Shown here: piece after piece, positions 1 to 64,000 of the stretch
How the letters are laid out: each line of letters opens with the position of its first letter
Position numbering within the stretch: the stretch's first letter is position 1
Origin: Euglena gracilis
Taxonomy: Eukaryota
Length of the DNA stretch: 64,000 nt
Direction: 5' to 3'
Assembly: GCA_039621445.1 (NCBI GenBank)
Contig: CP154954.1
Coordinates: forward strand, 8,496,634 to 8,560,633
Notes under the pieces: generated by a model
Databases searched by the model: none
Told to the model about the DNA's origin: nothing
What the model saw: only the letters and a program-made list of their open reading frames with translations
Translations under genes and position numbers: made by a program

Positions 1-270
1 CACTGTTATGGGTTTCCCCGGAGTTTCATTGGAATTGAAATCCTCTGCAGTTTTGGGGAAAGCACAGAGCCAAACACATGGTTTCAAAGCAAAATGTCTC
101 GCCAATCTTGTTAATGTTTTTGCTGAAATGTCCAGGGTCCACTGCTGAGCTTTTCTCCTGGGTTTGGGCTTGCGGGAAAATCTTCTGCAGCATTTTGGGA
201 AAGCACAAAGCCAAACCCAAGATTTGGAAGCAAAATGTCTGTAAATGGGTCCACCAATCTTGTTCAAGAT

Positions 271-879
271 GCCTCACCGACCCGGGATATCCATCAAACC
301 CCGGAGTTTGCAGCGACAGTCTGTGCCCTGGGCAGAGACCCCGGACTTAGACGGCCGTAACTGGACACTTTTTTCCCCAAAAAATTGGTCAAAATTTTGG
401 CCTAAAACGGGTTTTCTAGGAGCACTTTTGAAAAAATTCCAGGCGCATTTGCGCCTAAACCCAATTTTAAATATTGCCACAGAGTGCCCCAATTTCTTAA
501 CTAATTCCGTAGAAATCATGGGGTTTTGTGACAAAAAGATATCCAAGAATTTTGCTTTCTATGGTGAAGTTGTGGCGTTATTTGGGCTTTGAAGATTGAC
601 ATTTTGCGAAAGACCCTTTGAAGGGCTATTTTCTCAAGCCACAATTCCAGGCGCAATTTGATTTTTTAGTGTCCAGTTACGGCCGTCTAAGCCGGAGTCT
701 ACATCGACATGTGAGATTCAGCCACCTAGCAGCAGCACGTCGACATCGCATCAGTGGCTCAAGCCCTGGGAGATCCAGCCCTAGGAGAAGTAGCAACAGC
801 AGCAGCACATCGACATTGTCGCTTCACATATGTCGTTGTGAACTCCGGGGGTTGTTGAAATCACCCGGGTCGGTGAGGC
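271..879. mobile_element. Nested TIR elements: outer inverted repeat 271-318/831-879, inner MITE 336-700
   Basis: Outer gcctcaccgacccggg / cccgggtcggtgaggc; inner ccggacttagacggccgtaactggacact / agtgtccagttacggccgtctaagccgg. Confidence 0.75.
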
Positions 880-3332
880 TGTGGCTGCAAATGAGCCAGT
901 AGAGTGAACACGGAGTGGATAAAACAATGAACTCCATAGCTGGCGCTTCGTTTAAAACAAAGTGAAAAAAAACATGTTTTTTAAAAAAAAACATGTTTTT
1001 TTTATAAAAAAACAAAAAAAACGCCATTGAGGGTCCAGGGCAAAAAAAATTTTGCCTTTAATTTTAGCTTTTTTTTGCCCATCCTCAGGCAGAGAAAGAC
1101 ACCAAATTTGGGATGTTTCAAGTTGAAACATCCCAAAATGGCGGGAAAATGCCCTATTTTGACCATTCTTGTTGAAGACCTCCAAAAGTATTGGTTTTCA
1201 AGTCATTTGAGCTCAGCTTGGTTCACCCTTGCGTTCAAAGGCAAAATTTGGACCATCATTTTCCCCTTTGTTTTTTTTGCCGTTTTTTTTTGCCTGTTTT
1301 TTTAATAAAAAACAAAGAAACGTTTTTTTATTAAAAAAAAACAAAAAAAAACGCCAGCTATGATGAACTCCAAGACGTCGAAAGCCTGGAACTTCAAAAT
1401 ATACCCCACGTAAGGCTTTCATTTGTCCGACATGATATGCGAACGAAAAAAAAATAGACACTCAGAAAGTGGAAATTTCATTTAAAAACCTCGTTATGAA
1501 ACACCCAAACCATACTTCGAATCCTACTAAGTTCAAAAAGTGCCCAAAAATGGTCAAAAAAATGCAATTTTATGACTTTTTCATTTTTGTGGAATTTTGT
1601 TTTGGCAGAAAGGACCCAGAAGTTGCAAAAATGGTTGAAAACATGCATTCAATTTTTTTTGTACAAAACCTTGTTGGGTTTTTTGTTTAAAAAAATGTTA
1701 ATATTTAAAAAAAAACAGCGTCCAAAAAAATCAAGCTGCCAACTATGGTTTGGCGAACTCCAAACAGTTGGCAACAGCAGCAAGGTCTGCACCTACGGAG
1801 CCAGACTTTTTCTTCGTGTTTGCCCTGTGCCAGCAAGGTGGGTCAACCTTTGGCTTCTTGGCATCTTGATGGTACACCACGAGAGCAGACAAGCAAGGTT
1901 GGATGGTTAATCAAAAAACGGTTAATCGCTTGTGACCACCCCAGTTAATCGTTCGTTTGTGGGGGGGGACAATTAACCATGATTAATCGCAAAACGGTTA
2001 CTCCCCCCCCCCCTTATTGTCCCCCCCCCCCTTATTGAGCCAAAAAAAAAACCCGACGGGAGTTTTTTTTGGCTCGGCCAATGAAATTCCTTTGGTTCGG
2101 TCTTATTGTCCCCCCCCTTATTGTTCGGCCGGGCCTCCCGGGGGGAGGTCGGCGGGACAATAAGGTGGGGGGGGTTAATCGCTTGTAACCCCCCAGTTAA
2201 TCGCTTCTTTTGCGTTGTCGGAAAAAGAAATGTCCTGGGGTTGGGAAGGAAGATGGCAAGGTTGTGTTCAATGCCAATGTGGATGAAAAATTCTTTCAAA
2301 AAGCCTTGAATGTAAACTCTGTTTTTGATTCCACATTTTCTGGACGCCAAATTTTTGGTGTCCTTGGCCCATTGTGGAGTGAAGAAGTCAGATGAAATGA
2401 GTTTTGTTTTTTGGGGGGAAATTAATGCGGTGGCGCTTAATCGAAATTAATTGAGGGACAGGCACGGTTAATCGAAAATTGGTATCGACACCTGACCCCC
2501 AATTAACCATGGCTAATCGCTTGACCTGAAAAAATGACGGCTAATTGCCCAACCCTGAGCCAAGATCAGTTCCATCTTAGGGGGAGGTGGCAAAAGACCA
2601 TTCACAAAGTTTGCCTTGTGTTTAGCCATAGGGTGAGGGCTGTGAGGGAAAATGGGGGGGTAACACGTTTGCCCATGGGGGCATCTGTGGCAATGACACG
2701 TTTTCCATTAGGGCATCCGTGGCAAGGCACATTTTCCACTGGGGCGCTTTTTTTTGTTCCCAATTTCACATTTTCGCGTTTTTCTCCCTTGGCGTGAATC
2801 ATGACCACGACTTTCAGTGCAGGCATTTGGCGGGCTATGGACACGTTTTTAAACATATTGTGGCAGAGCTCAGATTTCAGCCTGAAAACGTGTTCAGCAG
2901 GGCGGCCCCGAAGGGCATTTGGCGGGCTCTAAACACCTTTTTAAACATTTTGTGGCTGAACACATTTTTGGGCTGAAATCTGGGCTCGGCCACAATTTGT
3001 GTATAGAAAGCATCGATGGAAGCGGGGTTTAAACAAAACCACACAATAGAGATATTTCGGCCCTAACATAATGGCCAAACTTTTGACACCAATCATGAAA
3101 ACATTGGAATTCGATTGAATTTGAAGGCCGCCAAAGGTGGCATTTTTGATAATGGTCCTTCTCAAAAAATTGCCCAAAATCATTTTTTTGGGTGTTCTGT
3201 GGCTGAAAAAATCGTCCCCGGTGGCTTTCATTTCTCTTCCCCAGGAGGTGGTTTGTAAGTCAAGATATAGGTCGGCCCGGGGGGGGGGGGGTTATAAGTG
3301 AGGGGGTCAAATGGGGTTTGGGACCCCATCAC

Positions 3333-4057
3333 CAGAGGGGGGGAAAATTGCACCGTGCAATTTTTGCAATTTCGTGCAATTTTCGATTTTCCCGAAATGT
3401 GCAATTTTTTGCAATTTTGTGCAATTAATTGCACAGGCCTAGGACATTTTGTTTTGGAAAATGTCAGTTTTTGATGCAATTGAGAATTTACCGGTTCTTT
3501 TTTTTCTGGAGGTATTGCAAAAACTGGCTCCTACACTGGACATTTACCCCCCCCCCCACGCCCCCCCACCCCCCCACCCCCCACACTTGACCAATGTAGG
3601 AGCCAGTTTTTGCAATATATGGGTAGCAGGGGTAGTTTTTGCTGGGAAACTAATGTGCGTAGTGAAAATTTCCGTTCAAAGGCTGTTTATTGTTGGTTTA
3701 CTCAGTTTTCAAACCCAATCGGCCAATTGGCAAAGAGCAATAGGCATTCTACAAACAGGTTCATATTTTGTGCCTTGGTAATTTCTAAGTATGAATGGTT
3801 TTGTCTTCCGCTGGATGATGAACAAGTTCAGGATGAATGGTGTAACTGTTGCCATGGCATATTGCCACGGCTGATTGTGTTGCAACTTTTTGGGCGAACC
3901 GAGAGGTCCAATTGGCAGAATATGCAGCTTTTCTGGTTTCTGATATGGCTTTTCTGGTACGTGCAATTTTGTGCAATTTTGTGCAATTTTGTGCAATTTT
4001 GTGCAATTTTTTTGCACTGCAATTTCGACCTCCCGATGTGCAATTTCTCCCCCCCTG
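3333..4057. mobile_element. MITE with 7-bp TSD (ccatcac) and tgcaatttt internal repeats
   Basis: cagaggggggg...aaattgca / tgcaatttctcccccctg; ccatcac on both sides. Confidence 0.8.
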
Positions 4058-4119
4058 CCATCACACAAGGAGTTTTTCTGCATTGTGAATGCAGAATATT
4101 TACCTGGTGAATTCCTGTC

Positions 4120-4284
4120 ATGACCACAACTGAAGAGAAAGCAGTGGTCTCCAAAAGCCAATGCTCTCCTCCCTCATCTCCCTCAGTGATGCGCTTCTCA
4201 GTGTACACAATCTATGTTGGGGCTTGCCTCTTGGCATTCTTGGCGGCCATCCTAAGTGGCGTTATCCTTCTCGTCTATGGAGGA
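4120..4284 (+). CDS. Probable first exon of the cyclase, N-terminal transmembrane helix
   Basis: ATG followed by the hydrophobic run [24 protein letters not shown]; 3' boundary uncertain. Confidence 0.5.
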
Positions 4285-7200
4285 ATTCCAAACAAACAAC
4301 CAACAAGTTTATTTGGACTAATTTGAGACGTCACCGGGGGATTATGACCACAATGCGGACCTCTTGAAACCACCCTGAAAAACGAGCCAATATCGGAAAT
4401 TTGGCCAATTTAAAAAAAAATTGGAAAATTGGATGGAAAGCCGATCCTCCAAAACGTCCAAATGTGCCATAAAACTTGCAACATGAAATAAGGGTCCCAT
4501 TCTACATCCATCGAAAGCTGGCCAGTTTTGGCCATGGGGTCATTCTTGCGGGGGGGGGACAAAGCTAGAGCCCCCAACCCATCGTTTCAAATTATTGTGT
4601 TCCAATATGGACTTGGGTGTGAGTGTGTGCCTGGGACAATTTCCATTGTGTTTGCATTTTAATTCCATTTCCCTCTGTTTTTTTCTTTGGGGGAGAATGG
4701 AAAGAAACCACCACCACCCCTTCAAAATGCACTGTGCTCCCCTCGCCCTCTAGTTCCGTTGTGCTTCATTTTTATGTAAATTCTGCCGGAATTTTTTTAA
4801 AATACATTTTTCATCCACTGCATCAGCACCAAGAAGCTTTCCCTTCGGTCCAAATCCTTCGGTCTCGCCGCCCACGTGCTTAGGCGGCCAAACTCGCACT
4901 TGAGGTTTTAATTTTTAGCTTGCGCTTTTGGCGCAAATTTCCAAACTTTTTTGAGACCCGGCGGTGAAACCCACCCTTTTGACCATCTGGTTCCCTCCAA
5001 GTCTCCAGGCGGAGACCCTCCATGGTGGCGTGTGCAACATTTGGCGATGTTGGGACCTGGGAACAGGCCCAATTTTGGTGTTTTTCAGCATGCGCACCAT
5101 TTTGAAAAAGGTTCAAAACCCTGGGTTTGAACGTCGGGACACGTGATCTTTCCAAAAAAGGGCCAAAACCCCCGTTGCGAGTCCCTTGTTTTTGAAGCCT
5201 TGACTGTGTTCCCCGGATGGTTCTACATAGGCTGGGTGTAGTTTGGCCCTTTTTGTTCCTTTTTTTGGGCTCTGCGATGTGTCCGTGAAGGGTTGCCTGC
5301 TGAGGCATCTAGAGGGTGGACTCTCCCACACCGCCGGGTACAGAAGGCAATGTTTATGGACATTGCGCTTAAGCGCAATAGTTTTACCTTGTGCTTAAGC
5401 GCAATGTAAAATTGTTGCGCTTAAGCGCATTTAACACATGTAACACAGAAGCCCCCTGGGCTTATGGCAGTCCCTCTGATGTTACGGTGTCATTGCGCCG
5501 AAGCGCAATGGATATGCCTACATAATGCAATGCTTGTTCATTCAGATTACACGTCAGCCGCTTGTTTGCACTTCTCATTTTTTTGTATGATGTTTTGCGC
5601 TTCGGCGCAACGTATTTCCTCACCCACTGGCCGTGCAGAGGGGGTCAAATAAGGGGGGGGGATCAAAAATTCCTTTAGAGAGAGGGCAAAAAAAATTTTC
5701 GGCGCCAGCCCATGAACAAAAAATTTCCCCAGACCCAAATGCTCAAGGGGGGGGGGTCAAATAAAGGGGGGGGTACCGTCACTTTCAAAGCTAATTGCGA
5801 GTTAGGCCGCCTAAGATGTGTGCAGTCCCACTTAGACCCAGCAAAAAAAAAATGGCATGAGCGTTATCTGCCAGCAAGCAATGATGGCAAAAAATGACAG
5901 GAAACCTCCATGACAGATGACACATTTGCGGGGCAGCAACGGCAGAGCGAGGATGCGCAGCTGACGGCCGGCCGGGGGCAGGTGCATGCCATCCAGGGCG
6001 TGATCCGCAACCAGATGAACCGCATGATGACCATGGCAGAAGAGGCCGACCATGCTCTTCCGAAGGGGTGGTTGCCCCCAGGCATTTCTTTTATGTAAAA
6101 ATAAGTAGGTTTGAACTGGTTTGGTTGGTCGTCAGAAGGGGGATTTGCACGGGGGAGGGGCATAAGGGTCTAAATTAGAAATCAAAATGCCCCCCTCCAA
6201 ACACCGGTTTCGTAAAAAAAAAAAGAAAACAATTTCAACGGTTAAAGAATTGCCAAAAGTGCTGTTTTCTATGACATTTCATCGCGCACAAAAATGCGAA
6301 AAATCTCACAGAAATTGTGGCCTTGGGGACTTCACCTATTAACAGAGTTTACCTTTGTAGGCCTTGTCTTCATTTTGCAAAAAAAAATTATTATCCAAAC
6401 TCCAGTCAAGGGTTGGGTTACAGTTAGCATTAGGGTTATCATCATCAGCATTTGCCCATGCACAACAGCGTTTACCCGTGGAAGGCTTGCTTCCCACACA
6501 CAAAAGGATTTTGGTATTGGGGTTGCGGGCGGGCTGCCGCCCCCCTCCCCCACCATGAGACTGTAGGCCAACCAAATTCGCACAAATATGTTGTTTAGAG
6601 ATAGGGTTAGGGTTCCAGACAGGGTTCAGGTTAGGCATGGGGTTAGGATTAAGGTAGGTGGCTGCCACAAAACCCAAAAAAAAAACTGATACCAAAAAAA
6701 TGTGAAAGGTTCAAAGCAAAAGTAATTGAAATGGAGTGCAATTTCTAAACTGCGCAAGGTCCTTTAATTTTTTCAGGGCGGGGAAAAATGCACCTCAACG
6801 TCGCGTCCTAATTTTCAAATATTTTGAAAAGTTTCAAGAGAAGCACATCAGCAGTTGCTCAAGCTGTCCCACAAATTTCCACTTGCAAACCCCAGGTGTC
6901 CCAAACTTTTTAACTCATGAAATAAATTTAAAGCCCTGACGTTGGGGATGCACTTATATGCAAATTCCAATGCGTAGAGGTGCTCTTTTGCTTAAGACGG
7001 CCTGACCAAATGGTTGGGCAACCTGGTCAACTGATTTGTGGGACGAAACTTTTGAAAGAAGGGGTGGTAGTCAGGCGTGCCAAGTGTGCGTCCAGCCACG
7101 TACCATCGTCAGTCATCACGGAGCAACTGAGAAGGGTTTGATCCTTTGCAGGAAACAGGAAACATCGGGAGGGTGGGTTATCTGGGTGGTGAACACAACC

Positions 7201-10200
7201 GGATCAGATTTAGGTGTTTACACCCAAAATCGTGGGACATGGCGGAATGTGCACCTTTGCATTTATACCTCTGGAACCTGCCCAATTTTGTGAATTCATG
7301 ACAAAGTTGCCCTCCTGGCTGTCTCAAGGTTTGGTTGAAGGTATTCTCAGATGATCAAACGTGGAAAATACCAGGAATTTACAATTTTTCAAGGGAATCA
7401 CTGTTGAGGTGTTTGGGCGAGTGGCGGATGGTTCTCAACAGAGGGGCGTGACTTCACGCGGCAACTGGTGATGCGCCTCAAGACCCTTCCCAACGCCACA
7501 CTCCTGCCCGAGAACGTCATCCCGGCGCTGAACGAAACCTTCTTCCCTGTTTGACCTGGACCCTGGCTCTGCCCTGCATGTTGAGAGCCGGCAATTTGCG
7601 AAAGCTTTGCAGCCTGGTTGTCGGCAGGCAGTCCAGGAAAACTGTTGATGTTTGCGTGTTTCTATCCTGCTACGTACCCCCCCCCCCCCCGACTTATAAA
7701 CCCCCGGGGGTTAATGGATCCGGTTTTGTTGGTCGGCCGAGGGGGGGGGGGCAAAATGACCCCGAAACCCCCCAAATTGGTAATTTTTGGCAAATTTGGT
7801 CAAAAATGGCATTTTTGATAATGGTAGGTGTCAATGGTGTCAATGGTAGTTGCCAAAAAATCAGTTTTTTGGGTGGTTTGCGGCCGAAAATATCGTCCCC
7901 GGCGGTTTTCATTTTTCTTCCCTGAAGGGGGGGGGTTTATAGGTCCCGGTTTGGTTGGTCGGCCCGAGGGGGGGTTTATGGTGGGGGGGGGTTATAGGTG
8001 GGGGGGGTTTATAAGTGGGTGGGTTTACCCTCCAGGATTTTGAACCTTTTTGAAAAAATAGAGAACCTTTTGGACAGCGATGCTGACATTAAACAACAAA
8101 GGTTTTAAATCTTTTGGACAAGGGTGTTGAAAAAGTTTCAAGGACCCTTACTCCATGAGTACAACTTCCGCGTTCTTTCAACGTCCCCGTGCAAAAGTTT
8201 CAATACAATACACCTGCCCAAAAGTCTCTCCAAATTGGCTAGAAGTTTTAACATCTCTGTCCAAAAGTGACAGTATTTTTGTCCAAGGGGTTCAGGAATC
8301 TTGTCCGAAAACTGTCAGGTGGTCCCAGGACCTCCCTCGCCTGCTCTACAGTAATTTTTTTTGACTTGGCGACGTGGCGAGTGTCGAAGAAATGCTCTGT
8401 GCAAAAGAAAAGAAAAGGAACGTAATGAATGATAATTGGAAAATAAAAAAATGAAAAAAGGAAAACGTTTGACGTCACAAGGAGGAAAGGAATGCTTTTC
8501 TTCAAAGGAAGGTTTTCCTTCAAAAGTTGCGAGGAGTCCAGTTTCTGGGTCACTGCGGTGAAGGCGAACAACTCTCTCAATGGTTATGGCTTGTCCATGA
8601 TATACAAGAACGCGACCCGGCTTCTTTTTCAATTCAAAAATCGCAACCTTTGGCTCGTTGTTAAAAAAAATGGAGCAAAAAGGAGCCCGTACAGAATCAC
8701 GGGGGCCCTGTACGACCGGTCCATTTGGGCGTTCTGGGAGATGTCAAGGACGGGTGCTTTCGATTACATGTATGGCTGGACCAGGCTTGTGCTTAGTCGG
8801 GTGCCTACCCCACGAGGGGGGGTGCTAGGGGCAGGCACCCCATAGCACCCGATCTGACCCCCCCGGGGGGGAAGGTTTTTGGGGGGGTGCCTGCCCATAG
8901 CAGGCACCCCCCTCCGACCCCAGCGCCAAAGGCGCCGGGTGCCCGGAAAAGGCCATTTTCAATGAAAATTTTCTGGTTCCCCCCGGACCCCCCCCGGGGT
9001 GTGCCTGCTAGGGGCAGGCACCCTATAGCACCCACCCCCCCCCCTTGTTGGTAAGCACAAGCATGGGCTGGACCTTGCCCGAGGATGGCCTGCTCCACAG
9101 CCAGGGGTTGGTCCTCCATTGTCATGATTGCCTGTGGAGGTGCCCAGTGTGAATTTCTAAAAGTTGCATAGCATGTTTAGATGCCATTGAAGCAAGTGTT
9201 GTCGAATCATCGTTTCTCAGTTTTGTAGAAATTCCCCAACAATTCTCAGTTGGTACGGAAAAAAAGTTGAAAGTTCTTCCTGCCTTGCCATATTGTTGTA
9301 GAATGTCGAAGCTCTGTTCGGGTTGCAGTTCGCATCGACCTCTGTGGCTGTCTTCCGCAATCATTGGCTCGATTTCGCCACCCCTCAGTTGGGGGAGGCG
9401 CTCTACACCGTGGATGTAATGAGTGTCACAACTGGGAAGCAATGGAACGTTCTGGCCAAGTGACTGCATATTGGGCAAGAGGGGAAAGTTAGTTTTAAAG
9501 ACGAGGTTGGGCAAGAGGGGAAAGTTAGTTTTAAAGACGAGGCACCTTTGCATTTTTCTTTTACGAAATTATTATCATTAAATTGATTTATTTTTGCTGA
9601 AAATTTCTTTGGACAATTTTTATTGAAAACGTTGGAGTTGATCAACATTCTAGGAGGATATCTTTTCAGGCAAACACAGACTCTTCCGACCAGCCCTCCG
9701 CCCAACGATCAAGAAGCACAATAATCACGAAAGATGCAAGAAAATTACGACAGATCACGAAAAAGCACAAATCAGAATTTGGGGTCCTCACCATGAAACA
9801 GAGGTAACCCCCCCCCCAAATATAAGACACCGGTGTCTTATATTTGGGTGTCGACCAATTTCGCCAAAGGGTGTCTTATATTTGGGGGGTGTCTTATATT
9901 TGGGTCTCAGGCGGATGACTGAGGGGTGTCTTATGTTTGGACACTTTTCCAGCAAGTATGTTGTTGTGCTAATGTCCTCGTACCTTCATATATAGGGTTT
10001 TTCTTCATGTCTGACGGGTCATCTTCCGACGCTTTGGAGAGTGTGTATGCTGAAAGCGACCAATCTGCAAGTGGTGATGAACTTGGCACAACGGACTGCC
10101 TCATTTTCTAGAAATTGGAAAATACGAACACTGGCACATTTGTCTGAACGTCATTCATCACCACTTGCAGATTGGTCGCTTTCTTGCTGTTCAAAATAAT

Positions 10201-13200
10201 AGATTCTCAACCTTGATCTGCTACACCCAAAAGCAGTAGACTGGACGTGCGTTAGTTGTTTTCATCACGCCTTGAGACTTGCTGCTGGGGACTGAGGAAG
10301 GCCTTTCGTGGGTGGTGTCTTATATTTGGAGAAGTAGGTGCCGGCCCAGGGGTGTCTTATATTTGGGGGGTGTCTTATATTTGGGTGTCGGCCCGAAAAT
10401 CCCCAAAGGGTGTCTTATATTTGGGGGGTGTCTTATAGTGAGGGGTGTCTTATATTTGGGGGGGGTTTAACCCCCCCAAAATATAATAACCTCCCCCAAA
10501 TACAACCCCCCCCCCCCAATATGAAACCCCCCCTGGGGCATTTGATTTGGTGACCAAATATAAAAACCCCCAAATATAAAATATCAGCTTCAGATCCATC
10601 ACCTCCTGACTCCTCGGATGCATCACCTCTGACTCCTCGGATGCTGCTGATTCAGTGGCCTCGGCGCTCAAAACGACCGAAATTGAGACATCAGGGGAGT
10701 CTCCGACAGGTATTCTTCCATTGGAAGCAACACAAAAGGGCTACGAGAGACATAAGAAAAAGGACAGAAGGTCGCCAGAAGTTTGTCTTCCCCCCATTTT
10801 TGAAACAGCCCCTCCAAATATACCCCCCGTGGGGATCTTGAAATTTCCGCCCAAATGTAACACCGGGGGGGGAGTCCCGCCAGGCTCCGGCCACCTCCAC
10901 GCACACAGACAAAATGAGCCAGAGGCGAACAACAGCGCCAGGCCAGAAGAAGGGATAAAAGGCACCAAAAAAACAGCCACAGTGCACACAGGGGGGGGTT
11001 TTATATTTGGGGGGTTTATTTGGTAACTCAAACTAATTCAACCTAAAATGATCAATAATTTTAAAGCATGGTTTTTCGGTTTCTGCAGGTGCAGCCAGGA
11101 AAATTTAAGGTGTTTGACTGTGCCCAAACAAAACAGGATGAAGGAGTGAGGAAGGAGAAAGCTGTCTGGAGGAATGTCGCTGGTTTAAGCTCCATGTAGC
11201 CGGGGGACTTTGGCGGTTTAAAAGTAACTGGACAAAATCTCTCCAGGTGTTGCAATTCCTGTAACCCCCCCCCCCCTAATAAGTGCACGGGTGCGCACAT
11301 TTTAAGGACGTAGTTTTGGACCCCAAGGGGTGCGCACTTATTAGGGCAGTGTGCACTTTTTAGGGCAAAACCAAAATACTGACGTTACCCCCACTCTTTT
11401 TCCCCCCAATTTTGGGATTTCAAGCTATGAGTCAAGTGATTATGTGTCAAATGTGTCAAATTTGGGCTTGGGCGATGGAAATGTTTGATCTGAGAAGGAC
11501 AATTCTGAGAATTGTGTGTGCTTTCCGGCCTGAGATGCGACAATGATTTCTCCTTTGGGGGGTGCGCACTTTTTAGGGAGGTAGTTTCAGACCCTTGGGG
11601 GGTGCGCACTTATTAGGGCACTGCGCACAATTAGGGCACTGCGCACTTATTATGGGGGGTTTAGAAAGGACGTTGACGATGGCTGCAGTTCCAGGAAACA
11701 GACCACTTGTGCTTTTGTTCATTTTTTTTTTTAGCGATTCAAGACATTTGCTCAATCCAGCAGGTCTCCCCATTGGCAGCACACATTTCGGTTTTCTGGG
11801 TGCTGGGGAGGGTACCAGAAAGGGTTGGGACTGGGACTTTTCATTTTTTTTTGCCTGAACATTTGTGCTCTTGTCCGCTTCAATCATTCACCACTTCCCT
11901 GAACGCGTTCCAATCCTTCTCGAATTTTGAACTCCTCACATGCAGTTCGTACAAAAATGATGGGAGAAAAATGAAGATGAACATCATTTTTTTCGCCTGT
12001 ACCCTTTCTATGCCCCTTTTCAGGGGTAATCAAATGACGCTGCCATTTTTGCAGGAAACCTTATCACCAGTGGGGAAAGTACCAACATTTTCCATGAAAA
12101 GTTGAAATTTCCCTCATTGATTTTTCCAAAACAGGATTTTTTTTATATCATTTTTCTTTGTCCTTTCCCCCCTGTCATTTTCGTTCCCGTCGTTTTTGTC
12201 CAGACTGTTTGCTGCCCTGCTGCCCGTAGCTGATCGACCTATACAAGAATGACGACTTCTTTTACTACGCCATCCCGTGGGCGGCGATGGATGGCAACTC
12301 CTACTGGTACTTTGTCTACATGCGGGCCATCCAATACCACGGTGTATGGTTCAACCTCCAATCCTGGGATGTAGACCTCCTTCAGGGCTGTTTGGTGGAT
12401 GGGACTTGATCGGGTTTAATGGGGAGGGCACAAAATATGGAAAGGCAAACAAACTGAACAACTGCAACAAATAGCTGAACACAAACACTGCAAAAGGTAT
12501 AATGAGATTTATTTTTGATTCCAATTTCATCTTTCTGTGTTCTACTCTGTTTGGATTTGCTCTTGTAACGTCGCCTGCCCATTGTGCCATTGCAACCACC
12601 CCTGTGGGAATCAAAGATTTCTTGTTCCTGTTTTTTTTTGTGTGTGTGACTTTCGTTTCATATGTTTTGTACAACGTTTTTTCAGCCACATCGCCATTCT
12701 CTAATCCACAGTTTTTTTTTTGGAGTTGTGTCATGAATGGACAGCCTTATTTTCCGCACCAAACATCCCTGCTATCACCTGGTTGAGCCTGGTCAGAGGG
12801 TCTGCCAACCAACTCTTTCATTCTTTGGTGGCTAATTCAATTAATTTTTCTGTCTTGCCTCTTCTCTGTCTCTCACAAAGTCACATGAATCCCCTCCGTT
12901 TCGCCTTCCATTGTCATGCTGAATGATTGTCATGCTGAATGATGAACCTAACCCATCTATATTAGATACCCTCCAAAGGCTGCTTGGGGTTGGTTGCTGC
13001 CCATTTACCCCATCTGTCGTGATAGTTTATACTGGACAAATGATTGGTCGAACACCATCTTTCAGGGAGCTTGGGAGGGTCACAAATATGGTCAATGCCA
13101 TTGCGGAGGTGTACGATGATTGGGAAGAGTGATTGTGGATAATTTATACCCCCCCTCAATAAGCCCTCCGGTGAGATTTTGGCAACGTCGATTGCAGCAC

Positions 13201-15320
13201 TGTTATTTTTGCATGCATTTTAGCTGAAATTCACTGCTCGGGTTGAATCCTTGGTGTTTTGTTTGTAGGAGGAAGAAGGGTGCTAAAAAAGGGGACCCCA
13301 ACCAAGTAATTTTTGTCACTGTAAAGCCACCCACGTGACAATTTTGTAACAAATTGGACTGTTTGGTGCGTGGGATAAACTGTATGGGGGCATCATACAA
13401 CGTGGGAGACGGGGTGTCGCTTTGACCGTTCCCCCTTTGGCCCTTGGGGGGGGGGGTCCAGCCAGCCAGCAGCTTTTTTCCATCCTCAGACCTTCCACAC
13501 GTCCACGAGTTTTATTTAAGGGCGGGATGGTGACAGATTTCTTGGGTTTTGGGTGGTGCAAAATGGGCTAAAATGGGCAAAATTGGGCCAGAAAGTGCTG
13601 GTCACCTCAAATTTATGGTCAAAATGTCGATTTTTTGGATATTTGATATCTTTGGGGCCTTTGCAGTTTCGATCAGATTTTGGTCCCTGGTTCGACCCTG
13701 GGTCTTGCTAGTTCAGCCGGGCTGCCCCTATGGGGGAGGGATGTGTTCAGCCAGCAGTTCTTTTTTTCCGCGCCAGCCCAAATTATCCGCCTCGTTAACT
13801 GACACCCCCCTGGAACATGAATGATCTATATTTACCCCACAACCCCATGCGTTGGGATGATCAATCATGATCAAAGCAGTGGTCCAGGTGTGCTGCATGA
13901 GACGACCAGTCCTGCCGGTGAAGTCAGTGTCGTCAGTGAAACCACCGGGCCCACCAGCAGAACCGAAGCGAACAGAACCGGTCGCGGATGGCGCAAACGG
14001 CCACGCGCGCCGCCGTGAGGTTGGGATGCGTTGGCGCCGCCCTGGGGCCGATGCAGAACGGCCTGACCGCTGGGGCCAATGTGGTCGCGTTCGACAGCCG
14101 GGGCTACGTCATGACGGCCACCAATGCGCCCGAGCAAGCCCGGCTGAAGAACTGCCTCGCCTCGGGCAAACCCGTGCTGGCGTGTGTCACCTCTGGCAGT
14201 CCAACCTTACCCCACCCCTTCCCCAGGCTTGTGTTTGTTTTGTCTATTTGGCAATTTTTTTCGTGGCTGGTGATGCTTGTACAATGTCTTCCACCAATCA
14301 ACAATACCACACCATAGCAGCCTTTGAAAAAATGTTGTCGCACTGAGAAGAAGCCTTCGAAAAATTGACCCCCTCAGCACCACCCCTGTTCCATGCCCGC
14401 ATTTTCCACTGCATAGCCAAGGGGCGGTCCCTGTGCGTGCTCCATGGGTGACAGAGTCCGGAGTTTGAGATCTGAACCTGGAACCAAGAGATTATTATTA
14501 GGTTTGGTTTTGTTTGGTGACCCGGGGCAGGCCATTGCTCAGGACCTTGGGGGGGGCCAATTTGCTGGACACCGAAAAAAGCCACTTGCTCCACCTCCGG
14601 GGGGGGGGGGAGTCCGGGAGTCCCCCGACTGAATAAAAAATTTCCTCCGCCGCTGTGCGCCGACTCAGAAAAGAGGGTTTTAATGTTTTTTTCCCTGCTG
14701 ATTTTGTTCTTTAAAAAAGCCCATAAATGTCCAATAATGGCCATTTTCGGCCAGTTTTTTGGGGGTCAAAAATCGGTTTCGCGCAGTCACTGGAAAATAT
14801 TTTTTTCCACTCAGCTAGCTGTGTTAGCAGACCCCCCTGGGGGTCCACTGGGATTTCCAAATCTGGACCAGCTGCAGTCCAGCTCCCCCCCTGGGTTTCG
14901 GGTGCTGCAAACCCTTAAGCAATGGCCTGACCCGGGGAGGGAGGGAGGGAGGGTGGGTGGGTGGGCGGGCCTGGCCTCGCTGCCCCCGGAGGCAGGTTTC
15001 CCTCTATTTGGAGTGGAAGCACTCAAGAATTTTGACCCTCCCCACCCACAAAAGTGGGTTCCCCAGAGCCTCCCCCCCCCTGTGGTTGGGTCTGGGTCCT
15101 AAAAAATTCTTCCAAGGAGGGGTGGGGTTTCCAGGCCTCCCCTCCGTGACCCCCATGGACGAGATGGACTTCCTGTGGGTTGCCCGACCCCAACGGTGGC
15201 ATTTTGGGGGCTGACTGCGCTGCATCAGGCTGCACTTGCATCAGCATCCCAGCTAATCCAGAGGACTGCCATCATGTCCCACCAAAGTGGCTGACATCCA
15301 AATGCATGCGTGTGTGCGTG

Positions 15321-15404
<84 letters not shown>

Positions 15405-18400
15405 CGTGTAATGTGGTGGTGTGGGTGTGCATTTGTACGCATGTCTGTGGGTGTGCGTGCGCCTGAAAATCAGAATTCGAGCGCAAATGCTCAGCTGTTA
15501 AACACAATATTTCGCATTGCCATTACACTACAAAGCGATCGGCCTCTTTTCTTTGCGGCCCCCTGCCATCAGCAACACCCCGTTGTGGAAATCTGGGACG
15601 TGTACACCTCCCTTCACACCCCAGAGTGGGATGCACTGCAGTCTCCGGCTCCCGGCTCCTCATTTTGTGTCCAAAAACCAAAAAGAAAAACCTGGGCTTG
15701 ACGTTTTTAGCGGACGGGCGATGGTCCAGAGGCGCGAGAAATCACTTTTCCCACCAATGTCAACTCGGTTTTGCCAAACTATGGAAGTTTTTTTTGCAGG
15801 TTTTCCTGTGGATTTTTCATTAATATCCCGATCTCCCGCTCCCCACCACTGCCAGCTCCTTGCAAGTGGCAAAATTCTGAACCTTTGGTGCCCCCCCTCC
15901 AGACCTGTTTTGGCCACTGCTGGTGTGCCGCCCACGATTCCCTCGCAACAGGCGGAGCTCCAACTGTCTGGCAAGCGGTATATGGCGATTGTGGCCACCC
16001 TGTTCTCTGGCAGGGGTTGCGTTATGGCGTATTGGCAACTGGCTGACGGTGTGGTCCTTTGCACGTGAACTGTCACTTTGGATTTTCATTCGCGTTTTCC
16101 AAACCCCAGGGATGGTGCACCCCAACAGTTTCAACCAGGACCCCCATTTCACTAACCTAGTACAATGAGAAGGTCAAATCAATCAACGAGAATTTTCCTG
16201 AGCAAGTCGATGTCACCATTCAAAGTCGCAACCAATTCAGCGTTTTTTCCTTTTGACCCATCTTGAGCCTGCTTATTTACCAACTCAAAAAACTTGATTG
16301 CCTTCGAGATCCTTGACGTGGTCGTATTTCTCTTCACCAGCTCCGCTTCAAATTCGGACCCCAACTTCCTGATGTCAGGTCTCGTTTCAGGAAGAGATGC
16401 CAGTCTTTCCTTCAACGCGGCATTCGCTTCCGTCACCTCCTCGATCTTCTCTTGATAGCTCGATAGATCAGTCGATGACATCTTTGTCGCCAACAGGGAC
16501 TTTATGGACACTTCTTACTCATCTGATTCATAGTCCTCTTCTTCCACGCCAGTCGCTTCCATTTCTTGCAACTCGGCTGCCTTCACTTTGAGTTCTTCAT
16601 CTTTTCTTTGATAGAGAGGGTTGCTTGGACCTTTCCAAAGAGGATGAGGAACCAAAACCAACCTTCGTGAGCTTCCCCTGCGCTTGTCGCGTGAGTGTGT
16701 CGATGTAGCTTCTGATTGAGTCCACCTCTGCCTTCTTCATCTCCACATCTTTTGCTTTTTCCATCTCTCTCCTTGCAGCTCTCTCCTTCTTTTCCCGTTC
16801 ACGGCGAATCCTCTCTGATGAAGCTTGTAGCCTTAGGTTCTTTTCCAGTATCAGCTGGGATGACTCTTTGGTCATCGTGCAAAGGTTGAAGAAAACATCA
16901 GACTCGGAGAGACAGTGCCCGCTCAAGGCACTCGCAAAATACGATGCTGATGCCTCTGCTTGACTCCTGGAGGGCTGTTTCTGAAAGGAGGGCATCAGGG
17001 TTGAAGGCTGATCCATGAAGTTTGGGGAAACTGTCTGGAGGTCACGTTGACCTGTTGCAACAACAATAAGCCTGGGGGGCTTGGGGTTGTCTGTGTGTGA
17101 TGTGCCGATGACCCGTAGGTGTCTTCTGTCTTGAAGCCATTCAAGCTTGCGATGAACACAAATCGCTCGGGTCTGAGATTGATGATGGAACTTGCGAGAT
17201 TTCTGACACCTGCAGGATCGATGGTGGGTTGTAATGCAACAATGGGGCAGTGAACCCAGCATCGACAATCATCCTGCATATGTCTGTGAATGATCCGTTC
17301 GTCCTGACGTTCACTTGTTTTGAGTTGAGACCTGTCACTGGGATGTTCTTCAAGAAAGTCTTCAGTGACTGGACTTGGGAGAGCGATCCACACATTTCAA
17401 TGCACCCTTCAGGATTGTAGTGAAAACGTGCCACATTTTCAAATTCTCCTATGAAATGAAAGAATTGTGAGGTGTGGGAAGCAAAATGTTCCATTTGCTC
17501 TCTCGTCATGTCATTCACTTGACTGGCGGTTGTTTTAATCATTTCAATCGCCACTTGCAGTTCAGGGATCAGAAGTTCGATTATTCTTGCAATCTGTGGC
17601 GCGCACAAACTGAGGTCTTCCGGCTCTACGCCGTGGGATATTGGCCTGATGAGTGATGCAGTTAGAAATATGCCTGGCGTTGTATCATTTCTCCAATTAA
17701 ATTCTTGCCAATCTCGTGAAGCTGGACTCTGTAAGTGTTCTCGGAAGTCTTCTGCTTGTGTTTAATAGGACTCCAGATCGACTTCACCATACGATTCATC
17801 ACCCTTCACTGGCGGAGCAGTGGCTATCCTGCATTTTTCTCTCCATTTCTTCTGCGGCTTGGATATTTTCTTCATGCTGCTTTTCAGCCCTTAGACGAGC
17901 TGCCTTCTCCGCTTCAAGGCTCCTTTTTGACTCAATTGCAGAACGCACATTTTCAGCAGTTGATTCCGCACCTGTCCTCTTTAATTTGTGCTCATCAGGC
18001 TTTCATTTTGCAATTGGCGCAAATTCAGCTTGGGATTTTGCCTTAGCCTTGAGAAGATCTGAGATTGGTGTTGACATTTTTGGTCAGTTGGTTGGGGTTG
18101 GTAAGTGCTGGTGGTGTGTCCGTTATTCAAAGGCGATTCCTGGAGGCGTGCCGTTGAGAGGGTTGGTGTGGAGGGGAGGTGTAGGAAGTTGAAGTGGCCC
18201 CCTGGTGAGGAAAATTGTGTTTTTCATTGTTAATTTCTTGTTTCCCACAGCCAAAATGATGCCGGCACAGGCCATTGTGGGAGCTGAGGATGGCTTGGGA
18301 CGCCCACCCCCAGCGCCTTTGACTTTATGAAATCCCTAAAGAAAAAATAATCTGCGGATATGGTGACCGACTTGAATGCGGATAGAGTGTCAGTGGAGAG

Positions 18401-21400
18401 TTGGTGGGAGAAAGGTGGTTGGTTGGTTTTGGGCGTCCTTACCTTCTCAGACAAAGATGTGCGCAGCTCCGCGAACTTGCCCGCAAAGCGACGGTATTAC
18501 CCACTGCAATCGGGCGAATGTTTAGGCTGCCACTGAGGCCGTCCTTCCTCCATGGAATCAGGGTGGCCGATGAGATGAATGGCATGGCTTGTGATGGCAG
18601 TGGCTGCTTTGGAGAACGTACACAGCGCTGCCAACACCATTACTGCTGCAGCGGCGTCCACGCGCACTACATCCTGGAGGTGCTGGGGTCGGAGTCCATC
18701 TGGGCCTGCAGCAGCCGCTCTTGGAAAAGAGAGAAAAGTCTCACAGAGAAATTTATTCTAGTCATGTTGCTTTTGGGAGGATTCCTCCTTTGGGAGCAGA
18801 AACACTTTGGAGATGGGATCCACACAGATGACTTCTGGCCTTCTTGGATGCAAGTCTCTCATCTTGGCCTGCACCTTGGAGTCCAACAGGTCGTGCAACC
18901 CATCAGACATTGAGATGACGCATTGCCTTGCTAGATGCTCTATCTTCCATCAAGCCCCGCAACGTGTTTAGGAATGGGGCAGCCTGTCCACTTTGGTATG
19001 TTCAACTGCGAGTGCAAAGGATCTCGCGGCATATACAGTGTTTGTAATTAGGAGTGACCGTGGGGAATTTTGGTTTGATGTTGCAAATTTCAGATTGATC
19101 TTTCTCAAAAGCATGGAAGGGGAAAACCAAGGTATCATAAACAAGTTGCAGTTGAGATTTTGCTGCGATTTTATCACCAGACAATTTCGTTATTTTCTCA
19201 AGCTAGCTGCAGTGATTCTGTGAGATTTTTAGACCATCAGATAGCGCTTGAAAAGAGCTTTCAATTAGTGTGCAACAACATAGGTGAAAGCCAAGATTTA
19301 GAGGTGTTCAATCGAGGAAATTAGCACACAAACATAAGTTGAGCAACAGGCTTTGGGCAATCAAAAAACGAACTCGATGGAATTTGGTGAAGAGGAAAAC
19401 TGCGGAGTTTCCTACCACGCGAACTTTGTCAGCAACCAAACCAACGGAAACTGGTCCACTGAACTTCGAATATCCCTTGTAATTCAGTCCTCGTATGAAC
19501 TCTCATGTATCTATTTTTTTGACATATCACATGGCTCAGAACTGAACTGCAGGCTATATGTACGGTGGTGGGGCGAGGGCACAGAACTGAAAGCCCCAGA
19601 ACTGAAAGCCCCCGGTGGGGTTCAAGTTACAAGTTCAAGGTGGAAGGCTTACCAAGTGCATGTTATCAGGACAAGTGTCATGTTCAATATTTACTGGCTT
19701 CTTTGCTGGTGGTATTTGCAGGTCCTTTTCTGCTGCAGCAGTTCAACTGGCTGTTGACTTTTGAGGTGGCTTGAGGTGAAATGAACTTATTGGAAGGATA
19801 TTTATCTGGATTTGAGCACGTCAATGCTAAATTGCTCCATTTTGTTGGGATTGGCCAGACTGTGTATTTTCTCATTTTCTGTTGCTGTTCCCAGAAACTC
19901 GAAGGTTTTTGTTTGTCTGTCCATTTTGTTTGCAACAAAATGGTAATCTGGGTCATTTTGATTTGCTTTACAATGGTTTGAACCATTTTTTTTGGTGCCC
20001 CATCTTGGGGCCAGTTTTGGGGCCACACCTTTGGGCCAGTTTGGGGCCACTGGTGGTGGCCAGTTTTGGGCCAGATGTTGTGGTTGGTACTGGATTGTAC
20101 CACCCACCATATATGAATTCACCCCCAATGTAGAGAACCCCCCCCTGGCGACTGAATGCAGAAACCCCAAAGCAAAATTTTTACAACATATAGGCATTAC
20201 AGTAACAAAAGAAAGAAAGAGAACGGTAAATTCACTGATGAAAAAACATGAGGTAATAGGTGCTTTAACATCAGTCAATCATTTGGCTCAGCTGCCTCGT
20301 CTGGGTACAGGAACAGTGAGGCAAAATCATGTCCCTTTGAACCCCCCCTGTTTTATTTTGGAGAAAAATTTGTGAATCAGAAATCAACCACTTTTTTTTT
20401 GCTGAGCTTCTGGAAGTTTGCCTGTGCTTTTCAATGAGGGAACTGAAAAAAATTCAGTAAAATGCAAAAAAGAGTCAATGAATGAAAATGCAATCAATAT
20501 TTGCCAGCATTTAGGCATTTTTTTGTCATTTTTTTTGGGGGGGGCATTTTTGACCATTTTCCAGCCATTTTTTGGTCACATTTAAGTGAGGTTTTATGAA
20601 AATGGGAGTGGGAAACCAACAGAAGTCGATAATCATGGTAGCAAGAAACATGGTAAAATTTAGTGGCTCTGTATTTTGAAATGCGCTGCAAAAGTTGAAT
20701 TTTTTTTGTCAGAGAAGCTTTTTATAAATCATTTTCCGAAGATGTTGTCAACAAAATTTCCACCGGTTCCACATTGGAGCAATGAAAGCATGGTCGAGAT
20801 GGTCCTAAACTAAATATCACAAAACTTCGAAAGTAGTGGTAGTCGGTGGTTCAATAATATTTTTCACCGAATATGGACCCCCCCAGTTCTATCGGCTGCC
20901 CGGCATAATTGTTTGGGGTGCAAATATTTCAGGGGCTTCCAGAAGGGGGGGGATGGAAGTATTGACCCCTAAAATACTGCACATTCGGGAGAGATGTTGG
21001 TATATTGAGATATTGCAGCGGCCCCTCATCCAAAGATAATTTCCGCATCACCATCGTGTGGTATCAGCCTTGGGTCGTCACTGGCATCCACTCCGTGGAA
21101 CTCACGGCACTCATCTGCATCCTGCCCTGGTCGTTGCCCAACGACCGAGGGGAGAATACACAGCATGACCTTTTGCTTTTGGCTGGTGGCTGATGCGGGC
21201 CGTCTCTACCTGGCCATTCAAGCATTCAGTTTTTACGAATTTCTTCTATGAAACACATGGGAAAAACGTGGTTTTAGGAAAGTGCAGGGAAACATGGCAT
21301 GGGTTTGCCAAACCCCAGTGTGTTCCTTTCTGCACCTCTCACGGTCAATTCACGGCCAGCAGATACAATTGCAGTTTGGAACTTCCGGGTGCAAAATGAC

Positions 21401-23689
21401 AAAATGGAGAGGGGTATGCCCCAGCCAGGCTGACCAGCTGGGCAACCGGGGGGAGGGGTTTCAGGGGAACCCTGGAAACCGCCCCCCCCCCCTCCTTCCC
21501 CCAGCTCTGCCAACCCAGGGCCGGGAAGGAGGCTAAATTTTATGCGGTGCTGTTTCCAGTATGCGCAGGAGCAGGATTTAATACAGTATTTTCAATTGAA
21601 TCATAATTTTCACCTTCCAGCCTTGTTCATTTTCGTGTGTGGTGTCTCCCTGCCAGCGTGCTGACTGGAGGCAACCCACCCAATAAGAAGCTGTTATTTG
21701 TTTGTATGTTCAGCGGCCGGGCTCTGACCATGCTATCAACCTTTGTAGCCAGGACACCACGCTGGTCCAGACAGGAAAAAAGATGGTTGGCACTGGTTCT
21801 GCGGTTTTCTTCAGCTTTTCTGTTGATTGTGCCCTTGTTGTTGTTCAACATTACTGCATCCGCGGCTTTGGGGTTTTGGTGAGGATTCCCCTCCCGTTTG
21901 TGACTTGCGTCAAATCCCAATGTTGCGCAGACCCTGCGTCAACATTTTTATGCCTCTGCACTATGCCCAAACTCTGAGGTCCCTGGGTTTCAACTTTTTG
22001 GGATGCTAATTCTTCCAGAAATGGGCCACCGCCCCCGTGCTCAGTCCCACGTTTTTTGAAGCCTTCATTGTGGCTTCGAGATAGTGTTGTACAATAGGAA
22101 ACCACCCAGATGAAATGGTGGGGGGCGGATGGACAGTTCTACTGTCCACTGTGCACCTAGACCACCATACACACCGCACAATGACCCACAAAAGTGGGCC
22201 CCCTCCCAGTCAGTGCCAACCCCCAAGGTCCTGAAAGAATCTTCAATTCCCTCTCCTGTGTTACCCCCCCCCCCCAAATAGAAGCCCCTCCCCCCCTCGG
22301 GTTCCCCGCCCAAAAAAACAACAACCAAACAACAGCCCCCCCCCACAACCAAGCCGACCGACAAAGTTGACCAAATTTTTTCCAAAAAAAAATGGTGAAA
22401 ATCTCGAAAAATCTCCATGGAAACAGGTCGAAATCGGAAACAAAAGTGATATCTGGCATCTTTGAAACATGGCCTATCCACCCAAAACTCGGAAAAATGC
22501 GTCATGCAATTTTTTTGTTATTATTTTGGACCCCGTTCGATCTCCAGATCGGCCGCTGGCCGAAGGTTTTTCCTTTAGACAAAGGGTACCCAAAGAAGAA
22601 GCCCCCCCCACCCTCTGCAGAGTGACCGAATAGTAGCCCCAGGGGGCTTCTAATTGGGGGGGTTATGATGTGTAGGGCAAAATCCACGCCAAAACCCAAC
22701 TCCTCCCAAAAATATGGGCGAGAGGTGAGGGAGAAGTCTGGGGAGAATCATCGACTGGGTCCATTTTTTTTTAATTCTGGGCTGGAAATGGGTTAATTTT
22801 TGACTGGGGAAAATTTATGATAAGGTATAGTATGCCCTTGCCCCCCTCCCCCCGACCTTTCCCCTTCTCCCGAATTTTCAGCTGTCTACCTGTCAATTGA
22901 CAGTCTTCCGTGGGCGATGATGTGGTTTTGCTTTCTTTGGTGGGAGTGTGGGAAGGCATTTGGAACAGTTTCACAGTGGTTTATGCACACAAATGACTTT
23001 TTGAAAAAGGTAGGTCTATTGCGAACTCTCGCACAGCACAAAAGGTCAATTCACTCCCTTCACAGGCCCAGATTTCGTCTTTGTTGGAAACAGGCATGAT
23101 GGGCCAGTCTGGTGGGTTGTGGCTGTTGGCCGACCAGTTACTCAATTCCATCCACTCACATCCAAAGCTACTCCAAATCTCGGGGGGGGGGGTGGAATGA
23201 GCATTTTTCAAATCACTTTTTGGGTGCCCAAAATGTTTCGTCAGGTTTTCTTTTTGCTACCTCCTGTTTTCTTTTTCCTTCAGGAATAAAACCCCCAAGT
23301 TTTAAAGGGTCCCTCAGGCATACCTGAGGGAAACTTTTAAAGGGTCCCTCAGGCAAAATGAGAGGGAAACCATTGTGCATGTTGGTGAAAATTACCCAGT
23401 TTAGATTTCAACATTTGTTTCATTTGTTTTCTAAGGCAAATTTGCACAATGGAAAAGAAAAACTTTAATTTCGACATTGGTGCAATGATTGCACAATTGT
23501 ACAACGGTTGTCTATTTTGAAGTTATTTTCCTGTGAACGGGTCCACCGTTGGAAGTTGTCACCTCAGCCAGTATTCACTGATTTTGAAGCTTTTAAGTCT
23601 GTTAGCTTGTTTCAGCATTGATTTTGTGGAAGAAATAATATATTGTTTTTGTGTTTTTTGTGTACAAAAATTCATACAACACCTTTGGT

Positions 23690-23722
<33 letters not shown>

Positions 23723-24715
23723 TTTTTTTGTTTTTTTTTTTGACATCTTTTCATTTTCCTCTTTTCTGCAGGTTTCGTCTTTTGCAGACAAAAAATTCAT
23801 ACAACACCTTCTTTTTCACGGGAAATAATTTTCTTCTCAGTGGCACTTCCCTTGCAGAGGGAGGGGGGCAGTCTGCCCTGCCGCCGCTCACGCTGCTGGG
23901 CGTCTTCGGGGTGCTGCGACCGCTGACAGCGTTGGGGCACGCCATGCGGGCAGTGGCGCATGCCCTGAAGGAGGGCAGCGGGGAGGGGGAGGCGGTGCTG
24001 GCGCCACGGCGGCCCAACGTGTTCCGGGAGCACCCCATTGCCTCAGGCAATTTGCCTGGCGGGCCGGAGGCACACCGGGCACGGAAGCCGCCAGAATTTT
24101 TTTTGAAAATTCTTGGGCCAGAATGCATTGAGTTTTGAGCCGTTTTGACCTGAGTGGCGGGAGTGACCCCGGGGGGGGGTCAGATGTGAGTGAGTCCTAT
24201 TGGTTTTAAAAGTTATGAACGGTGTTTTTTTTAAAGGCTGAAAATGGCCACTTGGGTTGGTATACTCCGGGCCTTGGGGGGTTGGTGTGCTCCCGGAACC
24301 CCCCCCCCCCGGAGGTCCGGAAGCAGGGATGGCCAAATGTGCTCGCCTGGCTCTGAAGTATAAAAAATATCAAAATTCATTGCCTTTGAGTCATTCTGAC
24401 CAAAATGGCCAGAGTTGCCGACCCCGCCCCCCTTCTGGGTTTGGAAGTGACTGACTGGCTTTGAAGCAGTGTGGGCTAGTTTCTTTTTTTTGAATGGCGA
24501 CCCTTTGGGGGTCGGTTGGCAGTGGTATGGCGGAGAGGTGGACACCATCGGACAGGACTTCGAGACCATTGTGGTGGACTTCCTCGGCTTCTCCAGTGCC
24601 GGCTGGGGGAGGCAGGAAAACGGCCGACAAGAATGGGGATTGTGGTCAAAGGGAAACCAAAGTCAGTCAATCGTTTTATTTGTGTATATTTTTGGAAATT
24701 ATTGTAACTTTGCAC

Positions 24716-24759
<44 letters not shown>

Positions 24760-27700
24760 GTAGCTCTGCATATATCTGGATTTTTTTTGGTCTGTTGCTG
24801 GAAACGTCTAGAAGGGGGTGGGCTTCACTTGGGGGGGGGGGTAGTGTATTTCTGGCTGGCCCATTTTCAACGCGCGGGACAACCGGTATGCCCCCAAGGA
24901 CCCCAACGTGCCCTTCGCTGTCATCTTCACCGACATCCAGTCCAGCACGGGGCTATGGGGCGAGGACCCTGCAGCAATGTCCCACACAGGCACTCCAAGT
25001 TTTTGTACTTGTGAAATGAATCTGTTTTTTTCTCCAGAGATCTTCGGAACTCTACACACGCCACAAAAACCAATCAGCAATGAGAACGTTCACATCCCTT
25101 GAAGAGTGTGTCCACAGTGAGTGCATTTTTCCTTCTTGGGCTTGAAGATCAGGGCTTTGATGCTTTGATGCTGCTAAATGCAGATTCAGAACTGTGTTTC
25201 TTGATTTTTTTTTAGAACGTTCAGGTGGCCAAAAGGACAGTGCCTCCTTCCCTTTTGAGAGTTGTTACCCCCTTTGGCGGTTTCCGCAGCCATCCACAGA
25301 GGATCTGTGCACCATACCCAGTACCCCAGTACCCTGGTACAGAACTGCTAACCACCTCCGAGTACTGGCTTAAACAACCCCCCCTTTTATTTAAACCATT
25401 CCATCATTTACTCTTCTTCTGTTTGCCCTGACCAGGCCTCTGACCCGGGATGAGTGCGGTACGCACCCGACCGCCTGGCATCGGTGTGTGCAGGCCCACC
25501 ACACCCTCATCCGCGACCTAATCAGTGAGCACTGCCTCTACGAGGTGAAGACAGCGGGTGTCCAGCACTGGATAGGGCAATGCAATCTTCCCAATAATGA
25601 TACACCTTTTTTGGGGGAAAACAAGGGGTGATACACAAAAAATCATCTGAAATGCTATATTTTCTTCTGTTATATGATGAAGAAAACCATTAAATTATGC
25701 CACAATTATTTGTATATAGCATACAGCAGCAACTTTTTATTTACGAAAAGTGGTCACCAGGTCCATCAATGGTTTTTGGGCACTGCCCAAGTGACTTTGA
25801 AGGGGGTTGGGGCCAAGAAGATCAGTCCACTGATTTTGCAGGGGGCAAAGTTATTTGGAGGGCTTTACCCATCCCCCAGGTCAAATTGTCAGTGGTCACC
25901 CCCAGGCGTCTTGCCCTGGGCATTTTATCACCCCCACCTATGGGGGCCGGAATGCCAAACACACCACGAAACACGCAGTTTTGGTGATTTCGTGATGGTC
26001 ACGGATTCTCCGTGGGTTCATCCTTTTTTTTGCATCAAATTGGGTTTCAAGTCGACTGGGAATATGTCTCCAAAGGTCTGCAGTGTCATGGTTAATTTTC
26101 CTCTGACCCGGGTGGGCAATTGGCGCCCCCTGTCATTTGCCCCCCCCCCCCCCCCCGCCAAATTTGTCACCCCCCCCCATTGTGCTGCCGTTTGTCGTGC
26201 AACCGGTTTTTTGGACCCGGTTCGTCGCACAACCGTTGCCGAGGGCTAAGAAAGGTCGCTGAACTGAACATCAACTGCAGCAGACATGCGGCGCCCCCAC
26301 TCCACACTGCCATCCCGGGCTGGGGCCGACTCGTTCATGGTGACCACCGTCTCTGCCCGAGCGGCGCTCGCCTTCGCCCTGGACCTGCAGCGGGCGCTGT
26401 ACGAGTACGACTGGGACTGGGACCGGTGCGACGAGTTCTACCAGAGGACGACGCTGGCGTTCGTCCCGGCGGAGGACGCCGCGGCGTTCGACGACTACCG
26501 AGCCCAGGCTGGTCTTGGGCTGGCGGGGAGGGAATGCGTGTTGCATGCAGTGCACGATGATATGATCGCAGTGTGTTGCACTGCACTGCATTACTGCATT
26601 GCATTGCATTGTAGCCAGTGCCGAAGTGAGCACCAGACATGCCAATGCTGTACAGTATATTGCAATGTATTGTACAACACAGTGCATGTGATGGTGTGAT
26701 GGTGTGATGGTGTGATGGTGTAATGTGGTATGGTGTGGTATGGGTGGTCTGATATGGCACATTGTGGGGTGGTGTGATATGTTGTGGTATGTTACATTGC
26801 CTTTTGCTACTGTGCTACGTTCGTTGCAGTATTTTATGACATTGTCCTGTTGTTTTTCTGGCAGCATAAAGCAGGGTTCCCGTTTATGTCCTTTTCATCA
26901 ACGGTTTGCCTGAAGGTAAAAGTTGGGATGGTCTACGAGTCCGAATCGGAATCAGGGCAGAGTATTCATCTCCTCGCTCTTCCCCCGCTTCTGGGTGTAA
27001 TTTCTCCTGCTGCGGCACCATGTTTCCAGTTTCCATCCATTTTGGATACTTTCTTCTGCTCATTCGGCTCAGTGACATAGATTCACACTACGCCCTGCAG
27101 ACCAATCCATTATGGGATGGGCGAGGTGGCATTTGACGAGGTGTCGAAGGGCTACGACTATTATGAGCAGAGAGCCACCCCAGTTCGACAAAGCTCCATT
27201 TTTTTCTAGTTCTCAATTTCACATGACCGTCTATGAAACCACCCCTTGTGCATAGGTTGTTGGCAGAGGTGCTGGAAAAGTATGCGTCAGAGGTTGCAAG
27301 ATTCGAAACATTTTCAAAATGGCTGTCCAGCATTGGATGGGCAGCCTATGATTGGGGGGGGGGGTAGAAAACAACCCCAGGTGGGGGCGCAAACCCAACA
27401 CGGACCCTCAAAACATCCGCTGCAAAGGAACGGCAAATAAACGCAGCTTGGACGTTCTGCCATATTGGGTTCGGGTTGGACAAATAAAACCAAATGCTGA
27501 CTCCCAAAATAATACCCAACTCCCCCTGAGTGATCTCGGGCCCCCCAAAGTTTTCCCACGCCAGGCCCCACTGTGCCATCAACATGGCCCATTCCCTCAC
27601 AAGAGGGGGGGGGGCGTCAAGCCACACACATGTAGCCTGGTGAAGCATGAAGATATTGCAAACAAGAGGATCACATATTGGTAATTTGTTCCCCTTCTTG

Positions 27701-30700
27701 CTCTCACATACAACGTGGACAGCGTCATCCAGGGGGGAAATATGCAACTTGCATAATTTGCATTTTTTTTTTTTGCATAATCAGGTTTTCCTGAAATTTG
27801 CATTTTTTTTTGCATTTTTTTGCATTTTTTTTGCATAAAATATTTTGCCCTGGAAAAAAAATTTGTAGTTGGTTGCCGTATGTTTGGATTTTTTTTGCAT
27901 TTTTTTGCATTTTTTTCCATAAAACATTTTGCCCTGGAATTTTTTTGATTTTAGGCAGCAAAGCTCTGTTATATTCCTGCTTTTTCTCAGGGGTTTGATG
28001 CAAGTTGCATTTTTTTTTGCATTTTTCTGCATTTTTCTGCATTTTTTTTTGCATTTTTTTGACTTGCATAATTTGAAGGGCCAAGTTGCATCCCCCCCCC
28101 CCTGCGTCATCTGCAAAAAAAAAAACAAACGGCGGAAGCTGAATTGTGATGATTCCAGATCTTGTCCCATAACCCCGACCCACTACAGTGAAAAGTATTC
28201 AAAAAAGAGGGAGAGGGTGAGTGAGGGTCAGTGGGAGGGAAGGGGGGTCTGGGGGGGACACAGCCCCCCACCCCCTTAGTTGCACTAAGGCTTCTTGTCT
28301 GATTATGGCCGGCGCTAACTTCGCTTCTGGCCAAGTTTGCTGTGTGGTGAGTGGCCAGGTACCCCTTACACCAGTGCTTCTTTGTTGCTCCGCCTGGCCG
28401 GGTGAGCAACTCTGGTGTAATTCCAGCGCTGTAGGGACATGCACTCACCTTGTGTGGTTGGTGTGGTTCCCGTGGGTGGGTCTACACCCTTGCCCCCCCC
28501 CCCCCGGTGGAGGTGGTGGTGCCGATGGCCACCCGAGGCCGGTTCAGGAGGGGGGTCCACCCCCCCTCCTGGGCCGGGGGGGGGGGGGATCCGACCCCCC
28601 CGCCTGCCTGTGTGCCGAGCCCTTCCCAATGCAGGGGTGGCTTGCCCTGGCCCCGGCCCTGTGGTAAACGCCGCGGCCCGCATCGAGGCACTCGGCCACG
28701 GGGGGCAGATCGTCATCAGCGAGGCCCTGCTTCGGGCCCTGCCGGCCCCCCTGGACCCCAGCCAGGCGGCTCTGCCTCCGACTGTGGTGGCAGCAGGACA
28801 GCAGGGCATCGCTATCGAGCACCTGCCACTCCTGTCCACCTCCCCAGGAAACTGTCTTCCGACCTTGCTGACCTGCCCTCATAGAGTTTGCCTCCGACCT
28901 CTGCACGTGCTTGGCCTTGTTGTTTGGGCCCCATTCTTTACGCTTGAGATGTCCAGGACGGATGGGTGGACAGTTAAGCATTGATATCCCACACCAATTT
29001 GCTGGTTTCTGATCACAAATATGTGAAAAAAATCACGGTTCGGTAATGTTCTTTTGACCGCGGGGTCAAAAAATGTCAGTTTTTCCCCCCTTTGATCGGG
29101 GAACCATCCTCCATCCCTGTACTCGCTGACCTGTCCTCATGCTGACTTCTGTGGAAACAGTTTCCCGGGGGGTGGTAGATTGCGTGCTGTCAACTCCCAC
29201 GTTGTTTCCAGCAATAAGAAAGCAGACTGTGGCCAGCCTGTCCCCAGCGTGGGCGTCACCGTACCGCTTGGCGTGTTCCCGCTGCGTGGGGTGGCCGACC
29301 CCCCAAAGCTGTTGGAGGTCAAGCCGACGTGCCTGTTGGGCCGTCGCTTTCCCCCGCTGCGGGTGGAGCGGGCCAATGTGGGGTCAAAGATGGAACCCAG
29401 GGCCTCGTCAGAAGCCCCGGTGGTGGATGCCTGGTGTCGCAGCTGGTGGAAGCGTGCAGCAATTTTTTTGGAAAAAATTGTGACATTGATCCAAAATGGC
29501 ATTTATGAGCAGCCTGCCATTTGTCTCTGGTCTTAGATAATCAGCCAAACCAGAGCTGAAGGCACCCCAGGCAGCTGGAGACTGACAGTTTCCCAGTCTT
29601 GACCCTGCGCAGGCTAATTCGTTGGGCTTTGATCCAAACAGGTCAATTGTTTTCGGGAGCTTCGAAGATTTCCAAATGGATCTGATGTTTTTCCAGGGAC
29701 ATAGGTATCTGTAACCGAATCCATGCAAGTTAGAAAGAAGTTCTCAAGGATGAGAATTTTTCTGTGTGGTGGAACTCATCGGGCTCATGTGGTTCGACCC
29801 ATTTTGGGGGTTAGGTGCACACAGGCACCTAAAAATAAGCCAGCCTGGTGCTTCATAACCCCCCCCCCCAATACGACTGGATCCAATTTTTGGGTCTGTT
29901 GCTGGAAACCTCCAGGAAAGGGGAAGTCTTTTGGGGGGGGGTCTCGTTTTTGGGTTTTTTTTGACCGACCCAGGCCCAAAAACCCAGAACCCCCCCCCCA
30001 AATTGATATTCCATCATTTTCCTGACTGAAATTGGGGTCTTTGGTAATCCTTCGGGAAAAGTTTCACCGTCACGAGAGGTTTTAAATTTTGGGGCCTTTT
30101 ATTTGGATTTTTGATTGGTCGGCCTACGTGGGGGTCTTGCTTTATGGAGGACCTTATTTTGGGGGGTTTGGCACCCAAAGCTGCATCAGACACTTTCCAC
30201 GGAGAGGACAGGTTGCGGGCATGGACCTTGGGGGGGGTTCCCGGCTTTCCTCTCCAACATAGTCCAGGAAGGGAAAGAGGAACCCCACGTCTGGTTGCGA
30301 CCCCCAAAGGGCGACCACGCCCTGCCCAGAATCCCGACGATCGATGAGCTGCTCAGCGACAAGGCGGACTCCGATAACGGCCAGGTCAGCCCCGGCTCTG
30401 CCGGCTGTCCTCGGGCCCGCCCAGCCTGTGAAAGGGACAGGGTTGTTTGGATAAATTGTAATACCTGACCGATTTTCAGGAGCAGGCAGCCCATGACTGA
30501 GTCTACAGTGTCAATTGACAGCAACCCGCTCCTCAATTTTCTTCTTACCTTGGTGAGGATGAGCTCCGATAATGGTGAATGAACTATCATTTTCATGTCA
30601 CCATACTTTCATGTGGAAAACGCAAAGAATCTTCTCTACATACAGTTCTATATTGTGCATGGTTCCCTCAGAGGTCGGCAAACACCTTGGGCACCGGTCC

Positions 30701-33700
30701 CCATGGTTGCCCCTTGGTCCGCAAAGCGTCATACGGAAGCCACATTATGGATGCATCACTACATTCGGCCTTTTTGTTACGTCGAGTGAAGACCTTAAGC
30801 GCCAATGGCATGATGTGCCTGTGTTCCCCCCTTTCATATTGAGCCCGCGGTGGGTCTTTTGAAAAAAACTGAGTTTCAAAAATTTCGAAGCCGCCTTGCA
30901 GCATCACTCCAACCTCTCTCACAAGAGCAAATCAATCATTTGTCGTTTTCAATTGTGGCCAACAGACCAGCGCCTGTAAGGGATCCAATGCTGCGGGGTT
31001 GCTCTCCATTGCTAGTGTGGGGTGCTCATTTGACACGGGTGGGATGTCACGGGAGGTGGGTTCGTGGGAGGTGGGTGCCGCGGTCGGCCGCGGTCGGCCG
31101 CGGCCGGCCGTCAACCTACCAAAATGGGATTTTGGTGGGGCTGCGGCCGACCGCGGCCCTACCACAGCCAAATTTGGCTCTCAAAATTTTGAATTGGTGG
31201 GGCCGCGGCCGGCCGCGGCCCCACCATAAAAATATTTTGGTGGGGCCGCGACCGACCGCGGCCCCACCAAGCCAAAAGTTTGACAGCCGAATTTGGCTGT
31301 GCCCGGCCCGCCGCCCCACCTAAAATTTTTGTTGGTGCGCCCACGGTCGGCCGCGGCCCCACCAAGTGCATTTTTTTGGTAGGGCCGCGGTCGGCCGCGG
31401 CCCTACCAAAATGCATTTTCTGGTTGGGTCGCCATCTGCCACGGTCGGCCGCGGCCGGCCGCGGCCGACCGCGACCCCACCTCCCATGACTGTCCGAGCA
31501 CTGTTCAATATTTTTTCTTACGCAGGAATGCGCTCGTTCAAAAGTAATTTTATTTAAAAATATTCCCATACCGGGAGAATTTCTGAGGTTATTAGAAGGA
31601 ATAGGGTTAGGGTTAAGATTTCATCCCCAATGGTTGCAACCATCCCGCTCATCGTTGCTATATTTCCCTCTACAGGGTACACAGCGAACCCAAAGAGTCG
31701 CCCAACTAGGGTTAAAAACATGGGGGGGGCCCGGGCGAGGCGCCGAAGGCGCTGAGCGAGGGTCCCCCCATGTGTATTAACCCTAGTTGGGCGACTCTTT
31801 GGCTGTAGGGGGAAATTTTCCACGCGTTTTAAAAGAAACATTTTTTTTCTTATGCAGGAATGCACTCATTCAAAAGTATTTTTATTCCTGTTTGGTTGGC
31901 CTGAAAATTTCTCCGGCTCTCTGGTGTTACCAAATTATTGTTTCCCAGCATCCCGCCCCCTCCCCGTCAAGCCACACTCCCTTCCACATGGCAGTGGGCT
32001 CTGCTACTGTCTGCACTGCCCACAGGGAATACCTTTGATTTCTTGTTCGTGCATGCCATTCCTCTGCTCCAATATGTCCAATTACTGTTCCCACTGAGTC
32101 AGGCAGTTCACCTGAAAGTGCTGCTCGGACAGTCATGGGAGGTTGTGTCGCGGTCGGCCGCGGCCGACCGCGACCCAACCTTTCCTTTTTTCTGGGTGGG
32201 GTCGCGGCCGGCCGCGGCTGACCGCGGCCGGCCGCGACCCCACCGCATTCCATTGTGCTGCGGCGTGGGAGGGCCGCGGCCGGCCGCGGCCCTACCAAAA
32301 AAATTTTTTGGTGGGGCCGGGGCCGGCCGCCGCCCCACCATTTCTTTAAACTCCATCTTAAAATGTAACTGTGGTGGGGCCACGGCCGGCCGCGGCCCCA
32401 CCAATAAAAAATTTTGGTGGGACCGCGGTTGGCCGCAGCCCCACCTAAAAGAAGTTCTGGTGGGGCCGCGGTCGGCCGCGGCCGGCCGAGGCCCTACCAA
32501 CGGTCGCCCCACCTCCCGTGAATGACCACCCATGTGTCATTTGACACATCATTTGGCACATGTGTCAATGACCATGCCGTAGCCCAAGAAAATTTGTCCC
32601 ACCCCCCTGGGGGGTCCAGCCAGCCAGCAGCCTTCCAGCCTTTCCAGCCCCCCCCCCCCCTAAACGAGGATTTATTTATTTTTTTCCAGCTGCCCGAAGG
32701 GCGACTGGATGGCAACGGATTTTTCGCTTTCGGGGGTGCAAAAATGGGCCAAAAATGGTCAAACATGGGTAACATCGGGTGGAAAAGGGCTGGCCAGGAC
32801 AAATTTTGGGTAAAAAAATCAATCTTGGCAGTTTCTGGGGCATTGTTGCAGTTTCATTTTTTTGGTGCCCAGCTCCAGCCTGGGACCCCCAGGGGGGGGG
32901 GTCAGCCAGCCAGCCCAAATTTTCCAGCCTCTGAGCTGGACCCCCCCGGGGATCGTTAAAAAACACCCTGGCAGTGACACACCCTTCGGGACACAGGCTC
33001 ATTGCTTCAATGTCCTTGTAAGTAAGTAAGTCGGAAATCGGAGTGTTTTGGGAGAAGATTAGGGTTCTTGGAAGCTTTCGGAGTGATGGACACCTGCGAG
33101 TAACGAGCCCACAAGTTTAATATTTTTTTCCTGAAGCCTTCTGGATATAGGGTTTCGGGGGTTCCCATACAGACTGGGGAATTTGTCACCCGACGATTCA
33201 GCCAGCAGATGGAGGAGCAATTTGGGGGGAGAGGTGCAAATAGGGCAACCATTGCCTGGACCAGTCTACTGTTTAAGGGTTTGCAGCACCCCCCCTGGGG
33301 GGGGGCTGGATTGCAGCTGGTCCAGATTTGGCTACAGAAATCTTAGTGGACCCTTCCCCCCAGCGGGGCATCTGCTAGCAGGGCTAGCTAGTGGAATTTT
33401 TTTTTTTCAATGACCGGCGCGAAGCACCAACAATTTCTTTTGGACCCCAAAACTGGCCAAAAATGCCCATTTTTGGCCTTTTTTGACACAATTTTTTTGG
33501 GACAAAATCAGTCAAACCCCCCAAAAAACATCATTTCCACCCGGGCATGCAGCGCCGGAGGAATTTTTTTTTCCAGTCGGGGGACCCCCGGACCCCCCCA
33601 CCAGGGGAGGGGTGGTCTAGCTAGTCCTTTTTTCTAGTGTCCAGCAGAATAGCTCACCAGTGGACCCCCCCCCCCGGGGTCCTTAAGCAACAGCGTGGCC

Positions 33701-36397
33701 TGGACTGGCATTTGCTGCGGGGGACCAGTGGGGACAGGATCCAAATTCGTTCCAGATGAACACCCCGCATCTCATGGGTGGTGGGGGGGGTCCGACCACG
33801 CTTCCTGTACAGCCCCGCCCCTTTTTTGGGAGGCGGTTGCCCAAGGGCTGCGCCTGTCCGCAGCCGCGCCTGCAGTTTCCGTCGCCGTGGCACGGGGGAC
33901 AAGTTCGTGGACGTGGAGCCGTTGGCCCGCACCGCCCAGGACTTGGCCCAGAGCCACGCGATGGTCCGCAGCGGCGCGCTGCCGTGCGACGTGGTGGCCC
34001 GGCTGGGCGGCGGTGCCCGAAAACAAAAACTATCCAAACTGGAGAATGAAACGCCCTCCGAGTGCATAGCGAATAGTACAGGTTAGGCCATAATGTTATA
34101 TAGGTTATCATACAGTGTTGGTTCTGCAGTACAGCATAGTGCCAGCTCCCAACAGAATGGCGTTTGAACACACAAATGAAATAGACAGGATTTCCTGAAA
34201 CTTTATCCATCCTTGCTTCCACCACTGCCCGTTGCCAATATCTGCTCGTTTTGTACCACGTCATGGAGGACCTCGTGACCAGGCATTTGAAAGTCCCAAT
34301 TTGCATTTGTCGTCATTTAGAATTCTGGCTGGTGCATTCCCTTATTCTCCCTTAACCATCACCACTTATGACCTCCTGGACAGTAGTTCGTCAGCAGATA
34401 AATGGGTGTCGAATGCACAAAGATGGTGAATCGCATGTGTGCCTCAATATGAATCCAATGTATTTACAGTTGATTATCATGATATCATGTCTTGTTGTGC
34501 TATGCCAGCATAAATGGATGGAGTACATATTCATATTGCATGAACCTGAAAAAATAAATCATGTAATTATTTTGGAATACAACATTAGATAAATAGCACA
34601 AATGCAACTTTGTTGCAAATACACCTTTGTTGTATGTAATACAACATAAGAAAAAGAGTAAAGGTTATAGAATTTGAATAATGCACATAGTAGCAATTAA
34701 AAAAGCAATGAAAAAAGTGTTCACATGAGTACAGGTTCAGAGGATAGCTGGAAAACAAAAATTGGACCCTTACCAACATGAAAGTCTGATCTCTAAAAGA
34801 AACGAAAATTATTCAGATACCTAGGTGGCGGAAGGGCATAGGCAGAATTGGTGGAAGAAGAAATGGGCAGGATCTTTAAAATGTCTGAAAAGTATTTCAG
34901 CAGTTCCTTAGGAATGAAAAGGGGGAACCACTTCCACAAGAAACGACAAGAAAAAGTGCCTTGAAATCGAGGCAGCAACAGCTTACTCAGAGCTTGAAAT
35001 TTCGTAAAACGGAGAGGAAGAGGTTCCAATAATTATGGAAAAACAAAGAGATGTTTTGAGAAAATTTGTTTTGCAAATGAAAACAAAACATTGAGTACCC
35101 GAAAGTTTTCATGCCATTGCAAATTTTGTGACTCACAATAACTTAACATTACACGGCTGAATCCTTAAAATGTCTTTGAAAACTTTGGGTGGTTCCCTTG
35201 AAATCATCCAGATATATTTGAACGACATTTTGGCGAAAATTTATTCCGATAAAATGAGAATGCCAAAATGGCCCATAAATGATTTTTACCATAATAAAAA
35301 ACAGCACCTTTGACAGAATGGCAATAATAATTATTAAATTAATCACTAAGAATCCGAAAAATCAAATTCTTTGACTCATTTTTATATTTTTGAAGGACCT
35401 ATTCTTTGAGTCAATATTTTCACTACGGTTCCAGAAAACAGCTGAAAAAAAAAGGGACATACATGGACATTGGGACATATTTTCAGCAACCGACTCCAAA
35501 AATCACACATAAATTTTGGATTAAAGTTTGCGGGTTTAATGTTTGTGAAAATTTCACTTTCACAAAAAATCCCTTTTTGATAAGAAAAAATTTGATAAGA
35601 AATGAGGAAAAATTATTATGACCATGTGCTTCACAATGCCTCACTCACAAAAATGATCCTGGGGTTATTAAGTGAGCATTGGTTTTGTACAGGGGAGAGG
35701 AGGGGGGGTCCGACCAGTCCGGGGACCCCCTGGAACCGAATATTTTTCCTGCCGACTTTTTCAGATTTATGATTGTATCAACTGTTTTTTGTCAATTTGG
35801 TGAAACAGTCGGAGCCCCTCAAAGTCCTTTCTGGCGCTTTGTGCCAGTTTTTTTTTTTTAAACCCAGGGGGAGCCCCCCCCCTCTCACTTCATAATTATA
35901 CCCTGCTGGGTGTGCCCTCCCCCTCCTGTCAGTCTTCGGGTCTGTGCCACGTGCGCAGTCCGTGCCTGCCCCGGACGCCACTCGCCCCGCAGCAGTTTGC
36001 CGCCGTGACGAAGGCGCTGGCGAAGGGCTGGGGCGTGGCCCCACCGAAGACGAAGGCCGACCTCGGCGCCAGCGGCCTGTGGCTGATGCAGCGCCTGTCG
36101 GAGGCCAGGGTGGCCCTGCTCCGATTGTTGCCACAGAGCTTCTTTGCCTCAAATTGTGTGTGTGAATGTATGTGTGTGTATGTATGTGTGCATGTGTGCA
36201 TGCCTGTGTGCATGTATGTGTGTGTGTGTGTGTGCGTGTGCGTGCGTGCGTGCGTGTGTATGCATGCATATGTATGTGTATATGCATATGTGTGTATGCA
36301 TGCACATGTGTGGGTATGCATACACATGTGTGTGTGTGTGCATGCATATTTGTGTGTATGCATGCACATGTGTGCATGCATATGTGTGTATGCATGC

Positions 36398-36441
<44 letters not shown>

Positions 36442-36831
36442 CGTAGGTGATGCACACAAAGGGGCAGGCTGTGAGCGTTTCTGCATTTGTGTGATCACTA
36501 ACCCATCTGAGCCCATCTTTCCAAAGGTTGTTTTCCCAGATGTTTATTTTTGACATCCTTTTAATGTGATGTTTTTCAGTTGTTCGTTTTTTTAGAACGT
36601 TTTTTCAGGCTTCTGAAGACAAGAAGAATCGCTTTCCGGATTTTTATTCCAAGTTGAAGGCAGCTGCCATTTTTATAACAAACTTGCCAGAACCTGGGCT
36701 TCCTGGGCTGGTCTCCCTGGTGCCAACGACCAAAGTGTTGGCATATTTTGGTCAACTGCACCAGATGGCCCCGAATGCCCCGCAGCGAACAGAGTCCGCG
36801 ATTCAGGATTCGGAGAGCCACGCGTGCTGAG
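4120..36831 (+). CDS. Multi-exon receptor-type (trypanosomatid-like) class III adenylyl cyclase: TM - extracellular region - TM/HAMP-like - cyclase; 5' and 3' limits approximate
   Basis: Joined exons read ...[75 protein letters not shown]...[57 protein letters not shown]...|[19 protein letters not shown]...RRFPPLR. These match the FTDIxSST, EVKTxGDSFM, [15 protein letters not shown], NxAAR and LRGV motifs of euglenozoan receptor cyclases. Confidence 0.9.
4879..5815. mobile_element. TIR element
   Basis: cttaggcggcc..aactcgca / tgcgagtt..ggccgcctaag; no clear TSD. Confidence 0.6.
5938..6045 (+). CDS. Cyclase exon (extracellular), boundaries approximate
   Basis: GC3-rich frame [35 protein letters not shown]. 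Confidence 0.6.
7441..7552 (+). CDS. Cyclase exon (extracellular)
   Basis: [37 protein letters not shown]; followed by gac-CTG intron start. Confidence 0.7.
7675..8027. mobile_element. TA-flanked MITE, family A (Tc1/mariner-pogo-like)
   Basis: TA|Cn..acttataaacccc ... ggggtttataagt..Gn|TA; related copies at 45413-45768, 47607-47971 and a partial at 3110-3310. Confidence 0.75.
8547..8614 (+). CDS. Cyclase exon
   Basis: (W)[22 protein letters not shown]; in frame after CAG-tttct|gg. Confidence 0.7.
8696..8778 (+). CDS. Cyclase exon
   Basis: [27 protein letters not shown](W). Confidence 0.7.
8779..9070 (+). other. Non-conventional intron that is a MITE (8782-9065) with a perfect 8-bp TSD
   Basis: TSD ggctggac at 8774-8781 and 9066-9073; TIR caggcttgtgctta / taagcacaagcatg; removal gives [11 protein letters not shown]. 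Confidence 0.85.
9071..9098 (+). CDS. Cyclase micro-exon (28 nt)
   Basis: (W)TLPEDGLLH between two paired-end introns; frame continuous on both sides. Confidence 0.7.
9350..9415 (+). CDS. Cyclase exon (3' end uncertain)
   Basis: [22 protein letters not shown] after CTG-tggct|g. Confidence 0.6.
9805..11025. mobile_element. Two abutting TA-flanked MITEs (9805-10469 and 10468-~11025)
   Basis: ccccaaatataagacacc / repeated ggtgtcttatatttgggg subterminal units; shared TA at 10468-10469. Confidence 0.7.
11262..11663. mobile_element. TA-flanked MITE, family B
   Basis: ccctaataagtgc / gcacttatta.ggg TIRs; highly similar copy at 50900-51298. Confidence 0.8.
12230..12379 (+). CDS. Cyclase exon
   Basis: [50 protein letters not shown]; missed by the ORF track. 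Confidence 0.7.
14051..14193 (+). CDS. Cyclase exon (extracellular, Cache-like by appearance)
   Basis: [49 protein letters not shown]3-rich. Confidence 0.65.
14528..14929. mobile_element. Intronic MITE with perfect 8-bp TSD acccgggg
   Basis: caggccattgct / agcaatggcctg; related in reverse orientation to 33262-33697. Confidence 0.85.
15312..15408. repeat. (TG)n microsatellite
   Basis: Directly visible. Confidence 0.95.
16179..18077 (-). pseudogene. Decayed intronless coiled-coil-rich ORF(s), probably mobile-element derived
   Basis: [30 protein letters not shown]... from ATG 18077, continuing through ORF pieces 17141-17608, 16597-17268 and 16179-16511 with stops and frameshifts. Confidence 0.55.
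21020..21123 (+). CDS. Cyclase exon leading into the second TM helix (approximate)
   Basis: [30 protein letters not shown]. Confidence 0.55.
23886..24027 (+). CDS. Cyclase exon, end of TM2 and HAMP-like linker
   Basis: [30 protein letters not shown]...PNVFR. Confidence 0.75.
24535..24600 (+). CDS. Cyclase exon (linker)
   Basis: [22 protein letters not shown]; 66 nt, in frame on both sides. Confidence 0.8.
24717..24759. repeat. (ATT)n microsatellite
   Basis: Directly visible. Confidence 0.95.
24869..24983 (+). CDS. Cyclase catalytic exon 1
   Basis: [38 protein letters not shown]. Confidence 0.9.
25483..25559 (+). CDS. Cyclase catalytic exon 2
   Basis: [26 protein letters not shown]. Confidence 0.9.
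26328..26501 (+). CDS. Cyclase catalytic exon 3
   Basis: [38 protein letters not shown]...DDYR. Confidence 0.9.
26918..26949 (+). CDS. Cyclase catalytic micro-exon 4
   Basis: [11 protein letters not shown]. Confidence 0.9.
27104..27164 (+). CDS. Cyclase catalytic exon 5
   Basis: [20 protein letters not shown]. Confidence 0.9.
27730..28104. mobile_element. Intronic MITE with 7-bp TSD (cgtcatc) and tgcatttt internal repeats
   Basis: cagggggg..atgcaacttg / caagttgcat..ccccctg. Confidence 0.8.
28655..28759 (+). CDS. Cyclase catalytic exon 6
   Basis: [35 protein letters not shown]. Confidence 0.9.
28760..29245 (+). other. Non-conventional intron with relic TSD 7/8
   Basis: accccagc-CAGGC ... 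GCCTG-tccccagc; removal gives PLDPSVGV. Confidence 0.8.
29246..29394 (+). CDS. Cyclase catalytic exon 7
   Basis: [49 protein letters not shown]. Confidence 0.85.
30330..30378 (+). CDS. Cyclase C-terminal exon (3' end uncertain)
   Basis: (E)[16 protein letters not shown] after GCCCTG-cccag|a. Confidence 0.65.
31048..32520. mobile_element. Composite fold-back element with ccgcggccg-rich arms
   Basis: Ends cacgggaggtggg / cccacctcccgtg; inner junctions ctcccatgactgtccgagca / tgctcggacagtcatgggag are inverted. Confidence 0.7.
32573..32970. mobile_element. Intronic MITE related to the 58888-59195 intron element
   Basis: Shared 3' end gagctggaccccc..ggg..tcgttaa; TSD tcaatgac vs gcagtgac (6/8). 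Confidence 0.6.
33262..33697. mobile_element. Intronic MITE with perfect 8-bp TSD gcctggac
   Basis: cagtctactgtttaagg / ccttaagcaacagcgtg. Confidence 0.8.
33856..33999 (+). CDS. Cyclase C-terminal exon
   Basis: [50 protein letters not shown]3-rich. Confidence 0.65.
35990..36130 (+). CDS. Cyclase C-terminal exon (approximate)
   Basis: [46 protein letters not shown]. Confidence 0.6.
36154..36439. repeat. Degenerate (TG/TA/CA)n purine-pyrimidine tract
   Basis: Directly visible. Confidence 0.9.
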
Positions 36832-37107
36832 CTCCCGAATTTGGAACAGCTCTTCCCCTAATGCAGCTATGCATGTCAACTGGACCTTGCTGCAAGTCCA
36901 TCAAAGTGCACGAGCTGTCTCTCCCCTGTTTCCTCACAGACTCCTAAGACTAAATAAGAGTACTCATTTTAATGTTTGAACATTTTTTTGATATCGGTAG
37001 GATTGTTTGAGTCTGCGCCATTTTCGATGTGGGCGACTCTTTGATGTGATCAAACCCAACCCCCCCCCTTGTGATGGCATCAGATTTGTGCGATTGTATC
37101 AGTTTCT

Positions 37108-37816
37108 CTCAGAACAGCTCATCACTGTCTCCCTGAAACCAAAGGGAGAAAGTTCAACTTTTCAGTACAAATCCTAGCCTCTGTTTCCAACCCCTCCCCT
37201 TACCTGGCCGATCCTGCACTTAAGCTTTTTCGTGTCCTTGCGTGCAATTGTGCAAATTCCTAATTTCTCCAGCAAGGCAGTTTGCTTTGGGTGGTGGATT
37301 TCGACGCTGCCTTCCTTGGCTTGCTGGTTGTGCCTAATCACACTCACTGGGTGGGCTGGATTCAGACCTTTGGGGCCAGATTAACAATTTATGATTGCAA
37401 CCGTCCGGAGGTGAGTTGCTGCAATTTCGTCAATTCATTTCATTTTGCTTTTTTTTTAAATTTTTGTTTCAGCATCCCAATGCCGTTTATCGTGTACAAA
37501 TTCGACGAAAACTTTCCACGTTTTTGCAGCAGTGGCCATCTGGCACATTCGACTCGTTCATGTCGTTCGCTCGTTCACCACTCCTGTCCTTCTCTGCGGT
37601 GACACTCTCAGCTGTAGGCATTTGAAGCTGAAAATGGTGTAAAACCGGTAATTTACTTTGTCGTCACTCAGAACAGCTCATTACTGTCTCCCTGAAACCA
37701 AAAGGAGAAATTTCAACTTTTAGTAAAAGTCCTGGCCTCCGTTTTCAACCCCTTACCTGGCCGATCCTGCACTTAAGCTTTTTCATGTTCATGTGCGCAA
37801 TTGCGCAAATTCCTAA
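37108..37816. repeat. ~150-bp direct repeat pair (37108-37263 and 37667-37816)
   Basis: ctcagaacagctcat.actgtctccctgaaacc...cctggccgatcctgcacttaagcttttt present twice. Confidence 0.8.
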
Positions 37817-40800
37817 CTTTTTGATTTTTTTTTTTTCAGGGGTGGGTCGAGGTTTTTGAACTGCTGACACGTTGGCCCTCTGTGTGTGGATCTTCACCAT
37901 TCTCCAAGGATGAAACACAGGGACTTGGTGTTTTGGCCCTCCGAAACATGCCGCCGATTTTTGAATCCCCAGTTTGACCCCCAGGAAATAAGCAGTCACG
38001 CAACATGCCACGAAGACCCTAGTCCTGTCCGCCACATTCCCCGTGTGGAACCTGCCAGTGCCAGGTGGTGTTCTGGAGGTCGGCAGACCTTTCGGAGGTT
38101 GGCAAACGTTCTGGAGTCTGTTGCAGTCTTTTTTTTTTAATTTTGGACCCGGGGGGGGGGTAATGTGTGTCCGTCGGACCCCCCCTCCCGGGTAGGGGGG
38201 GTACCCAGCGTCCAGGGTGGGCAGGGGACGTCCCTCCCCCTGGTCCCTCCTCCTGGTCTATTGACCACCCAATGATTCAGCCTTGTCTTGGCCCAGACAC
38301 TTCGGGAAAGGCTGGTCCACACCACATATACACTCCCCATGAATCTCAGAGATTAGAGAAGCTCAAAATCCCAAAAAATGTGCCTGTTCCGCTACGGTAT
38401 GGATCTGCAAGGACACTCACCATCCCCCCCCTAACCAGAGCTGCAAACCTTGTAACCATGGCATCGTTCTCCACGGAGCCATGCGTGCAAGCCTGTGAAG
38501 CACCGACTGCATGATCTCACGGAAGACCTGTTTGTGTATGTGTGTGTGCTCCCTTTTTTTTGCCACCGTGAGTTTTCTCTGAGTGATTCTCTCTCTCTCT
38601 CTCTCTCTCTCTATGAATGCAGTTGTGTCCAATGGTTTTTTTTTTGCTTTTTTGTCGAGCAAAACAATTTCTCCCTCAAACACAATGGTTGGGTGTCAAT
38701 TTCATTTCATATACACTTGTTTTTCCAATGTCTTGGGAAGGACACACAAAAACGGAAGTTTTTTTTTCTTCAAGACCAAGCCCCCCCAACCAATGATCAG
38801 ACCCAGTGCCTCTCGACTCCGTTGCTGTATGGATATGCAGGGGGGGGGAATTGAACAAAAAAAATGCGGTGGGTTCTGGACAAATTTTGGCCAGGATCCC
38901 CCCCCCCATTTTTCAGGATTCATCCAGGATTTTCCCCGGCAAATTTAAGAAAAATTCACTCCCCTGATGAACGTCCAACGGTTTTTTTTTCAGCGCGCCA
39001 ATTCTTGGAATGTATTTTTGTTCCAAATCAGCTGTTTTGAAGGTGTATTCACCATCCAAAATGAAAGAATGCGTTTTTGTGGTTTATTTTGCAACTTGGA
39101 GTTTAGGGTTTGACCAATTTTGGAACTTTGCATTAGAAAACCCCAGGAATTGATGTGAATCCTGATGGGTTCCCCTGAGAACGGGAAATATTTTTCGTCC
39201 AATTTTCCCAGACGTTTTAAGCGGGCGTCCAGAATTTTTCCTGTGTTTTAAGGATCTGTGCAATAACTTCCACACATAATTCATTATTATTATTTAATTG
39301 TTAGCAATTGTTCCCAGGTGACCAAAATGGGTATTGCTTTATTTTTCATGACGAAGGGCTCCCCAAAAACAATCATTCATTAGGTGCCAAAACCTAGGGG
39401 AGGAAACACAAGCACGCTATTTTTGTGGTTTTTTTTATGTTTTTCGATTTGGCATGTTTTCGTTTTTGTTTGTGTGTTTTGTGTGTTTTGTGTTTTTTAT
39501 CCTGGCGATTTTTCAGATTTTTGCTGGTAAAATCTTTTGGCAGTGAAAAAAATTCTCGCTTGGGCCCCGATTTTCCCCTGAGACCAAAAATTTTGTCAAT
39601 CCTCTACAAGTCCTCTCCAGGACCTCCTAAATAATTTTACATGCAACTTGCGTTTTTTCGCGTTGTTTTTGCTTTTTCTTCACCATTTTTTCAGGCCCAA
39701 TGTTACCCCCCCCCCCACCGCCAAAATCGTAAAAATTCTTCAGTGACCATGTCTAAAGTGCTTCCTTCTTCCATTATATTTTTTGTGACCGAAAAATGCC
39801 TCAGGCCCCCTTTTCGGGGGGAGGGTGAGGTTATGTGCAGTGATCATTCGTAGGCAGCATTGAAATCCTTTTTTTTGAAGGAGCGTGCAATTTTCATACG
39901 ACCACCTTCCAAATTCTCAATTGTGCCTATATTCATGCACTGCAAAATTCTTTCTCCTATTGGGTGTGACAGTTTGTGATCCGCATCATCGAATCCTCAC
40001 AACTGCACTGTTTGGTCCAAGCCTGGGATATGAGACATGTGGGTGTTTCCCTCGGTAGACAGGCATTCCTTTATATAACAGAAGGCTCACACAAAGCTTC
40101 ATTGGCTTGAACTTATTTGGTCCCGCACACCACTCTCCTAAACGTCATTTCAAAAATCAGTTCTGTTGGCCCAGAAGAAGGGGCTCAAAGGCTTCGATAC
40201 AAGGAAGGTGTACGGGGTTTAGGTGAGGGTATCCACCCCTCCTGGACCAGAGGGACCATCCCGACCGGACCATCCCCCACCTGCCGGGGGGGGGGGGGGG
40301 GGGGCGGACCGACCTCGGGGGGGGGGGGTTCCCCGCCCCCCCCCCCCCCCCAAAGTCAAAATTTCCCTTCCGGTGCTTTGGCCTGAAAAAACTTTTTGCA
40401 TTTTCCACAATTTTTTTTGGGCCCCAAAAGTGCCCTTAATGGCACTTTTGCCTTTTTTTTTGAGGAAACATTTTCGGCCTGGCGCAAAGCGCCGGGGTAA
40501 AGATTAATCGGCTGGACCGCGCCACTGTTTTGGGGGGGGGTGCTCCCCCCCCCCCCCCCCCCCCCCTCCTGGGCCGGGGGTTCCCCAAAATCTCCCCCCC
40601 CCCCCCGTGAGACTGACCCTCGGGAAGGTTGCTGCCTTTGGCCTGTTCCGGCTGACTCATCATGTCCGCAGAGTCCCCAGCCTGCCTGGGAAGTTATCAC
40701 GCAGACTTGCCTGGTGACGAGTTTCCAGTGGGTGAGGAGGGCAGACGAAGGAGAAGGGAAGCCTTGAGGGGGTCGCCTCCCCAAGCTTCGGTTTCAGGCC

Positions 40801-43800
40801 AGGTGAGAGGGTGGGTCGGAACCCCCCCCAGAGGTTTTTTTTTAAAGTTTGGCAACCCGGGGGGGGGTGGGTGGGTGGGTGGGTGGGTCGGTTTCTCTTT
40901 TTTTTTTCTTCGGAATGTAGCGCTAAAAATTTTTGGACCCCAAAATTGACCCCGCCAATAAGTGGGTCCCCCCCGAAAAGCAAGTCCTCCCAAACCGCTG
41001 CCCCCAGAGGGCCCCCCAGTGGGCGGGTGGGCGGGCGGGGGGGGGGGGTGAGCCCTAAAAAAAACTTTCAGATGCATAAAACACGGACCCCCAAGCCGTC
41101 CTTTCGTTCCATGGCCGGGTGAGTTCACAAGCAGTCGGTGCCTTCCATCCCTCCCTTCCCTCTCCTCTCGTTTCGAATTCAAGTGCCCCGCCTCACCACC
41201 GACCTGCTGTTTTTGGAATGTGTCGGTCTTCTGCGCTCAGAAGCCAGTCCCCCTCTGTCTTTTGCCCCGCTCGTGCAGAGCTTGACCAGCTTTGAAGGAC
41301 TCCGGTATTTTTTTTTGGTTTTTTTACAGACCGACATGAATGGAATGAATGGAAAACCCTCGCTCAGACCGTGACCCTCGGACCGACATGAATGGAAAAC
41401 CTCGCTGACGTCTCCCACAAATCGCCACCAACCTCCACAACTCCGACCTGGGATGACTGCGTCGAAAAACTGTCAAATTGTGCGGCCCAGGGAGGGCCAT
41501 TGCTCCTCATTCTGACGACCATTATTCTTTTCGACCTCCAAAACCCATCCACTTTGGCGGCGCATCTCGCACTTAAGCATTTTTTTGGTCGATTTGCAGG
41601 TTTTGCAAAACCGACCAAAATCCATTTTGAGTTCCGAAAACACGAAACCCCCCCAAAGTGAAAAAATCACCAGTAAAACCACCAAAATTCCGGTACCGCC
41701 TCCCCCCATTTTGTGCGATGTGGCTCTCGTCACCAGTTGTCGGCGGCACCAGGACGGTCCTTAAGGGACAGGAAAGCCCCCCTTTCGGCCAAAGGGCCGA
41801 CCAAGGTCCGGACTGGGACTTGAACGGGGTCCATAATTAAAAAGTCCAAAAAACACATTTCTTGATGATTTGGGTGGATGGGCGATGGTCCAAGGATGCC
41901 AAGAATCAGTTTTTTCCCCTGATGTCGACCTGTTCTCACCGAAGCATGCCAAATTTCTTTGCCCATTTTCCTGTATATTTTCATTGAGTGTGCTGGGACA
42001 GCGGAGTTTTTTTTTTATTTGCTTAAGGACCGCCCTGGGAGGCACTTCCTGGCCCCCTCCGGCAGTTTTGACGCACTGTTTTGTTTTGCCGGCCTCGGGC
42101 TTGTGGTTTTGGACGTTTGCCGGAGCGCGGGGAACAAGGATGGGGGGGGGCTAGGGTGAGTCCAAACTTGTCGCCGGACAGGGACGCCGGAGGGCTTGCC
42201 GGGGTTTTTGTGAAGGCCCGTGCAGGGTGAAGAGAAAGTGGTTTGAAGGGGAGGGTCGCGAGCCCTTATTTAAGTTGCAGTGGGGATGTGTCCGGCCAAA
42301 TTGTGCGGTGGTGAAACGGGAGAGGGGATCACACAGATCACACAGGAATGGTTTGTTGCAGCCAAGGTTCGAACAAAGAAATAATGTCGATATGCGCAAT
42401 TTCGCACATCAACCACTCCAGGGTGCCCCAACGACGGCCATAAATACCCCAGGATTCACGCTGTTTCAAACCCAAACACCGTGAGTTTGGGAACGAAGAT
42501 GCGGTCGTCGGTTTGCGAAAATGCGCACACCGTCGATGTGTGTGCACTCATGTGCATTTGTGCAAAGTGACACGATCAAGTATCATGGCACATAAACAGG
42601 TCTCTCTGCCTTGAGCTTTCCTGAATAACGATGACTGGAAGGGTTTACTTTGCTCTGAAAACAGACAGAAATGCATTGAAAAAACACCTGTGTCAAACAC
42701 AACGTTGGAATAAAAAAAAAGGTCAGTTTGCGACAATGCGCACGTGGTCGGCGTGACACACTTTACACACCGAACATGTGCGTAAAGATGCACCTCGTGG
42801 GAGTGCGAAATGCACACCGTTAACGCGCACATTTTTTTGTGCACCGACCACAATAGAAAAATTTCAGACAGAACACATCAAGCACGACCACAAACACCAT
42901 TTGCAATGGCTCCTTCGGGTGTACAACTTCAGCTTTTACACGCTCTCCTCCACCACGAGGCCTTTTTTTTTAAGGGTCGATTCTGGCCCAGTGACAGGTG
43001 TAGGTCCATGTTGAGACCTGTAGACCTGTAGCACGTCGCAGCACACGTGCAGCGGCGTCGCTTGGGCAAAGGGGTAGACCTCGAAGACCTCTGCCACTTG
43101 CCCCCTGGCTTTCGTTTTGCTGCAATATTCACATCAGGTGATGATAGGTGATTGTACTTAAGCATCCACAAGGCCGTCATTAACTCCCCAATGCAGCAGC
43201 AGCCATCGAGGTGGCCGTGTTATCCCCCACAACCCACAACAATGGCAGACTGGAGGGGCATGCTGCGGGGTTGATGGAAACAATGGAAAGTGGCAGCGTC
43301 TTAAATGTGGCAGTAAAGATAACTGTTCTGGAGACAGAGAATATTTAATGGTAAGAGATGGGTGGGTGGTGTGAAAGAAGTGGGACTCAACACCCTGATA
43401 TTGTGCACAAAAACCGGTGTGCTGCATGTTTTCTGGGGAAAAAATGAGACATCATTGTGGTAAAAATGGAAAATGATTCCCAGACGAGGCATCAGGAAGA
43501 TCACACCTGCGTAAATCTGAAATTCTGGAAGTCGTTGTTCTTGAAGAAAAAATGTCCACCAATCACGCAGGGTTACACGTCATCAATTTCTCCCGCGCAA
43601 CTTCCAAACTGATGACGTGAAAACGTCTGTCGTGCTGGTTGGAGATGAGACATACAGACTTGCACACAGAGCGAAGTACATTTGAAGCCACCGTTCTTTG
43701 TCGCACATTGCAAAAGGCACCTATTCAAAATCTCACCCCAGTCTTTACTTCTAGAACGGAAAAAGGCAGGTGTTTTGTTTCATGCGGTGATGTAAAAAAT

Positions 43801-44226
43801 GTGGAGTATAATCCCCAAATTTCAAGTGGTTGGTGTGCGCATTTTCGCACATCAACCAGTTGTGTTTGCATATTGCTGGTGTGCGCTGATGTGCACACCA
43901 GCTTTATACAAATACATGAGCGGTCAATGTTCACTAAAACACACACCAGCCGCGCCGCTTACACCGAATGAAAATGTGTGGTTAGTGTGCGCAAATGCGC
44001 ACATCAACCCTTACTTCATGAACTTGTGTCATGTGAGTGTTCGGGTTCCTACAATCCCGCTACTGGGGGGGTCATACACACTCCACAACCTACAACTCCC
44101 GACCAGGGGAGTGTGGTGGGCCAGATCGGAGGATCGGGGGTGCCAAAGATTAAAAATCTTACTCAAGGGGGCAAAGGCCAGCCGACACGCCGCGACCCCC
44201 ATGGCGGGGGCGGAGGGACAACACAG

Positions 44227-45390
<1,164 letters not shown>

Positions 45391-45412
45391 GGTTTACACC
45401 TCACGATACATG

Positions 45413-45768
45413 TAAACCCCCCCCCTCCCACTTATAAACCCCCCGGGGTTTAATGGATCTGGTTTGGTTGGTTGGCCGAAGGGGGGGGGGTTTATAGGTC
45501 CCGGAATTGTTGGTGAAGATCCGACCCCCCAAAATGACCCTGAACCCCGAAATTGGCAATTTTTGGCAAGTTTCGTCAAAAATGGCATTTTGTTGATGGT
45601 CGGTCTCAAAAAATTGCCAAAAAATCAGCGTTTGGGTGGTTTGTGGCCGAAAAAAATCGTCCCCGACGGCTTTGTTTTTCTTCCCCGGGGGGGGGGGGGG
45701 GGTATAGGTCCCGGTTTGGTTGGTCGGCCCGAGGGGGGGGGGTGTTTGTAAGTGGGAGGGGGGGTTTA
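45413..45768. mobile_element. TA-flanked MITE, family A
   Basis: Similar along its length to 7675-8027. Confidence 0.8.
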
Positions 45769-46187
45769 AGGAAACATGAAGGTTACAAATTATCATCCTA
45801 ATGAGCTGTCTGGGACGTCTGGAGCAACAGACGGACAGGTGGGTTGTACACCCTGGCTTTTATGACTGTGGGTTTTGGTGCGTCCGTGCTGCCTGTAAGC
45901 ACCAGGTGATGCATACCTGTTTGAAGGCGACCGAATTTCCACCATTTGGACAATGTGATACGCAGTTAAATTAGACAATGATTGTGACAAAAAAGACTCT
46001 CCAGAACTCTGCCACTATCGACGGACCGAAATGTGTGTCTACCCGGTCGGTGCACAAGGGGGGTGCGGGTAGGACTTATTTGTGTGTCTGTGAATCGTTG
46101 TGGAGAAGCACAACGTGTTCGGTGTGTATTTCATTGATCCAATGAGCAAGTCTACACAGAAGAATGCGTGTGTGTTTTTTCTGCATG

Positions 46188-46580
46188 TACCTCCCCCCCC
46201 TTGTCTAAGCACCACCCTTGTCTAAGCACCCCCCCCCCGGTTCTTACCCATCTTTTTAAAGGTCATCGTCACGGGGAGGTTTATTTTTTGTGTGCATTTT
46301 TGAGGGAAATTTCTCAAAAATTTCGAAATTTCAGCAACTTTTGACACCTAATTTGGTGAGGTATTGTCGATTTCTGCATCCAAATGTGTGTAAGTTCAAC
46401 AGTGGACCTCCAAAATAAGGGGAATTTTTGCTTTTTGGCGCGAAACGCCGGATTTTTTTTTGCGGTCAATTTTTTCCCCGCACCACCCCCCTGGTTCTTA
46501 CCCATATTTTAGCAAAATAAGCACCCCCCCCCCCCCCGGTTCTTACCCATCTTTTCCGGAGCTTAGACAAGGGGGGGGTA
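46188..46580. mobile_element. TA-flanked MITE
   Basis: ta|cctcccccccttgtctaagc / gcttagacaagggggggg|ta. Confidence 0.8.
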
Positions 46581-46634
46581 CATAAAGGTTACATAATTGA
46601 CCCAAACAAACCAAAAGAACTGGAGTATTTCCCT

Positions 46635-47056
46635 TACCTCCCTTGTCCAGCGACCACTAAATATCGCTACTGACTGGGGGGTGGTCGCTATTTTGGGCAA
46701 ATGTCGCTACTGACCGGGGAGGGGGGTGGTCGTTAGACAAGACCGGGGTCAAAAATTTTTTTCCCGCTTCGCCCCAAAGTGAAGAAAAAAGTTTCCTTAG
46801 CCTGACATGGCCACAACTCTCAGACTCATGATGAAAAGAGGGAGAAACGTGTGGCAATCAACAAGGCACGAAACATAGGTTCCCGTATGTGCTGGCTAAC
46901 TCCGTACAAAATCTGCCATGAACGATGTAAGAACAGGCTGCAGGTAAGAACGCGAACGTCTGGAAAATAAAGATCACCTGGAAAAAGATCGTTACTGACC
47001 GGGGGGGGGTGGTCTTTGGACAAGGCCGGTCATTGGACAAGGGGGGGGGGGAGGTA
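46635..47056. mobile_element. TA-flanked MITE
   Basis: ta|cctcccttgtcca / tggacaagggg..gagg|ta. Confidence 0.7.
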
Positions 47057-47424
47057 CTTTGTCCATGTTCTCAAATTCTGGCTGCGAGCCCTGCCCCTTA
47101 CCTTTTGTTACCTGCTCACAGCAGGCAGATGGCACAAATTCCTCATGTGTTTTAGTGGTTGGCGCCTCACAAACCGTGGTTGCAATGGATTCCCATCCCG
47201 CGTCATTTTTCTGCAAACCGTCTTCATGCATCTTGTTTTTTTGTAAACATTGTGTATATTGAAGGCAGGTGTTTTTTTTTTTCAGAGGTCGGACCCAGAG
47301 GGGTGAGTGGGGTGGGTCATCGGACCCCACAGTCCACCAGACACCCTCGGGGGGGGGGTCAGGCCGAAACCCCCAGAAAAATTTCACATAAATTTGACAC
47401 CAAAATTGACCCCCAAAATTGGAA

Positions 47425-48078
47425 CGGCCTTCTTTACCAACCCCGGGGGGGAGTGGGTGCCTGGTGCTATGGGGTGCCTGCCATAGCAGGCACCCTCCCT
47501 GGGGGGGGGGTCAGTTTTGGACCCTGTTGCCTGCCCACCTAGCCAATTTTCCTTTAGCCATTTTCGGCCCCCGGCGCCTTCGGCGCCGGGGGGCGTGCTA
47601 TAGCACTAACCCCCCCCCCCATTTATAAGCCCCCTGGGTTTATAGAATCTGGTTTGGTTGGTCAGCTTCAGGGGGAGGTTTATAAGTGGGGGGGGGTAAT
47701 AGGTCATGGAATTGTTGGTGAAAATCCGACCCCCCCAAAATGACCCCGAAACCCCCCAAATTGGCAAATTGGCTTTTTGCAAATGTGGCAATTTTGATGA
47801 TAGTCGGTCTCAAAAAATTGCCAAATATCAGTTTTTGGGTGGTTTGCAGCGAAAAAATCGTCCCCCGGCGACTTTCATTCTTCTTCCCCAGGGGGTGGTT
47901 TATAAGTCAAGGTTTGGTTGGTCGGCCCGAGGGGTTGAAAAGTGGTGGGGGGTTTAAAAGTGGGGGCTTTATCCAGCCAAATCCCCCACCCCCCGTGGAG
48001 TTGAAAGTGCCTATCCCCCTGCCTGCCCATAGCACCCCCCCCCCCCAGAGGGTGCAACCTTCCATAAAAAAGAAGCCC
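47425..48078. mobile_element. MITE of the 8782/55179 family (reverse orientation) interrupted by a family A MITE (47607-47971)
   Basis: taccaaccccggggg start, gtgcctgcc..tagca repeats; TSD aattggaa vs aattggga. Confidence 0.6.
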
Positions 48079-49725
48079 AATTGGGATAGGGGGGGGGGTC
48101 CCCTTGGGAACCCCCTTGTCCTAAAGAAAATTTCCTGATTGAATTTTTAATTCTCTTCCAAAAGGGGCAATCCTTCCTGCATCCATTTCCGTGAAGCACC
48201 TTCATTACCATTTTGAATTTTTTGTTTTTTTCCTTCTGATTAATTGGTGTGCACATTTTGAACCACAAGTTTTTCTCCTGTCTGAATGGTTTGTGCATGT
48301 GCTGAATCTTCTGAACTTGGACATAACTCTTCATTTCACACCCTTCATTTCATTTTTTAGTTACAATTTGGCACGCATAGTGGGGTGCCTGGCACATGGA
48401 AGATTGCGAGTACTGCAGGGTTTCGTGTGTGTGCTGTGTGCAATGTCCCCCTTCAAGCTTAGTACTTTTCTCCCAGCACTCTGTCTGTGGTTCCATCTGA
48501 ACAGCACAGGAGGGATTCTTGTTATGCTTTGTTTCCTCTCGGATGGATGAAGCAGCTTTTTATTTTCAAGCGCTTTCATGCATATTTTATGACACCCGCA
48601 GCCCAACAAGAGGGGAGGGGGTCATGTTTGTATTCTTTTTCTGACGCAAAGTGCTGGGACGAACAGACGACATTTTGACAGTTTGTGTTTCAGGGCGTTT
48701 TTTCGGCAAGAATGTCTCAAAAAATCCCAAACTTAAACTCAGAAGAGGAAAGGATAGACGGTTTTGGATGACTCCAGTGAGCCCGTTGGATCTGCTTGAC
48801 ATGCAGGTGGTCTGGACCTTCCACGCCAAGGAGGGCAGAGAAGGAGAGGTACCAACTCCCACCTCAACCCGGGACGTCCTCCTGAAATTGCACCTTGGGG
48901 AGCGGTTCGCCCGGGTCAAGTTGGAATGGCTTCCGGGCTTCCTCATCAGTGAAACAAAAAGTACAGAATCTTTGCAATGATGATAAACATAGCAACTGTC
49001 AACATAGTTGGCACTCAGAGAGTTCATGACCACAAACCGCCAACCCCATTGCAATGTCAGACGCTGCTTCTTTCATATAGTTCTGCCTCAGTGTTTATCA
49101 TTCTGTGAAAGGGGTGGATATCCACTTCCTTCTGTTCTTTCTTTTCTTTACCTTCATTTATTTGATGCGTCGGATACCTCTTGTGATCCATAAATCAACT
49201 GCACCCCCCTGGTCGGGCATGTCACTGATGGGGGGTGGTCCCCCTCACCAAATGACAGTTTGGTTAATGGCAGCTGCCATGCACCTCTGTTTTCTGCTCA
49301 GGTTGTTGTTGTTGTTGGGCGTAGATATTTTTTTCAGCTTTGATGAGGGTGGATGGGTTCTGGTTGGGGGGTTCAGTTCTAAAAATTGCTTTTGTAGACT
49401 CCGCCTGTGCTGGAACTTGAGGGCCAGTCCCCCCAGCCTCCCTCTCGTCTTGCAACCATTCTCTCTCCGGTTTGAACGATGGCCTCCTTTGGGGTGCCCT
49501 GCAGGCAGAGCACGGTGGGGACATCACCCACAGCCGGCTGCCCCAACCCCATTCCATTCCCGGTCAGTTCCGGATGCTGCAATCCGGACCCGGTTGCAGG
49601 TATCACGTGGGACGGTTGTGCTTCCCCATCAAGGACCGCTCCTTCCCTCCCCCTTGCTTAACACTGGTCTTGTCTGAGCACCACCCCCCTGGTCCTTAAC
49701 CATCTTTTAAAAGTTATTTTCCTAG

Positions 49726-50206
49726 TACCCGCGCCCCCCCGGGCAATTGACGCCCCCGGGCAATTGACGCCCCCGGGCAATTGTCACCCCTGGCTGTGCC
49801 GGCCAATTTGTCACCCCGGGAAATTGTCACCCCCTTCCGTGCTGCCCAATTTGTCACCCCCGCATTTGCAGTATTGCATTGTGAACTTTCTTTTCGCCGA
49901 CAACTCGATTGATCTTCTATTTCGCTACAACGTGCTGAGAATTTTCGCACACCAAACGCTCTGTACAATATCACGACCATAGCTGCATTTTTCCTGTGTT
50001 CATTTGTGTTTCCGATGGTGTTCTTGGTCATTTGGATTAAATGTGATTTACATGGGTGGGCAATTGACGCCCCCGGGCAATTGACGCCCCCAAGCAATTG
50101 TCACCCCCCCTCTGTGCTGGCCAAATTGTCACCCCGGGAAATTGTCACCCCCCCTCCGTGCTGCCCAATTTGTCACGCGACAAATGCCCAGGGGGGGGGG
50201 CGGGTA
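49726..50206. mobile_element. TA-flanked MITE with gggcaattgacgccccc subterminal repeats
   Basis: ta|cccgcgcccccc / ggggggcggg|ta. Confidence 0.7.
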
Positions 50207-50899
50207 AGCGCTTTTTTAGTACATTTCTATCAGGAAAGCAGGTAAATTTATGACATCAGAGAAATGTGCGTGGCCTGATTTGGTGAGGTACTGTTGATTG
50301 CTGTATCCTAATGCTTTCAAGTTGAACAATGAACCCCAAAAATGAAGCACATTTCTTTTTTTGTCTGTCCTCCTGGTTTATATCCATATTTTGGCAGAGT
50401 AAGCACTCCCACCGGAAAAGGTGGGTCAGAACTGCCTGGCCAATGGCTTGTTCGGGGCTCGAATGGGGCCAAAAAAAAGCTGCGGCTTTGTTGCCGTGAA
50501 AGGTGGAATCATGGGAGGTCGGCCGCCATCACGGGCCGATTTTCGTGGCTCCACAGTCGGCCGCGGCCAGTCGTGGTGCCACCTCCCATCTTTGCTATCT
50601 TCATGGTATGGTATTATGGTATCCTCCTGCTGTATCAGTATGCGCCTTGGCTACCTTGGTTTCTTTATTTTTACAAGATTCTGTCCTGTGAAGTATCATG
50701 CAGCTGAAGCATACCCAACAGGTTGGCACACGCACACGCGCGCACACACAACATACTCAAGTATTCACTTCCACAAGGTTGCACAAGCATATATTCAAGA
50801 TTCAACCCACCACAATGAACTGGGTCAAGCCACAAGAAACCACAAATTTTGCCGAAATTGAGAACCGCAGAATCGAAAAGGCGTCCCCCCCCCCCGATG

Positions 50900-51298
50900 T
50901 AAACCCCCCCCCCCTAATAAGTGCACGGATGCGCGCATTTTAAAGACGTAGTTTCGGACCCCAAGGGGTGTGCACTTATTAGGGCAGGGCCACTTTTTAG
51001 GACAAAGCCGAAAATACTCATGTTTCCCCCACTCTTTTTCAATTTTCCCCCTATTTTGATTTCAAGCAATGAGTCCAGTGATTATGTGTCAAATTTGGGC
51101 TTGGGGGATAGAAATAGTTGGTCTGAGAAGGACAATTCTGAGAATTGTGTGTGCGTTCCGACCTGAGATGTAACAGTAATTTCTCCTTTGGGGGGGTGCG
51201 CACTTTTTAGGGAGGTAGTTTCGGACCCCTGGGGGGTGCGCACTTATTAGGGCACTGCGCACAATTAGGGCACTGCGCACTTATTAGGGGGGGGGTTA
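50900..51298. mobile_element. TA-flanked MITE, family B
   Basis: Copy of 11262-11663. Confidence 0.8.
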
Positions 51299-52502
51299 GT
51301 CTGTTTGGTGTGATTCTGTAATTGGGCAAAGCTAATTATTGCAGAAAAAGAAGACAAACATACAAACCAGCGGGATAAGGGTCGATTTTTTCCCAAACAA
51401 AATCGAATAGCAAGTGAAGAGAAAAAAATTCCAAATTTCCAGATTTTTTTTTTTCACGGAAAAAGTCCCTCATAAAGTCTTTTTGGCTTGGTATTGGATC
51501 GGAGAAGAACTCCTTTGACACAGAGCTGCCCAGGGTGGCGAACACCTCCGTTTTTTCAAATTAAGAATTGCTTGATTGGTTTGCATGAAACCTGAAAACG
51601 ATTGCTTTCGACCCCTAGGAGGGGGGTTGGGTTTTGAGATATGCAACCCTCCCAAGAAATCAGGCCCGGGTCTTATTTTTGGGTCCTTTGCTGGAAAGGG
51701 GGGGCGGTGTTATTTCTGGGGGTTTATTTATGGATTTTTTTCTTGTGCAAAAATGAGCCAAAAATGGATAAAGTGGGTCGGAAAGGGCTGGAAGAGCAAA
51801 CCTCGGTTAAATTTAATCAATTTCGCAGTTTTTTTTCCCCTTGATTTGAGTCTGAGTGGCAGTTTTTCCCGGAATTTTTGCAGTTTTGGTTGTTTTTTTT
51901 GGTTCCCGGTTCAACCCTGGTTCGGGCCCAGCCCCAGTCCGGGACCTGCTGGGGGGGGGGTCAGCCAGCAAAGCTTTTTCCAACCAGCCTAAGAGGTAAG
52001 AGGTGTTTCCCGCCTCTTGAGGTGAGGTGGTCCTGGGGCGGTCGTTAAACAACGCTTTGGCCGGGGGCCCGAAAAGGCGATATTTTCAAAGGATATTTGA
52101 CTGGGGATGAGGCAGGGATCCAGAACCAACCCCCCCCCCCAGGGCATGGGCCGGCATCCCACAGATATCCCACAAAGGCACCTCCCGGGGTTGGTTTAGG
52201 GCAGCCCGGCCCGAAACTCGTCCCGGTCGAAAGGTCAGGGTTTCGCAGAAAAAAAATGCGCAAAGGTGTTCAAAATCCGAGAGAAACAGCGCCAAAATCA
52301 TATAAATGCACAATTTGCCCAAAAACATGCCAAAGTGGCTCCAAATTTGCCAAAAAAATACGGAATTATGAAAAATCGAAATCCCGAAAGCCGAAATCCC
52401 GAAATCCGAAATCCTGAAGTCCGAAATCCCGAAATCCGGCGGCCCCGCCCCCCAGGGCCGTTCTGCGGGGCGCTTCCTCCCCCCATATGTGCGCGGCCCG
52501 CC

Positions 52503-64000
<11,498 letters not shown>

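Follow-up and report, generated by a model that had tools for sequence, protein, structure and literature searches.

A high-copy inverted-repeat element together with one 8-bp duplication as a probable nonconventional intron of a Euglena gracilis cyclase gene

Background

According to Nomura et al. 2025 (PMC12501133), the nonconventional introns of euglenids follow the code 5'-N3CDG...CH'GN5-6|R, in which the spacers of 3 nt and 5(-6) nt and the pairing of the intron ends are experimentally required. The same paper reports that any single change within the CAG or CTG of a test intron abolished splicing, that nonconventional introns represent 71.8% of the introns of E. agilis, and that 38.8% of these nonconventional introns are off the strict code. 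Their excision yields circles and may bypass the spliceosome (reviewed in PMC11282704), and the literature covered here still treats both their origin and the mechanism of their removal as unknown. A MITE origin has been a published hypothesis since 2014, based on inverted ends and 'TSD-like' repeats whose length is unstated. In addition, a strain-specific intron with eight-nucleotide direct repeats is present in gapC of E. agilis, and Milanowski et al. 2016 (PMC4770533) interpret these repeats as the outcome of double-strand-break repair. A statement that the two spacers (3 + 5) equal one TSD, or that these introns carry an 8-bp TSD, was not found in the accessible full-text literature; it may already be contained in Datasets S7-S8 or the figure on sliding distance of PMC12501133, or in Table S3 of PMC4770533.

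Introners, known from Micromonas, Aureococcus, dinoflagellates and Fritillaria, are spliceosomal introns derived from MITEs (PMC11282704, where Huff et al. 2016 is cited as a source). They are removed by a (sometimes modified) spliceosome; one of the two splice sites belongs to the element, and the other is co-opted from a duplication of 3-5 nt (PMC11282704). An intron made by the maize element Ds is attributed to Giroux 1994 in PMC3935182, and E. gracilis is reported to have two families of Merlin in which the DDE motif is intact and the TSDs are 8 bp long (PMC8101967).

The window analysed here is a stretch of 64,000 nucleotides of E. gracilis DNA (assembly GCA_039621445.1, contig CP154954.1, positions 8,496,634 to 8,560,633). 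We consider it probable that a MITE was inserted into an exon of a cyclase gene in this window and is spliced as a nonconventional intron together with exactly one 8-bp TSD. The overall interpretation of an earlier note on this DNA, which proposed such a system, is largely supported.

Anatomy of the element and its flanking repeat

The element, E1, is a 284-bp non-autonomous TIR element of MITE-like appearance at 8782-9065 on the plus strand, and it forms the body of intron 1 in the mapping of the transcript-derived protein P0003. The earlier note had given exactly this size and position with 14-bp TIRs; both are correct, but the arms match at 13 of 14 positions and not at all 14. The left arm (8782-8795) begins CAGG, while the right arm (9052-9065) ends ...CATG instead of ...CCTG. 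Perfect copies of an octamer had also been noticed on both sides, and these are indeed present: GGCTGGAC stands at 8774-8781 and again at 9066-9073, an exact 8/8 repeat. Its full extent is 9 nt (GGCTGGACC), because the first C of the element equals the base following the right copy. The flanks match at 8/8 for k = 8 only, with 0-4 matches for k = 3-7 and 9-13.

As the N3...N5 convention places it, intron 1 spans 8779-9070 (plus strand, 292 nt) and is composed of E1 and 8 flanking nucleotides, with nothing else. The first 5 nt of the left copy would then be exon and its last 3 nt intron, and the first 5 nt of the right copy intron and its last 3 nt exon. Removal of 8779-9070 restores the reading frame, as had been claimed for a cut 3 nt before and 5 nt after the element; the cut positions, however, are one of ten equivalents, since all cut pairs from 8774/9065 through 8783/9074 produce the identical mRNA. 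With such a slidable intron, the 3 + 5 cut is unreadable from the sequence of E1 alone, and the actual cut sites would lie there by analogy with the published code. GT/GC-AG borders are absent at all ten positions.

The only TIR mismatch falls on the third base, which gives the right end ...CATG and makes the triplet at -8..-6 ATG, not CTG, in the window's own allele. The expected CAG at +4..+6 is present, but its supposed CTG partner is replaced by ATG, so that G faces A in the third pair. Behind the CAG, the arms are complementary over 11 consecutive bases, and in the minimum-free-energy RNA fold they pair and bring the ends of E1 together (-176.5 kcal/mol, z = -4.68 against 100 shuffles). 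The exon that follows starts with a purine, G at 9071. E1 is too short for a transposase gene; the longest stop-free frame that overlaps it has 123 codons (8805-9176, minus strand) and extends into the right flank.

Compared with the euglenid nonconventional introns described by Milanowski et al. 2014 and 2016 and in PMC12501133, E1 has the same non-GT-AG borders, the CAG at +4..6, the 11 paired bases and the exon purine, and like them it has borders that slide through a direct repeat and is absent from the transcript-derived protein. It differs from the published introns in its 3' ATG triplet and in that the whole intron is one member of a repeat family plus 8 nt. Moreover, the full 8-mer at E1 sits exactly outside the CAG/triplet pair, and the accessible published papers do not link the repeat to the 3- and 5-nt spacers. 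The likeness to introners consists in a short TIR element in an exon, apparently excised with one copy of its duplication to leave an unscarred mRNA, and in families that multiply; unlike introners, E1 offers no possible GT/GC-AG borders, has a duplication of 8 nt, and would be cut at distances measured from its paired ends. With hAT MITEs and Ds/Ac it shares the 8-bp duplication, short CAG(G) TIRs, small size and lack of coding capacity, whereas a target consensus is not evident, the TIR cores vary, and no hAT transposase was found in the window. In contrast to the maize Ds-type intron, its removal from RNA would proceed without cryptic GT-AG sites.

Related elements in the window

Elements of the same build were found at several other positions, and eight members including E1 belong to a class with TIRs of at least 12/14 and an 8-nt flanking repeat of at least 7/8, the ends being CAG in five, CAT in two and CGG in one. 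E0 (935-1362, 428 bp, TIR 13/14, CAT...ATG ends, ATGAACTC 8/8) is situated some 2.8 kb before the first paralogue-mapped exon of the host gene, and E2 (14528-14929, 402 bp, TIR 13/14, ACCCGGGG 8/8) is nested in intron 6 (14159-15191). Further members are E3 (41750-42037, 288 bp, TIR 13/14, flank repeat 7/8), E4 (55179-55482, 304 bp, TIR 13/14, GTGGGGGT 8/8) and E7 (59721-60180, 460 bp, TIR 13/14, CAT...ATG ends, GGGGTGAG 8/8). The geometry of E1 had been said to recur at 57560-57848 and 58885-59200, and both sites proved to hold an element: E5 (57563-57843, 281 bp, TIR 12/14 ungapped, GATGTGAT 8/8 within a full repeat of 11 nt) and E6 (58888-59195, 308 bp, CGG...CCG ends, 11 perfect TIR bases, flank repeat 7/8). 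E8 (33262-33697, 436 bp, GCCTGGAC 8/8), nested in intron 21 (30379-33861), has TIRs decayed to 12/17. A transposon that lands anywhere should also leave copies in older introns and in non-coding surroundings, as is seen here. As the window is GC-rich, the continuity of open reading frames across these other elements is uninformative.

A scan for TIR pairs of at least 12/14 with arms 40-3000 nt apart, from which three simple-repeat zones were excluded, returned 1557 pairs. Flank repeats of at least 7/8 occurred in ten of them at k = 8, in four at k = 7 and in two at k = 9, while the average over eight dinucleotide shuffles was 1.0 hits at k = 8 (range 0-3). The unmasked count of 81 includes satellites and is not comparable with the shuffle mean. 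Seven of the ten hits at k = 8 are E0-E4, E6 and E7; E5, the eighth member of the class, was dropped from the scan by the low-complexity filter. The remaining three fall outside the class: 5364-5507 has a palindromic arm, 29056-30852 spans exons, and 42404-43838 lies within a hairpin-repeat region. An arm pair 2.9 kb apart (5110/8046) was likewise rejected as an element, having a repeat of odd length and enclosing mapped exons. In the comparison of offsets proposed in the earlier note, run here within the window, flank identity has its peak at 8 nt both in each of the strong elements and in the window-wide scan, which does not refute the note's reading.

The elements fall into families whose members share their bodies but carry different flanking duplications. 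E1 and E4 are 66% identical over 286 nt, E5 has internal blocks in common with both, and an E1-related fragment lies at 47.43-47.61 kb; E2 and E8 are 71% identical over 413 nt in opposite orientation. The copy number in the genome is high: in the DNA run X1, word depth reached 498,272 in the 667-base bin 8300-8966, which includes unique left flank besides E1 sequence, against about 190 in unique bins (~2600x). In addition, six RNA reads of run X24 match solely to the right of the element's start at 8782, while their left parts differ from one another. The intron body thus has the dispersed relatives that the earlier note called for. The TIR cores differ among the relatives E1, E4 and E5, although within each element they are complementary, between a conserved CAGG and TTA; this would be unusual if one transposase binds the ends.

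Superfamily of the elements

Transposases of the hAT superfamily have BED/DDE/hAT-C domains, and hAT target sites follow the consensus nTnnnnAn. The window elements have the 8-bp target duplication of this superfamily, and their CAGG-type ends presumably resemble hAT ends such as those of Ac, which speaks for hAT. The consensus itself is poorly represented, with T at position 2 in 3/10 and A at position 7 in 5/10 duplications, and none of the 22 stop-free ORFs of the window that were scanned reached a curated Pfam cut-off, so that no transposase was found among them. It is possible, though in our view doubtful, that the mobilising transposase belongs to Merlin (IS1595-like) or another superfamily that duplicates 8 bp, and not to hAT or P. 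The Merlin families reported from E. gracilis occur in the same organism and have TIRs and 8-bp duplications as E1 does, but Merlin ends have a conserved terminal 5'-GG-3' (PMC8101967), whereas the window elements end in CAG, CGG or CAT, and an ORF of the IS1595-type DDE kind was not found in the window.

Host-gene introns and the 3 + 5 geometry

The host gene encodes an adenylate/guanylate cyclase (Pfam Guanylate_cyc) and, from the mapping of P0003 and P0004, extends over at least 33 kb (4189-36827, plus strand). P0003, the 700-aa transcript-derived protein EG_transcript_1068 of E. gracilis in EukProt, maps to 8768-36827 in 25 exon pieces, and three exons further upstream (4189-4272, 5919-6044 and 7438-7551) are indicated by its paralogue P0004. 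For the frame to the left of E1 (8447-8779), word-index searches for homologues were empty and a full scan gave two spurious tandem-repeat proteins only; a paralogue of the host gene was detected only through a different exon.

Not one of the 24 introns mapped here can have GT/GC-AG borders. Fifteen conform to the published code N3-CDG...CHG-N5|R, two more (introns 10 and 17) fit with N6 alone, and 7/24 are off code; intron 6 resembles 4 + 5. The 8-nt repeat is retained only by introns 1 (8/8) and 19 (7/8) and perhaps by 23 (5/8), the other 21 introns scoring 0-4 of 8, which limits the generality of the pattern. Intron 19 (28760-29245, plus strand) is confirmed by P0003 and contains an element at 28763-29240 with CAG...CTG ends, its repeat standing in the same k = 8 register as that of intron 1; the like geometry claimed for this site thus stands, except that its TIR is weak. 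When introns 1 and 19 are left aside, mean flank identity is 0.33 at k = 8 against 0.21-0.31 in other registers, a weak peak. CAGG/CCTG ends are common to the elements and 11 old introns of the gene, and five of the 24 intron bodies have relatives in the window, two of these solely through the nested E2 and E8.

In the reading that we prefer, a high-copy non-autonomous TIR transposon (MITE) would have been inserted into a coding exon of the cyclase gene, and this transposition would have duplicated 8 bp. The inverted ends of E1 would pair in the pre-mRNA, and the euglenid machinery would measure off 3 nt ahead of the 5' CAG and 5 nt beyond its 3' partner triplet, these distances and the need for end pairing being those of PMC12501133. 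Because the two spacers sum to 8 nt, the element would take precisely one of the two duplicated octamers with it, and the mRNA would regain its pre-insertion sequence. The ends form a palindromic pair, which would make an insertion spliceable from the start whichever way round it lands. Old introns of the host gene would have kept CAG(G)...(C)CTG ends while mostly losing the repeat.

This reading would account for the tolerance of such insertions in coding sequence, and it provides a reason for the sum of 3 and 5 nt, although not for the split. It offers a concrete case in which an identifiable high-copy element, flanked by a perfect 8-bp duplication, makes up one whole intron in an expressed gene, with the same type of element also found outside exons, and in which the length of the duplication is the sum of two experimentally fixed spacer lengths. 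The hypothesis of a MITE origin thereby becomes countable, as it predicts a peak of flank identity at 8 nt and a repeat that decays with intron age, and further predictions are empty sites with one 8-mer and an autonomous element with CAGG ends. The case also bears on the rise of intron-rich genomes without GT-AG splicing.

How the match between offsets and duplication length arose is a separate question. One explanation, which we hold to be on the unlikely side, is a filter: the geometry would be set by an RNA-processing enzyme, and only CAG...CTG transposons with an 8-bp TSD would survive in exons, so that the match would be uninformative on the origin of the splicing machinery. This accords with the 3' spacer tolerating 6 nt (PMC12501133), with the N6-only introns 10 and 17 and the 4 + 5 resemblance of intron 6, and with the absence of the repeat from most old introns. 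On the other hand, the shared CAGG/CCTG ends of elements and 11 old introns fit common descent either way, and the direction of causality is undecided by the data.

Alternatively, splice offsets and duplication length may be evolutionarily matched, or tuned, to each other. In its full form, where the 3 + 5 rule exists because it deletes one target duplication and exon insertions in either orientation are born as working introns, we regard such co-adaptation as quite improbable. If it were true, selection on the element would act through the hairpin of its RNA, which would explain the complementary but different TIR cores of E1, E4 and E5 between CAGG and TTA, and the transposon's mobility might be tied to the circle released by excision (the element with one rebuilt 8-mer) or to the enzyme that excises it.

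Removal of the element from the transcript

The N-terminus of P0003 requires the left flank of E1 joined to its right flank, with the element and one copy of the repeat missing, although only two residues (M and Y) stand to the left of the ambiguous repeat. The paralogous proteins P0004 and P0008 are colinear across the same junction, and the position of E1 within coding sequence, claimed in the earlier note, is thereby upheld by P0003 and its paralogues. At the DNA level, the site is occupied in X1; the paralogues are colinear as proteins only, and empty-site DNA was not seen.

Could the insertion be real but unspliced in the window allele (null or leaky, given the ATG), with P0003 derived from an empty-site allele or a recent duplicate? 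Seven of the 700 residues of P0003 depart from the window sequence, so this protein comes from another genotype. Since every single change in CAG or CTG abolished splicing of the published test intron (PMC12501133), the window allele of E1 may splice poorly. Three raw RNA runs and X1 were aligned to 8300-28299; RNA depth there was at most about 3, 845 of the 903 aligned RNA reads matched only partly, and the best 15 of 218 joints, all from the DNA run, included no joint or back-joint over E1 from RNA. Against this stands the genotype of X1, whose SNPs at 15586 and 15594 are non-synonymous and yield exactly residues A157 and R160 of P0003. Its contigs cross both junctions of E1 at single-copy depth, one running from the left flank into E1 and ending at about 8803, the other from the E1 interior (start about 9039) into the right flank, and no branch occurs at 8782/8783. 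As X1 shares the SNPs of the transcript and carries E1 in its DNA, removal appears to occur at the RNA level, and the transcript-derived protein speaks against the retained element or doubled repeat that the earlier note had named as a refutation. Off-code introns are, furthermore, common, both in E. agilis (38.8% of its nonconventional introns, PMC12501133) and in the host gene (7/24), and we consider an unspliced E1 very unlikely.

Finally, it is barely credible that the 8-nt direct repeats result from double-strand-break repair or another intron gain independent of a transposase, as in the published reading of the earlier gapC case (PMC4770533) and as the lack of an identified transposase among the 22 window ORFs might suggest, given that the repeat length is constant at 8 across 10 loci, that the adjoining inverted ends start with CAG, CGG or CAT, and that shared bodies occur with different flanks, at a word depth thousands-fold above unique sequence, in introns and upstream of the gene.

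An intron of the adenylate cyclase gene

The element E1 (8782-9065) lies in a coding exon between two perfect 8-bp copies of GGCTGGAC at 8774-8781 and 9066-9073, with 284 bases between them, exactly as the earlier note had described; the direct repeat is really 9 nt long, as the first C of the element recurs past the right copy. When k, the assumed length of the flanking repeat, was varied, the flanks matched at 8 of 8 positions at k = 8 and at 0-4 positions at k = 3-7 and 9-13, which agrees with the proposed 8-nt offset. The arms of the 14-bp terminal inverted repeats (TIRs) are complementary at 13 of 14 positions. Their third base is mismatched, so that the 5' end reads CAG and the 3' end ...CATG, and the triplet expected to be CTG at -8 to -6 is ATG in the window.

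The left frame (8447-8779) looked coding, with a codon-position GC of 0.35/0.42/0.60, and protein searches with it returned nothing usable. With the cyclase-like exon 28601-28759 as query, the transcript-derived protein P0003 was found (EG_transcript_1068, 700 aa; EukProt EP00667, Euglena gracilis), which contains a Guanylate_cyc domain at residues 325-491 and maps on the + strand to 8768-36827 as 25 exon pieces, differing from the window at 7 residues. Its N-terminus is the left flank of E1 fused to the right flank, while translation of the unspliced sequence from the right-arm ATG would give a protein without the Y. The paralogues P0004 and P0008 are colinear across the same junction; further upstream, from 4189 on, P0004 identifies additional exons. 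Taken together, the N-terminus and this colinearity indicate that E1 plus 8 nt is one whole intron, and the host of E1 is an adenylate cyclase gene that spans 33 kb or more. The introns of this gene range from 154 to 5023 nt in length, and its exons include micro-exons of 15, 24 and 33 nt (12777-12791, 21724-21747 and 26918-26950).

Just upstream of E1, the stretch 8615-8695 corresponds to 27 residues (relative to P0004 and the paralogue P0006) or 24 residues (P0008) that are absent from the paralogues and present in the open frame 8447-8779. Its arms are complementary, its ends are CGG...CCG and the pattern N3...N6|A would describe it; another nonconventional intron, in frame and 81 nt long, is probable here.

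Removal in DNA or in RNA

As the genotype of P0003 differs from that of the window, an empty site could in principle have been its source. In unique stretches, approximately 1-2% of positions differ between the public DNA run X1 and the window (e.g., 29 of 1788 letters), and the RNA runs agree with X1; thus, the strain or haplotype of the window is not that of the runs or of EG_transcript_1068. At 15586 and 15594, where the RNA runs agree with X1, the X1 changes yield exactly A157 and R160 of P0003. One X1 contig has its differences at 8552 and 8697 placed 251 and 106 letters before its terminus, which puts that terminus at about 8803, 22 nt inside E1. A second contig has differences at 9105, 9119, 9214 and 9256, at distances of 66, 80, 175 and 217 letters from its end; its start accordingly falls near 9039, with 27 nt of E1 included. 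Both contigs have single-copy depth. The matching residues and the contigs entering E1 thus indicate that the genotype of the transcript carries E1 and that removal takes place at the RNA level. The predicted loss of E1 and one repeat copy from the transcript is therefore borne out by the P0003 N-terminus, together with the presence of E1 in DNA of the matching X1 genotype. No RNA joint over E1 was found among the best 15 of 218 joints, and RNA depth over the gene is at most about 3, so that the raw RNA reads do not themselves confirm this removal.

Splice rule and previous reports

According to the available text of a knock-in study (Nomura et al. 2025, PMC12501133), nonconventional splicing uses a 5' spacer of exactly 3 nt and a 3' spacer of 5 nt, with 6 tolerated; requires the CAG and CTG triplets and approximately 12 paired bases behind them; and prefers a purine as exon start. 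In E1, CAG is followed by 11 paired bases, the downstream exon starts with G and the RNA fold has z = -4.68, so that E1 departs from the published requirements only in the C of its 3' triplet. For an element with CAG...CTG ends and an 8-nt duplication, the N3/N5 rule would remove the element plus 3 + 5 = 8 nt. The repeat probably arose by transposition, and the splice rule and the repeat may have been matched by selection.

In the portions available, a MITE origin of these introns was proposed in 2014 (PMC3935182) and repeated in a 2024 review, with 'TSD-like' repeats of unstated length (PMC11282704), and in 2025 (PMC12501133; PMC12621601); PMC12501133 merely suggested MITE-like sources and set aside 'slidable' direct-repeat introns. 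A strain-specific gapC intron of E. agilis was reported with 'eight nucleotide direct repeats', ascribed to double-strand-break repair (Milanowski et al. 2016, PMC4770533, available text); these repeats are independent support for the transposon reading. Merlin elements with 8-bp duplications are reported from E. gracilis (PMC8101967), and PMC11170887, as far as available, adds nothing on repeats. In the full-text literature searched, to which supplementary data may add, we found neither a statement that the spacer sum equals the duplication length nor a description of a MITE family constituting a nonconventional intron.

Our analyses confirmed the sequence observation of the earlier note and support the core of its interpretation, namely that E1 is a transposon-born intron whose excision does without GT-AG and, by the splice rule, takes one copy of the 8-bp duplication with it. 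Transposon-born introns as such are already known. Circular intron RNA has reportedly been treated by Gumińska et al. in 2021.

Elements of the same class in the window

Five more elements, recovered by searching for complementary arms that end in C[AGT]G...C[ACT]G, also have flank identity at k = 8 only. A motif-free scan (14-nt arm pairs matching at 12/14 or more, 40-3000 nt apart, three simple-repeat zones excluded) gave 1557 arm pairs, with a flanking repeat of at least 7/8 in 10 at k = 8, 4 at k = 7, 2 at k = 9 and 1 at k = 11; the matches at k = 6 and k = 10 were the same loci, symmetrically trimmed or extended. Eight block-wise dinucleotide shuffles gave 0-3 matches at k = 8 (mean 1.0); the unfiltered real count of 81 in the shuffle run includes satellites and is not comparable with them.

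Seven of the ten k = 8 matches form one class: E0 (935-1362), E1 (8782-9065), E2 (14528-14929), E3 (41750-42037), E4 (55179-55482), E6 (58888-59195) and E7 (59721-60180). E5 (57563-57843) also belongs to it, though removed from the scan by the low-complexity filter. These eight members are 281-460 bp long and start with CAG (5), CAT (2) or CGG (1). E8 (33262-33697) has an exact 8-mer and decayed arms (12/17), and in the fourth locus of the earlier note (element 28763-29240) the arms are weak and the repeat is 7/8. The would-be first exon base, position 6 on the + strand, is a purine in 8 of 10 8-mers.

The other three k = 8 matches, a palindromic arm, an exon-spanning pair and a hairpin-repeat region, are not of this class. 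A GCGCA(A/T)TTTCGCACATCAACCA-like motif, with dispersed copies and hairpins at 42390-43860, was the source of one false TIR-plus-repeat match. An inverted pair of approximately 17 nt (AAGGTTCAAAA.CCTGG) at 5090-5125 and 8030-8060, 2.9 kb apart, has a flanking repeat of 7-11 nt; it is not a simple element, because it encloses the P0004-mapped exons 5919-6044 and 7438-7551.

The alignment of E1 with E4 shows 66% identity over 286 nt. Both have internal blocks in common with E5, and the family has a further, inversely oriented match in a fragment at 47.43-47.61 kb. E2 aligns with E8, which is oppositely oriented, at 71% identity across 413 nt. These related bodies with unrelated flanking 8-mers indicate separate insertions rather than segmental duplication. 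The summed word depth in X1 contigs was 498,272 for the bin 8300-8966, which comprises the left two thirds of E1 plus the unique left flank, versus approximately 190 for unique bins. In six reads of the RNA run X24, the match to the window begins at 8782 and extends rightward only; their left parts differ, which places the family boundary at the first TIR base. E2 lies within intron 6, E8 within intron 21 and E0 approximately 2.8 kb upstream of the first mapped exon, so this element type inserts outside exons too.

TTA occupies left-arm positions 12-14 in E1, E3, E4 and E5. In the arms of E1, E4 and E5 (8782-8795, 55179-55192 and 57563-57576), CAGG and TTA are constant and the intervening 7-8 bases differ, these differences being matched by changes in the partner arm. 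Such varying cores would be unexpected if one transposase read the end sequence and expected if the hairpin counts.

The 24 introns of the gene

Every cut position reproducing P0003 was enumerated, intron by intron. GT/GC-AG was impossible in all 24, and 15 have a position fitting N3-CDG...CH'G-N5|R, two fit only N6 and seven, including E1, have no strict fit. With the introns anchored at +4 and -6 and the 8 nt outside each end compared, the repeat was 8/8 in intron 1 (E1), 7/8 in intron 19, 5/8 in intron 23 and 0-4 of 8 in the other 21. Mean flank identity at k = 8 was 0.38 (0.33 without introns 1 and 19), versus 0.21-0.31 in other registers. A clear 8-nt repeat is thus confined to the apparently youngest introns, the rest being at or near background. 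Eleven old introns keep the CAGG start, as in E1-E5, and relatives in the window exist for only five of the 24 intron bodies, in two cases owing to the nested E2 and E8.

Very high-copy repeats at 9634-11634 and 27643-28299, in introns 3 and 18 (X1 summed word depth 130,000-830,000), inflated old introns. Intron 21 contains a GC-rich satellite at 31000-32600 with units of approximately 10 nt (GCCGCGGCCG-like), which floods inverted- and direct-repeat scans. Long CA/TG-type and related microsatellites occur at 36200-36450, 44000-45450, 53700-55000, 56400-56800 and 60900-61300, recognizable by HTHT/VCVC frames and extreme GC and AT skew.

Follow-up and report, generated by a model that had tools for sequence, protein, structure and literature searches.

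A MITE with the complete nonconventional splice code nested inside an intron of a Euglena gracilis cyclase gene

Can an intron of the euglenid nucleus hold a second intron-like unit, and would the splicing machinery treat it as one? The question is raised by a 402-nt element (M1) in the window, the 64,000-nt stretch of Euglena gracilis DNA analyzed here (contig CP154954.1, positions 8,496,634 to 8,560,633). Nonconventional introns of euglenids follow the code N3-CDG/CH'G-N5-6|R (PMC12501133; earlier PMC3935182, PMC4770533), and M1 carries this code while lying within a larger intron. The hypothesis that they originate from MITE-like transposons dates from 2013 (PMC3935182), and statements in PMC11282704 and PMC12501133 still called the origin unclear in 2024-2025. 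A first-pass annotation of the window proposed that multi-kb introns may be removed stepwise as nuclear twintrons, with inner elements of this kind excised first. We consider it likely, instead, that M1 is a young, multi-copy, non-autonomous MITE that inserted in a pre-existing intron and is probably splice-competent but not needed.

The host gene encodes an adenylate/guanylate cyclase-domain protein (PF00211, E 3.9e-24), which an exact-match exon map links at 100% identity to protein P0001 (eukprot:EG_transcript_1068). It has approximately 27 exons, counting three upstream transcript exons that begin at 7455. RNA contigs and reads were mapped to one 20-kb stretch of this one gene (7000-26999, with about 5% of X21 read) and verified 14 introns. 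None of the 14 has GT-AG ends. Eight fit N3-CDG/CH'G-N5|R, seven of them with a Watson-Crick middle pair and one with T-G. Spliced together, 14 exons of the gene form one open frame of 366 codons that matches P0001 exactly. The features needed to place M1 in this gene are the following:

8768-36827, + strand: coding span of the host gene, adenylate/guanylate cyclase-domain protein, 700 aa
14050-14157, + strand: upstream cyclase exon (RNA joint, exon map)
14158-15190, + strand: outer nonconventional intron, 1033 nt (joint 14157>15191)
14163-14173, + strand: 5' arm of the outer-intron terminal stem, CGGGCAAACCC
15177-15186, + strand: 3' arm of the outer-intron terminal stem, GGGTTGCCCG
15191-15255, + strand: downstream cyclase exon (RNA joint, exon map)

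The joint that defines the outer intron is supported by one X1 contig of depth 88 and by four reads each in X21 and X24. After a 1-nt slide, the intron reads N4-CGG...CCG-N5|A, with an end duplex of dG -21.5. A 5' +1 change was not tolerated in knock-in tests (PMC12501133), and in view of this intolerance the N4 spacer leaves recognition of the outer intron not fully explained. M1 lies wholly inside this verified intron and on the transcribed strand. The placement of such units inside larger introns, as first annotated, is therefore borne out for 14528-14929 by the RNA joint, which skips 1033 nt, and it is supported for 33262-33697 by the mapping of P0001 (intron 30379-33861, 3483 nt). The description of the M1 host intron as multi-kb has to be corrected to about 1 kb.

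M1 has the anatomy of a MITE, being short and bounded by terminal inverted repeats (TIRs) and a target site duplication (TSD):

14528-14929, unstranded: MITE M1, 402 nt, TIRs CAGGCCATTGCT and AGCAATGGCCTG (12/12)
14520-14527, unstranded: left TSD copy, ACCCGGGG, 8 bp
14930-14937, unstranded: right TSD copy, ACCCGGGG, 8 bp
14525-14934, + strand: predicted inner excision unit, 410 nt, composed of N3 (GGG), M1 and N5 (ACCCG) and followed by G (code of PMC12501133 applied to the sequence)

The two TSD copies are identical (8/8), and the TIRs read as the type CAGGC...GCCTG. The annotated boundaries proved exact, with ggg-CAG at 14525-14530 and CTG-acccg|g at 14927-14935. On the transcribed + strand, GGG forms a 3-nt spacer and CAG occupies positions 4-6 of the putative intron, and the CTG is followed by the 5-nt spacer ACCCG and, after the putative cut, by a purine (G). 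The stem has 12 contiguous pairs, motif included, and its predicted pair probability is 0.90-1.0 when folded within the whole outer intron. The element as a whole has a predicted minimum free energy (MFE) of -183.3 kcal/mol (z -4.65), and none of 100 shuffles folds equally well. In the MFE structure, the stem would run on through the spacers, as the CCCGGG within the TSD is a palindrome. Furthermore, the depth of DNA words in the M1 bin is 788.5 versus 55.5 and 40.4 in the adjoining bins, an approximately 16-fold rise in a measure that does not equal copy number.

Short stems closed by CAG...CTG are common in GC-rich sequence, and M1 could in principle be nothing more than a chance resemblance to the splice code. 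For the bare motif this holds: seven N3-CDG...CH'G-N5|R units whose stem measures at least 8 bp occur in the 14 RNA-verified introns, whereas 20 shuffles average 7.1, and the motif is not above chance. The picture changes when the motif is combined with a TIR (at least 10/12) and an exact 8-bp duplication. This search returned 40 matches in the window, 31 of them within two low-complexity arrays. The nine elements outside the arrays include six that start with CA, whereas ten dinucleotide shuffles yielded three matches in total and none that starts with CA. Elements that combine TSD and TIR are far above chance. A 12-bp TIR with a perfect 8-bp duplication, as in M1, is not expected of a coincidental match, nor is the raised DNA depth over the element. 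The shuffles and the homologous copies present elsewhere in the window refute chance as an explanation, and we regard its probability as negligible.

The other elements of the window are these:

8782-9065, unstranded: MITE M3, 284 nt, TSD GGCTGGAC, ends CAG...ATG
33262-33697, unstranded: MITE R33, 436 nt, TSD GCCTGGAC, ends CAG...GTG, M1 family in opposite orientation
41750-42037, unstranded: MITE-like element, 288 nt, TSD 7/8 (GGCGGCAC/GGAGGCAC), ends CAGGACGGTCCTTAAGG.../CAGGGCGGTCCTTAAGC...
55179-55482, unstranded: MITE M2, 304 nt, TSD GTGGGGGT, ggt-CAG...CTG-gtggg|g
57563-57843, unstranded: MITE E57, 281 nt, TSD GATGTGAT, gat-CAG...CTG-gatgt|g
59721-60180, unstranded: MITE E59, 460 nt, TSD GGGGTGAG, ends CAT...ATG, distant member of the M1 family

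Perfect 8-bp TSDs, each with its own sequence, flank seven elements, and in an eighth the TSD copies match at seven of the eight positions. The element at 41750-42037 is less secure, as relaxed criteria yielded 12 matches in eight shuffles. The main set ranges from 281 to 460 nt and is GC-rich, and each of the eight CA-type elements begins with either CAG or CAT. M1 aligns in reverse orientation with 33262-33646, where 71.6% of 401 nt are identical (a second comparison with R33 gave 71.2% for 410 aligned positions). Relatives about 71% identical in the window and the raised DNA word depth, which is not a copy number, identify M1 as a multi-copy element. M3 and M2 form a second pair, with 70.5% identity over 288 aligned positions. 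R33 and E59, initially recorded as near matches, are real elements with perfect 8-bp TSDs. M2 had also been read correctly, with ggt-CAG at 55176-55181 and CTG-gtggg|g at 55480-55488; its TSD is a perfect 8 bp (copies at 55171-55178 and 55483-55490), and its TIR (CAGGCTGT...), like that of M1 of the type CAGGC...GCCTG, matches over 8 contiguous nt and at 11/12 positions overall. E57 is a third unit with the full code, absent from the original list.

The genes around M2, E57 and E59 were sought through their coding potential. With 686 cyclase-gene codons as the training set, a scan of codon usage placed coding-like stretches on both sides of M2 (52491-52664 and 56233-56340). Protein searches with both stretches, as coding-like neighbors of M2 and E59, gave no match. 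An open frame runs on across the empty site of E57, in a test that does not discriminate, as the site of the intronic M1 is also open (53/51 codons on the wrong strand). When the E57 flank was tried as an exon, two proteins matched, the better one a 20-residue tandem-repeat protein, and the match was not counted. Pfam searches of 20 long or coding-like open reading frames of the window identified no significant family and no transposase, and an Rfam search of the window gave no match. When metagenomes were scanned for a 20-nt motif of the family, the one contig that matched was AT-rich and unrelated. Visual inspection of one joint from a DNA run (19798>20053) revealed neither a TIR nor a duplication.

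The link between these elements and the splice code comes from M3, which is an intron. The RNA joint 8773>9066, found in an X1 contig, in one X21 read and in four X24 reads, skips 292 nt, or the 284-nt element plus one 8-nt TSD. The position of the joint is ambiguous over 9 nt ('both' = 9), as a duplication predicts. N3 and N5 also add up to 8 nt, which suggests that the code is built into the transposon type and that every copy carries it. CAG and CTG are the outermost three bases of the TIR on either side, the required stem is the remaining TIR, and the spacers would measure 3 and 5 nt because they sum to the length of the TSD. Cuts that lie outside the element, by 3 nt on the left and by 5 nt on the right, would fall at the same position in both TSD copies and bring back the sequence that preceded the insertion. 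At M1, for example, excision of 14525-14934 would leave one ACCCGGGG, with the junction ...GGTGACCCG|GGGAGGG.... The complete splice code in M1 would then simply reflect how transposons of this type are built. Copies inserted in exons would become introns, as at 8782-9065, and copies inserted in introns would become passengers. M1, with its 8-bp TSD, would have landed in the existing nonconventional intron 14158-15190, presumably later than that intron's origin. The outer intron would be removed via its own terminal pairing, with M1 leaving with it.

Ends that start with CAG are common among hAT transposons. hAT elements also have TIRs of 10-25 bp and 8-bp TSDs (PMC3942097, which lists the features of MITEs as well), and the window elements combine 8-bp TSDs with short TIRs. 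They resemble hAT-type MITEs in their short length, in perfect 8-bp TSDs that differ between copies, and in the presence of several diverged copies per window, in or near genes. However, the elements described here are GC-rich rather than AT-rich, and the 20 open reading frames searched in the window include no transposase. The Merlin transposons of E. gracilis share the organism and the 8-bp TSDs, but all of their TIRs start with GG (PMC8101967), whereas the window elements start with CAG or CAT.

The twintron proposal goes beyond nesting. It holds that removal of the inner MITE comes first, as an obligatory or ordered step, and that the resulting shortening lets the outer stems meet, so that long introns are dismantled stepwise. 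Indeed, the inner unit has all the published sequence requirements on the transcribed strand, its stem is predicted at 0.90-1.0 versus 0.13 for the outer stem, and the mapped RNA data are compatible with an inner joint. Yet deleting the inner unit leaves the predicted pairing of the outer stem unchanged at 0.13, contrary to the claim that excision brings the outer stems together; at 0.13 the model explains the splicing of the outer intron poorly as well. The inner unit (14525-14934) sits inside 14158-15190, separated by 367 nt from the 5' boundary of the outer intron and by 256 nt from its 3' boundary, and outside the stems at 14163-14173 and 15177-15186. As it interrupts neither stem, it does not fit a twintron in the strict sense.

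Nor do longer introns bear out the generalization to multi-kb introns. Verified introns of 2802, 5023 and 2139 nt contain units with 8-bp stems only at the rate expected by chance, and the 3483-nt intron, which holds only a degenerate CAG...GTG unit, is nevertheless absent from the mature transcript. Sequence statistics and the thermodynamic model thus argue against the twintron as a general or obligatory route, which we consider very improbable, and suggest that the inner unit is dispensable for removal of the outer intron.

Plastid twintrons are spliced sequentially. They and the stwintrons of fungi resemble the M1 locus in having an intron-like unit within an intron and in the idea of an ordered, two-step removal. 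In these intron-within-intron systems, represented by the group II/III twintrons of the Euglena plastid and the fungal stwintrons (PMC3534033, PMC6616335), the order is forced because the inner intron interrupts an element required by the outer one, whereas M1 disrupts no part that the outer intron is known to require. The splicing systems differ too, as the introns described here are nonconventional and nuclear. In the literature searched, the term twintron applied only to plastid introns, and we found no twintron or nested intron described among the nonconventional introns of euglenid nuclei.

A nested MITE insertion, our preferred reading, leaves room for the inner unit to be cut separately. 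Splicing of five wholly artificial 50-nt introns that combined the signature and a stem of 12 bp matched the wild type (PMC12501133), and it is reasonable to expect the inner unit to be a competent substrate. By this analogy, the same machinery would probably recognize the M1 unit and may sometimes excise it separately, as a by-product. The efficient splicing of the synthetic inserts also means that inner excision could be frequent, even usually first.

M1 could also be a pure passenger, never recognized by a machinery that needs more than the code, such as an exon context, a certain timing or unpaired spacers. The predicted fold is consistent with this reading, as the M1 spacers can pair through the CCCGGG palindrome, unlike those of the tested designs. 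Furthermore, the published signature accounts for 61.2% of nonconventional introns (PMC12501133), so other determinants exist. One RNA observation points in the same direction: a contig in the second X1 record (14388-14575, depth 3, possibly DNA) is unspliced across the left end of M1, which speaks against the ordered twintron as well. However, the artificial signature introns were spliced, and M3, a family relative whose 3' motif (ATG) fits less well, is cleanly removed. We therefore view the pure passenger as a doubtful, though credible, alternative. The joint expected of inner excision (14524>14935) is absent among the 15 joints listed of a total of 173, at an RNA depth over M1 of about 0.1-0.2x (raw depth in bin 14337-15003: 0.03+0.16 in X21 and 0.1+0.03 in X24).

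Splice competence of the nested copy could reflect something broader. Nonconventional splicing may be the precise excision, at the RNA level, of this type of transposon wherever it is transcribed, introns included, in which case 14525-14934 would leave the pre-mRNA or the excised outer intron as a circular RNA of its own. We put forward this possibility tentatively and give it slightly under an even chance. If true, M1 would become the first case, for any nucleus, of a nonconventional 'intron within an intron'.

The window offers a concrete case for the MITE hypothesis. One family provides both M3, an RNA-verified intron whose length is that of the element and one 8-bp TSD together, and M2, a further copy in which the code is complete, and another family (M1, R33) provides copies nested in introns of a single cyclase gene. 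The nested copies are a natural experiment, as a machinery that reads only the code should cut them too. Should they be cut, Euglena would have nested introns of a new class, from which circular RNAs could arise; should they stay uncut, the published code would be incomplete and context would matter. The candidate M1 unit is like other euglenid nonconventional introns in its motifs, spacers, terminal stem and the purine after the 3' cut, but those introns lie between exons and this unit is enclosed by a second nonconventional intron.

Introners and other transposon-derived introns (PMC9860276, PMC12130899, PMC11282704) and the maize Ds element, which is spliced from transcripts (Giroux 1994, as cited in PMC3935182), are similar in that the ends and the TSD supply the signals for removal and that insertion makes new introns. 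Introners depend on GT-AG-like sites and are removed by the ordinary spliceosome, whereas the elements described here rely on a stem-defined code. The offset of the cuts in this code (3 + 5 nt) mirrors the staggered 8-bp cut of a transposase at its target, which hints that the splicing and transposition machineries share geometry or ancestry.

The MITE at 14528-14929 (M1) is real and well formed, and it sits inside a verified intron of the nonconventional type. The same 8-bp sequence, ACCCGGGG, borders it on both sides as a perfect target-site duplication, and its terminal inverted repeats (TIRs; CAGGCCATTGCT) match at 12/12 positions. The MITE at 55179-55482 (M2) likewise has a perfect 8-bp direct repeat on both sides (GTGGGGGT) and an inverted repeat, CAGGCTGT, with 8 contiguous and 11/12 overall matches. 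Read directly, 14525-14935 is ggg-CAG...CTG-acccg|g and 55176-55488 is ggt-CAG...CTG-gtggg|g, as the first-pass annotation had claimed. Its two near matches, 33262-33697 (duplication GCCTGGAC, ends CAG...GTG) and 59721-60180 (E59; duplication GGGGTGAG, ends CAT...ATG), also proved to be built like M1 and M2. A third full-code MITE that it did not list, E57 (57563-57843), reads gat-CAG...CTG-gatgt|g with duplication GATGTGAT. The ends of six elements share an architecture of CA(G/T), about 8-9 variable nt and TTA(A)G:

Element ends compared
8782-8798 and 9049-9065, the MITE at 8782-9065 (M3)
14528-14544 and 14913-14929, M1
41750-41766 and 42021-42037, the element at 41750-42037
55179-55195 and 55466-55482, M2
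57563-57579 and 57827-57843, E57
59721-59737 and 60164-60180, E59

The variable stretch differs among copies within a family (TGT(A/T)TT in M2, TTGTGC in M3; CAGGCCATTGC in M1, CATACATCTCT in E59), yet the arms of each copy remain complementary. Such co-variation could reflect stem selection, templating between the two ends, or subfamilies that each have a partner of their own.

This anatomy accounts for the splice code. The euglenid signature is given in PMC12501133 as N3-CDG.../...CH'G-N5-6|R plus pairing adjoining the motifs. In the elements described here, CAG/CTG are the outermost TIR bases, the stem is the remaining TIR, and N3 + N5 make up the 8-nt duplication (M1, M2, M3 and E57: 14520-14937, 55171-55490, 8774-9073 and 57555-57851). 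Both cuts follow position 5 of the duplication, the 5' cut in its left copy and the 3' cut in its right copy, so that the purine rule becomes a rule on position 6, where six of the eight CA-type elements have G on the + strand (a small sample, counted post hoc). Judged from sequence, splicing at the code positions would restore the empty site. Because the code consists of TIR ends and duplication, every copy would bear it wherever inserted and in either orientation. The presence of the code in intronic MITEs is thus an expected corollary of the MITE origin of nonconventional introns, a standing hypothesis in PMC3935182, PMC4770533, PMC11282704 and PMC12501133.

For 7000-26999 we mapped raw reads from two RNA runs together with two contig sets, one of DNA and one probably of RNA. 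RNA joint 8773>9066 skips 292 nt, with a 9-nt positional ambiguity, and the intron (8774-9065) equals the 284-nt M3 together with a single copy of the 8-bp duplication, GGCTGGAC. A relative of M2 is therefore a working intron whose removal restores the uninterrupted target exactly, and it is spliced though its 3' motif is ATG, not CTG. We value this by-product above the nesting: one MITE family supplies a verified intron and free copies within the window. Of the same rank is the identity of the 3+5 spacer rule with the duplication length.

M3 and M1 lie in a + strand gene whose mRNA has 13 joints defined by a 1388-nt contig (depth 88) with supporting raw reads. Fourteen extra letters at one mRNA joint located a microexon at 12777-12790, which raises the verified introns to 14. 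The 14-nt microexon sits between two code-compliant nonconventional introns:

Introns flanking the microexon
12380-12776, + strand, upstream intron, CTT-CAG...CTG-CTATC|A
12791-14049, + strand, downstream intron, GGT-CAG...CTG-GGGCC|G

Joined together, the 14 exons keep a single frame open for 366 codons. A transcript-derived protein of 700 aa, P0001 (eukprot:EG_transcript_1068), matches exon 12233-12379 at 100% identity, and its adenylate/guanylate cyclase domain belongs to PF00211 (E 3.9e-24). Its label, together with the kind of intron, indicates Euglena gracilis. Exact matching placed coding sequence at 8768-36827, and the gene has ~27 exons, counting three upstream transcript exons from 7455. 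GT-AG ends occur in 0/14 verified introns; with equivalent slides permitted, 8/14 fit N3-CDG/CH'G-N5|R (the middle pair is Watson-Crick in 7 and T-G in 1), and 6 misfit. Very high-copy repeats occupy parts of the introns at 7667-9000 and 10335-11668, where DNA-run word depth reaches 4x10^4 to 1.7x10^5 against ~45 for unique sequence. The DNA contig set also holds a form lacking 254 nt of 19798-20053 at depth 318 (~8x unique depth), which probably derives from other repeat copies; inspection of that segment by eye revealed no TIR or duplication.

The bare code is weak evidence by itself. The 14 verified introns contain 7 code units with a stem of at least 8 bp, where 20 dinucleotide shuffles averaged 7.1, and 2 with at least 10 bp, where the shuffles gave 0.6. 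The full anatomy, in contrast, is beyond chance. When an exact 8-bp duplication and at least 10/12 TIR matches were required, a scan returned 40 matches. Two arrays of low complexity (31.0-32.6 kb, 36.1-36.45 kb) account for 31 of them, and of the other 9, 6 start with CA; ten dinucleotide shuffles gave 3 altogether and 0 with a CA start. Relaxed criteria add 41750-42037 at an appreciable false-positive rate (12 matches in 8 shuffles). By sequence identity the elements group into families: M1 is 71.2% identical to 33262-33697 (opposite strand) over 410 aligned positions, and M2 is 70.5% identical to M3 over 288. DNA-run word depth, which is not copy number, is 788.5 in bin 14337-15003 against 55.5 and 40.4 in adjoining bins, compatible with M1 being a repeated element. 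The 8-bp duplications and short TIRs follow the hAT pattern described in PMC3942097. Merlin of E. gracilis likewise makes 8-bp duplications, but PMC8101967 gives its TIRs a GG start, which the window elements lack. No transposase was found within the window.

M1 does lie within a larger intron, 14158-15190, verified by joint 14157>15191 in a contig of the probable RNA set, 4 reads of run X21 and 4 of X24; at 1033 nt it is only ~1 kb, not multi-kb as proposed. The ends of this outer intron pair with each other (CGGGCAA-CCC with GGGTTGCCCG), and after a 1-nt slide it reads N4-CGG...CCG-N5|A, thus missing the strict 3-nt 5' spacer. It is spliced with this N4 spacer; in the knock-in tests of PMC12501133 a 5' +1 change was not tolerated. 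M1 interrupts neither outer stem: 367 nt separate it from one end of the intron and 256 nt from the other. We favor an ordinary nested insertion, by a transposon type that would also make Euglena nonconventional introns.

The first-pass annotation had instead proposed that inner units are spliced first, bringing the outer stems together. With 15-nt flanks, the modeled fold of the outer intron gave probabilities of 0.90-1.0 for the inner stem and 0.13 for the outer, and computational removal of 14525-14934 left the predicted outer-stem value at 0.13. Indirect evidence likewise gave no support to stepwise removal of multi-kb introns: verified introns of 2802, 5023 and 2139 nt contain only chance-level units, and a further intron of 3483 nt, placed by exact matching to P0001, has a degenerate unit only, yet is missing from the mature product. 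No test run supported the idea that long introns must lose their inner units first, and we consider such an obligatory order very improbable. Separate excision of the M1 unit is plausible, at close to even chances. In PMC12501133, splicing of five fully synthetic 50-nt inserts (signature plus a 12-bp stem) matched wild type, so by analogy the unit may fairly be presumed competent. Unlike in those designs, its spacers can pair: the M1 duplication includes the palindrome CCCGGG, through which the predicted stem runs on across both spacers. RNA mean depth in the M1 bin was 0.03+0.16 (X21) and 0.1+0.03 (X24), with 15 of 173 joints listed. A single contig from the probable RNA set (depth 3), unspliced at 14388-14575, crosses the left end of M1 and could be pre-mRNA or DNA. 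The literature searched, with supplements and Gumińska 2021 outside its scope, yielded no report of nested nonconventional introns.

Elsewhere, an open frame runs across the empty site of E57, kept because removal takes out 289 nt, and E57 may therefore itself be an intron within an exon. We rejected a protein match as evidence for an exonic flank of E57, the sole match being a tandem-repeat protein. Coding-like stretches flank M2, and protein searches with them gave no match. The element at 33262-33697 lies within the 3483-nt intron (30379-33861), which reads GGC-CAG...CTG-TCCGC|A. At 31000-32600 the same intron is densely packed with GC-rich units of 43-44 nt (GGCCGCGGCCGGCCGCGGCC cores), direct and inverted; many long inverted repeats occur there, reaching 83 nt with 86% complementarity. 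Long microsatellites occur at 44228-45389, 53602-54957 and 56419-56772: one is (AC) repeated 587 times, and two are (CACA)n, with 343 and 88 copies.
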